Source: Escherichia coli
GTDB lineage: Bacteria > Pseudomonadota > Gammaproteobacteria > Enterobacterales > Enterobacteriaceae
Strand: one strand, 5' to 3'
Assembly (NCBI RefSeq): GCF_024502345.1
Contig: NZ_JALDNN010000001.1
DNA length: 64,000 nt
A program made the translations under genes and the position numbers. Positions 1-64,000 of this stretch are shown here, piece after piece (within the stretch, counting starts at the first letter, position 1; each line of letters starts with the position of its first letter). Below the pieces are notes generated by a model. That model was not told the origin of the DNA, searched no databases, and worked only from the letters and a program-made list of their open reading frames with translations.

Positions 1-161
1 ATTGCTATCGATGTTTTACCATATGTATTGAACGATATTCCTAAATTTGAAATAGATAATGAAATGGAAGCTCGCATTTGTGCCAGGATAGTGATGGAAC
101 GTTTTAAGCAAGATGCAAGTAGGCATATTAATAAGTATATATCACGTTATGAAAATGTTAG

Positions 162-1356
<1,195 letters not shown>

Positions 1357-1775
1357 TTAGTGCAGGGGTGGTGATAATGGCGATGATACCTGTTTGGTTG
1401 CGTGATGTTATATTACTTCATGTTAATGAAATAGCTCATGTAATTCCTCCATCAACTAACACAGAAGATGTAGGTGAAGTCATATTTTTAGCCGAGAAGT
1501 TAAGCTATCCGCTACTTCCTGATTTTTAGTGTGAGTTAAAAGTTGATAGATCAAAAGTGTGTTTTTTTAGATTATATACTTGGATCCAAGCAGTGCTAAG
1601 GTTATTTCCTTAGCTCACTCATAACTAAATAGATATTTAGCTAGGGGGGACGATCAAACGTTAGCTCCTAGCTCATAACGGACGAACTGAGATATTTGTG
1701 CCCTGTAGAAGAGCACATCGACAGATAAAATTTCGACTGATACGGGGTTCGCTAACTGATGCCAGACAGGGCCAC

Positions 1776-2105
1776 TCAGTTCTTTTTCCCGGCCAGCATA
1801 TCAATCATCATGGGATAAATCTTTTCGCACTTCATGCCCGGATTCTGTACTGCGAAACTCCACCCCTCGTCCATCGCCGCAGCAACCTCTGTTGTTGAGG
1901 CTATGGGCCAATCGCTCACGGTGTCGTAGACTTTACTGATAGCCTTGTTCTTATCCATGCCGGTGTGTTGCTGCTGGCACATTCTGACCATTACTTCTGC
2001 GGCCTGAGCAGGCTGGCTTGCCGGGTAAGCAGCCAGCGCCGGGGCGGATGTCGTTGTGATGAGCAGTGCGGTAATAATATGCTTCTTTATTGTGTTACCC
2101 TTCAT
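1776..2105 (-). CDS. small secreted protein of unknown function (N-terminal signal peptide)
   Basis: 109-aa ORF with hydrophobic N-terminus ending ...PALAA; start overlaps stop of upstream ORF (2102-2105), suggesting an operon. Confidence 0.55.
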   Translation of the reverse strand: MKGNTIKKHIITALLITTTSAPALAAYPASQPAQAAEVMVRMCQQQHTGMDKNKAISKVYDTVSDWPIASTTEVAAAMDEGWSFAVQNPGMKCEKIYPMMIDMLAGKKN

Positions 2106-2620
2106 TGAACCTGAATGCCCTGAACCGGGCTATTGTCCCATGTCATCGGTCGGTCTTCCGGAATTGCCGGGGCACTGTTAGTGGCCGGTTTATCAACAAC
2201 AGGTTTCGCGCTGGCGGGAAGGTCATCTGGTGAAATAACTCGGGTTATCACACCCATCTTCTCACCAACAGCGGAGTTCATCTGATCGCAGAGGGTTTTT
2301 ATCTGGAGCCGGATACCGCTCTGGTTTATTCCTTCGCTTTTGAATTGCTGCTCAAGAATAAAGCGGTCCTGAAGGGAATGGTAATAGTTAATATTGTCCT
2401 TCGTTAATATCATGATGTTGCCGGTATTATCCTGATAGCGATTGCTGCGGATAAGTTTATCCAGTGCGGTTAAAGCCTCATCGCCAGTGTAACCATACTG
2501 GTGGCAGGTATTCAGGGTGGCATAAGCCTCATACAGCCCCTGCAAATTTTCTGCGGGGAGTGTTTTTGCCCCGGCACAACCTGAAAATGCCAGAAGCAAC
2601 ATAGCAGCGGTTTTCCTCAT
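2102..2620 (-). CDS. putative lipoprotein of unknown function
   Basis: 172-aa ORF; N-terminus MRKTAAMLLLAFSGC resembles a signal peptide with lipobox cysteine. Confidence 0.55.
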   Translation of the reverse strand: MRKTAAMLLLAFSGCAGAKTLPAENLQGLYEAYATLNTCHQYGYTGDEALTALDKLIRSNRYQDNTGNIMILTKDNINYYHSLQDRFILEQQFKSEGINQSGIRLQIKTLCDQMNSAVGEKMGVITRVISPDDLPASAKPVVDKPATNSAPAIPEDRPMTWDNSPVQGIQVQ

Positions 2621-2672
2621 TTTAGGTAGTCTCCTTTCATTGACGTTTCATCATCCGTCATGCGCGTTACAG

Positions 2673-3200
2673 TTAACGGATGCGGATATTTCTGGTGATT
2701 TTTCCATGTGTCAACGGGCTGCGTTTTTCCACAAAGAAATACGCGACATTGAACGCGGATTTGCGATGGTTGCCCCGGCCCAGAGAAGGCCAGCTCCTGA
2801 AGGACTCAATTTGTTCTTCGGTATAGGGTGTGTCAGAAAAATCGAACAGTACAAGCAGGGCTTTGCCGTCATACTTCATCAGTTTCTTCACCTCCGTGCT
2901 GTTGACGGAGGCTGACAGCGCAGAACGGGCAGCTCCCGGCTTACGGACGGCGAACTCTACAGCCACATCGTCAATGACGAAATCAATGTAGCCATGTCCG
3001 GACAAACTGCCCGGTAGTTTTCCCCTAACCTCAGGTGAGAGGCTGTCAGCAAACCAGCCCAGTAGGTAGCAACGCACCAGCGGTAATAGCTCCCGCTCAT
3101 TGCATTCGTTAAGGCGCAGGGTTTTGACAAATGCTTTCCGGTAAAGGGAACTAAAAAGGTACTCAAAGCATTCCGTTACTTCAGTAATAGTGGTCGCCAC
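2673..3200 (-). CDS. hypothetical protein, 175 aa
   Basis: ORF follows the Ner-like gene after a 12-bp gap on the same strand; no recognised family. Confidence 0.5.
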   Translation of the reverse strand: MATTITEVTECFEYLFSSLYRKAFVKTLRLNECNERELLPLVRCYLLGWFADSLSPEVRGKLPGSLSGHGYIDFVIDDVAVEFAVRKPGAARSALSASVNSTEVKKLMKYDGKALLVLFDFSDTPYTEEQIESFRSWPSLGRGNHRKSAFNVAYFFVEKRSPLTHGKITRNIRIR

Positions 3201-3212
3201 TCTATGCTCCCT

Positions 3213-3491
3213 TCAGCTTTCCTTTTTGACAGACCTGCCTGCGTAGCGCTCAGGCCAGATAGTTTCGGGCGTGGTATCCAGTGCCTCAGCAATAATCTTT
3301 TCTGCCCGTGGATAGTGGCGCTCAAAAGCGTTACTCAGTGTCCTTGAGGCCAGCCCGTGATGCCGGGAGAGAGCAGACAGGGAAAGTCCCCGCTTGTGCA
3401 GGGCGGCGACAATATCAGCCCGGTGCCAGTTAACAGCACTTCCCTTACTTCGCTTTTTTTGCGAATCTGTTGAGTTACTCAATGTATTCAC
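3213..3491 (-). CDS. Ner/Nlp-family (phage Mu Ner-like) HTH DNA-binding regulator
   Basis: 92-aa protein; segment WHRADIVAALHKRGLSLSALSRHHGLASRTLSNAFERHYPRAEKIIAEAL...ETIWP resembles Ner/SfsB family. Confidence 0.7.
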   Translation of the reverse strand: MNTLSNSTDSQKKRSKGSAVNWHRADIVAALHKRGLSLSALSRHHGLASRTLSNAFERHYPRAEKIIAEALDTTPETIWPERYAGRSVKKES

Positions 3492-3603
3492 TCCGGGTTG
3501 TTAGTACTGGAGATATTAAAAGCGAACAAAGGGAAGTTATCAAGTTCCTTTTGTGGTTATTTGCGCTCATTTAACTAACGCTTTGATAAGAGGTGAAATT
3601 TTT

Positions 3604-3984
3604 ATGGGCAGTGAACAGATGACTGACCCCTGCGTTACCGGAATGACGGAGAGTGGGGGGTGGCTTACAGCAGAGCAGTTTGCCGGAATGGAAGGGATGC
3701 CGGGCACAGCGAAAGGGGCGCGACTACGTCTGGAAAAGCTCACTGCTCTGCACCCGGAAATCCGCCGCAAACGCACCAGTGGGAAGGGGTTTCTGTACCA
3801 TATCAGCGCGGCAGGGATGGCACTGAAAAGTGAGCGGGATGCGACAGATACCTCAGCAGACGAGCAGCTCAACCTCTGGATACAGCTGTTTCGCACAATG
3901 AAACCGGCCTCCAGGGATAAACTTTTGCAGCAGGCTCTGGCTCAGGTTGCGAGGGACCTGACTAAAGGAGACGTTAACCAGTAA
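3604..3984 (+). CDS. hypothetical protein, divergent from the Ner-like gene
   Basis: Track ORF 3553..3984; start moved to ATG 3604, which is preceded by AGAGGTG RBS. No recognised family. Confidence 0.45.
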   Translation: MGSEQMTDPCVTGMTESGGWLTAEQFAGMEGMPGTAKGARLRLEKLTALHPEIRRKRTSGKGFLYHISAAGMALKSERDATDTSADEQLNLWIQLFRTMKPASRDKLLQQALAQVARDLTKGDVNQ

Positions 3985-4067
3985 CAAGTGATAGATACTC
4001 TGGTTGCGCTGGAAGTGATAATAGGAATCATTTGCTTTAACAGTTTGATTTTGCTATAATTAATACA

Positions 4068-4691
4068 GTGGCAGTCATTGCGTACTCAGCCACTGTATTA
4101 ACCCATCCTGGCTTGTTCACAGCCATCACTTTTCCTGGAATAGCAACAATGACACTTCCCCGAGACGTTCATGCGTCCCGTCAGGGCCAGCATGACTACT
4201 TATGTGGCATCTACAGCTTGATTAACACCCTCAGTTACCTTTATGACGGCAGAGTACGGCGAGAAAAATTAATGTACCGCCTGCTTAGCAGCTATAAGCG
4301 ACGATGGGATTTATTTGATCTCCTGACGCTCGGTCTGGACGAGGAACAAATGGACCACCTGATTGGTGATGTTCTCCTGAAAGGGCATTACGCCCGGCAT
4401 TATCCCCTGAATTTTCATACCCCCTTCCGTTACCGCTCCCTGCGCAGCCGACAGATACTCAGCGACATCAGCGACTGGCTGGCGTTGCCGGAGAACCAGG
4501 CGCAGCGCGTGGTGATTCTGGGCACATCCTGGCACTGGTCTGTGGTAGTCCGTACCGATGCTACCCGGCTGTTCCTGTTTGACAGCTTGGGAATACGCAG
4601 CCAGCGCAGGGATACGTTCTCCGTACAGCCGGAGCTGAAGCGCCACACGCTGCTGCCGGACGCCATCTATTTCGTCGAACGTGAGTTCTGA
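4068..4691 (+). CDS. hypothetical protein with candidate Cys/His dyad (possible papain-fold or C39-like peptidase); start uncertain
   Basis: 207-aa ORF; motifs DYLCGIYSL and SWHWSVVV resemble cysteine and histidine segments of C39-type peptidases. Weak, by-eye call. Confidence 0.4.
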   Translation: MAVIAYSATVLTHPGLFTAITFPGIATMTLPRDVHASRQGQHDYLCGIYSLINTLSYLYDGRVRREKLMYRLLSSYKRRWDLFDLLTLGLDEEQMDHLIGDVLLKGHYARHYPLNFHTPFRYRSLRSRQILSDISDWLALPENQAQRVVILGTSWHWSVVVRTDATRLFLFDSLGIRSQRRDTFSVQPELKRHTLLPDAIYFVEREF

Positions 4692-4713
4692 CCCCTGCAG
4701 AAGGAGACTGACC

Positions 4714-5202
4714 ATGACTTTTACCGCCTGCGACCAGAGCGGTTTTTACCGGACCACCGGGCCGGTGTCCCGCGAGGATATTATCCGCTTTGCCCATACG
4801 CTGCTCTCCCGCCGGTTTCGCAATCGCCGAAAAATTACGTCCTCTAATGATGTTCACCAGTGGCTGGTGCTGAAGCTGGCAGAGGACACCCGGGAGAGCT
4901 TCGGAATGATACTGCTCTCGCAGCAGCACCATCTTCTGGGCTACCACATCCTGTTCACCGGGACGCTGAACCAGACCATGGTTTACCCCCGCGAAATTGT
5001 CGCTCTGGCGCTGACGCATCATGCAGCCGCAGTGATACTGGTCCATAACCACCCAAGCGGTGAGCCTGAGCCGAGCCAGGCCGATAAACTCATTACCCAA
5101 AAAATTACCGATGCGCTTTCACTCCTTGATATCCGCGTCGTGGACCACCTTATTGTGGGTGGTGACGATGCTTACTCCTTTGCAGAACACGGCCTGCTCT
5201 GA
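4714..5202 (+). CDS. RadC-like JAB/MPN-domain protein (YeeS/YfjY/YkfG family)
   Basis: C-terminal HNHPSG...D JAMM-like motif and ...DHLIVGG...SFAEHGLL tail typical of CP4-prophage RadC-like proteins. Start at ATG 4714, preceded by AAGGAG. Confidence 0.75.
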   Translation: MTFTACDQSGFYRTTGPVSREDIIRFAHTLLSRRFRNRRKITSSNDVHQWLVLKLAEDTRESFGMILLSQQHHLLGYHILFTGTLNQTMVYPREIVALALTHHAAAVILVHNHPSGEPEPSQADKLITQKITDALSLLDIRVVDHLIVGGDDAYSFAEHGLL

Positions 5203-5289
5203 GTGACCTGGTTTAATACACATTAACCACGGTAATCCACGTTCGCCTTATCCCTTCATTTTTAAACTGTAAATACTGAGGTTTTAACC

Positions 5290-5721
5290 ATGAACATCAA
5301 TGCCGTTATTCAGCCGGCAGGCTTTGTGCTGCCTGTCAGTCTGCAGCTGTTCGACATGCTGATGGTAGAAGCAGGCGAAAAAACCGCTAGTAAACATCGC
5401 ATTACCGCCGTTACGCTCAATTTCCGGGACCCGAACTACAGCGCGGAGCGGGGCGGCTATCACCCGGTGGAAATTCGGCTGGTTCACCAGGGGGATGAAT
5501 GGTGCCTGGACTACGCCACCGATTTTGGCTATGTCGGCAACGCTTACCCCGAGCTTGAGAAAATCATCGATATCAGTTGGTCGCAGGGCTACGTCTGGCA
5601 CTGCCGTACAGGGGATTTGTCCCCGTCTGAGGCGCGGGCGCTCTACACCCTGTGGGAGCGCAACTTCCTGAGCTATCACGCCAGTGGGGTCTACATCACC
5701 CGAGTGCTGTGGGAAAGCTGA
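5290..5721 (+). CDS. hypothetical protein in antitoxin position upstream of the CbtA-like toxin
   Basis: 143-aa ORF with GAGG RBS; no similarity I can recognise to CbeA/YeeU antitoxins, so function is inferred from position only. Confidence 0.45.
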   Translation: MNINAVIQPAGFVLPVSLQLFDMLMVEAGEKTASKHRITAVTLNFRDPNYSAERGGYHPVEIRLVHQGDEWCLDYATDFGYVGNAYPELEKIIDISWSQGYVWHCRTGDLSPSEARALYTLWERNFLSYHASGVYITRVLWES

Positions 5722-5864
5722 ACTACTGACCTGAGCTGCCGGGCGCACCGGTAAACATCCGTTCTCCCTTCTGGCGGGCGGGTTTCCATAAGCGCGGCTC
5801 GGGTTGCCGTTCATGTTCGCGCCCTCTTTTCAATACCATTCACATTACCCACGAGAATACTGTC

Positions 5865-6482
5865 ATGAAAAAACAACCTGTCTCACTGGCTCGGGAGACA
5901 TCGTGCTGCCTGTCGCCTGCTGATGTCTGGCGTACCCTGCTGACTCACCTGCTGGCACAGCACTATGGGCTTGCCCTCAACGATACGCCGTTTGGTGAGG
6001 AAGGCACCATTCAGGCGCATATTGACGCTGGTGTTACCATGATGGAAGCCCTGAATACCGTCGTTGAGAAGTATGATCTGGTACGTACAGATCGGGACAG
6101 TGTGGGCCTTCACCCTGGCTCCTCATTGATTACTGCTATTGATGTTCTCCGGGCGCGAAAAGCCACCGGGCTCCTGAAGCGGGGAGCATATCAGTTCGTG
6201 AGCCACATCACGCAGGGGCGCAGGCCCGCCCCGGACAGTGCAGTAACCGCCGGGCCCTCCGCGCCGTTACCATTGCTACCATCGGACACATTCACCCGAC
6301 AGGACGCGGTGTCCATTATGGCGGTGTATGACTGTGTGGCTATTGAGGATGACCAGCATACCCATTTCCGTCTGGCAATACGCGATGCTGAAGGTCAGCT
6401 TATCTGGCGGGCCTGGAACTTTGAGTCCGGAGCCGGGCAGGGGCTTAACCACTATCTGCAACGTTATGGTGTGAAAAAATGA
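5865..6482 (+). CDS. CbtA/YeeV-family type IV toxin homolog with ~80-aa C-terminal extension
   Basis: N-terminal ~125 aa (…VWRTLLTHLLAQHYGLALNDTPFGEEG...LVRTD...ILRARKATGLL...) resembles CbtA/YkfI/YpjF toxins; ORF continues to 205 aa. Confidence 0.65.
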   Translation: MKKQPVSLARETSCCLSPADVWRTLLTHLLAQHYGLALNDTPFGEEGTIQAHIDAGVTMMEALNTVVEKYDLVRTDRDSVGLHPGSSLITAIDVLRARKATGLLKRGAYQFVSHITQGRRPAPDSAVTAGPSAPLPLLPSDTFTRQDAVSIMAVYDCVAIEDDQHTHFRLAIRDAEGQLIWRAWNFESGAGQGLNHYLQRYGVKK

Positions 6483-6576
6483 CCACACAGGGCTGAATGG
6501 CATCCCCAGATGAATTGACTGCTTCCCCGGTCTGCATGGCCGGGATACTCCATTTTTAAGTATTGAGGATGATGTT

Positions 6577-7524
6577 ATGACCTCGAACCGCAAGGGCAGG
6601 CGTGCGGAAACTGTGCGCCAACAAAACGTCCCCACCATCAACCCGGCACAGCTTTGGCTGGCAGGTCTGACGCGCGCCGGGCGCAAGGGGATGCAAAGCC
6701 AGCTTCGGCGCTGTGCCGGTATCCTGCTTCCGGGCTCGGATACCGACAGCTACCCCTGGCAGATGCTGAACTACACGGGGATGATGCAGATCCGTGCGCA
6801 CATGCTGGATGCTGGCTATGCTGTCGCGACTGTCAACATGGCACTGTCGGCGCTGAAATCGGTTGCCTTTAGCGCGTTCAGTATGGGTCTGATGGATGCT
6901 GACACGCTTGCGCGCATACGCAACGTCAGGCGGGTCAGTGGTGACGGTTGTAGGCTGGGGCGTGCGCTGGCCCGCCATGAAATCCGGTCAATGCTGGCGG
7001 CGGCAGCGACGTTCTCCACTGTGCGCTGTCAGCGCGAACGGGCCATTTTGTTGCTTCTGTGTGGTGCCGGGCTGCGAGCGGGTGAGCTGGTTGCCCTGAA
7101 TGCGGAGGATATTGACGTTGCCGCAGGGATTGTCTGGGTCAGGGAGGGAAAAGGGCGCAAAAGTCGTGAAATTCACCTTGCCGCGAAGGTATGCACGCAG
7201 CTGCGCCGTTGGCTGAAGTGCCGTGGAGACCATGAAGGGCCGTTGTTCAGTCGTATCAGCCGGGCAGACCGGCCAGGGCCACACAGGCTTACCACGACTG
7301 GATTGACGGGGCTGTTGGCACAGCTACGCGAAGCCGCTGGCGTGGACTATTTCACCCCGCACGACCTCAGACGAACGTTCATCACACAGTTGCTGGAGCA
7401 GGGAACCGACCTCAACGTGGTACGCCAGCTTGCGGGGCATGCCGATATCGCCACAACCACCCGATATGACTACAGGGGCCGGGGTACGCAGGACAGAGCC
7501 TCCAGGGCTTTCTGTTGCTGGTAA
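6577..7524 (+). CDS. tyrosine-type site-specific recombinase (phage integrase family)
   Basis: 315-aa ORF with GAGGA RBS; C-terminal catalytic-domain signature HDLRRTF...LAGH...TTTRYDY (R-H-R-Y residues). Confidence 0.8.
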   Translation: MTSNRKGRRAETVRQQNVPTINPAQLWLAGLTRAGRKGMQSQLRRCAGILLPGSDTDSYPWQMLNYTGMMQIRAHMLDAGYAVATVNMALSALKSVAFSAFSMGLMDADTLARIRNVRRVSGDGCRLGRALARHEIRSMLAAAATFSTVRCQRERAILLLLCGAGLRAGELVALNAEDIDVAAGIVWVREGKGRKSREIHLAAKVCTQLRRWLKCRGDHEGPLFSRISRADRPGPHRLTTTGLTGLLAQLREAAGVDYFTPHDLRRTFITQLLEQGTDLNVVRQLAGHADIATTTRYDYRGRGTQDRASRAFCCW

Positions 7525-7823
7525 ATCTTCATGGGGTGGGGGATGGCCTTCGTCACCTGCTGATTAAATTCACCAGAGGGTCCCGGAGATATTTTTGATG
7601 CCCCAAAGGCACGTCCAGGGCGGGCTCAGTGCTATGGGGAGGCCGGGAAAGTACGACCAACTCACCACCCCTGCTGAATGACACTATCGTACTTCGCGGC
7701 GCGGAGAGTATAACTTGGTAGCTGAGTATTTCTCAGAGCGATTAAAGTAGTTGTCTGTATGCATGTAGCGTCGGGAAACCATGAAACTAAACTCTGAATT
7801 CATTTAGCTGAATTTGCAGGCAA

Positions 7824-8339
7824 CTACGCCGAAGGACTGTCTGCCCGCTCTGTGCCATCCAGCTTTTCCATTGTTTGGATTACCCAGCGAAAATCATTTA
7901 TTTTTTCAGTCGTTTCCTTGCTCCATGTTTTGCCCGTTACTGCTGTTTTTTTCTTCTCTATATCCACTGGCGATGGATATTTTTTACAAAATTTGAGCAT
8001 GATATCCTTCAGTTCACACTTTTCCTTCAACTCATGAAATTTCAGATAGAGTTCTTTCAGCAGTTTCGCTTCTTTCGATACAGGTTCATATAAGTAGTCG
8101 ATGTAGACCATGTTGATCATGTTATCCAGCGCCTGGCGATATACTTTTCCTCTTCCTTTCTTCAGCATTGAATAATCGTCGTCGTCAAGCCAGTTAGCGA
8201 TCTCCAGTAAACGCTCCTGGCTGTCTTCATGCAGGTTGATTTCAAACCGCTTTCCATATTTCTCCTCCAGCCCTTTGCGGCTTTTCTGCTTAGGCGTCCT
8301 GGGCTCCGCCTTAGCCATATTTTCTTCGTTTTTTCCCAT
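7824..8339 (-). CDS. hypothetical lysine/glutamate-rich protein in an AT-rich segment
   Basis: 171-aa ORF is the only long frame in the AT-rich 7.6-8.4 kb block; divergent from alpA; no recognised family. Confidence 0.45.
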   Translation of the reverse strand: MGKNEENMAKAEPRTPKQKSRKGLEEKYGKRFEINLHEDSQERLLEIANWLDDDDYSMLKKGRGKVYRQALDNMINMVYIDYLYEPVSKEAKLLKELYLKFHELKEKCELKDIMLKFCKKYPSPVDIEKKKTAVTGKTWSKETTEKINDFRWVIQTMEKLDGTERADSPSA

Positions 8340-8383
8340 AACTCATACCTCATTTCGGATTGCCACTATCAGAGATCTTTTTG

Positions 8384-8431
8384 GACCGTCATAAATCAAT
8401 GACGGTCATTCTACTCCAAAGAATGACCGTC
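8384..8431. promoter_or_regulatory. operator-like cluster of GACCGTCAT inverted/direct repeats between divergent genes
   Basis: GACCGTCAT (8384-8392) and its reverse complement ATGACGGTC (8399-8407) with 6-bp spacer; second inverted pair GACGGTCATTC (8401-8411) / GAATGACCGTC (8421-8431). Confidence 0.5.
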
Positions 8432-8545
8432 CAAAAGTGGGCCGCGAACACTTTGACCGGCGATCGCCATGAATAATCGGCCGAAATCAACTTTGTAAAG
8501 GGAGGGCTGGCCGCCCACTGGGGGTGGATAGATGGAGTTAAAAAT

Positions 8546-8752
8546 ATGAATAACTGCAGGCTGCTCGATATCAAGACTGTGCTCGGGATGTACCCAGTAT
8601 CACGCGCAACGTTATATCGCCAGATCAAGGCGGGGCTCTTTCCGGAGCCTGTACGCATCGGTGCCCGTCGGGTGGCATGGCGTATGGAGGATATCCACGC
8701 GCATATCAGTGGGCTGCCCAATGTTGAGCTGGCTGAAGCAGCTCGTCTGTAA
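8546..8752 (+). CDS. alpA: AlpA-family phage regulatory protein (excisionase-like HTH)
   Basis: 68-aa protein; LLDIKTVLGMYPVSRATLYRQIKAGLFPEPVRIGARRVAWRMEDI matches AlpA/Xis-like HTH pattern. Confidence 0.8.
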   Translation: MNNCRLLDIKTVLGMYPVSRATLYRQIKAGLFPEPVRIGARRVAWRMEDIHAHISGLPNVELAEAARL

Positions 8753-8853
8753 GCCTCATATAGCCCCTCGTACAGGGGTTCATTCACCATAGTCAGTAGC
8801 ACCTCTACGGATAGCTACTGACATGAATTGCCGTGAGGCTAAGGGAACTGGCG

Positions 8854-9948
8854 ATGATTACAGTTAATCGTGAGCGTGTGGACAATCTCTCCGGGTCTGT
8901 ATACCTGGGGCGAAATACTGACGGCAATAGGTGCTATGGGCGAATTGATAAACTCGCCTGGGTAATGGATTTGTCTGATGATAGCGAGAATGCAGTGCTG
9001 AGTGGGCGTCTGGCTGGGCTGAGAGCGGGAGGGAACTATATCGTGCGGTGCCGCCCTGCCGGTAAAGGGGAGTGTTCTGGCCTCTATCGATCCGTGGTGG
9101 AGATCCGTCTCAAGAGTAAATCCAGTCATCATCCGCTGATGCTGGTCATTTACTTTGCGCCGACGAATACGGTGCGGGGCTCAGTGCGTATGGAAATGAG
9201 TCCTCAGCACTATTCAGCAGAGCAGATCACAGGACTGTTCATCTGGCTTGGGCGTAAGGGACGTCTGGGGAAGTACCTGTACAGGGGCTTGCGCCAGGCA
9301 TGGGTGACGTCCATTCACTACGCACTGGATGTAAAGGGAATGAAACTTCATGACTACCTGATTGGTCTGGCAAAGGTTCATGATGGTGAGTTTTACGATT
9401 TGCATGGTGAACAGGAAGGGTTGCGTCTGGGCTCTGCCACGCTGGTAGCCTCTGTCTACGCCAAGGTCCATTCTCCGTCGTTGAGCGTGGAGGAGCGCTA
9501 TGCATCTCCAAAGATTACGCTGGAGGAGGCGCAATTCGAGCGTTTTTTACGTCTGGAACTCCGCCTGCAGCCGGGGCGCCAGCAATTGAAGCTAAGTCAG
9601 ATGACGAGTATGACCTGTCTGGTCAGCAGGCTGATGTTCTGGCGTCGGGAGGTACTCCAGGATCGTCGGCTGGATCCGGATTTTGCGCAGCGGCTGGCGT
9701 TGATGTCAGTACCACGTGCACGGGCCACGTTTGAGCCCGCGAGGAGTCTGAATGGCCACAGAGTCAGTGCAACCCCAAAGGCTGCCAGGAAACGCGTGGA
9801 CAAGGTCATGGCTAATTACCGGGCGGCATTGTTTGATTCTGCGGCTATCTGGGACCAGTTACCGGTCATTCTCGCAAAACTCGGGCTTCTCGCGCAGCCT
9901 CAGTACTGGATTTACCGTAATCGCGTGAAGTGGCGAGGGAGCCGCTGA
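8854..9948 (+). CDS. hypothetical island protein, 364 aa
   Basis: Track ORF begins at GTG 8833; ATG 8854 with upstream AAGGGA RBS preferred. No Walker or nuclease motif recognised. Confidence 0.5.
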   Translation: MITVNRERVDNLSGSVYLGRNTDGNRCYGRIDKLAWVMDLSDDSENAVLSGRLAGLRAGGNYIVRCRPAGKGECSGLYRSVVEIRLKSKSSHHPLMLVIYFAPTNTVRGSVRMEMSPQHYSAEQITGLFIWLGRKGRLGKYLYRGLRQAWVTSIHYALDVKGMKLHDYLIGLAKVHDGEFYDLHGEQEGLRLGSATLVASVYAKVHSPSLSVEERYASPKITLEEAQFERFLRLELRLQPGRQQLKLSQMTSMTCLVSRLMFWRREVLQDRRLDPDFAQRLALMSVPRARATFEPARSLNGHRVSATPKAARKRVDKVMANYRAALFDSAAIWDQLPVILAKLGLLAQPQYWIYRNRVKWRGSR

Positions 9949-10301
9949 AGATAAGCCAGAAGCATATTAGAGGGGGTGTGATGCCACCCTCGTCTGTGGC
10001 GACCAAAAAAATGGCTCCCCCTGATATGTTCTGTGAGGCACGCCTCATCACAGCTGAACAGGGGGTGTGGCTATAGTATGGTGTATACAGTACATACCAG
10101 TACCAGTCTGTTCCCCCTCTGGAACCCTCAATGAGATTGCGACAAGTCACAAGGCATTGTTTTGAGGAAAATTCAGATCCTGAGATAGCCCCCCAAAAAA
10201 TGCAGCCAGCCTGAGTCACATCACTCTGCGCAACCGTAATTCACTGTGCAAATGTACAGCCTGTAAACAGGCAGCATGTTCATAAAACGGAGCACAGTGA
10301 A

Positions 10302-11786
10302 ATGAAAGCCTACTGCACACAAAACAATATTCTCGTCACGGAAAGCACGATGAATGCTTTCAGGGAGGCCATTTTTAGCGTTCCATTCGACGACACATGT
10401 GACGGACGATGCAAGCCAACGTGGTATATGTCCATTGCTATTTTTTTGCAGCATCTTATTTGCAGCGCCACTGCGAGCCGTAACACGCGTAAGCGGTCGC
10501 AATTTAAGGGGAACCGACTATGGACCTGTTCAGTTCCGTTTCCTTATGCACTGGGAGAAAAAGTGGCTCCGGCAGTATTCAGACGCTCAAGAGAGCTACC
10601 GTTTGAAAGAGCGCTGGAAAAGCTGGAGGAAGTAGGGTTTATCAGAATCATTACACACGATGTTATACGTCACAAATGCCGGGAATTTGCGCTTTCTCGG
10701 CGGTTTCTCGACGTGCTGTTTCCCGGGGACAGAACTGCTTATCTCAACCTGGAAGATCGGTATGGCTATCTGACCGATGTTTACCGCAGACGTATGGGAC
10801 CGATGACGCTGGAAGAACGGCTTGCTCAGGCCATGTTACGAAAGTGCAAAGTCAGGCATTTAACGTCAACCCGGAATATACCTGATAAGGCCTTTCGTGA
10901 GCGGGTTGCAGCGGTGTATGACCGGCTTGAAGCGTTGCCGGTTAACATCGATGCGCTGAGGATGTACTGTAACGAGCAACCATCCACTGTGAACAGGGTT
11001 TATTATCACAATTTTATCAGCCATCTTTGTGAAGCCGGTGTTGAGGCTATCAGCCTGAGTCCGTTAATCGTCTCATATCGGCAGGTATATCGTACGGCTA
11101 GGCTGGGCGGGCGTTCGTTTGAGGTGGGGAAGGGGTTTCAGTATCTGCCAAAAGGCATGAAATGGGCATGTCTGGGGCAGGGCTATAACTACGATATAAA
11201 AAGCAGCCAGCTTGAGATACTGCGTCATGAGCTGCAGCGTATCGGATTATCCGATAAAAACCTGAAGCGGCTGGAAACGGATTACATTACAAAGAAACTG
11301 GGCGTCACCACGGATGAGGTAAAACAATTTAGGTTTGCTGCTGTCTTTAGCGCTGGTTCGGTCAGCCTTTCAGTGAAAAGTGGAGTAAGGAAGAGGCTGA
11401 ATAAAGTTCTCGGCGATAAGAGGGCAGAAAACGTGCTCAAACGCTGGAAAAAATTGATGCAACCGCTACGGGAAGATCTGAAGAGGCTGATCGAGGATTA
11501 TCTGGCGACGGGAACCACAAATCGATACGGGCTTTGCGTGAAAAATGCTGTGGGACAAAATTTTAACTGTAGCTGGAAGAATTTCAGCGCCAGACAGGCA
11601 TGGCAGCCAGCGCAGATGCACCGAAAGCTGCTTGCGCACATGTTACAGGGGCTGGAAAGTCAGGCTGTGTACGATTATGTTGCCAGCAATAAAGGCGTTT
11701 GTGCGCTAGAGCATGATGGGTTTGTTACATATGAAGAGATAACTGACTGGTCCCATCCATATCTTTTGATAGAGAAAAAGCATTGA
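10302..11786 (+). CDS. hypothetical island protein, 494 aa
   Basis: Long ORF directly upstream of hsdM; no helicase or nuclease motifs, so it is not HsdR. Confidence 0.5.
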   Translation: MKAYCTQNNILVTESTMNAFREAIFSVPFDDTCDGRCKPTWYMSIAIFLQHLICSATASRNTRKRSQFKGNRLWTCSVPFPYALGEKVAPAVFRRSRELPFERALEKLEEVGFIRIITHDVIRHKCREFALSRRFLDVLFPGDRTAYLNLEDRYGYLTDVYRRRMGPMTLEERLAQAMLRKCKVRHLTSTRNIPDKAFRERVAAVYDRLEALPVNIDALRMYCNEQPSTVNRVYYHNFISHLCEAGVEAISLSPLIVSYRQVYRTARLGGRSFEVGKGFQYLPKGMKWACLGQGYNYDIKSSQLEILRHELQRIGLSDKNLKRLETDYITKKLGVTTDEVKQFRFAAVFSAGSVSLSVKSGVRKRLNKVLGDKRAENVLKRWKKLMQPLREDLKRLIEDYLATGTTNRYGLCVKNAVGQNFNCSWKNFSARQAWQPAQMHRKLLAHMLQGLESQAVYDYVASNKGVCALEHDGFVTYEEITDWSHPYLLIEKKH

Positions 11787-11922
11787 AGCAAGTTATACAT
11801 TATCTAAATCTGAGGGCTCATAGATTGGGCTGTTGCTCGGTTAAATCATTGTATCTTTTCAGTATGTTATAGTGTATTCTCATTTAAAGTGAGCGTAACT
11901 ATATCCTGAGTCAATTGAAAAT

Positions 11923-13458
11923 ATGAAGCAAGAAACGATCGTTCAAAAAATTTGGAGTCTCTGCAACATACTAAGAGGTGATGGTATCACCTATTATCAG
12001 TATGTTTCTGAACTAAGTTATTTGCTTTTTCTGAAGATTGCTCAAGAAAATGGTTCAGAAAAGCTGATACCTCAAGGCTACCGCTGGGCTGATCTTGAAT
12101 CCCATCCAGAAGCAGGATTATTAGGGTTTTATCAAGAGATGCTCACTCACTTGGGTGCGCATGTTAAAAATGAAATCATAAGAGAGATTTACGCATTCCC
12201 TACAACCGTTTTCTCCCATTCTGAAAATTTAAAAGCTGTTGTAGATGGTATTTCGAAAATAGAGTGGCACCAAGTAGGAAAAGATGGGTTTGGCGACCTC
12301 TATAGTGGTTTAATTGATAAAAGTGCTCAAGATACGCGTTCGGGAGCCGGGCAGTATTTTACTCCACGCTCTTTAGTTAACACGATAGTGAGATTGATAA
12401 AACCGAGTCTTGGCGAATTGATTCAAGATCCTGCGTCAGGAAGTGGTGGCTTCTTAGTTTCTGCTGACAGCTATATTCGAGTCAAATATTCACGAAAAGA
12501 GTATCAATTGAACCCTCCTAAATATCAAGGAGTGGAAATAGAGAAAAATACTCGTCGAATTTGCTTAATGAATACCTTTTTACATGATTTAGATGCACAC
12601 ATTATCTATGGTGATGCACTGACTGATGACGTAGCAGGGTTGGATGAAGCCGATGTAATCTTAGCCAATCCCCCTTTTGGCAATAAGGCTGGGGGACAAC
12701 GTCCTTTACGTAACGATATTCCATTCCCCAATACAAATAAGCAATTAGCTTTTTTGCAGCATATTTATTTGAAGCTTAAAGCTGGCGGTCGAGCTGCTGT
12801 AGTGGTACCCGATAATGTACTATTCGAATCTGGGGTTGGTACCGATGTACGTCGTGACTTAATGAATAAGTGCAATCTTCATACTATCTTGCGACTGCCC
12901 ACTGGTATTTTTTACGCCCAAGGTGTTAAAACCAATGTTCTGTTCTTTACTAAAGGCTCTGACAAAGATAAATATCAACAAGATAGCTGCACTGAGAACG
13001 TCTGGGTATACGATCTACGTACCAATATGCCAAGTTTTGGTAAACGTACACCCTTCGGTAATTCAGATATTGGCTTTGCGGCAGAAGATTTCGGTACAGA
13101 TCAGCACCTCGGCGCGTTCGAAAAAGTGTTCGGAGATAATCCAGACGGCACCAGCAAGCGCACCGAAGGTGAATACAGCTTTGGTGCAACAGATATTGAA
13201 ATTGATACAGAAGCAGTAGAAGAAAACCTGAATGTTGATGAACAGCTAGCCCATTCTCGCTGGCGCTACTTCAGCCGTGAGTGGATAGCCAATAATAAAG
13301 GCGATTCGCTGGATATCTCATGGTTAAAAGACAAAAAGAGTGTCGATGCGGCTGGTTTATCCGAGCCAAACGTTCTCGCTCGCGAGGCAAAAGAAGAATT
13401 AGAAGCAGCATTGAGTGAGCTGGATAGTTTATTGATCGCATTGGAAGGGGCCGAATAA
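11923..13458 (+). CDS. hsdM: Type I restriction-modification N6-adenine DNA methyltransferase subunit HsdM
   Basis: 511 aa; SAM-binding and catalytic motifs (DPASGSGGFL; ANPPFG) typical of HsdM; AT-rich codon usage. Confidence 0.9.
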   Translation: MKQETIVQKIWSLCNILRGDGITYYQYVSELSYLLFLKIAQENGSEKLIPQGYRWADLESHPEAGLLGFYQEMLTHLGAHVKNEIIREIYAFPTTVFSHSENLKAVVDGISKIEWHQVGKDGFGDLYSGLIDKSAQDTRSGAGQYFTPRSLVNTIVRLIKPSLGELIQDPASGSGGFLVSADSYIRVKYSRKEYQLNPPKYQGVEIEKNTRRICLMNTFLHDLDAHIIYGDALTDDVAGLDEADVILANPPFGNKAGGQRPLRNDIPFPNTNKQLAFLQHIYLKLKAGGRAAVVVPDNVLFESGVGTDVRRDLMNKCNLHTILRLPTGIFYAQGVKTNVLFFTKGSDKDKYQQDSCTENVWVYDLRTNMPSFGKRTPFGNSDIGFAAEDFGTDQHLGAFEKVFGDNPDGTSKRTEGEYSFGATDIEIDTEAVEENLNVDEQLAHSRWRYFSREWIANNKGDSLDISWLKDKKSVDAAGLSEPNVLAREAKEELEAALSELDSLLIALEGAE

Positions 13459-15143
13459 TGATTGAGACTTCTTTACCATGGCTGAGAGTCCAGCTCGGTG
13501 ACGTAGTTCCCTATGGTAAAACCGAAAAATGCGAATTATCTGACGTTACAGGTAACACTTGGGTACTTGAGCTCGAAGATATAGAAAAAGATAGCTCGAA
13601 GATCATACAACGGCTAGATGCAACTGCACGACCATTTAAAAGCACGAAAAATAAATTCCGTAAAGGAGATGTCCTTTACGGGAAACTGCGACCTTACTTA
13701 AATAAAGTTGTCATTGCGGACAGTTCTGGCGTTTGTTCGACTGAAATCATGCCTCTAAATGCTGAGCCATTTATTGACAATAGGTACCTCTTTTACTGGT
13801 TGAAAACTGAAGTTTTTATTGATTTTGTAAATTCTGTAAGCTACGGCGTGAATATGCCTCGACTCGGAACTAAAGATGGATTAGCTGCTCCATTTATTGT
13901 AGCTCCGCTTGCTGAGCAAAAAGTTATTGCCGATAAACTTGATACCTTGTTGGTGCAGGTGGATGCCATTAAGGCTCGCCTCGAACGCATCCCAGAAATC
14001 CTAAAAACCTTCCGCCAATCGATCCTCACCGCCGCAGTTAGTGGGAAGTTGACGGAGGGATGGCGATTAAAGAATAAACTCAGTAATGTAGTTGTAAAAC
14101 AAAATATCAATCTACCAAAATTAACCCCAAATGAACACTACCTCGAACATGTTGAAGGATGGCAATGGGTAAGACTGGGTTCTGTTGTTAGTCTAATAAA
14201 CGGCGATAGAGGAAAAAACTACCCTAATAAAAATGAATATGTTAAGGATGGAATACCGTTCATAAATACAGGGCATATTAATTCAGATGGAACACTTTCT
14301 GATGAACGCATGAATTTTATTTCCAAGGATAAGTTTGACTCCTTAAGTGGGGGAAAGACGAAATCAACAGATCTAGTTTATTGCCTCCGAGGTGCAACTA
14401 TGGGAAAAACTGCACGTGTCCACTACAAAATAGGGGCAATAGCATCCTCTCTTGTAATTATCCGACCGAGTGATTACATAGACAGAGATTTCGCATATTA
14501 TTTTCTTATTAGCCCTCCGGCTAAAGATTTAATTAATGAATTTGATAACGGATCCGCTCAGCCAAATCTATCTGCAAAGAGTTTGTCTACATACCCTTTA
14601 CAACTCCCTTCGTTTAAAGAACAAATCGAAATCGTCAGTCGCGTCGAAGAAATGTTCAACTTTTCATCTCTTGCCGAAGCAAAAGCTAAAACTGCATTAG
14701 AGCGTGTCAATAAAATTACTCAATCAATCCTAGCCAAAGCTTTCCGAGGCGAACTCACTGCAGATTGGCGCGCCGCCAACCCGGATTTAATCAGCGAAGA
14801 GAAAAGTGCTGAAGCTTTGCTGGAAAAAATTAAGGCAGAACGTGAAGCCATCGAAAAACAACCTAAGCCAACACGTTCCGTTATAAAAAAAAATACAGGT
14901 GGCCGTATGAGTAAACAGATTATCAAAGTGGTTGAAGCGCTAAAACAAGCGGGAAAACCGCTTAGTGGCCAACAATTGTTAGCTGCAGCTGGTTACCCTA
15001 GTGATAGCAGTACTGAGCAACTGGAACAGTTCTTTCTGGATATACGTGACGCTCTTACCATAGAAGAGTCCATTGTAAAGCTTGAGCGCGGTGGCGACAG
15101 TCAAGATTGGTTCGCCTTGGCTAATAATAAAGCAAAGAACTAA
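13458..15143 (+). CDS. hsdS: Type I restriction-modification specificity subunit HsdS with ~120-aa C-terminal extension
   Basis: Start ATG overlaps hsdM stop (ATGA). Two variable target-recognition regions separated by conserved helical repeats (...PLAEQKVIADKLDTL... and ...LPSFKEQIEIVSRVEEM...ILAKAFRGEL), then an extra tail. Confidence 0.85.
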   Translation: MIETSLPWLRVQLGDVVPYGKTEKCELSDVTGNTWVLELEDIEKDSSKIIQRLDATARPFKSTKNKFRKGDVLYGKLRPYLNKVVIADSSGVCSTEIMPLNAEPFIDNRYLFYWLKTEVFIDFVNSVSYGVNMPRLGTKDGLAAPFIVAPLAEQKVIADKLDTLLVQVDAIKARLERIPEILKTFRQSILTAAVSGKLTEGWRLKNKLSNVVVKQNINLPKLTPNEHYLEHVEGWQWVRLGSVVSLINGDRGKNYPNKNEYVKDGIPFINTGHINSDGTLSDERMNFISKDKFDSLSGGKTKSTDLVYCLRGATMGKTARVHYKIGAIASSLVIIRPSDYIDRDFAYYFLISPPAKDLINEFDNGSAQPNLSAKSLSTYPLQLPSFKEQIEIVSRVEEMFNFSSLAEAKAKTALERVNKITQSILAKAFRGELTADWRAANPDLISEEKSAEALLEKIKAEREAIEKQPKPTRSVIKKNTGGRMSKQIIKVVEALKQAGKPLSGQQLLAAAGYPSDSSTEQLEQFFLDIRDALTIEESIVKLERGGDSQDWFALANNKAKN

Positions 15144-15152
15144 GGACAGCCC

Positions 15153-16757
15153 ATGAAAGTCGACAAACTGCATATTCGCTCACGCTTTAAAAATCTTGAA
15201 AACGTGAAAGTGGACTTTGACGAAAACCACCTGATGACCGTTATCGTAGGCCGTAATGGTTCCGGTAAGTCCAATGTTCTAGAAGCCTTGGTTGCTATAT
15301 TTCGCAATCTTGATTTAGGTGAAGCACCAACATTTTCTTATGAGTTGGACTATCAACTAGGTGAGGAAGCCGGGGTTAAGTGGTATGACGTCAAGGTTGA
15401 TGCAGATCCAGACCGCGGAACGCTAGCAAAGCAATACCAAGTTTATGTCAAAGATAAACACGATAGCAAAGCGGATTTCAAGCTTACACCCTTCTCCAAA
15501 GTGAAACGCGATAAGAAAACCAAACAAGCAGAGTTTCTTCCTAACTTTCTATTCGCCTATTATTCCGGACCATCGGATAGATTAGAAAAATACTTTCGAA
15601 AGCATCGTGATGATTATTATCGAAACCTACTCTACAACAAGCTTGACTTGAAAGCAGATATTCGTTCTCTATTTTATGCCAAACCCTATCACAGTCAGTT
15701 TGTGCTCTTGGCATTTTTCCTGTCAGATGAAAATAGTCCTCAGCGCAAGTTTATTAAGGAGCATTTGGGTATTGAGGGATTGGACAGTATTCATTTTGTG
15801 ATGCGCCAACCTGAGTGGGCTAAGCTGAAGGGGGAATTATTCTGGGGAGCACAAGGTGTAGTTCGTCGCTTTTTGGATGAATTGATACAGCACACATTGT
15901 CACCGATAAAAGTAACTCGTCAAGAAGATACGTCGTTAACGGGTAGTTATATTCGAAATGAGTTCTTTCATCTATTTTTACCTGACGTAAACGCACTACA
16001 TGAATTTGCTAGAGATCTCAGTGCTGACGAACTGTTTAAAATGCTTGAAAGCACTCTGCTGTCAGAAATTATCTCTGAGGTTAGCATACGGGTGAAAGTA
16101 ACCAGCAGCAGGGAGCCTCTCACTTTCCGTGAACTTAGCGAAGGTGAACAACAGCTATTAACCGTATTGGGCTTACTCTGGTTCACCGGTGGTAAAGATT
16201 CCTTATTTTTACTCGACGAACCTGATACCCACCTTAATCCGTCATGGGCCGTTAAATACCTTAAATTCCTGCGTGAATTCGTACCCAATCATGAAACCAG
16301 CCATTTACTAATGGTCACACACCATCCTTTAGCTATTGCCGAGCTGAAGAAACAACAAGTACAAGTCATGTGGCGTGACGATGAAAATAATGTTCACTCA
16401 CAAGAGCCTTATATAGATCCTCGTGGCGCTGGCTTTATGGCCACACTTACTGAGATTTTTGGTCTAAATACAACACTGGATCTGGAAACCCAAAAGTTAT
16501 TGGACGATAGGAACGAACTAGCCCATATCGAAAATCGAACAGAAGATCAGAACAACCAGCTTGACCTTCTTAATGATGAGTTAAACAGACTAGGATTTTC
16601 ACTTGAAAACAGGGACCCGTTATACAGCGAGTTTCTTTTAGCATGGCAAGACCTAAGATACAGCGATAAACCACCACTAACACCGGATAAAGCGGCTCAG
16701 AGACGAGCTGCTATGAAAAATGTAATTGAGGCGCTTAAAGCTAAGAAGGGTTGCTAA
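15153..16757 (+). CDS. ABC-type (AAA_15/AAA_21-like) ATPase, Septu PtuA-like
   Basis: 534 aa; Walker A GRNGSGKSN, signature-like LSEGEQ, Walker B LFLLDEPDTHLNP, H-loop VTHHP; starts 10 bp after hsdS with AAGGA RBS. Confidence 0.75.
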   Translation: MKVDKLHIRSRFKNLENVKVDFDENHLMTVIVGRNGSGKSNVLEALVAIFRNLDLGEAPTFSYELDYQLGEEAGVKWYDVKVDADPDRGTLAKQYQVYVKDKHDSKADFKLTPFSKVKRDKKTKQAEFLPNFLFAYYSGPSDRLEKYFRKHRDDYYRNLLYNKLDLKADIRSLFYAKPYHSQFVLLAFFLSDENSPQRKFIKEHLGIEGLDSIHFVMRQPEWAKLKGELFWGAQGVVRRFLDELIQHTLSPIKVTRQEDTSLTGSYIRNEFFHLFLPDVNALHEFARDLSADELFKMLESTLLSEIISEVSIRVKVTSSREPLTFRELSEGEQQLLTVLGLLWFTGGKDSLFLLDEPDTHLNPSWAVKYLKFLREFVPNHETSHLLMVTHHPLAIAELKKQQVQVMWRDDENNVHSQEPYIDPRGAGFMATLTEIFGLNTTLDLETQKLLDDRNELAHIENRTEDQNNQLDLLNDELNRLGFSLENRDPLYSEFLLAWQDLRYSDKPPLTPDKAAQRRAAMKNVIEALKAKKGC

Positions 16758-17599
16758 TGATTTACATCAAACGAGACGCCACGCTAATTCCTGCAAAGGT
16801 ACTTGCCGTTGCCCAACGCGCGCAAGATGCTCTGGAACAGCTTCCCGCTGAGCAGAGGAAAGGTTTCATCAAGAAAAAGTCTCATATATGGAGAGGCTTT
16901 TCTAAATACCTAGCCCAAATGTCTTATGGGAAGTGCTGGTATTCAGAAGCTAAAGATGCAGGTGCAAATTTCGATGTAGATCATTTCCGACCTAAGGCTG
17001 AAGCAAAGAGGACAGAAGATTTGGTCGATGCGGATGGTTATGCGTGGCTCGCATTTGATTGGGAAAACTTCAGGCTTTCTGCTCAGAATTGTAACCGTTT
17101 AAACACAGATGAATCAGGTAACACGGTAGGAAAAGGCAGTTGGTTCCCGCTGCTAGATGGTAGCCCTAAAGCCTGCTGGGATAATCGCTGTATTAACGAT
17201 GAAAAAGTCACTTTGCTAGACCCTGTAGTTAAAGCTGACCTCACCTATATAGACTACGACGACAGCGGTAGATTTACTTCAAGTAAGCTCTGCGTTGGTA
17301 AGGCAGCATTAAGGGTTAGGCAATCTGGCATTATTTATGGCCTCAATTTGGAGAAAATGCGTGAAGCACGATTTCAGGTTATGAGGGAGGCTAAAGAACT
17401 CCTTGAAACTATTCACCAATGTGCCGAAGACTTAGACCCTCTGGGCAATGAAGCCCCCATGAGAACTATTGAACGACAAATAGAACAACTCCAATCCAGA
17501 ACCCGGGCCGATGCACCATTTAGCCGTGCAGTAAGAACACAACTGATAAAACTCGGTGCAGAGGATTACTTAATTGATCGAAGTTTGGATGCAGCCTAG
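16757..17599 (+). CDS. HNH endonuclease-domain protein, Septu PtuB-like
   Basis: ATG at 16757 overlaps the upstream stop (TAATG); HNH-type motif CWYSE...DVDHFRPK...NFRLSAQNCNRLN. Confidence 0.7.
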   Translation: MIYIKRDATLIPAKVLAVAQRAQDALEQLPAEQRKGFIKKKSHIWRGFSKYLAQMSYGKCWYSEAKDAGANFDVDHFRPKAEAKRTEDLVDADGYAWLAFDWENFRLSAQNCNRLNTDESGNTVGKGSWFPLLDGSPKACWDNRCINDEKVTLLDPVVKADLTYIDYDDSGRFTSSKLCVGKAALRVRQSGIIYGLNLEKMREARFQVMREAKELLETIHQCAEDLDPLGNEAPMRTIERQIEQLQSRTRADAPFSRAVRTQLIKLGAEDYLIDRSLDAA

Positions 17600-17770
17600 T
17601 TGTTTATCTTTCTGATAATGGGGTTGTCCGTTAGCCAACCTGATATATTGCTTAAAGGGCTTGCCCGATGAGTGAGCCTTTGACGGGGCTTGATATGAAT
17701 TTGCGTAGAAGTTTTGGTATACTGTTTAAACGATGTCTTTCAGCCCAGATTCAACTTCTTAGGAGTGATT

Positions 17771-17941
17771 ATGAGCACCCACAAAAAAACTCAGGCAAGC
17801 TACGCTAAGCCATCTCGTGCTGACATTGTTCGCTCAGTAGCAACATCTACGGCTGTTGAAACAGGGCAGTCCTCCGCGAAGATCGAAGCTTCACTTGAAG
17901 CCACGCGCAAAAAATTTGCTCATTTGCGTCTTGCGGTTTAA
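17771..17941 (+). CDS. small protein of unknown function (56 aa), convergent with the Fic gene
   Basis: ATG preceded by AGGAG RBS 5 nt upstream; 3' end overlaps the Fic stop region by 4 bp. Confidence 0.5.
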   Translation: MSTHKKTQASYAKPSRADIVRSVATSTAVETGQSSAKIEASLEATRKKFAHLRLAV

Positions 17942-18555
17942 TCCCTTCTTAATGCTTCTCGCACCCAGTGTTTCATCGGCTCATAGTCCATTGATATGCC
18001 AGCATGGATGGCCGATATATACTGAGTTTTGTTTTGCTCCCAGCTTTGATAATCCAGCGGTTTGTATCCTCCCTGAACGGCCATCACGTCGGCTAGCAGT
18101 CGCGACAGGCGTCCGTTTCCCTCTCTGAATGGATGGATAAGTATTATCTCTACATGGGTTATGGCGATAGCGGTGATGAGTTGTTCTTCGTCCATGCCGC
18201 TACACGGTGTGTATTGAGCCAGATACTTAGTGTCGAATTCGTTCAGCAGTTTTGGCACCTGCGCTGAGGGGGCAAACATAAAGCCGCCTTTGCTAATATT
18301 CACCGCTCTTTCTTGTCCAGCCCACTCGTAGATGTTACCTAACCAGCGGCGATGCCAGCTTTTTAGCATGGCTACGCTGAGCTGTCCTTCCGGGAACTGC
18401 TCTTCAAAAACAGACTGGTAGAGTTGTTCTAACAGGACAAGTTCAGCCTCATCCATCTCATCAGAAGTCGCAATCCCCAGCTTATTAGCCAAAACCTGCT
18501 CGCCAGAGTCTTTCTCATACTGGCCTTCACTGCTGGATACATGGTATCGGCTCAT
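17938..18555 (-). CDS. Fic-domain protein (putative AMP-transferase)
   Basis: 205 aa with canonical Fic motif HPFREGNGRLSRLL. Confidence 0.85.
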   Translation of the reverse strand: MSRYHVSSSEGQYEKDSGEQVLANKLGIATSDEMDEAELVLLEQLYQSVFEEQFPEGQLSVAMLKSWHRRWLGNIYEWAGQERAVNISKGGFMFAPSAQVPKLLNEFDTKYLAQYTPCSGMDEEQLITAIAITHVEIILIHPFREGNGRLSRLLADVMAVQGGYKPLDYQSWEQNKTQYISAIHAGISMDYEPMKHWVREALRRD

Positions 18556-19053
18556 GGAGATGCCCTGTGTTATTAGAAGGAGGGGAAAACAGAGAGAGTA
18601 TAACGCTGGATGAGTACAGCAAACAATATTCTTAAAATCAGATAGTTACAAAAGTGTAGGTTAAAATGTATTTTTTATTCTCTGGTGGAAAATAATCTTT
18701 AATAATCAGCATTAACACACCAATGCATCATGGGCGTATGGGCGTCGAAATTTTCTATTGCACTCATGGGGTTATGTCCGGTTCCCTGATATTAAATGGG
18801 GTGTGATGGTTTTTATTTTCGTTGTAATCACATAAGGCGCACATGATACCGGAGTTAATCATTTCAGGGGAAGAAGCGAACGGCGAGTTCTTGATGTTGG
18901 TTCCGGGAAAGATGCTGTTTTGCAGCTTTTGCGTGATGCTTATGAAGCAAGTACGCAAAATTGCGTCGGTTGAATAAACCTCCTCCTTCAGAGCCATAGT
19001 CCCCTTTCAAATTAAGTTGTAGTATAAATACACCTTAAGAGTATGGAGGCAGT

Positions 19054-19407
19054 ATGTCCGGCAAGCGTATCTCTCGTGAAAAACTGACGATTAAAAAAAT
19101 GATCGATCTTTATCAAGCGAAATGCCCGCAGGCGTCAGCGGAGCCGGAGCATTACGAGGCGTTGTTTGTTTACGCGCAAAAGCGGCTGGATAAATGTGTG
19201 TTCGGCGAAGAGAAACCAGCCTGTAAGCAGTGTCCGGTGCACTGTTACCAGCCTGCAAAGCGTGAAGAGATGAAACAGATTATGCGTTGGGCCGGGCCGA
19301 GAATGCTGTGGCGTCATCCGATCTTAACCGTGCGTCATCTCATCGATGACAAGCGTCCGGTGCCAGAACTGCCGGAAAAATATCGTCCGAAAAAACCTCG
19401 TGAATAG
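19054..19407 (+). CDS. ygbA: YgbA (nitrosative-stress-inducible protein)
   Basis: 117-aa protein recognised as YgbA; convergent with fhlA as in K-12. Confidence 0.85.
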   Translation: MSGKRISREKLTIKKMIDLYQAKCPQASAEPEHYEALFVYAQKRLDKCVFGEEKPACKQCPVHCYQPAKREEMKQIMRWAGPRMLWRHPILTVRHLIDDKRPVPELPEKYRPKKPRE

Positions 19408-19410
19408 TAT

Positions 19411-19434
19411 GCCGGACAGTCAGATCTGTCCGGC
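19411..19434. terminator. hairpin between convergent ygbA and fhlA (candidate bidirectional terminator)
   Basis: GCCGGACAG-tcagat-CTGTCCGGC perfect stem-loop between two stop codons. Confidence 0.5.
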
Positions 19435-19443
19435 AATTTGCAG

Positions 19444-21522
19444 TTAAATCAATGCCGATTTATCAATTCCCAGTCGCTTCATCCGTGACAGCAGGGTCGT
19501 GCGTTTCAGCCCCAGACGTTGCGCAGCGCCTTTAGGCCCGGCAACCACGCCGTTAGTTTCTTTCAGCACGCGAACAATCAACTGATATTCATCTTCGCCC
19601 TCCTGAGCGACAACCGTTGCGGCAGGCGGCGTTTCAGGCTCCGGTAAAGCAATATCTGGCAATGACAACTGCAGCACGTTGCCGCGTGTTAGCAATACCG
19701 CGCGCTCAATGACGTTTTCCAGTTCGCGTACGTTACCCGGCCACTCCATATTGCTCAAGGTGCGCAACGTCTCGGCAGGAATGCTGTCGATATTGCGCCC
19801 CAGACGACGGGCAATTTTGAAGGTAAAGGCTTTCGCCAGCAGCGGAATATCTTCCGGACGCTCGCGTAGTGGCGGAAGGTGAATCGGGAATACGTTCAGG
19901 CGGTAATAGAGATCGCTACGGAACTCACGGTCGGCGACCATTTTTTTCAGATCGCGGTTAGTCGCGGCAATTAAACGTACGTCCGTCTGAATGATTTTGT
20001 TGCTGCCGAGACGTTCAAACTCCTGTTCCTGCAATACACGCAGCAACTTCGGCTGTAACTCCAGTGGCATATCGCCCACTTCGTCGAGGAACAGGGAGCT
20101 TTTATCCGCCAGTTCAAAACGACCAATGCGCTGGGCGCTGGCACCGGTAAAAGCCCCACGCTCATGACCAAACAGATCGCTTTCCAGTAATCCGGCAGGC
20201 ATCGCCGCGCAGTTCATTTTGACCATGCGGCGATTATTACGCCCACTGAGATTATGGATCGCGCGGGCAATCAGCTCTTTACCCGTGCCAGTTTCACCGA
20301 GGATCAGCACGGTACTGTCACTTTGCGCCACCATTTCAACTTGTTTAAGCACGCTGTACATGGCTTCGCTGCGGCCAATAATCTCGCCAAATTCACTATC
20401 AACATTGTTGAGCTGCTCGGTCAGGGCGAGGTTTTCATCAACCAGCCGTTCTTTCAGACGATGGATTTCCTGATAGGCGAGGGCGTTATCGACAGCGATT
20501 GCCACACGTTCGGCAATCTGGCGCAGTAAATTCAGATTGGTAGTGGTAAACACTTTCTCTTCGCATTGCGCCAGTTTCAGCACGCCCAGCATGGTGTCGC
20601 CAGACATCAGCGGTAACAGGCACAAGGTTTGAATCTGGTTGCCCCAGGTGTCGAACAACATGCGTTCATAGGGGGCTAAATCGTCCCGCTCGTGGAGATT
20701 GATCAGCAGCATCTCTTTACTTTTGAACACGCGTTCGGTGAGGGTTCCGGCTTCATCGACTTCGCTCTGTTCGTGGGCGGGATGTTGTTTATCAAGATAG
20801 TGAGTGGAGTAGATGTTGAGTTTGTTTTTACGGTGGCTGCGTAAGACAATGCTGATATCGTCAATGTCGAAATAGTAATGGATTTCTTTGGCGACTTCGC
20901 TGACCAGTTCGTCCATATCCAGGCGGGAAAGCACCGCGTTGGTGATGGCGACCAGGATGCGGAAGTTATCGCGTTCCCGGCATAACAACTCATAGTCGAC
21001 ATTGTTAACGACGCGACTCTGGATTTGTTCGGTGATGACAGAAACGATCTGCGTAAATGTTTGCAGACGATTGAACTCTTTTTCGCTCCAGGGGCGATCG
21101 TCATAACGAATAAATTCACAGCCACCAAAAATATGCCCTTCCGCCGCCAGTGGCATCAGGCAATAGTGACCAAATTTTGGGTATAGCCCACCTGCGGCCA
21201 GCTGCGGCCAGGTTTCACAAAATTCTTCGTAACTGCAATGCAGCGTATCAGGGCGCGACAAAATGCTGCGTACCGGACCGTGTGCCAGAACAGTTTCGTC
21301 TTCATATTTAATGGGGGTGTCTTTTTCACGCGATGCGTAATAAGACGCACGTTGAGTCTGCGCTTGCCACAACACAATAGCCGCGTTGTCGGCGAGCGCA
21401 GAACGCTTTACCAGTTGCGAAAGAGCCTCACACAGCGAGGCCAGATCGGGCTGCTGCAATAGTGTCCGAGTGATGTCGAACAACCCTTGCTGTCCGAGAT
21501 CACTCATCGGTGTATATGACAT
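19444..21522 (-). CDS. fhlA: formate hydrogenlyase transcriptional activator FhlA (sigma54-dependent)
   Basis: Protein MSYTPMSDLGQQGLF... with AAA+ sigma54-interaction domain ([14 protein letters not shown]) and C-terminal HTH; start 12 codons inside the track ORF. Confidence 0.95.
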   Translation of the reverse strand: MSYTPMSDLGQQGLFDITRTLLQQPDLASLCEALSQLVKRSALADNAAIVLWQAQTQRASYYASREKDTPIKYEDETVLAHGPVRSILSRPDTLHCSYEEFCETWPQLAAGGLYPKFGHYCLMPLAAEGHIFGGCEFIRYDDRPWSEKEFNRLQTFTQIVSVITEQIQSRVVNNVDYELLCRERDNFRILVAITNAVLSRLDMDELVSEVAKEIHYYFDIDDISIVLRSHRKNKLNIYSTHYLDKQHPAHEQSEVDEAGTLTERVFKSKEMLLINLHERDDLAPYERMLFDTWGNQIQTLCLLPLMSGDTMLGVLKLAQCEEKVFTTTNLNLLRQIAERVAIAVDNALAYQEIHRLKERLVDENLALTEQLNNVDSEFGEIIGRSEAMYSVLKQVEMVAQSDSTVLILGETGTGKELIARAIHNLSGRNNRRMVKMNCAAMPAGLLESDLFGHERGAFTGASAQRIGRFELADKSSLFLDEVGDMPLELQPKLLRVLQEQEFERLGSNKIIQTDVRLIAATNRDLKKMVADREFRSDLYYRLNVFPIHLPPLRERPEDIPLLAKAFTFKIARRLGRNIDSIPAETLRTLSNMEWPGNVRELENVIERAVLLTRGNVLQLSLPDIALPEPETPPAATVVAQEGEDEYQLIVRVLKETNGVVAGPKGAAQRLGLKRTTLLSRMKRLGIDKSALI

Positions 21523-21595
21523 TTTGTTCTTCCAGGAAAGCACCGCAAAGCGGTGCAAAAGGTCATTGACTAACTATAGGAGATTTAGAATTTTA

Positions 21596-22606
21596 TTAGC
21601 ATATACGCGGAAGCGGTTCGGCGTGTGGTAAATCGAGGGTTCGTTTCACGCCATACAGACCGGCAAGACGAACACCTTTACGTTCCACCACTTCACCAAT
21701 CAGCGCCGCGTCTTTCCCCAGTGGATGGGAATGTAACGCTGCCAGCACTTGCTCTGCCGCGTTGCGTTCAACGGCGATCACCAGTTTGCCTTCGTTGGCA
21801 AAGTTCAGGGCGTCCAGTCCCAGCAGTTCGCAAACGCCGCGCACGGCTGGTTTAACCGGCAGTGCCGCTTCTGAAATTTCAATACCACAACCGCAGGCTG
21901 CCGCGAACTCATGTACCACCGCGTTTACACCACCACGGGTGGCATCACGCAGCGCTTTCACGCCGGGAATGTCACGCAGCGTCTGAATAAGCGGCGTTAG
22001 TACCGCGCAGTCGCTGACCAGTTCGCCATCCAGCCCCAGCTGCTCACGCAAGTTAAGGATAGTCGCCCCGTGGTCGCCGAGTGTACCGCTAACCAGTAAT
22101 ACATCGCCTGCGGTTAGCGTCTGTGCGCCCCAGTGAATATTCGCCGGAATTGCGCCCATGCCAGCGGTGTTGATAAACAGTTTATCTGCCGCGCCGCGCT
22201 GCACCACTTTAGTATCGCCAGTGACGATGGCAATGCCTGCCGCGCGCGCGGTTTCTGCCATGCTGGTCACTACGGCTTTCAGTGTCTCCATCGGCAATCC
22301 TTCTTCGAGGATAAAGCCACAGGAGAGATAGCGCGGAATGGCACCACTGACCGCAACGTCATTGGCTGTGCCGCAAATCGCCAGCTTGCCGATATTACCG
22401 CCAGGAAAGAACAGCGGGTCAATGACGTAACTGTCGGTGGAGAACGCCAGACGGTCGCCTTCCGCTACCAGCTGCGCCAGATCAAGACGAGCCTGATCTT
22501 CCTGCTCTGCCAGCCACGGGTTGGCAAAGGCTTCCATAAACAGACTGTTGATTAATTGCTGCATCGCCTGGCCGCCGCTGCCGTGGGCGAGTTGGATATT
22601 ATTCAC
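21596..22606 (-). CDS. hypE: hydrogenase maturation protein HypE
   Basis: 336-aa protein recognised as HypE; ends ...PRIC. Confidence 0.95.
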   Translation of the reverse strand: MNNIQLAHGSGGQAMQQLINSLFMEAFANPWLAEQEDQARLDLAQLVAEGDRLAFSTDSYVIDPLFFPGGNIGKLAICGTANDVAVSGAIPRYLSCGFILEEGLPMETLKAVVTSMAETARAAGIAIVTGDTKVVQRGAADKLFINTAGMGAIPANIHWGAQTLTAGDVLLVSGTLGDHGATILNLREQLGLDGELVSDCAVLTPLIQTLRDIPGVKALRDATRGGVNAVVHEFAAACGCGIEISEAALPVKPAVRGVCELLGLDALNFANEGKLVIAVERNAAEQVLAALHSHPLGKDAALIGEVVERKGVRLAGLYGVKRTLDLPHAEPLPRIC

Positions 22607-23724
22607 GCTTCACTCTCCTGCTGACGATACTGATACCACGCGGCGCACGCTCCTTCGGAGGAAACCATCAGCGCACCAAACGCGGTTTGAGGATTACAGG
22701 TGTTACCAAACAGCGGGCATTGATGCGGCTTACATTTGCCCGTTAATACTTCACCACAACGCGCACGCGGGTCATCGCAGACCTGCTGCGGTGCCGGGCG
22801 GAAATGTGCTTCGGCATCGAATCGTTGATAATCCGGCGTCAGGTGCACGCCAGAAGATTCAATCACGCCTAAGCCGCGCCATTCGCTGTCGCCGTTGACA
22901 CAGAACACATCGGCAATCGCCTGTTGCGCCAGCAGGTTACCGGCATCCGGTACCACCCGACGATACTGATTCTCTACCTTGCTGTGGGCCGCTATTTTCT
23001 GCTCCACCAGCATGACCACGCCTTGCAGTAGATCAAGGGGTTCGAAACCAGCGACCACCAGCGGACGATGAAAATCGCTGGCGATAAAATTATAGGCATC
23101 AGTGCCGATAACCATACTAACGTGGCCCGGCGCGAGGAACGCGTCGATACCGTTATCCGGCTGTTCCAGCAAACTGCGAAGCGTCGGGATAAGCGTAATG
23201 TGCTGGCAGAAGAAGTAAAAATTCTGCACATCACGCGCTTTCGCCTGTTGCAGAGTGATGGCGGTGGTCGGCATGGTGGTTTCAAAACCTAAGCCGAAGA
23301 ACACCACTTTGCGGGTTGGATTCTCCTGCGCCAGTTTCAACGCATCCATCGGCGAGTAAACGATGCGCACATCGGCACCGCGTGCTTTTGCCTGCAACAG
23401 CGATCCCTGTTTCCCCGGCACGCGCATGGCGTCGCCAAAGGTACAGAAGATGACTTCCGGATGGCTGGCAATCTCCACGCAGGTGTCGATTCTGCCCATC
23501 GGCAGTACGCACACCGGGCAACCCGGACCGTGGATAAACTCAACATTTTCAGGCAGTAACTGGTCGAGGCCGAATTTAAAAATGGCGTGGGTATGACCAC
23601 CGCACACTTCCATAATCCGCAGAGGGCGTTCGGCGGTGTAAGAGAGATGTGAAGCACGTTCGCGCAGATGCTCAATTAACTGCATCACCTGTTCCGGCGC
23701 GCGATATTCATCAACAAAACGCAT
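22603..23724 (-). CDS. hypD: hydrogenase maturation protein HypD
   Basis: 373-aa protein recognised as HypD; overlaps hypE start. Confidence 0.95.
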   Translation of the reverse strand: MRFVDEYRAPEQVMQLIEHLRERASHLSYTAERPLRIMEVCGGHTHAIFKFGLDQLLPENVEFIHGPGCPVCVLPMGRIDTCVEIASHPEVIFCTFGDAMRVPGKQGSLLQAKARGADVRIVYSPMDALKLAQENPTRKVVFFGLGFETTMPTTAITLQQAKARDVQNFYFFCQHITLIPTLRSLLEQPDNGIDAFLAPGHVSMVIGTDAYNFIASDFHRPLVVAGFEPLDLLQGVVMLVEQKIAAHSKVENQYRRVVPDAGNLLAQQAIADVFCVNGDSEWRGLGVIESSGVHLTPDYQRFDAEAHFRPAPQQVCDDPRARCGEVLTGKCKPHQCPLFGNTCNPQTAFGALMVSSEGACAAWYQYRQQESEA

Positions 23725-23996
23725 TATTTTTCCTCGCCATACAACAGCGCGCCGACATCCGGCTCAACGTCAAACATGTTTTGTAAGGCGTCGAGAGTGT
23801 CGCGTGCTTCGGCTTCATTAATTACGCTCATGGCAAAGCCAACGTGTACCAGTACCCACTGGCCCACGCGCGGCTGACCGTTTTCATCGCAGCTGCCGAC
23901 TAACGTTAAATCGACATCGCGCTGAATGCCGCAGACGTCGACTTTCGCCTGGTTGCCGTCAATGGTGCGGATCTGGCCGGGAACGCCTATGCACAT
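23724..23996 (-). CDS. hypC: hydrogenase maturation chaperone HypC
   Basis: Starts MCIGVPGQI... (90 aa); track ORF has 9 extra upstream codons. Confidence 0.9.
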
Positions 23997-24859
23997 CGCT
24001 GTGTCTCCAGCCAGTTCAGCCACTGGTCCATCCCTTCACCGCTGGTGGCGGAAATAAGGATGATTTCAATTTCTGGATTGACTTCGCGGGCGCAGGCGAT
24101 GCACTTCTCAACGTCAAAGTTGAGATACGGCAACAGGTCAACTTTGTTGAGCAGCATCAGCGAGGCGGCGGCAAACATATGCGGATATTTCAGCGGTTTG
24201 TCTTCACCTTCGGTAACGGAAAGCACCGCCACTTTGTGTTTTTCACCGAGATCGAAGCTGGCCGGGCATACGAGGTTGCCAACGTTTTCGATAAACAGAA
24301 TACCGTTATCGTCCAGTGGCAGACGCGGTGCGGCGTCGGCAATCATCTGTGCGTCAAGATGGCAGCCTTTACCGGTGTTCACCTGAATCGCTGGTGTGCC
24401 GGTAGCGCGAATGCGTGCGGCATCGTTCACGGTTTGCTGATCGCCTTCAATAACCGCGCACGGAACGCTGTCTTTCAGGCGCATTAAGGTTTCCGTCAGC
24501 AGGGTGGTTTTACCGGAACCAGGGCTGGAAACCAGGTTGAGCACCAGTTGCTTGCGGGCAGCAAAGCGCGCGCGGTTGCGTTCAGCCAGACGGTTATTTT
24601 TGTCCAGCACGTCAATTTCGACTTCCAGCATCCGGCGCTGGCTCATGCCCGGCGCGTGAGTGCCCGCTTCGCCATGACCGTAATGCAGGTCGCCTTCTTC
24701 AGTCTGGCTGGGGGTAAATTCAGGCGTTTTAATGCCGGTGATTTTCATCTTCGGGCGTGCCGCCGGGGCAAATGGCGCGCTACGAAACGCGGAATGAGGG
24801 TTATGTTCATCACCCTCGATATACAGGTTGCCTTCACCGCAACCGCATGTTGTACACAT
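23987..24859 (-). CDS. hypB: hydrogenase nickel-incorporation GTPase HypB
   Basis: 290 aa with His-rich N-region and GSGKTT P-loop. Confidence 0.95.
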
Positions 24860-24862
24860 CGC

Positions 24863-25213
24863 TCACTCCTGGTCTATTTCTATCCGCCGAATCTGTAAAC
24901 CGTCGTCTGCCACAATCTGTAGCATGTCACCATGACACTGTGGACAGCGGCGGACTCGCTGGGTCAGTAGCGTCACATACTGTTGGCATGTTTCACACCA
25001 GCATTCGGCCTCTTGTTCTTCGAGGTGCAGTTTACAACCTTCCGCCACGCTGCCGCGGCAAACCAGATCAAAACAAAAGGCAAGAGAGCTGGTTTCGACA
25101 CAAGAAAATGCGCCAATTTTGAGCCAGACCCCAGTTACGCGTTTTGCGCCGTGTTTTGCGGCCTGCTGTTCGATCAATTCCAGTGCCCGTTGGCAGAGGG
25201 TTATTTCGTGCAT
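24863..25213 (-). CDS. hypA: hydrogenase nickel-insertion protein HypA
   Basis: MHEITLCQRALE... with two CxxC pairs; start 4 codons inside the track ORF. Confidence 0.93.
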   Translation of the reverse strand: MHEITLCQRALELIEQQAAKHGAKRVTGVWLKIGAFSCVETSSLAFCFDLVCRGSVAEGCKLHLEEQEAECWCETCQQYVTLLTQRVRRCPQCHGDMLQIVADDGLQIRRIEIDQE

Positions 25214-25242
25214 ATCGCCTCCCATTAACTATTGCCAGCTAC

Positions 25243-25259
25243 AAGCAATAATTGTGCCA
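25243..25259 (-). promoter_or_regulatory. sigma54 (-24/-12) promoter for the hyp operon
   Basis: Minus strand reads TGGCAC-aatta-TTGC (plus strand GCAAtaattGTGCCA) with correct GG-to-GC spacing. Confidence 0.75.
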
Positions 25260-25372
25260 GTGTTGATTATCCCTACAGTGAATAATGTCGATGATGTCGA
25301 AATGACACGTCGACACGGCGACGAAATTCACCAAAATCTTAAAAATCGCTTTAATAACAATAAATTAAAAGT

Positions 25373-25388
25373 TGGCACAAAAAATGCT
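25373..25388 (+). promoter_or_regulatory. sigma54 (-24/-12) promoter for the hyc operon
   Basis: TGGCACaaaaaaTGCT with correct GG-N10-GC spacing, ~40 bp upstream of hycA. Confidence 0.75.
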
Positions 25389-25424
25389 TAAAGCTGGCAT
25401 CTCTGTTAAACGGGTAACCTGACA

Positions 25425-25886
25425 ATGACTATTTGGGAAATAAGCGAGAAAGCCGATTACATCGCACAGCGGCATCGTCGCCTACAGGACCAGTGGCACA
25501 TCTACTGCAATTCGCTGGTTCAGGGGATCACGTTATCGAAAGCGCGCCTGCATCACGCCATGAGCTGCGCGCCGGACAAAGAACTCTGTTTCGTCCTTTT
25601 TGAACATTTTCGTATTTACGTCACCCTGGCGGATGGCTTTAACAGCCACACCATCGAGTATTACGTCGAAACAAAAGATGGCGAAGACAAACAGCGGATT
25701 GCGCAGGCGCAACTGAGCATTGACGGCATGATTGATGGCAAGGTCAACATCCGCGATCGCGAACAGGTTCTGGAACACTATCTCGAAAAAATCGCTGGCG
25801 TTTACGACAGCTTATACACCGCTATTGAAAACAATGTGCCGGTGAATTTAAGCCAACTGGTAAAGGGACAAAGCCCGGCAGCATGA
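25425..25886 (+). CDS. hycA: formate hydrogenlyase regulatory protein HycA
   Basis: 153-aa protein recognised as HycA. Confidence 0.95.
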   Translation: MTIWEISEKADYIAQRHRRLQDQWHIYCNSLVQGITLSKARLHHAMSCAPDKELCFVLFEHFRIYVTLADGFNSHTIEYYVETKDGEDKQRIAQAQLSIDGMIDGKVNIRDREQVLEHYLEKIAGVYDSLYTAIENNVPVNLSQLVKGQSPAA

Positions 25887-26010
25887 GCTGAGGCTTTGCC
25901 CGTTTTGCAGGCGTTACGCCTGTTTGGGGATGGGCGTGTCGATGAGTGTCGAAAATGACATTTCATCGGCATGTTTTCGTCAAAAATGACAATCACCTGA
26001 GGAATGCCTG

Positions 26011-26622
26011 GTGAATCGTTTTGTAATTGCTGACTCCACGCTCTGTATCGGCTGCCACACTTGTGAGGCCGCCTGTTCAGAGACGCATCGCCAGCACGGC
26101 CTGCAATCAATGCCGCGCCTGAGAGTGATGCTAAATGAAAAAGAATCTGCGCCGCAGCTCTGTCACCACTGTGAAGATGCACCCTGCGCGGTGGTCTGCC
26201 CGGTTAACGCCATCACCCGCGTTGATGGGGCCGTGCAGTTGAATGAAAGCCTGTGCGTAAGCTGCAAACTGTGCGGCATCGCCTGCCCGTTTGGCGCAAT
26301 TGAATTTTCCGGCAGCCGTCCGCTGGATATTCCGGCAAACGCCAATACCCCGAAAGCGCCACCGGCACCGCCTGCTCCGGCGCGTGTCAGCACATTGCTT
26401 GACTGGGTGCCAGGTATTCGCGCGATCGCCGTCAAATGTGACCTTTGTAGCTTTGATGAACAAGGTCCGGCCTGCGTGCGGATGTGCCCGACTAAAGCCC
26501 TGCATCTGGTGGATAACACCGATATCGCCCGCGTCAGCAAACGTAAGCGTGAGCTGACCTTTAACACGGACTTTGGCGATCTCACCTTGTTTCAGCAGGC
26601 TCAAAGTGGAGAGGCTAAATGA
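26011..26622 (+). CDS. hycB: formate hydrogenlyase subunit HycB (4Fe-4S ferredoxin-type)
   Basis: 203 aa with multiple CxxCxxCxxxCP clusters. Confidence 0.95.
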   Translation: MNRFVIADSTLCIGCHTCEAACSETHRQHGLQSMPRLRVMLNEKESAPQLCHHCEDAPCAVVCPVNAITRVDGAVQLNESLCVSCKLCGIACPFGAIEFSGSRPLDIPANANTPKAPPAPPAPARVSTLLDWVPGIRAIAVKCDLCSFDEQGPACVRMCPTKALHLVDNTDIARVSKRKRELTFNTDFGDLTLFQQAQSGEAK

Positions 26623-28445
26623 GCGCAATTTCCCTGATCAATAGCGGCGTGGCGTGGTTTGTCGCCGCCGCTGTTCTGGCATTTCTCTTTTCTTTTCAAA
26701 AGGCGCTAAGCGGCTGGATAGCCGGAATTGGCGGCGCGGTTGGTAGTCTGTATACGGCAGCCGCGGGCTTCACTGTACTGACTGGCGCGGTTGGCGTGAG
26801 CGGTGCGCTGTCGCTGGTAAGCTACGATGTGCAAATCTCTCCGCTTAACGCGATTTGGCTGATTACGCTCGGTCTGTGCGGTCTGTTTGTCAGCCTCTAC
26901 AACATTGACTGGCATCGCCACGCGCAGGTGAAGTGCAACGGCTTGCAGATCAATATGTTGATGGCTGCCGCCGTCTGCGCCGTCATTGCCAGCAACCTCG
27001 GCATGTTCGTGGTAATGGCCGAAGTCATGGCCTTGTGTGCGGTGTTCCTCACCAGCAACAGCAAAGAGGGCAAACTGTGGTTTGCGCTGGGGCGTCTTGG
27101 CACTCTGCTGCTGGCGATTGCTTGCTGGCTGCTGTGGCAGCGTTACGGCACGCTGGATCTGCGCCTGCTGGATATGCGTATGCAACAGCTGCCGCTCGGT
27201 TCCGATATCTGGCTGCTCGGTGTGATTGGCTTTGGCCTGCTGGCCGGGATTATTCCGCTGCACGGCTGGGTGCCGCAGGCACATGCGAACGCCTCTGCGC
27301 CAGCTGCCGCGTTGTTTTCTACGGTAGTCATGAAAATTGGCCTGCTGGGCATTTTAACCCTGTCGCTGCTGGGCGGTAATGCACCGCTGTGGTGGGGGAT
27401 CGCGCTGCTGGTGCTCGGCATGATCACCGCGTTCGTCGGTGGTCTGTATGCGTTGATGGAACACAACATCCAGCGCCTGCTGGCTTACCACACCCTGGAA
27501 AATATCGGCATTATCCTGCTGGGGCTGGGCGCTGGCGTAACGGGTATCGCGCTCGAACAACCGGCGCTGATTGCCCTTGGTCTGGTCGGTGGTCTGTACC
27601 ATCTGCTTAACCATAGCCTGTTCAAAAGCGTACTGTTCCTCGGGGCGGGGAGCGTCTGGTTCCGTACCGGTCATCGCGATATCGAAAAACTCGGTGGTAT
27701 TGGCAAGAAAATGCCGGTTATCTCCATCGCCATGTTAGTCGGGCTGATGGCAATGGCTGCGCTGCCGCCACTGAACGGTTTTGCCGGGGAATGGGTTATC
27801 TATCAATCCTTTTTCAAACTGAGCAATAGTGGCGCGTTTGTTGCCCGTCTGCTGGGGCCGCTGCTCGCTGTGGGTCTGGCAATTACCGGTGCGCTGGCGG
27901 TGATGTGTATGGCGAAAGTCTATGGCGTCACGTTCCTCGGCGCGCCGCGTACCAAAGAAGCCGAAAACGCCTCCTGTGCACCGATCCTGATGAGCGTAAG
28001 CGTAGTGGCACTGGCGATTTGCTGCGTAATTGGCGGTGTTGCTGCGCCGTGGCTGCTGCCGATGCTCTCTGCTGCTGTACCTCTGCCTCTGGAGCCTGCT
28101 AACACCACCGTTTCTCAACCAATGATCACATTGCTGCTGATTGCCTGCCCGCTGCTGCCATTCATCATTATGGCGATTTGCAAAGGCGACCGCCTGCCGT
28201 CACGTTCCCGCGGTGCGGCCTGGGTGTGCGGCTACGACCATGAAAAATCAATGGTGATTACCGCTCACGGTTTTGCCATGCCGGTGAAACAGGCGTTTGC
28301 GCCAGTGCTGAAACTGCGCAAATGGCTGAATCCGGTGTCGCTGGTGCCGGGCTGGCAGTGCGAAGGTAGTGCGTTGCTGTTCCGCCGGATGGCGCTGGTT
28401 GAACTGGCGGTACTGGTGGTGATTATTGTTTCACGAGGAGCCTGA
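26619..28445 (+). CDS. hycC: formate hydrogenlyase membrane subunit HycC
   Basis: 608-aa polytopic membrane protein; start overlaps hycB stop. Confidence 0.95.
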   Translation: MSAISLINSGVAWFVAAAVLAFLFSFQKALSGWIAGIGGAVGSLYTAAAGFTVLTGAVGVSGALSLVSYDVQISPLNAIWLITLGLCGLFVSLYNIDWHRHAQVKCNGLQINMLMAAAVCAVIASNLGMFVVMAEVMALCAVFLTSNSKEGKLWFALGRLGTLLLAIACWLLWQRYGTLDLRLLDMRMQQLPLGSDIWLLGVIGFGLLAGIIPLHGWVPQAHANASAPAAALFSTVVMKIGLLGILTLSLLGGNAPLWWGIALLVLGMITAFVGGLYALMEHNIQRLLAYHTLENIGIILLGLGAGVTGIALEQPALIALGLVGGLYHLLNHSLFKSVLFLGAGSVWFRTGHRDIEKLGGIGKKMPVISIAMLVGLMAMAALPPLNGFAGEWVIYQSFFKLSNSGAFVARLLGPLLAVGLAITGALAVMCMAKVYGVTFLGAPRTKEAENASCAPILMSVSVVALAICCVIGGVAAPWLLPMLSAAVPLPLEPANTTVSQPMITLLLIACPLLPFIIMAICKGDRLPSRSRGAAWVCGYDHEKSMVITAHGFAMPVKQAFAPVLKLRKWLNPVSLVPGWQCEGSALLFRRMALVELAVLVVIIVSRGA

Positions 28446-28447
28446 GA

Positions 28448-29371
28448 ATGAGTGTTTTATATCCGTTAATTCAGGCGCTGGTGTTATTTGCCTTTGCGCC
28501 GCTGCTCTCCGGTATTACCCGCGTGGCGCGCGCCCGTCTGCATAACCGTCGTGGGCCGGGTGTGTTGCAGGAGTATCGTGACATTTTCAAACTGCTGGGC
28601 CGCCAGAGCGTTGGCCCGGATGCCTCCGGCTGGGTGTTCCGCCTGACGCCGTATGTGATGGTGGGCGTCATGCTGACTATCGCTACTGCGCTGCCGGTGG
28701 TGACCGTCGGTTCTCCGCTGCCGCAACTGGGTGATTTAATCACCTTACTGTATCTCTTTGCCATCGCGCGTTTCTTCTTTGCCATTTCTGGTCTGGATAC
28801 CGGTAGCCCGTTTACCGCTATCGGCGCGAGCCGTGAAGCGATGCTTGGCGTGCTGGTCGAACCGATGCTTCTGCTTGGTCTGTGGGTTGCCGCACAGGTT
28901 GCCGGTTCCACCAACATCAGCAACATCACCGACACCGTTTATCACTGGCCGCTGAGCCAGAGCATCCCGCTGGTACTGGCGCATTGTGCCTGTGCGTTCG
29001 CCACCTTTATCGAAATGGGCAAACTGCCGTTCGACCTGGCGGAAGCCGAGCAGGAGCTGCAGGAAGGCCCGCTCTCTGAATACAGCGGCAGCGGCTTTGG
29101 CGTCATGAAATGGGGTATCAGCCTGAAACAGCTGGTGGTGCTGCAGATGTTCGTCGGCGTATTTATCCCGTGGGGACAGATGGAAACCTTCACCGCCGGT
29201 GGGCTGCTGCTGGCGCTGGTGATTGCCATCGTCAAACTGGTCGTCGGCGTCCTGGTTATCGCGCTGTTCGAAAACAGCATGGCCCGTCTGCGTCTTGATA
29301 TTACTCCGCGCATTACCTGGGCTGGGTTTGGCTTTGCATTTTTAGCGTTCGTCTCCTTGCTGGCGGCGTGA
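28448..29371 (+). CDS. hycD: formate hydrogenlyase membrane subunit HycD
   Basis: 307-aa membrane protein. Confidence 0.95.
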   Translation: MSVLYPLIQALVLFAFAPLLSGITRVARARLHNRRGPGVLQEYRDIFKLLGRQSVGPDASGWVFRLTPYVMVGVMLTIATALPVVTVGSPLPQLGDLITLLYLFAIARFFFAISGLDTGSPFTAIGASREAMLGVLVEPMLLLGLWVAAQVAGSTNISNITDTVYHWPLSQSIPLVLAHCACAFATFIEMGKLPFDLAEAEQELQEGPLSEYSGSGFGVMKWGISLKQLVVLQMFVGVFIPWGQMETFTAGGLLLALVIAIVKLVVGVLVIALFENSMARLRLDITPRITWAGFGFAFLAFVSLLAA

Positions 29372-29388
29372 TTAAAGAGAGTTTGAGC

Positions 29389-31098
29389 ATGTCTGAAGAA
29401 AAATTAGGTCAACATTATCTCGCCGCGCTGAATGAGGCATTTCCGGGCGTCGTGCTGGACCACGCCTGGCAGACCAAAGATCAGCTGACCGTGACCGTGA
29501 AGGTGAACTATCTGCCAGAAGTGGTGGAGTTTCTCTACTACAAACAGGGTGGCTGGCTGTCGGTGCTTTTTGGTAACGACGAACGCAAACTGAATGGTCA
29601 TTACGCCGTTTATTACGTGCTGTCGATGGAGAAGGGGACTAAGTGTTGGGTAACGGTGCGCGTCGAAGTTGACGCCAACAAACCGGAATATCCGTCCGTA
29701 ACGCCGCGCGTTCCGGCGGCGGTGTGGGGCGAGCGCGAAGTGCGCGATATGTACGGATTGATTCCGGTTGGTCTGCCGGATGAACGCCGTCTGGTGCTGC
29801 CGGATGACTGGCCGGATGAACTTTATCCGCTGCGTAAAGACAGCATGGATTATCGTCAGCGTCCGGCACCGACCACCGATGCTGAAACCTACGAGTTCAT
29901 CAACGAACTGGGCGACAAGAAAAACAACGTCGTGCCGATTGGTCCGCTGCACGTCACTTCTGACGAACCGGGCCACTTCCGTCTGTTCGTCGATGGCGAA
30001 AACATTATCGACGCCGACTACCGCCTGTTCTATGTCCATCGCGGCATGGAAAAACTGGCGGAAACCCGCATGGGTTATAACGAAGTGACCTTCCTCTCTG
30101 ACCGTGTGTGCGGGATCTGCGGCTTTGCTCACAGCACCGCCTACACCACGTCGGTGGAAAACGCGATGGGTATTCAGGTGCCAGAACGTGCGCAGATGAT
30201 CCGCGCCATTCTGCTGGAGGTGGAACGCCTGCACTCGCATCTGCTCAACCTCGGCCTCGTCTGCCACTTTACCGGCTTCGACTCCGGCTTTATGCAGTTC
30301 TTCCGCGTGCGTGAAACCTCCATGAAAATGGCAGAGATCCTTACCGGTGCGCGTAAAACCTACGGCCTGAACCTGATCGGCGGGATTCGTCGCGATCTGC
30401 TGAAAGATGACATGATCCAGACCCGCCAGCTGGCGCAACAGATGCGTCGTGAAGTGCAGGAGCTGGTGGATGTGCTGCTGAGCACACCGAACATGGAACA
30501 ACGCACCGTCGGCATTGGTCGTCTGGACCCGGAAATCGCCCGCGATTTCAGTAATGTCGGCCCGATGGTCCGTGCCAGCGGTCACGCCCGTGATACCCGT
30601 GCCGATCACCCGTTTGTCGGCTATGGCCTGCTGCCAATGGAAGTCCACAGCGAGCAGGGGTGCGACGTTATTTCCCGTCTGAAAGTGCGTATCAACGAAG
30701 TCTATACCGCGCTGAACATGATCGACTACGGTCTGGATAACCTGCCGGGTGGCCCACTGATGGTGGAAGGCTTTACCTACATTCCGCACCGCTTTGCGCT
30801 GGGCTTTGCCGAAGCGCCGCGCGGCGATGATATCCACTGGAGCATGACCGGCGACAACCAGAAGCTGTACCGCTGGCGCTGCCGTGCCGCGACCTACGCG
30901 AACTGGCCGACCCTGCGCTACATGCTGCGCGGCAACACCGTTTCCGATGCGCCGCTGATTATCGGTAGCCTGGACCCTTGCTACTCCTGTACCGACCGCA
31001 TGACCGTAGTCGATGTGCGTAAGAAGAAGAGCAAAGTGGTGCCGTACAAAGAACTCGAGCGCTACAGCATTGAGCGTAAAAACTCGCCGCTGAAATAA
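29389..31098 (+). CDS. hycE: hydrogenase 3 large subunit HycE
   Basis: Starts MSEEKLGQHYLAALNEAF...; NiFe-binding Cys motifs; start 7 codons inside the track ORF. Confidence 0.93.
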   Translation: MSEEKLGQHYLAALNEAFPGVVLDHAWQTKDQLTVTVKVNYLPEVVEFLYYKQGGWLSVLFGNDERKLNGHYAVYYVLSMEKGTKCWVTVRVEVDANKPEYPSVTPRVPAAVWGEREVRDMYGLIPVGLPDERRLVLPDDWPDELYPLRKDSMDYRQRPAPTTDAETYEFINELGDKKNNVVPIGPLHVTSDEPGHFRLFVDGENIIDADYRLFYVHRGMEKLAETRMGYNEVTFLSDRVCGICGFAHSTAYTTSVENAMGIQVPERAQMIRAILLEVERLHSHLLNLGLVCHFTGFDSGFMQFFRVRETSMKMAEILTGARKTYGLNLIGGIRRDLLKDDMIQTRQLAQQMRREVQELVDVLLSTPNMEQRTVGIGRLDPEIARDFSNVGPMVRASGHARDTRADHPFVGYGLLPMEVHSEQGCDVISRLKVRINEVYTALNMIDYGLDNLPGGPLMVEGFTYIPHRFALGFAEAPRGDDIHWSMTGDNQKLYRWRCRAATYANWPTLRYMLRGNTVSDAPLIIGSLDPCYSCTDRMTVVDVRKKKSKVVPYKELERYSIERKNSPLK

Positions 31099-31107
31099 GG
31101 AATCGCC

Positions 31108-31650
31108 ATGTTTACCTTTATCAAAAAAGTTATCAAAACCGGCACGGCGACCTCGTCTTATCCGCTGGAGCCGATTGCGGTTGATAAAAACTTCCGTGGT
31201 AAGCCAGAGCAGAACCCGCAGCAGTGCATCGGCTGCGCGGCCTGCGTCAATGCCTGCCCGTCAAACGCCTTAACGGTTGAAACTGACCTCGCCACAGGAG
31301 AGCTTGCGTGGGAGTTTAATCTCGGGCGTTGCATCTTCTGTGGACGCTGCGAAGAAGTTTGCCCGACGGCGGCGATCAAACTGTCGCAAGAGTACGAACT
31401 GGCGGTGTGGAAGAAAGAAGACTTCCTGCAACAGTCCCGCTTCGCGCTGTGCAACTGCCGCGTCTGCAATCGTCCTTTCGCCGTTCAGAAAGAGATCGAC
31501 TACGCCATTGCGCTGCTTAAGCACAACGGCGACAGCCGCGCGGAAAACCACCGCGAAAGCTTTGAGACTTGCCCGGAATGTAAGCGCCAGAAATGCCTGG
31601 TGCCGTCCGACCGTATTGAACTGACTCGCCATATGAAAGAGGCCATCTGA
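31108..31650 (+). CDS. hycF: formate hydrogenlyase iron-sulfur subunit HycF
   Basis: 180 aa with two ferredoxin-type Cys clusters. Confidence 0.95.
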
Positions 31651-32417
31651 TGAGCAATTTATTAGGCCCCCGTGACGCCAACGGCATTCCGGTCCCGATG
31701 ACGGTGGATGAATCCATCGCCAGTATGAAGGCGTCGTTACTGAAAAAAATCAAACGCTCTGCCTACGTTTACCGCGTGGACTGCGGCGGCTGCAACGGCT
31801 GCGAAATCGAAATTTTCGCCACGCTTTCGCCGCTGTTTGATGCAGAACGCTTCGGCATTAAAGTCGTTCCTTCACCGCGTCATGCGGATATTTTACTGTT
31901 TACCGGCGCGGTCACCCGTGCAATGCGATCCCCTGCGCTGCGTGCGTGGCAGTCCGCGCCGGACCCGAAAATTTGTATCTCCTACGGTGCCTGCGGTAAC
32001 AGCGGCGGGATCTTCCACGATCTCTACTGCGTGTGGGGCGGTACGGATAAAATCGTCCCGGTGGATGTTTATATCCCTGGCTGCCCGCCAACGCCTGCTG
32101 CCACGCTGTACGGCTTTGCAATGGCGCTCGGCCTGCTGGAGCAAAAAATTCACGCCCGTGGGCCGGGTGAGCAGGATGAACAACCGGCGGAGATCCTGCA
32201 TGGCGATATGGTGCAGCCGCTGCGTGTGAAAGTGGATCGCGAAGCACGTCGACTGGCGGGTTATCGTTACGGTCGTCAGATTGCCGATGATTACCTTACA
32301 CAGTTAGGGCAGGGCGAAGAACAGGTTGCACGCTGGCTGGAAGCGGAAAACGATCCGCGTCTGAACGAGATTGTCAGCCATCTGAATCATGTTGTTGAAG
32401 AGGCGCGTATCCGATGA
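31650..32417 (+). CDS. hycG: hydrogenase 3 small subunit HycG
   Basis: 255 aa; overlaps hycF stop. Confidence 0.95.
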
Positions 32418-32824
32418 GTGAAAAGGTGGTGTTCAGTCAACTGAGCCGTAAATTTATTGATGAGAACGATGCCACGCCCGCCGAGGCGCAGCAGGTGGTC
32501 TATTACAGCCTGGCGATTGGTCACCACCTTGGGGTTATCGATTGCCTGGAAGCGGCGCTCACCTGCCCGTGGGATGAATATCTGGCATGGATTGCCACTC
32601 TGGAGGCGGGCAGCGAAGCCCGCCGCAAAATGGAAGGTGTGCCGAAATATGGTGAGATCGTCATCGACATTAACCATGTGCCGATGCTGGCCAATGCATT
32701 CGATAAAGCCCGGGCAGCGCAAACTTCGCAGCAGAAGGAATGGAGTACAATGCTGTTAAGTATGCTGCATGATATTCATCAGGAAAACGCCATCTATTTG
32801 ATGGTGAGGAGACTGCGTGACTGA
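32414..32824 (+). CDS. hycH: formate hydrogenlyase maturation protein HycH
   Basis: 136 aa. Confidence 0.95.
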
Positions 32825-33287
32825 CGTTTTACTCTGTGTTGGCAATAGCATGATGGGTGATGATGGCGCAGGCCCGCTGCTGGCGGAAAAGTGCGCCGCC
32901 GCGCCGAAAGGCAACTGGGTGGTGATTGACGGCGGTAGTGCACCGGAAAACGACATCGTCGCCATCCGTGAACTGCGCCCTACGCGGTTACTGATTGTTG
33001 ACGCTACTGATATGGGGCTAAACCCCGGCGAAATCCGCATCATCGACCCGGATGATATCGCCGAGATGTTTATGATGACTACCCATAACATGCCGTTGAA
33101 CTACCTTATCGATCAGTTGAAAGAAGATATTGGCGAAGTGATTTTCCTCGGCATCCAGCCGGATATCGTCGGCTTTTACTACCCGATGACCCAGCCGATT
33201 AAAGATGCGGTTGAAACCGTTTATCAACGTCTGGAAGGCTGGGAAGGGAACGGCGGTTTCGCGCAGTTAGCGGTGGAAGAAGAGTAG
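32817..33287 (+). CDS. hycI: hydrogenase 3 maturation endopeptidase HycI
   Basis: 156 aa. Confidence 0.95.
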   Translation: MTDVLLCVGNSMMGDDGAGPLLAEKCAAAPKGNWVVIDGGSAPENDIVAIRELRPTRLLIVDATDMGLNPGEIRIIDPDDIAEMFMMTTHNMPLNYLIDQLKEDIGEVIFLGIQPDIVGFYYPMTQPIKDAVETVYQRLEGWEGNGGFAQLAVEEE

Positions 33288-33347
33288 TTTTTCAGTAAGG
33301 AATCAGGACAGGGATGTTCTTGATGAGGGAATCAGAACTGATAGCAA

Positions 33348-33550
33348 ACGCCAGATTGCCCGATGCGCTGCGCTTATCGGGCCTACCTGGTTCGTGCGAC
33401 ACTAGGCCCGATAAGGCATTCATCACGCCGCATCCGGCGCGGTTACTAACTGATGCCAAACGCCAAATTGCCCGATACGCTACGCTTATCGGGCCTACCT
33501 GGTTCGTGCGACATGTAGGCCGGATAAGGCGTTCACGCCGCATCCGGCAT
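33348..33550. repeat. REP/BIME-type palindromic repeat array (two tandem ~100-bp units)
   Basis: Two near-identical units each containing GCCGCATCCGGC / CTTATCGGGCCTAC REP-like palindromes between hycI and ascB. Confidence 0.85.
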
Positions 33551-33556
33551 GGTTAC

Positions 33557-36447
<2,891 letters not shown>

Positions 36448-36531
36448 CGGATTTTATCCTGTTATCAGTAGGGTAGATGTAGTTGTTATCAGTCGACGTG
36501 ACGGAAAAATGCCGATGCTGAAACGGAATTA

Positions 36532-36620
36532 AGAAACCGGTTTCACAAAATCATGAATAGTTGTCACCAAATAAGCAAGAGAGTTAATTGTTCATTTTTT
36601 ATATTTGTGAAACCGGTCAC
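36532..36620. promoter_or_regulatory. two LacI-type operator palindromes (candidate AscG sites) in the ascF-ascG divergent promoter region
   Basis: aGAAACCGGTTTCAc (36532-36546) and GTGAAACCGGTCAC (36607-36620). Confidence 0.65.
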
Positions 36621-36703
36621 CTGAATATTTTTCCCGCCAATTGCGCAAGGACAATCGGTAAACGGTGCAGTACACTGCGTTGATTGCGTGTAAAGGGATG
36701 AAA

Positions 36704-37717
36704 ATGATGACGACGATGCTGGAAGTGGCGAAGCGCGCCGGGGTTTCAAAAGCGACCGTTTCCCGCGTGCTTTCAGGTAATGGCTACGTCAGCCAGGAGA
36801 CTAAAGATCGCGTGTTTCAGGCGGTAGAAGAGAGCGGTTACCGTCCAAACTTGCTGGCGCGCAATCTGTCGGCGAAGAGTACTCAGACGCTGGGGCTGGT
36901 AGTGACCAACACGCTTTACCACGGCATTTATTTTAGTGAATTACTCTTTCATGCCGCGCGAATGGCGGAAGAGAAAGGGCGGCAGTTGCTATTGGCAGAT
37001 GGTAAACACAGCGCCGAAGAAGAGCGCCAGGCGATTCAGTATCTGCTGGATTTGCGCTGCGACGCCATTATGATTTACCCGCGTTTTTTAAGCGTGGATG
37101 AGATCGATGACATTATTGACGCGCACAGTCAGCCGATAATGGTGCTTAATCGCCGCCTGCGCAAAAATAGCAGCCATAGCGTCTGGTGCGATCATAAACA
37201 GACCAGCTTTAATGCCGTGGCAGAGTTGATAAACGCCGGGCATCAGGAGATTGCTTTCCTTACCGGCTCGATGGATTCCCCCACCAGCATTGAACGTCTT
37301 GCCGGGTATAAAGACGCGCTGGCGCAGCATGGTATTGCGCTCAATGAAAAACTTATCGCTAACGGTAAATGGACGCCTGCCAGCGGGGCCGAAGGGGTAG
37401 AAATGTTGCTCGAACGTGGGGCTAAATTTAGCGCGTTAGTTGCCAGTAACGACGATATGGCGATAGGTGCGATGAAAGCGTTACACGAGCGCGGCGTAGC
37501 GGTGCCAGAGCAGGTGTCAGTTATCGGATTCGATGATATCGCAATTGCCCCCTATATCGTTCCGGCGCTCTCCAGCGTAAAAATTCCGGTGACTGAGATG
37601 ATTCAGGAAATTATTGGACGGCTGATTTTTATGCTCGATGGCGGGGATTTCTCACCGCCGAAAACCTTCAGCGGAAAACTGATCTGCCGCGACTCACTCA
37701 TTGCTCTTTCGCGATAA
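36704..37717 (+). CDS. ascG: LacI-family repressor AscG
   Basis: MTTMLEVAKRAGVSKATVSRVLSG... HTH; start taken at the tandem ATG at 36704/36707. Confidence 0.92.
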   Translation: MMTTMLEVAKRAGVSKATVSRVLSGNGYVSQETKDRVFQAVEESGYRPNLLARNLSAKSTQTLGLVVTNTLYHGIYFSELLFHAARMAEEKGRQLLLADGKHSAEEERQAIQYLLDLRCDAIMIYPRFLSVDEIDDIIDAHSQPIMVLNRRLRKNSSHSVWCDHKQTSFNAVAELINAGHQEIAFLTGSMDSPTSIERLAGYKDALAQHGIALNEKLIANGKWTPASGAEGVEMLLERGAKFSALVASNDDMAIGAMKALHERGVAVPEQVSVIGFDDIAIAPYIVPALSSVKIPVTEMIQEIIGRLIFMLDGGDFSPPKTFSGKLICRDSLIALSR

Positions 37718-37865
37718 ACATTGTCATCACATGTCATCGTCACTAGTGTCGATGACATCTTTTTTCCTGCATTACAGAAATTAATTTCCTTAAATAACAG
37801 CAAATTAAAAACTGGCATGATTTGTGAATGTATCGGCGCATTAACTGTCATTGCTGGAGAATTTG

Positions 37866-38393
37866 ATGAACCGTTTCATCATTGCTGACGCGAGTAAATG
37901 TATTGGTTGCCGTACCTGTGAAGTGGCGTGCGTGGTTTCTCATCAGGAAAATCAGGACTGTGCATCGCTGACCCCGGAAACATTTTTACCGCGTATCCAT
38001 GTCATTAAAGGTGTGAACATTTCCACGGCGACAGTTTGCCGTCAGTGTGAAGATGCACCGTGCGCTAACGTCTGCCCGAATGGTGCTATCAGCCGTGATA
38101 AAGGGTTTGTTCATGTGATGCAGGAACGTTGCATTGGTTGCAAAACCTGCGTTGTGGCTTGCCCGTATGGCGCGATGGAAGTGGTGGTACGTCCGGTGAT
38201 TCGCAACAGCGGCGCGGGGCTGAATGTACGGGCTGACAAAGCCGAAGCCAATAAATGCGACCTGTGCAACCATCGTGAAGACGGCCCGGCGTGTATGGCG
38301 GCTTGCCCGACCCATGCGCTAATTTGTGTCGATCGCAATAAACTTGAACAACTGAGCGCAGAAAAACGCCGCCGTACGGCGCTGATGTTCTAA
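37866..38393 (+). CDS. hydN: electron-transport ferredoxin-like protein HydN
   Basis: [22 protein letters not shown]...; four Cys clusters. Confidence 0.93.
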
Positions 38394-38545
38394 AAATCTT
38401 ACAGAACTGTTCTGGCATCAAAGGAATTCCCGGAAATATTCGTAGAATACGGAGCGGGCGGTATCGCCGACCTGTGACTGCCGGATGCGACGCTGTCGTG
38501 TCCGGCTGGACGGGTTACGCAATTCATGATGGCGGGAATAACTCA

Positions 38546-40798
38546 ATGGCAAAAAACACATCTTGCGGTGTCCAACTGCGTATTCGTGGCAAAGTGCAGG
38601 GCGTCGGTTTTCGTCCGTTTGTCTGGCAGCTGGCACAGCAATTAAATCTTCACGGCGATGTCTGTAATGACGGCGATGGCGTAGAAGTCCGGCTGCGGGA
38701 AGACCCGGAAACGTTTCTTGTTCAATTGCATCAGCACTGCCCGCCGCTGGCGCGTATTGATAGCGTCGAGCGTGAGCCGTACATCTGGTCACAACTGCCC
38801 ACTGAGTTCACCATCCGCCAGAGCGCGGGAGGTGCCATGAATACGCAAATTGTTCCCGATGCCGCTACTTGCCCTGCTTGCCTTGCCGAAATGAATACCC
38901 CAGGCGAGCGGCGTTATCGTTATCCGTTTATCAACTGTACCCACTGCGGCCCGCGTTTCACCATTATTCGCGCCATGCCTTACGACCGCCCGTTTACCGT
39001 AATGGCGGCGTTTCCGCTGTGTCCAGCCTGTGATAAAGAGTACCGCGACCCGCTCGATCGTCGCTTCCACGCCCAGCCGGTGGCCTGCCCGGAGTGTGGC
39101 CCACATCTTGAATGGGTAAGTCATGGTGAACATGCGGAACAAGAGGCGGCATTACAGGCGGCTATCGCACAGTTAAAAATGGGCAACATTGTCGCCATCA
39201 AAGGGATTGGCGGATTTCATCTTGCCTGCGATGCACGTAACAGTAACGCGGTGGCGACACTTCGGGCGCGCAAACATCGCCCGGCGAAACCGCTGGCGGT
39301 CATGTTGCCAGTGGCTGACGGTTTACCAGACGCTGCGCGCCAGTTGCTTACCACGCCCGCTGCGCCGATTGTGCTGGTGGATAAAAAATACGTACCTGAG
39401 CTTTGTGATGATATCGCCCCTGGCCTTAACGAAGTCGGAGTGATGTTGCCTGCGAACCCGCTCCAGCATTTGCTGTTACAGGAACTGCAATGCCCTCTGG
39501 TGATGACCTCCGGCAACCTGAGCGGTAAACCACCGGCTATCAGCAACGAACAGGCGCTGGCGGATTTGCAGGGCATTGCCGACGGATTCTTGATACATAA
39601 CCGCGACATCGTGCAGCGGATGGATGATTCGGTGGTGCGCGAAAGCGGCGAAATGCTGCGCCGTTCGCGGGGGTATGTGCCGGATGCGCTGGCTTTGCCT
39701 CCGGGCTTTAAAAATGTTCCGCCTGTGCTGTGTCTCGGCGCGGATCTGAAAAATACCTTCTGCCTGGTGCGCGGTGAACAAGCGGTGTTGAGCCAGCATC
39801 TGGGCGATTTAAGTGACGATGGCATCCAGATGCAGTGGCGCGAAGCGTTACGCCTGATGCAAAACATCTACGATTTCACCCCGCAATACGTTGTGCATGA
39901 CGCGCATCCGGGCTATGTCTCCAGCCAGTGGGCGCGCGAAATGAATCTGCCGACACAAACGGTGCTTCATCATCATGCTCATGCGGCGGCGTGTCTGGCA
40001 GAGCATCAGTGGCCGCTGGATGGCGGTGATGTCATTGCGTTGACGCTCGACGGTATCGGTATGGGGGAGAACGGCGCTTTGTGGGGCGGCGAGTGCCTGC
40101 GGGTGAACTATCGCGAATGCCAGCACCTGGGCGGCTTGCCTGCAGTGGCGCTTCCGGGTGGCGATTTGGCGGCGAAGCAGCCGTGGCGAAACCTGCTGGC
40201 GCAGTGCCTGCGCTTTGTGCCGGAGTGGCAGAATTACTCTGAAACGGCAAGTGTGCAACAGCAAAACTGGAGCGTGCTGGCGCGGGCTATTGAGCGTGGA
40301 ATTAACGCGCCGCTGGCGTCATCGTGTGGGCGTTTGTTCGATGCTGTGGCGGCGGGACTGGGCTGTGCGCCAGCCACGTTAAGTTATGAAGGTGAAGCGG
40401 CTTGTGCTCTGGAGGCGCTCGCAGCCTCATGTGACGGAGTGACGCATCCGGTGACGATACCGCTGGTGGACAATCAACTGGATCTCGCCACTTTCTGGCA
40501 GCAGTGGCTGAACTGGCAGGCTTCGGTTAATCAACGCGCGTGGGCGTTTCATGATGCGCTGGCGCAGGGTTTTGCCGCGTTGATGCGTGAGCAGGCCACG
40601 ATGCGTGGTATCACTACGCTGGTATTTAGCGGCGGGGTTATTCATAACCGTTTGCTGCGTGCACGTCTGGCGCATTATCTCGCTGATTTCACATTGCTCT
40701 TTCCACAGAGTTTACCGGCGGGTGATGGCGGTTTGTCTTTGGGGCAGGGGGTTATTGCTGCGGCGCGTTGGTTAGCGGGTGAAGTCCAGAACGGATAA
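38546..40798 (+). CDS. hypF: carbamoyltransferase HypF (hydrogenase maturation)
   Basis: Starts [27 protein letters not shown] (acylphosphatase domain), two zinc-finger CxxC pairs, YrdC and Kae1-like domains. Confidence 0.93.
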
Positions 40799-40814
40799 AA
40801 CGTGTTGCATCTGA

Positions 40815-41120
40815 ACACCATTATTGCCGGATGCGGCATAAACGCCTTATCCGGCCTACACATGCGTCCCCGTAGGTCGGATAAGACGCGCCAGCGTCGC
40901 ATCCGACATTTTGGGCACAGTAGCTGTATGTGACATGAACGCATTATGTGACCAACACATGCGCTCCCCGTAGGTCGGATAAGACGCGTCAGCGTCGCAT
41001 CCGACATTTTGGGCACAGTAGCTGTATGTGACATGAACGCATTATGTGACCAACACATGCGCTCCCCCGTAGGTCGGATAAGACGCGCCAGCGTCGCATC
41101 CGACATTTTAGGCACAGTAG
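40815..41120. repeat. REP/BIME array: one REP followed by ~2.6 tandem copies of a ~98-bp unit
   Basis: Repeated CCCCGTAGGTCGGATAAGACGCGCCAGCGTCGCATCCGACATTTTGGGCACAGTAGCTGTATGTGACATGAACGCATTATGTGACCAACACATGCG units starting near 40861, 40958 and 41056. Confidence 0.85.
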
Positions 41121-41125
41121 CCCAC

Positions 41126-42259
41126 CTACACCGTCAACATTTTCAACAATCCAAATGCCTCTTTCATCCGATCCTCACTGACCACAAAGGCGCGAAGCTG
41201 GTCAGCATCGTCAACGCCGCGCGCCACCATTCCCTGGCGTTCGGTATTAATTTGCCAGCGTAAATCCTGACGCTGGGTTTCGCCTGCCAGATGCAGCGGT
41301 AATTCCGGCGTTTTGATTTTCACCAGCATCGCCGGGAGTTTCAGTGGCGTGTTATTGCCGAGAAGATTTTTTGCCAGCACCATCGCGCTAAGTTGAATCG
41401 GCTGGAGGAACGGCAATACCTGACCGTTAATTTCCGCGCAATCGCCCAGCGCGTAAATATCGGTATTACTGGTTTGCAGATAACTATCGACGCAAACGCT
41501 GCGATTAATCGTCAGCCCGGCGCGTCGTGCCAGGGCGGTTTCCGGGCGCAGTCCGGTGGCGGCAATTACCGCATCCACTTCGATGCTACGCTGGCGGTCC
41601 AGCGTTGCCAGAATGCCAGAATCCGTTTTTTCCAGCCCCTGTAACTGAGATTTCAACAGCAGATGAACGCCCATCTCCGTCAACCGATGCTGCAAGCGGC
41701 TGCTTACTTCCGGTGGCATTAACGACGCCAGAATACTGGCAGCGTTGTCGATTAGCGTGACCGCTTTGCCTGCACGACAAAAATCCATCGCCAGTTCGCT
41801 ACCAATCAAACCACCGCCAACAATCAACACGCGTCGGGCATCCCGCAGTTGCGTTTCACAGGCGCGATACTCTTGCTGACTATTTAACGTCAGCATTAAC
41901 TCACGCCCAGGCACAGGCGGGACAAAGGCACTGGCACCGGTTGCCAGTACTAGCTTGTCGTATTGCCACTGATTATTCTGGCTTTTCACCACACGGGCTT
42001 CGGCATCGATATCCGTCACCCAGGTTTGTGGAAACAGGTGCAGATTAAACTGCTCGGCAAATTCACCCGCCGTCTGGCGGGTAAGGTCATCGGCACGTTG
42101 CCCCTGACTGATAACATGGCTGAGGTCAGGTTTGTTGTACTCATCCATGCTGTCGGCGGCAATCAGGGTTAATGGAATAGTGGCGTCCTGTTTGCGAATA
42201 TTTTTCACCAGTTGGCGGGCGGCGAAGCCCGAACCGATGATCACAATGCCGTTACTCAT
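41126..42259 (-). CDS. norW: NADH:flavorubredoxin reductase NorW
   Basis: 377 aa with FAD/NAD GxGxxG motifs. Confidence 0.95.
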
Positions 42260-43695
42260 TTTGCCTCCGATGCCAGTTCGTCAAAGACGTCTTTGCCGAG
42301 GGAGCATTCCGGGCAGAGGAAGTTATCCGGGACTTCACTCCACGGCGTTCCTGGCGCAACGTCCTGCATTGGCTCGCCTTTTGCCGGATCGTAAATCCAC
42401 TGGCAGACGCTGCACTGCATTCGTGGGCCGAGGTCAGCCGTCGTCGTGGCAGAGGTTTCTTCTTTAACTACCGTATTCACCGTGCTCTGCGGCAGCGGCG
42501 CGAGCGCCCACTGACGGGCGATTTCGCGACCGTGTTCACGGCATAACTCCAGAGCGTCCTGGTCTGGTCGCCATTTGGCTTTCAGGCTGAGCGACATTTC
42601 GAAACCCGCATCCTGCAGGCGCGTGGAAAGGCGATCCACCGCACCGCCGCTCCAGCCGTGAGAGCCGAAAGCACTGGCGCGTTTGTTACGGAAGCGTAAT
42701 CCGGTCATCTCCTCCACCAGCCCGGCGATTTTCGGCATCATCACGTTATTCATCGTCGAAGTGCCGACCAGCACGCCTTTTGAGCGGAAGACATTGGTCA
42801 GGATTTCGTTTTTATCGCTTCGGGCGACGTTGAAAATTTTCACCGCCACGCGTGGGTCGGTTTCCGCAATCCCCTGGGCGATAGCGTCAGCCATCATGCG
42901 GGTGTTATTCGACATGGTGTCGTAGAAAATGGTGATTCTGTCTTCCTGATAATCAGCGGCCCACTTCAGGTACAGCTCGACAATTTGCGTCGGGTTATCG
43001 CGCCAGACCACGCCGTGGGAGGTCGCTATCATATCGACTGGTAAGTTAAAGCCCAGGATCTCGGTAATTTTCGGCGTTACCAGGCGGCTGAACGGCGTCA
43101 GGATATTGGCGTAGTAACGCTGGCACTGCTCGAAAAGCTCCGTCTGATCCACTTCATCGTTGAACAGATGCTCGTCGCAGTAGTGCTGACCGAAAGCATC
43201 GTTACTGAACAGCACCGCGTCGCCTGTCAGGTAAGTCATCATGCTGTCCGGCCAGTGCAGCATTGGCGTTTCGACAAAAATGAGCTGTTTGCCGTTGCCG
43301 ATATCCAGCGTGTCACCAGTTTTCACCACATTAAAATTCCACTCCGGATGATGGTGATGACCATTTATCGAGTCGATAGCGTTGGCAGTACAGTAAATCG
43401 GCGTATCGGGAATTTGCGCCATCAGTTCGGTCAGCGCCCCAGCGTGGTCCTCTTCTGCATGGTTAATCACGATGTAATCGATATCCGCCAGATCGATTTC
43501 ATTACGCAGGTTCTGCACAAATTCGCGGCTGAATTTATGGTCGACGGTGTCGATCAGCACGTTTTTTTCTTCGCGGATGAGGTAGCTGTTGTAACTGCTG
43601 CCGCGCAGCGTTTTATATTCCGTACCGTGAAAATCACGCACTTCCCAGTCACGTTGACCAACCCAATGAATGTTATTTTTCACCACAATAGACAT
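42256..43695 (-). CDS. norV: anaerobic nitric oxide reductase flavorubredoxin NorV
   Basis: 479 aa; metallo-beta-lactamase-like, flavodoxin and C-terminal rubredoxin (CxxC...CxxC). Confidence 0.95.
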
Positions 43696-43741
43696 AGCAA
43701 CCTCAATTTATTCAGCGTGTTCTAAAAAGATGTCTTGCTAA

Positions 43742-43758
43742 TTGCAGATTACGTGCCA
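43742..43758 (-). promoter_or_regulatory. sigma54 promoter of norVW
   Basis: Minus strand reads TGGCAC-gtaat-cTGCA with correct -24/-12 spacing. Confidence 0.75.
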
Positions 43759-43813
43759 GTTTTTTATCTGATTGTTTTTACTCTATAAATAAAATTATGC
43801 TCATTAATGAGTA

Positions 43814-43869
43814 GTCAAAATGACTATCAATCAAATGGTCGATATGACAATATCTATAGTCAAATTGAC
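43814..43869. promoter_or_regulatory. three NorR enhancer-binding sites (GT-N7-AC type)
   Basis: GTCAaaaTGAC (43814-43824), GTCgataTGAC (43838-43848), GTCAaatTGAC (43859-43869). Confidence 0.8.
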
Positions 43870-43881
43870 AGTGAGGCAAAG

Positions 43882-45396
43882 ATGAGTTTTTCCGTTGATG
43901 TGCTGGCGAATATCGCCATCGAATTGCAGCGTGGGATTGGTCATCAGGATCGTTTTCAGCGCCTGATCACCACGCTACGTCAGGTGCTGGAGTGCGATGC
44001 GTCTGCGTTGCTACGTTACGATTCGCGGCAGTTTATTCCGCTTGCCATCGACGGTCTGGCAAAGGATGTACTCGGTAGACGCTTTGCGCTGGAAGGGCAT
44101 CCACGGCTGGAAGCGATTGCCCGCGCCGGGGATGTGGTGCGCTTTCCCGCAGACAGCGAATTGCCCGATCCCTATGACGGTTTGATTCCTGGGCAGGAGA
44201 GTCTGAAGGTTCACGCCTGCGTTGGTCTGCCATTGTTTGCCGGGCAAAACCTGATCGGCGCACTGACGCTCGACGGGATGCAGCCCGATCAGTTCGATGT
44301 TTTCAGCGACGAAGAGCTACGGCTGATTGCTGCGCTGGCGGCGGGAGCGTTAAGCAATGCGTTGCTGATTGAACAACTGGAAAGCCAGAATATGATGCCA
44401 GGCGATGCCACGCCGTTTGAAGCGGTGAAACAGACGCAGATGATTGGCTTGTCCCCTGGCATGACGCAACTGAAAAAAGAGATTGAGATTGTGGCGGCGT
44501 CCGATCTCAACGTCCTGATCAGCGGTGAGACGGGAACCGGTAAGGAGCTGGTGGCGAAAGCGATTCATGAAGCCTCGCCACGGGCGGTGAATCCGCTGGT
44601 CTATCTCAACTGTGCCGCACTGCCGGAAAGTGTGGCGGAAAGTGAGTTGTTCGGGCATGTGAAAGGAGCGTTTACTGGCGCTATCAGTAACCGCAGCGGG
44701 AAGTTTGAAATGGCGGATAACGGCACTCTGTTTCTGGATGAGATCGGCGAGTTGTCGTTGGCATTGCAGGCCAAGCTGCTGAGGGTGTTGCAGTATGGCG
44801 ATATTCAGCGCGTTGGCGATGACCGTAGTTTGCGGGTCGATGTGCGCGTGCTGGCGGCGACTAACCGCGACTTACGCGAAGAGGTGCTGGCAGGGCGATT
44901 TCGCGCTGACTTGTTTCATCGCCTGAGCGTGTTTCCACTTTCGGTGCCGCCGCTGCGTGAGCGGGGCGATGATGTCATTCTGCTGGCGGGGTATTTCTGC
45001 GAGCAGTGTCGTTTGCGGCTGGGGCTCTCCCGCGTGGTATTAAGTGCCGGAGCGCGAAATTTACTGCAACACTATCGTTTTCCGGGGAACGTGCGCGAAC
45101 TGGAACATGCTATTCATCGGGCGGTAGTGCTGGCGAGAGCCACCCGCAACGGCGATGAAGTGATTCTTGAGGCGCAACATTTTGCTTTTCCTGAGGTGAC
45201 GTTGCCGCCGCCAGAAGCGGCGGCGGTGCCCGTTGTTAAGCAAAACCTGCGTGAAGCGACAGAAGCGTTCCAGCGTGAAACCATTCGCCAGGCACTGGCA
45301 CAAAATCATCACAACTGGGCTGCCTGCGCGCGGATGCTGGAAACCGACGTCGCCAACCTGCATCGGCTGGCGAAACGTCTGGGATTGAAGGATTAA
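43882..45396 (+). CDS. norR: NO-responsive sigma54-dependent activator NorR
   Basis: Starts [18 protein letters not shown]...; GAF domain, AAA+ domain ([14 protein letters not shown]), C-terminal HTH. Confidence 0.93.
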
Positions 45397-46358
45397 ATAA
45401 TCCCGGCCTGATAGAAATCCTGCAGGTTAATTGCGCCGGTGAGTTTGCCGTTTTCATCCACCACCGGTGCGGCAGTGATTTTGCGCTTCATCAGGATCTC
45501 TTTGGCGTCGATGGCGCGACTTTGCGCCTGTAACGTGGTGCCGCCTGTCGTCATCGCTTCATTAACTGGCGTGGTGAGTGCCCCGCCGCCTACCAGCCAG
45601 CGACGTAAATCGCCGTCGGTAAAGACGCCTTGTACCTGTTGTTGAGCGTCACATACCGCCACCAGCCCCAGACCGGTGCGGCTGAGTTCCAGCATCGCAT
45701 CCATCACGCTGGCGGTTAACGCCACCTGTGGGATGGCATCGTCACGGCGCATCAGATGATGCACTTTATTCAGCAAGCGAGCGCCCAGTGCCCCGGCTGG
45801 GTGGGAGCGGGCAAAATCTTCTTCATTAAATCCGCGCGCCTGCATGACCGCCATCGCCAGCGCGTCACCCATCATCAGGGTATTGACGGTGCTGGAGGTC
45901 GGCGCAAGGTGCATCGGGCAGGCTTCGCGTTCTACGGAGATATCCAGCACCGCTTTTGCCGCCAGGCCCAGCGGTGACGTCGGTTTGCCGGTCATCGCCA
46001 GCAGCGCGATAGATTTATCTTCCAGACGCGGAATAATCAGATCCAGTTCCTTCGCGCCACCGGAGTAAGAGATAAACAGCATCACATCGCGGCTTTCAAT
46101 CATCCCCAGATCGCCGTGCAGTGCTTCTGCCGGATGGACAAAAAAAGCCGGTGTGCCGGTACTGGCAAGTGTTGCGGCGATTTTCTTACCAATGTGGCCC
46201 GATTTGCCAATTCCCGAAACCACCACTTTGCCTTCGCAGTGCAGGATGATATTGGCGGCGCGAACAAAATCATCGCCCAGACGTTCCGGTAAACGGCTTG
46301 CTTCCTGCAACTCCAGCATTAACGTCTGACGTCCCGCGTTCAGTAGTGCTTCACTCAT
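45393..46358 (-). CDS. gutQ: D-arabinose 5-phosphate isomerase GutQ
   Basis: 321 aa; SIS domain plus tandem CBS domains. Confidence 0.93.
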
Positions 46359-47124
46359 TGCTCTCTCCGGTTATGATCACATCGATCCCTTTCTCTTCCA
46401 GCGCCTGACGAAACGCCGGATCGATACCTGCGTCGGTAATCAGCTTATCGACGCTTTCAAGACTGCAAACTACGTTGGGGCTTTTACGGCCAAACTTTGA
46501 TGAGTCCGCCATCAAAATCACTTCGCGCGCGGCATTGCACATTGCCTTACTGACGGTATAAACCTCGTTGAAGGTGGTTACGCCCGCATTGAGATCGATG
46601 CCGTCGGTGCCCATAAACAATTTATCGAAACTGAAATGTTCGAAGGCATTCTCTGCCAGCTGTCCGTGAAATGAGGCCGATTTTTTACGAAACGTTCCGC
46701 CTGGCATCAGGATAGTTTGTTCGTTATCCAGTTCGGATAGCGCATTGACGATATGCAGGCTGTTGGTCATCACCGTGATGTTATTAAAGCGCGAGAGCAG
46801 GGGAACCATCTGCAAAACGGTACTGCCAGCATCAAGAATGATCGAATCGCCATCATGGATAAAACTAACGGCAGCTTCTGCAATCAGCTCTTTCTTGTGG
46901 GTGTTGATGAGTGTTTTATGATCGATAGGCGGATCGGATTCCTCTTTATTCAACACCACTCCGCCATAAGTACGAATGACGGTTCCGGCATGTTCCAGAA
47001 TGACCAGATCTTTGCGAATGGTTGTGCCTGTGGTGTCAAAGTATTGCGCCAATTCTTCAACCGAGCATTTACCCTGCTTTTGCAGATACTCCAGAATGGC
47101 GGCCTGACGCTGACGAGGTTTCAT
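46351..47124 (-). CDS. srlR: DeoR-family glucitol operon repressor SrlR (GutR)
   Basis: 257 aa; N-terminal HTH, DeoR C-terminal domain. Confidence 0.93.
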
Positions 47125-47190
47125 GGGCGTGATTACCTGATTTAGGTTTCAAAATGATAACTTCGCAAGCAAGTAACATTCACAACGAAA

Positions 47191-47550
47191 TTATCCACGT
47201 TTCAGTTTAAGCGCCAATGATAGAGCATTCTGTGATAGTGGATCATGGGGAAAGATCACATCGGGCTGTAAATCACCCGCATGCATACCGGTAATTGCGG
47301 GAATTTTTTGCGGTCGGGCGAAGACGGTCAGTCCTTTCATAAACAAGGTGTCGACGATGCGCTGCTGATCGTCCAGCGCGATGGCGACCACGACCCGCGG
47401 TTTAAAGCGCCCGCTGGAACGGCCCACGCCAACCCGCCCTTGCTGGCATAGTGTGTCGAAGGCACGGTTAAAACGAGAAATTTGCCAGCCGCCTAAGGCC
47501 AGTTGCGCACACCAGGCGATAACGGCGACGGTGATGAGTGCGGATACCAT
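47191..47550 (-). CDS. gutM: glucitol operon activator GutM
   Basis: 119-aa protein with N-terminal membrane segment. Confidence 0.9.
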   Translation of the reverse strand: MVSALITVAVIAWCAQLALGGWQISRFNRAFDTLCQQGRVGVGRSSGRFKPRVVVAIALDDQQRIVDTLFMKGLTVFARPQKIPAITGMHAGDLQPDVIFPHDPLSQNALSLALKLKRG

Positions 47551-47654
47551 AACTTTTCCTTAATGTAGTGGCGGAAGTCCTGTATGCCTGATGAGCGTAG
47601 CGCATCAGGCATTCTATAGTCTCACGGAGATCCTTAATGGATCTCCGCTGTTGA

Positions 47655-48809
<1,155 letters not shown>

Positions 48810-48819
48810 GTTTCAGCCT

Positions 48820-50357
<1,538 letters not shown>

Positions 50358-50594
50358 TTATTGTTTTATTACCAAACGGCAACCTAATCTAATCAGATTG
50401 AAAGATTTAAAAGTGTTATTTTGATCGCAAAATGAAAGATAAATATTTTAATTTGAAAGTTTGAGTAAAAGGATAGCGAGGAGAATGAGTTGAGTTATGT
50501 AAAGTCCGTATCGGGCAGTGACTACCGCTTCCTTGTGCGGGGCGTGATGCTTTACCATACTTGCCCCTGGTTGAATCTGTTAAATGGACCCCTC

Positions 50595-51680
50595 ATGTTC
50601 AAGCGTCGTTATGTAACATTGCTTCCCCTTTTTGTGTTGCTTGCCGCCTGTAGCAGCAAGCCAAAACCTACTGAGACTGAAACGACCACCGGAACGCCGT
50701 CTGGCGGCTTCCTGCTTGAGCCGCAGCACAATGTGATGCAGATGGGCGGTGACTTCGCCAATAACCCGAATGCCCAGCAGTTCATCGACAAAATGGTGAA
50801 CAAACACGGTTTCGATCGTCAGCAGTTGCAGGAAATTCTGTCCCAGGCGAAGCGTCTGGATTCGGTACTGCGGCTGATGGATAACCAGGCACCAACGACA
50901 TCGGTGAAACCGCCATCAGGTCCGAACGGCGCATGGCTGCGTTATCGCAAAAAATTTATTACGCCGGACAACGTGCAGAACGGTGTGGTTTTCTGGAATC
51001 AGTATGAAGATGCGTTGAATCGCGCGTGGCAGGTGTATGGCGTACCGCCGGAAATTATCGTCGGGATTATCGGCGTTGAAACCCGCTGGGGGCGCGTGAT
51101 GGGGAAAACTCGCATCCTCGATGCGCTGGCAACGCTGTCATTTAACTACCCACGCCGCGCGGAGTATTTCTCTGGCGAGCTGGAAACCTTCCTGTTGATG
51201 GCGCGCGACGAGCAGGACGATCCGCTCAATCTGAAAGGTTCCTTTGCCGGGGCGATGGGCTACGGACAGTTTATGCCGTCGTCTTACAAACAATATGCAG
51301 TGGATTTCAGCGGCGATGGGCATATCAACCTGTGGGATCCGGTTGATGCGATCGGTAGCGTGGCGAATTATTTCAAAGCGCACGGCTGGGTGAAAGGCGA
51401 TCAGGTCGCGGTAATGGCAAACGGTCAGGCTCCAGGCTTGCCAAATGGCTTCAAAACCAGGTACAGCATTTCGCAGCTTGCCGCGGCAGGTTTAACGCCA
51501 CAGCAGCCGCTGGGCAACCATCAACAAGCCAGCCTGCTGCGTCTGGATGTTGGAACAGGTTACCAGTACTGGTACGGTCTGCCGAACTTCTACACCATTA
51601 CCCGTTATAACCACAGTACCCATTACGCAATGGCGGTCTGGCAGTTAGGACAAGCCGTGGCGCTGGCGCGCGTGCAGTAA
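50595..51680 (+). CDS. mltB: membrane-bound lytic murein transglycosylase B
   Basis: Starts MFKRRYVTLLPLFVLLAACSS (lipoprotein signal); track ORF has an upstream in-frame extension. Confidence 0.92.
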   Translation: MFKRRYVTLLPLFVLLAACSSKPKPTETETTTGTPSGGFLLEPQHNVMQMGGDFANNPNAQQFIDKMVNKHGFDRQQLQEILSQAKRLDSVLRLMDNQAPTTSVKPPSGPNGAWLRYRKKFITPDNVQNGVVFWNQYEDALNRAWQVYGVPPEIIVGIIGVETRWGRVMGKTRILDALATLSFNYPRRAEYFSGELETFLLMARDEQDDPLNLKGSFAGAMGYGQFMPSSYKQYAVDFSGDGHINLWDPVDAIGSVANYFKAHGWVKGDQVAVMANGQAPGLPNGFKTRYSISQLAAAGLTPQQPLGNHQQASLLRLDVGTGYQYWYGLPNFYTITRYNHSTHYAMAVWQLGQAVALARVQ

Positions 51681-51824
51681 CTATTTGCAAGAGGGGGGCG
51701 TGAGCTTCCCTCTGGCTAATCAGCTTTTTTCTGAATCCTCCTCGTAAAATTGCAACGCCAACACCATCTTCCTGACGAAAGTGCTATCTTGTCCGGCATA
51801 AATTTTTGACTGACAGAGGTTGTG

Positions 51825-52322
51825 ATGACTGACAGTGAACTGATGCAGTTAAGCGAACAGGTTGGGCAGGCGCTGAAAGCCCGTGGCGCAACCGTAACAA
51901 CTGCTGAGTCTTGTACCGGCGGTTGGGTAGCGAAAGTGATTACCGATATTGCCGGTAGCTCCGCCTGGTTTGAACGCGGATTTGTCACCTACAGTAACGA
52001 AGCCAAAGCGCAGATGATCGGCGTACGCGAAGAGACGCTGGCGCAGCATGGCGCGGTGAGCGAACCCGTCGTGGTGGAAATGGCGATAGGCGCCCTGAAA
52101 GCGGCTCGTGCTGATTACGCCGTGTCTATTAGTGGTATCGCCGGGCCGGATGGCGGCAGTGAAGAGAAGCCTGTCGGCACCGTCTGGTTTGCTTTTGCCA
52201 CTGCCCGCGGTGAAGGCATTACCCGGCGGGAATGCTTCAGCGGCGACCGTGATGCGGTGCGCCGTCAGGCTACTGCGTATGCATTGCAGACCTTGTGGCA
52301 ACAATTTCTACAAAACACTTGA
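51825..52322 (+). CDS. pncC: NMN amidohydrolase PncC (CinA-like, YgaD)
   Basis: 165 aa starting MTDSELMQLSEQVGQ... Confidence 0.92.
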   Translation: MTDSELMQLSEQVGQALKARGATVTTAESCTGGWVAKVITDIAGSSAWFERGFVTYSNEAKAQMIGVREETLAQHGAVSEPVVVEMAIGALKAARADYAVSISGIAGPDGGSEEKPVGTVWFAFATARGEGITRRECFSGDRDAVRRQATAYALQTLWQQFLQNT

Positions 52323-53463
<1,141 letters not shown>

Positions 53464-53500
53464 TCGTTCGTTATTGATGATAATAGATAATGTGTGCACG

Positions 53501-53550
53501 GACGGTCCCCTCGCCCCTTTGGGGAGAGGGTTAGGGTGAGGGGAACAGGC
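53501..53550 (+). terminator. GC-rich imperfect hairpin between recA and recX (partial terminator/attenuator)
   Basis: GGTCCCCTCGCCCCTTTGGGGAGAGGGTTAGGGTGAGGGGAAC can fold into long stems. Confidence 0.45.
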
Positions 53551-53705
53551 CAGCACTGGCGTGAAAAATTACTCTCACCTCGATCCTCTAACGAATTGGG
53601 CCTGCGGGAACATTCTGCACACTCATTGACTATTAAATCTGTTTATCAGCAAAACCTGGGTCGCATCTGCGGCCCTTTTGCTTTTTTAAGTTGTAAGGAT
53701 ATGCC

Positions 53706-54206
53706 ATGACAGAATCAACGTCCCGTCGCCCGGCATATGCTCGCCTGTTGGATCGTGCGGTACGCATTCTGGCGGTGCGCGATCACAGTGAGCAAGAACT
53801 GCGACGTAAACTCGCGGCACCGATTATGGGCAAAAATGGCCCAGAAGAGATTGATGCTACGGCAGAAGATTACGAGCGCGTTATTGCCTGGTGCCATGAA
53901 CATGGCTATCTCGATGACAGCCGATTTGTGGCGCGCTTTATCGCCAGCCGTAGCAGCAAAGGTTATGGACCTGCGCGTATTCGCCAGGAACTGAATCAGA
54001 AAGGTATTTCCCGCGAAGCGACAGAAAAAGCGATGCGTGAATGTGACATCGACTGGTGCGCACTGGCGCGCGATCAGGCGACGCGAAAATATGGTGAACC
54101 TTTGCCAACTGTCTTTTCAGAAAAAGTTAAGATCCAGCGTTTTCTGCTCTATCGTGGCTATCTGATGGAAGATATCCAGGATATTTGGCGAAATTTTGCC
54201 GACTGA
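53706..54206 (+). CDS. recX: RecA regulator RecX
   Basis: 166 aa. Confidence 0.93.
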
Positions 54207-54333
54207 ACGCATACGGTATTTTACTTCCCAGTCAAGAAAACTTATCTTATTCCCACTTTTCAGTTACCAGCCCGGCGGTTAAGACACGCTGGAGCTGGTG
54301 GCGATATTTCGTTAGCTTGATTTCAGGATAATT

Positions 54334-56964
54334 ATGAGCAAGAGCACCGCTGAGATCCGTCAGGCGTTTCTCGACTTTTTCCATAGTAAGGGACATCAGG
54401 TAGTTGCCAGCAGCTCCCTGGTACCCCATAACGACCCAACTTTGTTGTTTACCAACGCCGGGATGAACCAGTTCAAGGATGTGTTCCTTGGGCTCGACAA
54501 GCGTAATTATTCCCGCGCTACCACTTCCCAACGCTGCGTGCGTGCGGGTGGTAAACACAACGACCTGGAAAACGTCGGTTACACCGCGCGTCACCATACC
54601 TTCTTCGAAATGCTGGGCAACTTCAGCTTCGGCGACTATTTCAAACACGATGCCATTCAGTTTGCATGGGAACTGCTGACCAGCGAAAAATGGTTTGCCC
54701 TGCCGAAAGAGCGTCTGTGGGTTACCGTCTATGAAAGCGACGACGAAGCCTACGAAATCTGGGAAAAAGAAGTAGGGATCCCGCGCGAACGTATTATTCG
54801 CATCGGCGATAACAAAGGTGCGCCATACGCATCTGACAACTTCTGGCAGATGGGTGACACTGGTCCGTGCGGCCCGTGCACCGAAATCTTCTACGATCAC
54901 GGCGACCACATTTGGGGTGGCCCTCCGGGAAGTCCGGAAGAAGACGGCGACCGCTACATTGAGATCTGGAACATCGTCTTCATGCAGTTCAACCGCCAGG
55001 CCGATGGCACGATGGAACCGCTGCCGAAGCCGTCTGTAGATACCGGTATGGGTCTGGAGCGTATTGCTGCGGTGCTGCAACACGTTAACTCTAACTATGA
55101 CATCGACCTGTTCCGCACGTTGATCCAGGCGGTAGCGAAAGTCACTGGCGCAACCGATCTGAGCAATAAATCGCTGCGCGTAATCGCTGACCACATTCGT
55201 TCTTGTGCGTTCCTGATCGCGGATGGCGTAATGCCGTCCAATGAAAACCGTGGTTATGTACTGCGTCGTATCATTCGTCGCGCAGTGCGTCACGGTAATA
55301 TGCTCGGCGCGAAAGAAACCTTCTTCTACAAACTGGTTGGTCCGCTGATCGACGTTATGGGCTCTGCGGGTGAAGACCTGAAACGCCAGCAGGCGCAGGT
55401 TGAGCAGGTGCTGAAGACTGAAGAAGAGCAGTTTGCTCGTACTCTGGAGCGCGGTCTGGCGTTGCTGGATGAAGAGCTGGCAAAACTTTCTGGTGATACG
55501 CTGGATGGTGAAACTGCTTTCCGTCTGTACGACACCTATGGCTTCCCGGTTGACCTGACGGCTGATGTTTGTCGTGAGCGCAACATCAAAGTTGACGAAG
55601 CTGGTTTTGAAGCAGCAATGGAAGAGCAGCGTCGTCGGGCGCGCGAAGCCAGCGGCTTTGGTGCCGATTACAACGCAATGATCCGTGTTGACAGTGCATC
55701 TGAATTTAAAGGCTATGACCATCTGGAACTGAACGGCAAAGTGACCGCGCTGTTTGTTGATGGTAAAGCGGTTGATGCCATCAATGCAGGCCAGGAAGCT
55801 GTGGTCGTGCTGGATCAAACGCCATTCTATGCGGAATCCGGCGGTCAGGTTGGTGATAAAGGCGAACTGAAAGGCGCTAACTTCTCCTTCGTGGTGGAAG
55901 ATACGCAGAAATACGGCCAGGCGATTGGTCACATCGGTAAACTTGCTGCGGGTTCTCTGAAAGTGGGCGACGCTGTGCAGGCTGATGTTGATGAGGCTCG
56001 TCGCGCCCGTATTCGTCTGAATCACTCCGCAACGCACCTGATGCACGCTGCGCTGCGCCAGGTTCTGGGTACTCATGTATCGCAGAAAGGTTCACTGGTT
56101 AACGACAAGGTGCTGCGCTTCGACTTCTCACACAACGAAGCGATGAAACCAGAAGAGATTCGTGCGGTCGAAGACCTGGTGAACGCACAGATTCGTCGCA
56201 ATTTGCCGATCGAAACCAACATCATGGATCTCGAAGCGGCGAAAGCGAAAGGTGCGATGGCGCTGTTCGGCGAGAAGTATGATGAGCGCGTACGCGTGCT
56301 GAGCATGGGCGATTTCTCCACCGAGCTGTGTGGCGGTACTCACGCCAGCCGCACTGGTGATATTGGTCTGTTCCGCATCATCTCTGAATCGGGTACTGCT
56401 GCAGGCGTTCGTCGTATCGAAGCGGTAACCGGAGAAGGTGCTATCGCCACCGTTCATGCAGACAGCGATCGCTTAAGCGAAGTCGCACATCTGCTGAAAG
56501 GCGATAGCAATAATCTGGCTGATAAAGTGCGCTCAGTACTGGAACGTACGCGTCAGTTAGAAAAAGAACTACAACAGCTTAAAGAACAAGCTGCCGCACA
56601 GGAGAGCGCAAATCTTTCCAGTAAGGCAATTGATGTTAATGGTGTTAAGCTGTTGGTTAGCGAGCTTAGCGGTGTTGAGCCGAAAATGTTGCGTACCATG
56701 GTTGACGATTTAAAAAATCAGCTGGGGTCGACAATTATCGTGCTGGCAACGGTAGCCGAAGGTAAGGTTTCTCTGATTGCAGGCGTATCTAAGGACGTCA
56801 CAGATCGTGTGAAAGCAGGGGAACTGATTGGTATGGTCGCTCAGCAGGTGGGCGGCAAGGGTGGTGGACGTCCTGACATGGCGCAAGCCGGTGGTACGGA
56901 TGCTGCGGCCTTACCTGCAGCGTTAGCCAGTGTGAAAGGCTGGGTCAGCGCGAAATTGCAATAA
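54334..56964 (+). CDS. alaS: alanine--tRNA ligase
   Basis: 876 aa starting [24 protein letters not shown]... Confidence 0.98.
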
Positions 56965-57198
56965 TATAAGCGTCAGGCAATGCCGTGGACTCGCTTCACG
57001 GCATTCGCATTAACGCTATCGACAACGATAAAGTCAGGTTGAAGTTGTGTATATCGGCTAAACTTAGGTTTAACAGAATGTAATGCCATGACTGCTTAGA
57101 TGTAATGTGTTTGTCATTGCTTACTTTTTGGCGTTATATGATGGATAATGCCGGGATACAGAGAGACCCGACTCTTTTAATCTTTCAAGGAGCAAAGA

Positions 57199-57384
57199 AT
57201 GCTGATTCTGACTCGTCGAGTTGGTGAGACCCTCATGATTGGGGATGAGGTCACCGTGACAGTTTTAGGGGTAAAGGGCAACCAGGTACGTATTGGCGTA
57301 AATGCCCCGAAGGAAGTTTCTGTTCACCGTGAAGAGATCTACCAGCGTATCCAGGCTGAAAAATCCCAGCAGTCCAGTTACTAA
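57199..57384 (+). CDS. csrA: carbon storage regulator CsrA
   Basis: 61 aa [61 protein letters not shown]. Confidence 0.98.
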
Positions 57385-57699
57385 TCTTTCCGCGTCTCAT
57401 CTTTATCGGTGAGACGCACCCTCAAAATTTCTCCTTCACTCTATAGTCTTTTCGCTTTACTCCCGTTCATTCAACTTAAGTCTCCATTTTTTTACATTAC
57501 TGCTATCTGTCAGACCTCCGTTTTTCTGTTGATAAAACACTCTTTTTGACGTTTTTACAGACTAATTGAGCGTGAAGTGTGCAAACGATAAAAGTGTGGG
57601 AAAAATTGTTTGACTTATAAGTCTCAGAAAGTAATATGTGCGCCACGCAGCGACGATGAGCGATAAACAAGTTCTTCGAAGCACTCGTAAGAGGCGTGT

Positions 57700-57792
57700 G
57701 GTGAGGTGGCCGAGAGGCTGAAGGCGCTCCCCTGCTAAGGGAGTATGCGGTCAAAAGCTGCATCCGGGGTTCGAATCCCCGCCTCACCGCCA
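57700..57792 (+). tRNA. serV: tRNA-Ser (anticodon GCU)
   Basis: GGTGAGGTGGCCGAGAGG...CTGCTAA...GGTTCGAATCC...CACCGCCA; long variable arm. Confidence 0.95.
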
Positions 57793-57795
57793 TTT

Positions 57796-57872
57796 GCATC
57801 CGTAGCTCAGCTGGATAGAGTACTCGGCTACGAACCGAGCGGTCGGAGGTTCGAATCCTCCCGGATGCACCA
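57796..57872 (+). tRNA. tRNA-Arg (anticodon ACG), copy 1
   Basis: GCATCCGTAGCTCAGCTGGATAGAGTACTCGGCTACGAACCGAGCGGTCGGAGGTTCGAATCCTCCCGGATGCACCA. Confidence 0.95.
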
Positions 57873-58007
57873 TATTCTCCGTAACCTTCAGCGATGAAGG
57901 TATGGAAGAGGTGGCGGTACTAACCGCAGGCACCAGGGAGAATAACGTTGCTTTAGCAACGGCCCGAAGGGCGAGCCGCAAGGCGAGTAATCCTCCCGGA
58001 TGCACCA
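57873..58007 (+). repeat. ~135-bp spacer repeat unit ending in a duplicated tRNA-Arg 3' fragment (unit 1)
   Basis: Ends ...AATCCTCCCGGATGCACCA, identical to the T-arm/acceptor 3' end of tRNA-Arg. Confidence 0.8.
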
Positions 58008-58071
58008 TCTCTTACTTGATACGGCTTTAGTAGCGGTATCAAAAAATCTGCAGTAAAGTAAGTTTCCCGAT

Positions 58072-58148
58072 GCATCCGTAGCTCAGCTGGATAGAGTACT
58101 CGGCTACGAACCGAGCGGTCGGAGGTTCGAATCCTCCCGGATGCACCA
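58072..58148 (+). tRNA. tRNA-Arg (ACG), copy 2
   Basis: Identical 77-nt sequence. Confidence 0.95.
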
Positions 58149-58210
58149 TCTCTTACTTGATATGGCTTTAGTAGCGGTATCAATATCAGCAGTAAAATAA
58201 ATTTCCCGAT

Positions 58211-58287
58211 GCATCCGTAGCTCAGCTGGATAGAGTACTCGGCTACGAACCGAGCGGTCGGAGGTTCGAATCCTCCCGGATGCACCA
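58211..58287 (+). tRNA. tRNA-Arg (ACG), copy 3
   Basis: Identical 77-nt sequence. Confidence 0.95.
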
Positions 58288-58422
58288 TATTCTCCGAAAT
58301 CTTCAGCAATGAAGATATCGAAGAGGTAGCGGAATTAACCGCAGGCACCAGGGAGGATAACGTTGCGCCAGCAACGGCCCGAAGGGCGAGCCGCAAGGCG
58401 AGTAATCCTCCCGGATGCACCA
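58288..58422 (+). repeat. spacer repeat unit with tRNA-Arg 3' fragment (unit 2)
   Basis: Near-identical to unit 1. Confidence 0.8.
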
Positions 58423-58485
58423 TCTCTTACTTGATATGGCTTTAGTAGCGATATCAATATCAGCAGTAAAATAAATTTTCCCGAT

Positions 58486-58562
58486 GCATCCGTAGCTCAG
58501 CTGGATAGAGTACTCGGCTACGAACCGAGCGGTCGGAGGTTCGAATCCTCCCGGATGCACCA
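58486..58562 (+). tRNA. tRNA-Arg (ACG), copy 4
   Basis: Identical 77-nt sequence. Confidence 0.95.
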
Positions 58563-58695
58563 TATTCTCCGAAATCTTCAGCAATGAAGATATCGAAGAG
58601 GTAGCGGAATTAACCGCAGGCACCAGGAAGGATAACGTTGCTTTAGCAACGGCCCGAAGGGCGAACGCCAGTGAGTCATCCTCCCGGATGCACCA
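58563..58695 (+). repeat. spacer repeat unit with degenerate tRNA 3' fragment (unit 3)
   Basis: Related to units 1-2; ends ...CATCCTCCCGGATGCACCA. Confidence 0.75.
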
Positions 58696-58842
58696 TCTTC
58701 TCCAAAAAATTTCCTTCAAAAATATCTCATTTTTAAATAACTACTTTATCCATTTCCTGAATTTTCTTCTCCTTCGCCATCAGCGACAAAATCAAGCAAT
58801 TACGCTAAAGTAGCGTCATATTTTTCGACTTGCGAGAAGACC

Positions 58843-59409
58843 ATGTACGAGCGTTATGCAGGTTTAATTTTTGATATGGATGGCACAATCCTGGATACGG
58901 AGCCTACGCACCGTAAAGCGTGGCGCGAAGTATTAGGGCACTACGGTCTTCAGTACGATGTTCAGGCGATGATTGCGCTTAATGGATCGCCCACCTGGCG
59001 TATTACTCAGGCAATTATTGAGCTGAATCAGGCCGATCTCGACCCGCATGCGTTAGCGCGTGAAAAAACAGAAGCAGTAAGAAGTATGCTGCTGGATAGT
59101 GTCGAGCCGCTTCCTCTTGTTGAAGTGGTGAAAAGTTGGCATGGACGTCGGTCAATGGCGGTAGGAACGGGGAGTGAAAGCGCCATCGCTGAGGCATTGC
59201 TGGCTCACCTGGGATTACGCCGTTATTTTGACGCCGTCGTCGCTGCCGATCACGTCAAACACCATAAACCCGCGCCAGACACATTTTTGTTGTGCGCGCA
59301 GCGTATGGGCGTGCAACCGACGCAGTGTGTGGTCTTTGAAGATGCCGATTTCGGTATTCAGGCGGCCCGTGCAGCAGGCATGGACGCTGTGGATGTTCGC
59401 TTGCTGTGA
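58843..59409 (+). CDS. yqaB: HAD-family sugar phosphatase YqaB
   Basis: 188 aa; HAD motif I FDMDGT near N-terminus. Confidence 0.92.
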   Translation: MYERYAGLIFDMDGTILDTEPTHRKAWREVLGHYGLQYDVQAMIALNGSPTWRITQAIIELNQADLDPHALAREKTEAVRSMLLDSVEPLPLVEVVKSWHGRRSMAVGTGSESAIAEALLAHLGLRRYFDAVVAADHVKHHKPAPDTFLLCAQRMGVQPTQCVVFEDADFGIQAARAAGMDAVDVRLL

Positions 59410-59834
59410 GTGAAGCGTTATCGCTTTTCTCGTTGTTTGCCAGTAGTTTTCTCAGCGCTACACTATTACCCGGCAACTCCGAAGTCGTGCTGGTGGCAAT
59501 GTTGCTTTCCGGGATCAGTCATCCCTGGGTTTTAGTTTTAACAGCAACAATGGGTAATAGCCTTGGAGGGTTAACTAACGTTATCCTTGGGCGTTTCTTT
59601 CCATTGCGTAAAACATCGCGCTGGCAAGAGAAAGCTACCGGCTGGCTGAAACGCTATGGTGCAGTCACGCTATTATTAAGCTGGATGCCCGTGGTTGGCG
59701 ATTTACTGTGTCTGTTAGCGGGATGGATGCGCATCTCCTGGGGGCCGGTAATCTTTTTTTTGTGCCTTGGTAAAGCGTTACGCTATGTTGCAGTTGCAGC
59801 AGCGACCGTTCAGGGCATGATGTGGTGGCACTAA
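59406..59834 (+). CDS. yqaA: DedA/SNARE-associated inner membrane protein YqaA
   Basis: 142-aa membrane protein; overlaps yqaB stop. Confidence 0.9.
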   Translation: MSEALSLFSLFASSFLSATLLPGNSEVVLVAMLLSGISHPWVLVLTATMGNSLGGLTNVILGRFFPLRKTSRWQEKATGWLKRYGAVTLLLSWMPVVGDLLCLLAGWMRISWGPVIFFLCLGKALRYVAVAAATVQGMMWWH

Positions 59835-59879
59835 TTGTAGGCCTGCACATATGGTCACCATTACAGTTATGCTAATTAA

Positions 59880-61463
<1,584 letters not shown>

Positions 61464-61470
61464 CAGAAAA

Positions 61471-61543
61471 GAAAAAGGCCACTCGTGAGTGGCCAAAATT
61501 TCATCTCTGAATTCAGGGATGATGATAACAAATGCGCGTCTTT
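61471..61543 (-). ncRNA. micA: small RNA MicA (SraD)
   Basis: Minus strand reads GAAAGACGCGCATTTGTTATCATCATCCCTGAATTCAGAGATGAAATTTTGGCCACTCACGAGTGGCCTTTTT. Confidence 0.9.
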
Positions 61544-61612
61544 CATATACTCAGACTCGCCTGGGAAGAAAGAGTTCAGAAAATTTTTAAAAAAATTACC
61601 GGAGGTGGCTAA

Positions 61613-62128
61613 ATGCCGTTGTTAGATAGCTTCACAGTCGATCATACCCGGATGGAAGCGCCTGCAGTTCGGGTGGCGAAAACAATGAACACCCCGCATG
61701 GCGACGCAATCACCGTGTTCGATCTGCGCTTCTGCGTGCCGAACAAAGAAGTGATGCCAGAAAGAGGGATCCATACCCTGGAGCACCTGTTTGCTGGTTT
61801 TATGCGTAACCATCTTAACGGTAATGGTGTAGAGATTATCGATATCTCGCCAATGGGCTGCCGCACCGGTTTTTATATGAGTCTGATTGGTACGCCAGAT
61901 GAGCAGCGTGTTGCTGATGCCTGGAAAGCGGCAATGGAAGACGTGCTGAAAGTGCAGGATCAGAATCAGATCCCGGAACTGAACGTCTACCAGTGTGGCA
62001 CTTACCAGATGCACTCGTTGCAGGAAGCACAGGATATTGCGCGTAGCATTCTGGAACGTGACGTGCGCATCAACAGCAACGAAGAACTGGCGCTGCCGAA
62101 AGAGAAGTTGCAGGAACTGCACATTTAG
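61613..62128 (+). CDS. luxS: S-ribosylhomocysteine lyase LuxS
   Basis: 171 aa [14 protein letters not shown]... with HTLEH metal-binding motif. Confidence 0.97.
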
Positions 62129-62154
62129 TCAGTAAACTATCTTCACAATTAATT

Positions 62155-62181
62155 GAAAAAAGCCAGTTCAAATGAACTGGC
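62155..62181 (-). terminator. rho-independent terminator after emrB (hairpin shared with the luxS 3' end)
   Basis: GCCAGTTCA-aa-TGAACTGGC stem-loop followed on the minus strand by TTTTTTC. Confidence 0.7.
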
Positions 62182-62191
62182 TTAGTTGTAC

Positions 62192-63730
62192 TTAGTGCGC
62201 ACCGCCTCCGCCGCCACCTGCGCCAAAGGGCGGTTTAGCAAACCACACCAGCCCCAGCAAGACGAGGAATATCCCGGCTGACATCCAGAAGATCTCATTT
62301 GCGGAAATAATCAGCCCCTGATTGGTGATCTGTTGGGCAATCCAGCCTGATGCCTGCTGTTGTGTCATCCCAAGCCCTTCCAGTTGACTGTACATCGCCT
62401 GGGCGTTTGGGTTAAACGGGTTTACCGACTCGGTTAACTGCGCATGGTGCATCGACTCGCGGTTGGTCCACATGGTCGTGGTTATCGACGTGCCGATAGA
62501 CCCCGCCAGCGTACGCGTAAAGTTGGAGAGGCTCGATGCCGCCGCCAGTCGTTCCGGTGGCAAACCAGACAGCGTAATGGTGGTCAGCGGCATAAAGAAG
62601 CAGGCCACCGCAAACCCCTGGATAAACTGCGGCCAGGCCGACGCGCCAAAATCCATGCCCGGTTCAAAGGTATAGGCACGCCAGTAGAAGCAGACGGCAT
62701 ACATAATAAAGCTGAAGGTTACCAGCCGCCGCATATCCAGTTTATGCGCGAAGCGGCCGATAATCGGCGACAGTATCACTGGAATAATCCCTACCGGCGC
62801 AGAGGCCAAACCTGCCCAGGTCGCCGTGTAACCGTAGACCTCCTGCAACAACTGCGGCAGCAGAACAATCGCGCCGAAGTAGAGCATATACGCGAGGCTG
62901 ATACACAAACAGCCGATGGTGAAGTTGCGCGACTTAAACAACGACAGATCGACTATCGGGTTATCGTCGGTCAGCTCCCAGACAATCAGGAAGCAGATAG
63001 CCACCACCGCCACCACGGTAAGGATGATAATTTCCTGTGATGAAAACCAGTCCAGCTCTTTACCGCGGTCGAGCATAATCTGCAGGCTGCCGATACCAAT
63101 AACCAGCAGTGCCAGCCCCACGGCATCAATCCGCCGCCGTTCGGTGCGGGTTTCACGTCCGCGCAGGGTTTGCAGGGTCATCAACACCACCGCCACGCCA
63201 ATCGGCACGTTGATGAAGAATATCCAGCCCCAGTGGTAATTATCGCTGATATACCCGCCGAGGATTGGGCCGCAAATTGGCGCGACAATCACCGTCATCG
63301 ACCACAACGCCAGCGCGATTGAGCGTTTGGCTGGCGGGTAATTATTCAGCAATAGACTTTGCGAAAGCGGGATCAACGGCCCGGCGACAATCCCCTGAAT
63401 CACGCGGAAGAAGATCAGCATATTCAGGCTGCTGGAGACACCACACGCCCACGACGCAATAGCAAAGGCGATGGTTGACCAGAGGAACAGTTTCACTTCC
63501 CCGACGCGCTTTGCCAGCCAGCCGGTAAGCGGGATCGAGATGGCATTCGCCACCCCGAAAGAAGTGATTACCCACGTTCCCTGGCTGAGCGATGAGCCCA
63601 GATTCCCGGCGATAGTGGGGATCGCCACGTTAGCAATGGTGGAGTCCAGCACCTGCATGAATGTCGCTAGTGACAGCGCAATCGTCATAATGACCAGTTG
63701 CGCGCCTTCCAGCGGTTTTTGCTGTTGCAT
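62192..63730 (-). CDS. emrB: multidrug efflux MFS transporter EmrB
   Basis: Starts MQQQKPLEGAQLVIMTIALSLATFMQ...; 14-TMS MFS; track ORF has 3 extra upstream codons. Confidence 0.95.
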   Translation of the reverse strand: MQQQKPLEGAQLVIMTIALSLATFMQVLDSTIANVAIPTIAGNLGSSLSQGTWVITSFGVANAISIPLTGWLAKRVGEVKLFLWSTIAFAIASWACGVSSSLNMLIFFRVIQGIVAGPLIPLSQSLLLNNYPPAKRSIALALWSMTVIVAPICGPILGGYISDNYHWGWIFFINVPIGVAVVLMTLQTLRGRETRTERRRIDAVGLALLVIGIGSLQIMLDRGKELDWFSSQEIIILTVVAVVAICFLIVWELTDDNPIVDLSLFKSRNFTIGCLCISLAYMLYFGAIVLLPQLLQEVYGYTATWAGLASAPVGIIPVILSPIIGRFAHKLDMRRLVTFSFIMYAVCFYWRAYTFEPGMDFGASAWPQFIQGFAVACFFMPLTTITLSGLPPERLAAASSLSNFTRTLAGSIGTSITTTMWTNRESMHHAQLTESVNPFNPNAQAMYSQLEGLGMTQQQASGWIAQQITNQGLIISANEIFWMSAGIFLVLLGLVWFAKPPFGAGGGGGGAH

Positions 63731-63746
63731 CACACGCACCTCTGGA

Positions 63747-64000
63747 TTAGCCAGCGTTAGCTTTTACGATATCGTCGATCAGTTTATTGACAGGTGCCAG
63801 GCTGATTTCACGCGCGGTACTTACCGCAACCGGTGTGGAACGTACTTTATTTGCCAGTACCTGACCGTCACGGTTAGTGGTATTGACGCTCACCAGCGTG
63901 GACAAACCGATACGCAGCGGATATTGCTCCAGCTGTTTCTGGTCCAGTTCGATACGCACAGGCAGACGCTGAACGACTTTGATCCAGTTACCGGTCGCAT
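63747..64000 (-). CDS. emrA: multidrug efflux membrane-fusion protein EmrA, C-terminal part (5' end beyond window)
   Basis: Protein ends ...LAPVNKLIDDIVKANAG; the reading frame continues past position 64000. Confidence 0.9.
   Translation of the reverse strand, partial: ATGNWIKVVQRLPVRIELDQKQLEQYPLRIGLSTLVSVNTTNRDGQVLANKVRSTPVAVSTAREISLAPVNKLIDDIVKANAG

Follow-up and report, generated by a model that had tools for sequence, protein, structure and literature searches.

The gshA-luxS intergenic region carries micA

The window, by which we mean the whole 64,000-nt stretch of Escherichia coli DNA analysed here, contains gshA and luxS in the same orientation and, between them on the opposite strand, what is almost certainly the canonical E. 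coli micA (sraD) gene (Table 1). A cmscan search returned the Rfam family MicA (RF00078) at 61473..61544 of the minus strand, with 83.9 bits against a gathering score of 41 (E = 2e-12). The match runs over model positions 1-75 of 75 and is not truncated, that is, it covers the full model. In the record of K-12 MG1655, micA (b4442) is a 73-nt ncRNA lying between luxS and gshA, on the opposite strand to both. Alignment of the gshA-luxS intergenic region of the window to that of K-12 showed identity at 198 of 198 bases, micA promoter included, and places the gene at 61472..61544. The E value, together with the 100% identity to an experimentally characterised gene, rules out a chance match. In K-12 the identical sequence has been established to encode an Hfq-binding transcript of ~72 nt that represses OmpA synthesis (PMC1851643, PMC4618604). 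MicA itself is hence already known, and the present copy is indistinguishable from the K-12 reference and adds nothing new: RNA, promoter, intergenic sequence, flanks, orientation and predicted structure are all shared with b4442 (RF00078). There is no difference inside the element, and the only ones around it are synonymous-looking SNPs in the flanking genes. Transcription of micA and target pairing in this strain are accordingly extrapolated from K-12.

The initial annotation had described a complete MicA sequence on the minus strand, terminator hairpin included, right behind gshA, with the luxS start ~70 bp further on. Its identity, strand, completeness and position are borne out by the Rfam search, the fold, the terminator scan and the K-12 alignment. 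The terminator scan places the hairpin within the MicA sequence, on the minus strand. The distances hold as well, with 8 nt from the gshA stop codon (61461..61463) to the MicA 3′ end and the luxS ATG 68 nt beyond the MicA 5′ end. It had also named divergence in the seed as an observation that would speak against it. The alignment to the K-12 micA locus revealed none, RNA and promoter being 100% identical. Only its coordinates, 61471..61543, need a correction. The locus is right, yet both ends are offset by 1 nt, so that the interval omits the +1 G at 61544 and takes in one base beyond the five-U tail, which is immaterial.

Table 1. Features of the micA locus in window coordinates.
Feature	Coordinates	Strand	Details and basis
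gshA (glutamate-cysteine ligase)	59907..61463	plus	TTG start; convergent with micA; ORF listing, RefSeq annotation, K-12 order
Long luxS P1 leader	61281..61612	plus	starts at a G at -332 from the luxS AUG, inside gshA; antisense to the whole of micA
micA (MicA/SraD sRNA)	61472..61544	minus	73 nt; +1 is the G at 61544; 3′ end at 61472, after five U
Rho-independent terminator	61472..61494	minus	7-bp GC-rich hairpin at 61477..61494 (MicA nt 51-68) and U5 tail at 61472..61476
A/U linker AAUUUU	61495..61500	minus	MicA nt 45-50; unpaired in the fold; separates the two stem-loops
SL1, internal stem-loop	61501..61522	minus	MicA nt 23-44; MFE and centroid fold, alifold consensus
MicA seed	61521..61538	minus	MicA nt 7-24; pairs with ompA mRNA -22..-5, including the Shine-Dalgarno sequence
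micA sigma-E-type promoter	61551..61578	minus	-35 TGAACTC (61572..61578), N16, -10 TCTGA (61551..61555), N6, +1 G at 61544
A/T-rich tract, UP-like element	61580..61596	minus	upstream of the micA -35 box; other strand is part of the luxS leader
luxS (S-ribosylhomocysteine lyase)	61613..62128	plus	divergent from micA; ORF listing, RefSeq annotation

Both flanking genes are named in the RefSeq annotation of genomes that are 100% identical at the locus. Over gshA-micA-luxS we counted 41 differences from K-12, 37 of them in gshA and the other 4 towards the 3′ end of luxS, from 62029 onwards. The difference in gshA nearest to micA is at 61421, and no difference at all is found in 61422..62028. As a separate observation, 31 of the 41 differences are packed into ~600 bp of gshA (60170..60783, about 5% divergence), a cluster that suggests a recombination tract.

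Conservation of the locus

The 22-nt core of the seed (ACGCGCATTTGTTATCATCATC) has an exact match in at least 120 species-representative genomes, from genera that include Escherichia, Citrobacter, Enterobacter, Pantoea, Erwinia, Serratia, Yersinia, Rahnella, Hafnia and Edwardsiella. Since the homologue set was gathered by exact seed match, invariance of the seed inside this set is circular. The results on promoter, synteny and structure are not, and independent support for the seed comes from the number of species and from the Rfam consensus, in which the seed positions are upper-case and model positions 1-28 are conserved. The gene, its promoter geometry and its gshA and luxS flanks recur in more than 110 Enterobacterales species. 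Among the matches listed, both flanks are present at 112 loci, and at every one of them micA runs antisense to gshA as well as to luxS; eight further loci, incomplete in sequence on one side, stand outside this synteny count. Likewise, among the matches listed, micA and luxS are divergent in every species with luxS on the locus (117/117). The gap between the micA +1 and the luxS start in the homologue loci measures 67-179 nt, with a median of 72.

In E. coli itself, the micA locus is present in 5,423 of 5,426 complete genomes, and in 5,097 of these 5,423 the 73-nt MicA is 100% identical. One genome of the 5,426, that of E. coli R13 (NZ_CP107151.1), lacks 39 nt of the luxS-gshA intergenic region (2445..2580 in the R13 locus sequence). 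The deletion corresponds approximately to window positions 61525..61563; the -10 box of micA is lost together with most of the seed region, while the -35 box and all sequence from CATCATCC onward are kept. It may represent a natural micA-null allele, or else an error of assembly.

A sigma-E-type promoter at fixed distance from the transcription start

The micA promoter motif was read directly from the sequence, and it matches the sigma-E promoter signature described for micA (PMC1851643). In K-12 the +1 of micA has been mapped, and transcription of the gene depends strictly on sigma-E, with induction upon envelope stress and in stationary phase (PMC1851643). Among the matches listed, the geometry of the promoter (-35 box, 16-nt spacer, -10 box, 6-nt discriminator) is invariant across all 116 loci whose flanking sequence is long enough; the homologous -35 boxes are of the GAAC/AAAC type and the -10 boxes read TCTNA. 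The A/T-rich tract upstream of the -35 box is conserved too, with the pattern TTTTTTtaaAA kept in 116 homologues among the matches listed. An AT-rich element at the micA promoter has been noted before (Fig. 3 of PMC1851643).

The transcription start bears on a protein-coding reading of the locus. The ORF listing contains a 48-aa frame on the minus strand (61400..61546, MKDAHLL...) whose ATG overlaps the micA +1, and the region could on this ground be taken to encode a small protein. We consider this reading hardly credible. Transcripts have been mapped to begin at the G of that ATG and would therefore lack the start codon. Moreover, the frame has no Shine-Dalgarno sequence, it continues past the terminator into the antisense strand of gshA, and it is broken among homologues, whose lengths of 71-78 nt result from indels that are not multiples of three.

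Terminator and RNA structure

The 73-nt RNA folds at -20.5 kcal/mol with a z-score of -2.98, and none of 200 shuffled sequences folds as well. In the predicted fold, the 5′ region (nt 1-22) is mostly single-stranded, with only a weak helix of 4 pairs. It is followed by two stem-loops, separated by the A/U linker, and by the poly-U tail of the terminator. Fold, terminator scan and alifold thus agree on the architecture that defines the MicA family. The linker is nearly all A/U across homologues and corresponds to the published Hfq-binding site (PMC4618604).

Folding 78 distinct homologue RNAs together with alifold led to a consensus of the same structure, in which 96-100% of cells are paired. 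The terminator stem is invariant in the 78 homologues, except for one compensatory exchange of the closing pair (U-A/A-U), and variation in SL1 amounts to a few G-U or A-U changes. Because the stems are almost invariant, covariation support is minimal, and the evidence for the MicA structure comes instead from conservation, thermodynamics and published probing.

The hairpin starts only 13 nt past the gshA stop codon, and it could be argued that hairpin and U-run are nothing but the terminator or a 3′ stabiliser of gshA, any likeness to an sRNA being incidental. However, the terminator scan called hairpin and U-run on the minus strand only. On the plus strand, AAAATTTC and not a U-run comes after the hairpin, which can thus be at best a weak terminator for gshA, in agreement with the published luxS transcripts that read through it. 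Such a reading also has no place for the 50 nt upstream of the hairpin and the sigma-E promoter, both conserved at fixed geometry in 116/116 species among the matches listed, or for an Rfam match that spans the full model. It is effectively refuted, with a negligible chance of being right, and we retain the hairpin as the terminator of micA.

The seed is complementary to the ompA ribosome-binding region

Pairing was assessed with MicA nt 1-24 and the ompA mRNA of K-12, the ompA gene of the source strain lying outside the window. MicA nt 7-24 and positions -22..-5 of ompA (GGAUGAUAACGAGGCGCA) form a predicted duplex of -21.7 kcal/mol; among 2000 dinucleotide-shuffled versions of the seed, only 5 reach such a value. 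The seed does not differ from that of K-12 and shows the ompA complementarity typical of the MicA family, and the computed duplex reproduces the published interaction. A test with the full-length RNA against the ompA leader (duplexfold) was discarded in favour of this seed test. As intramolecular structure is ignored, it gave an unrealistic interaction of 65 nt that 33 of 1000 shuffles equalled.

luxS leaders cross micA

In K-12, the P1 transcript of luxS is driven by a sigma-S-type promoter and its start was mapped by 5′-RACE to a G at -332 (Udekwu 2010, PMC2956633). The corresponding base of the window, 61281, is a G, and the stretch around it (61218..61420) is free of differences from K-12. 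A leader starting at this point (61281..61612) holds the complete complement of MicA. The initial annotation had placed the 5′ region of MicA close to the luxS leader, which is right but understated, since the published P1 leader fully crosses micA (PMC2956633). MicA drives the processing of the long leaders by RNase III (Udekwu 2010). A shorter luxS species, R3, has an overlap of ~14 nt with the 5′ end of MicA and needs both MicA and RNase III to accumulate (PMC2956633). As luxS transcripts cross micA, MicA is a cis-antisense partner of luxS leaders in addition to a trans-acting sRNA.

These facts allow the roles to be weighted the other way round, with MicA acting mainly in cis, to control luxS and AI-2 through leader antisense and RNase III or through transcriptional interference of the two divergent promoters, and its trans role on omp genes being secondary. 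The entire micA complement carried by the P1 leader, the dependence of R3 on MicA and RNase III (PMC2956633) and the divergent micA-luxS order, kept in 117/117 species among the matches listed, are all in line with it. Nevertheless, we judge it very unlikely. It leaves unexplained the near-invariance of MicA nt 1-27 across Enterobacterales families, which is better explained by many trans targets because a cis-antisense pair is complementary whatever its sequence. In addition, overexpression of MicA left the level of LuxS protein unchanged, and a review of 2015 still terms the effect of MicA on luxS unclear (PMC2956633 and PMC4618604, respectively).

With trans repression as the main function of MicA, a secondary cis role on luxS has a modest chance of being real, well short of an even one. 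In the same vein, the conserved divergent order of micA and luxS may reflect a functional coupling in which sigma-E-driven transcription of micA, or the duplex of MicA with the leader, tunes luxS and AI-2 in envelope stress; we advance this tentatively, as something rather improbable. The idea of such a coupling was reportedly put forward in 2010. If true, it would tie membrane stress to quorum signalling.

Two further observations concern luxS itself. A sigma-70-like site on the plus strand (61522..61551) was considered as a luxS promoter and rejected. Its predicted start lies at ~61558, as compared with ~61531 for the published R3 end, and the promoter scan found 1 site where 0.7 are expected by chance, so that we treated it as a chance occurrence. 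On the other side of the gene, the window, K-12 and SC467 have emrB directly after luxS (gap 62129..62191 in the window). At this place, where the window and K-12 have emrB, O145:H28 strains and R13 carry a two-gene insert (2378..3501 in the O145 locus sequence, 77..1893 in the R13 locus sequence) that encodes an RNA ligase family protein and an AAA/ATP-binding protein, the latter a pseudogene in O145.

Proposed mechanism and related systems

The mechanism that we propose for this copy is drawn from what has been established for K-12, whose micA sequence is identical. Under envelope stress or in stationary phase, sigma-E would become active and transcribe micA. Hfq would bind the A/U linker and, probably, the U tail, and the seed would pair with the ribosome-binding region of ompA, phoP, lamB, ompX and other envelope-related mRNAs. 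Pairing would block translation and accelerate decay of these mRNAs, leading to a smaller load of outer-membrane proteins. On the cis side, MicA and the long luxS leader would form a perfect duplex, to be processed by RNase III to a shorter luxS mRNA.

MicA represses ompA, phoP and other envelope mRNAs in an Hfq-dependent manner, and constitutes a feedback arm of the envelope-stress response together with RybB and MicL (PMC4618604). As a part of the repressing arm of sigma-E, it links envelope stress to PhoPQ, to biofilm formation and possibly to luxS. RybB and MicL, both sigma-E dependent and Hfq-binding, resemble MicA in having a sigma-E promoter, a 5′ seed and omp or lpp mRNAs as repressed targets (PMC4618604). 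In contrast, their sequences and loci are unrelated to those of MicA, and only MicA overlaps the leader of a neighbouring gene in antisense. The Rfam scan of the window gave no match to the RybB or MicL families.

The cis side of MicA has its own counterparts. Some cis-encoded antisense RNAs direct the processing of an overlapping mRNA by RNase III, as does GadY with gadX-gadW. MicA has in common with this type the perfect complementarity and the RNase III cleavage that gives a shorter mRNA (for MicA, PMC2956633). Unlike them, its main documented role is in trans, and its cis pairing is without a demonstrated effect on protein output.

Annotation of micA and the wider window

In PGAP-annotated RefSeq records of E. 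coli, no feature lies under the micA match; the ncRNA is listed in the curated K-12 record only. Given that PGAP places no feature at the locus, micA is easily missed outside K-12. The practical value of the present analysis is hence one of annotation: the micA label is due in this genome.

The Rfam scan found no other RNA families in window positions 1..55000. Upstream of yqaB lies a tRNA cluster (57700..58559) in which one long-arm tRNA precedes four others that all have the same Rfam score. The cluster corresponds to the tRNA-Ser and four tRNA-Arg annotated in E. coli SC467.

The stretch 44000..64000 belongs to the core genome, and its best match among complete E. coli genomes is only 98.9% identical. 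It follows that the source strain has no close relative among the 5,426 complete RefSeq E. coli genomes. The strain could come from a divergent lineage or else from Shigella, a group outside this 5,426-genome collection.

At its other end, the window carries a rare integrative accessory island (1..~17600) beside ygbA and fhlA. Its GC content drops to 41-47% and is low at about 10000..18000. Coverage of window positions 1-22000 reaches 80% or more in only 5 of the 5,426 complete E. coli genomes. The best match to the island, in E. coli MSB1_9D, is 99.7% identical, with the window about 1.2 kb longer. In MSB1_9D the island is annotated with two tyrosine integrases, a JAB-domain protein, a DUF2787 protein, a truncated CbtA toxin, an N-6 DNA methylase, a restriction subunit S, an AAA ATPase and a Fic/DOC protein.
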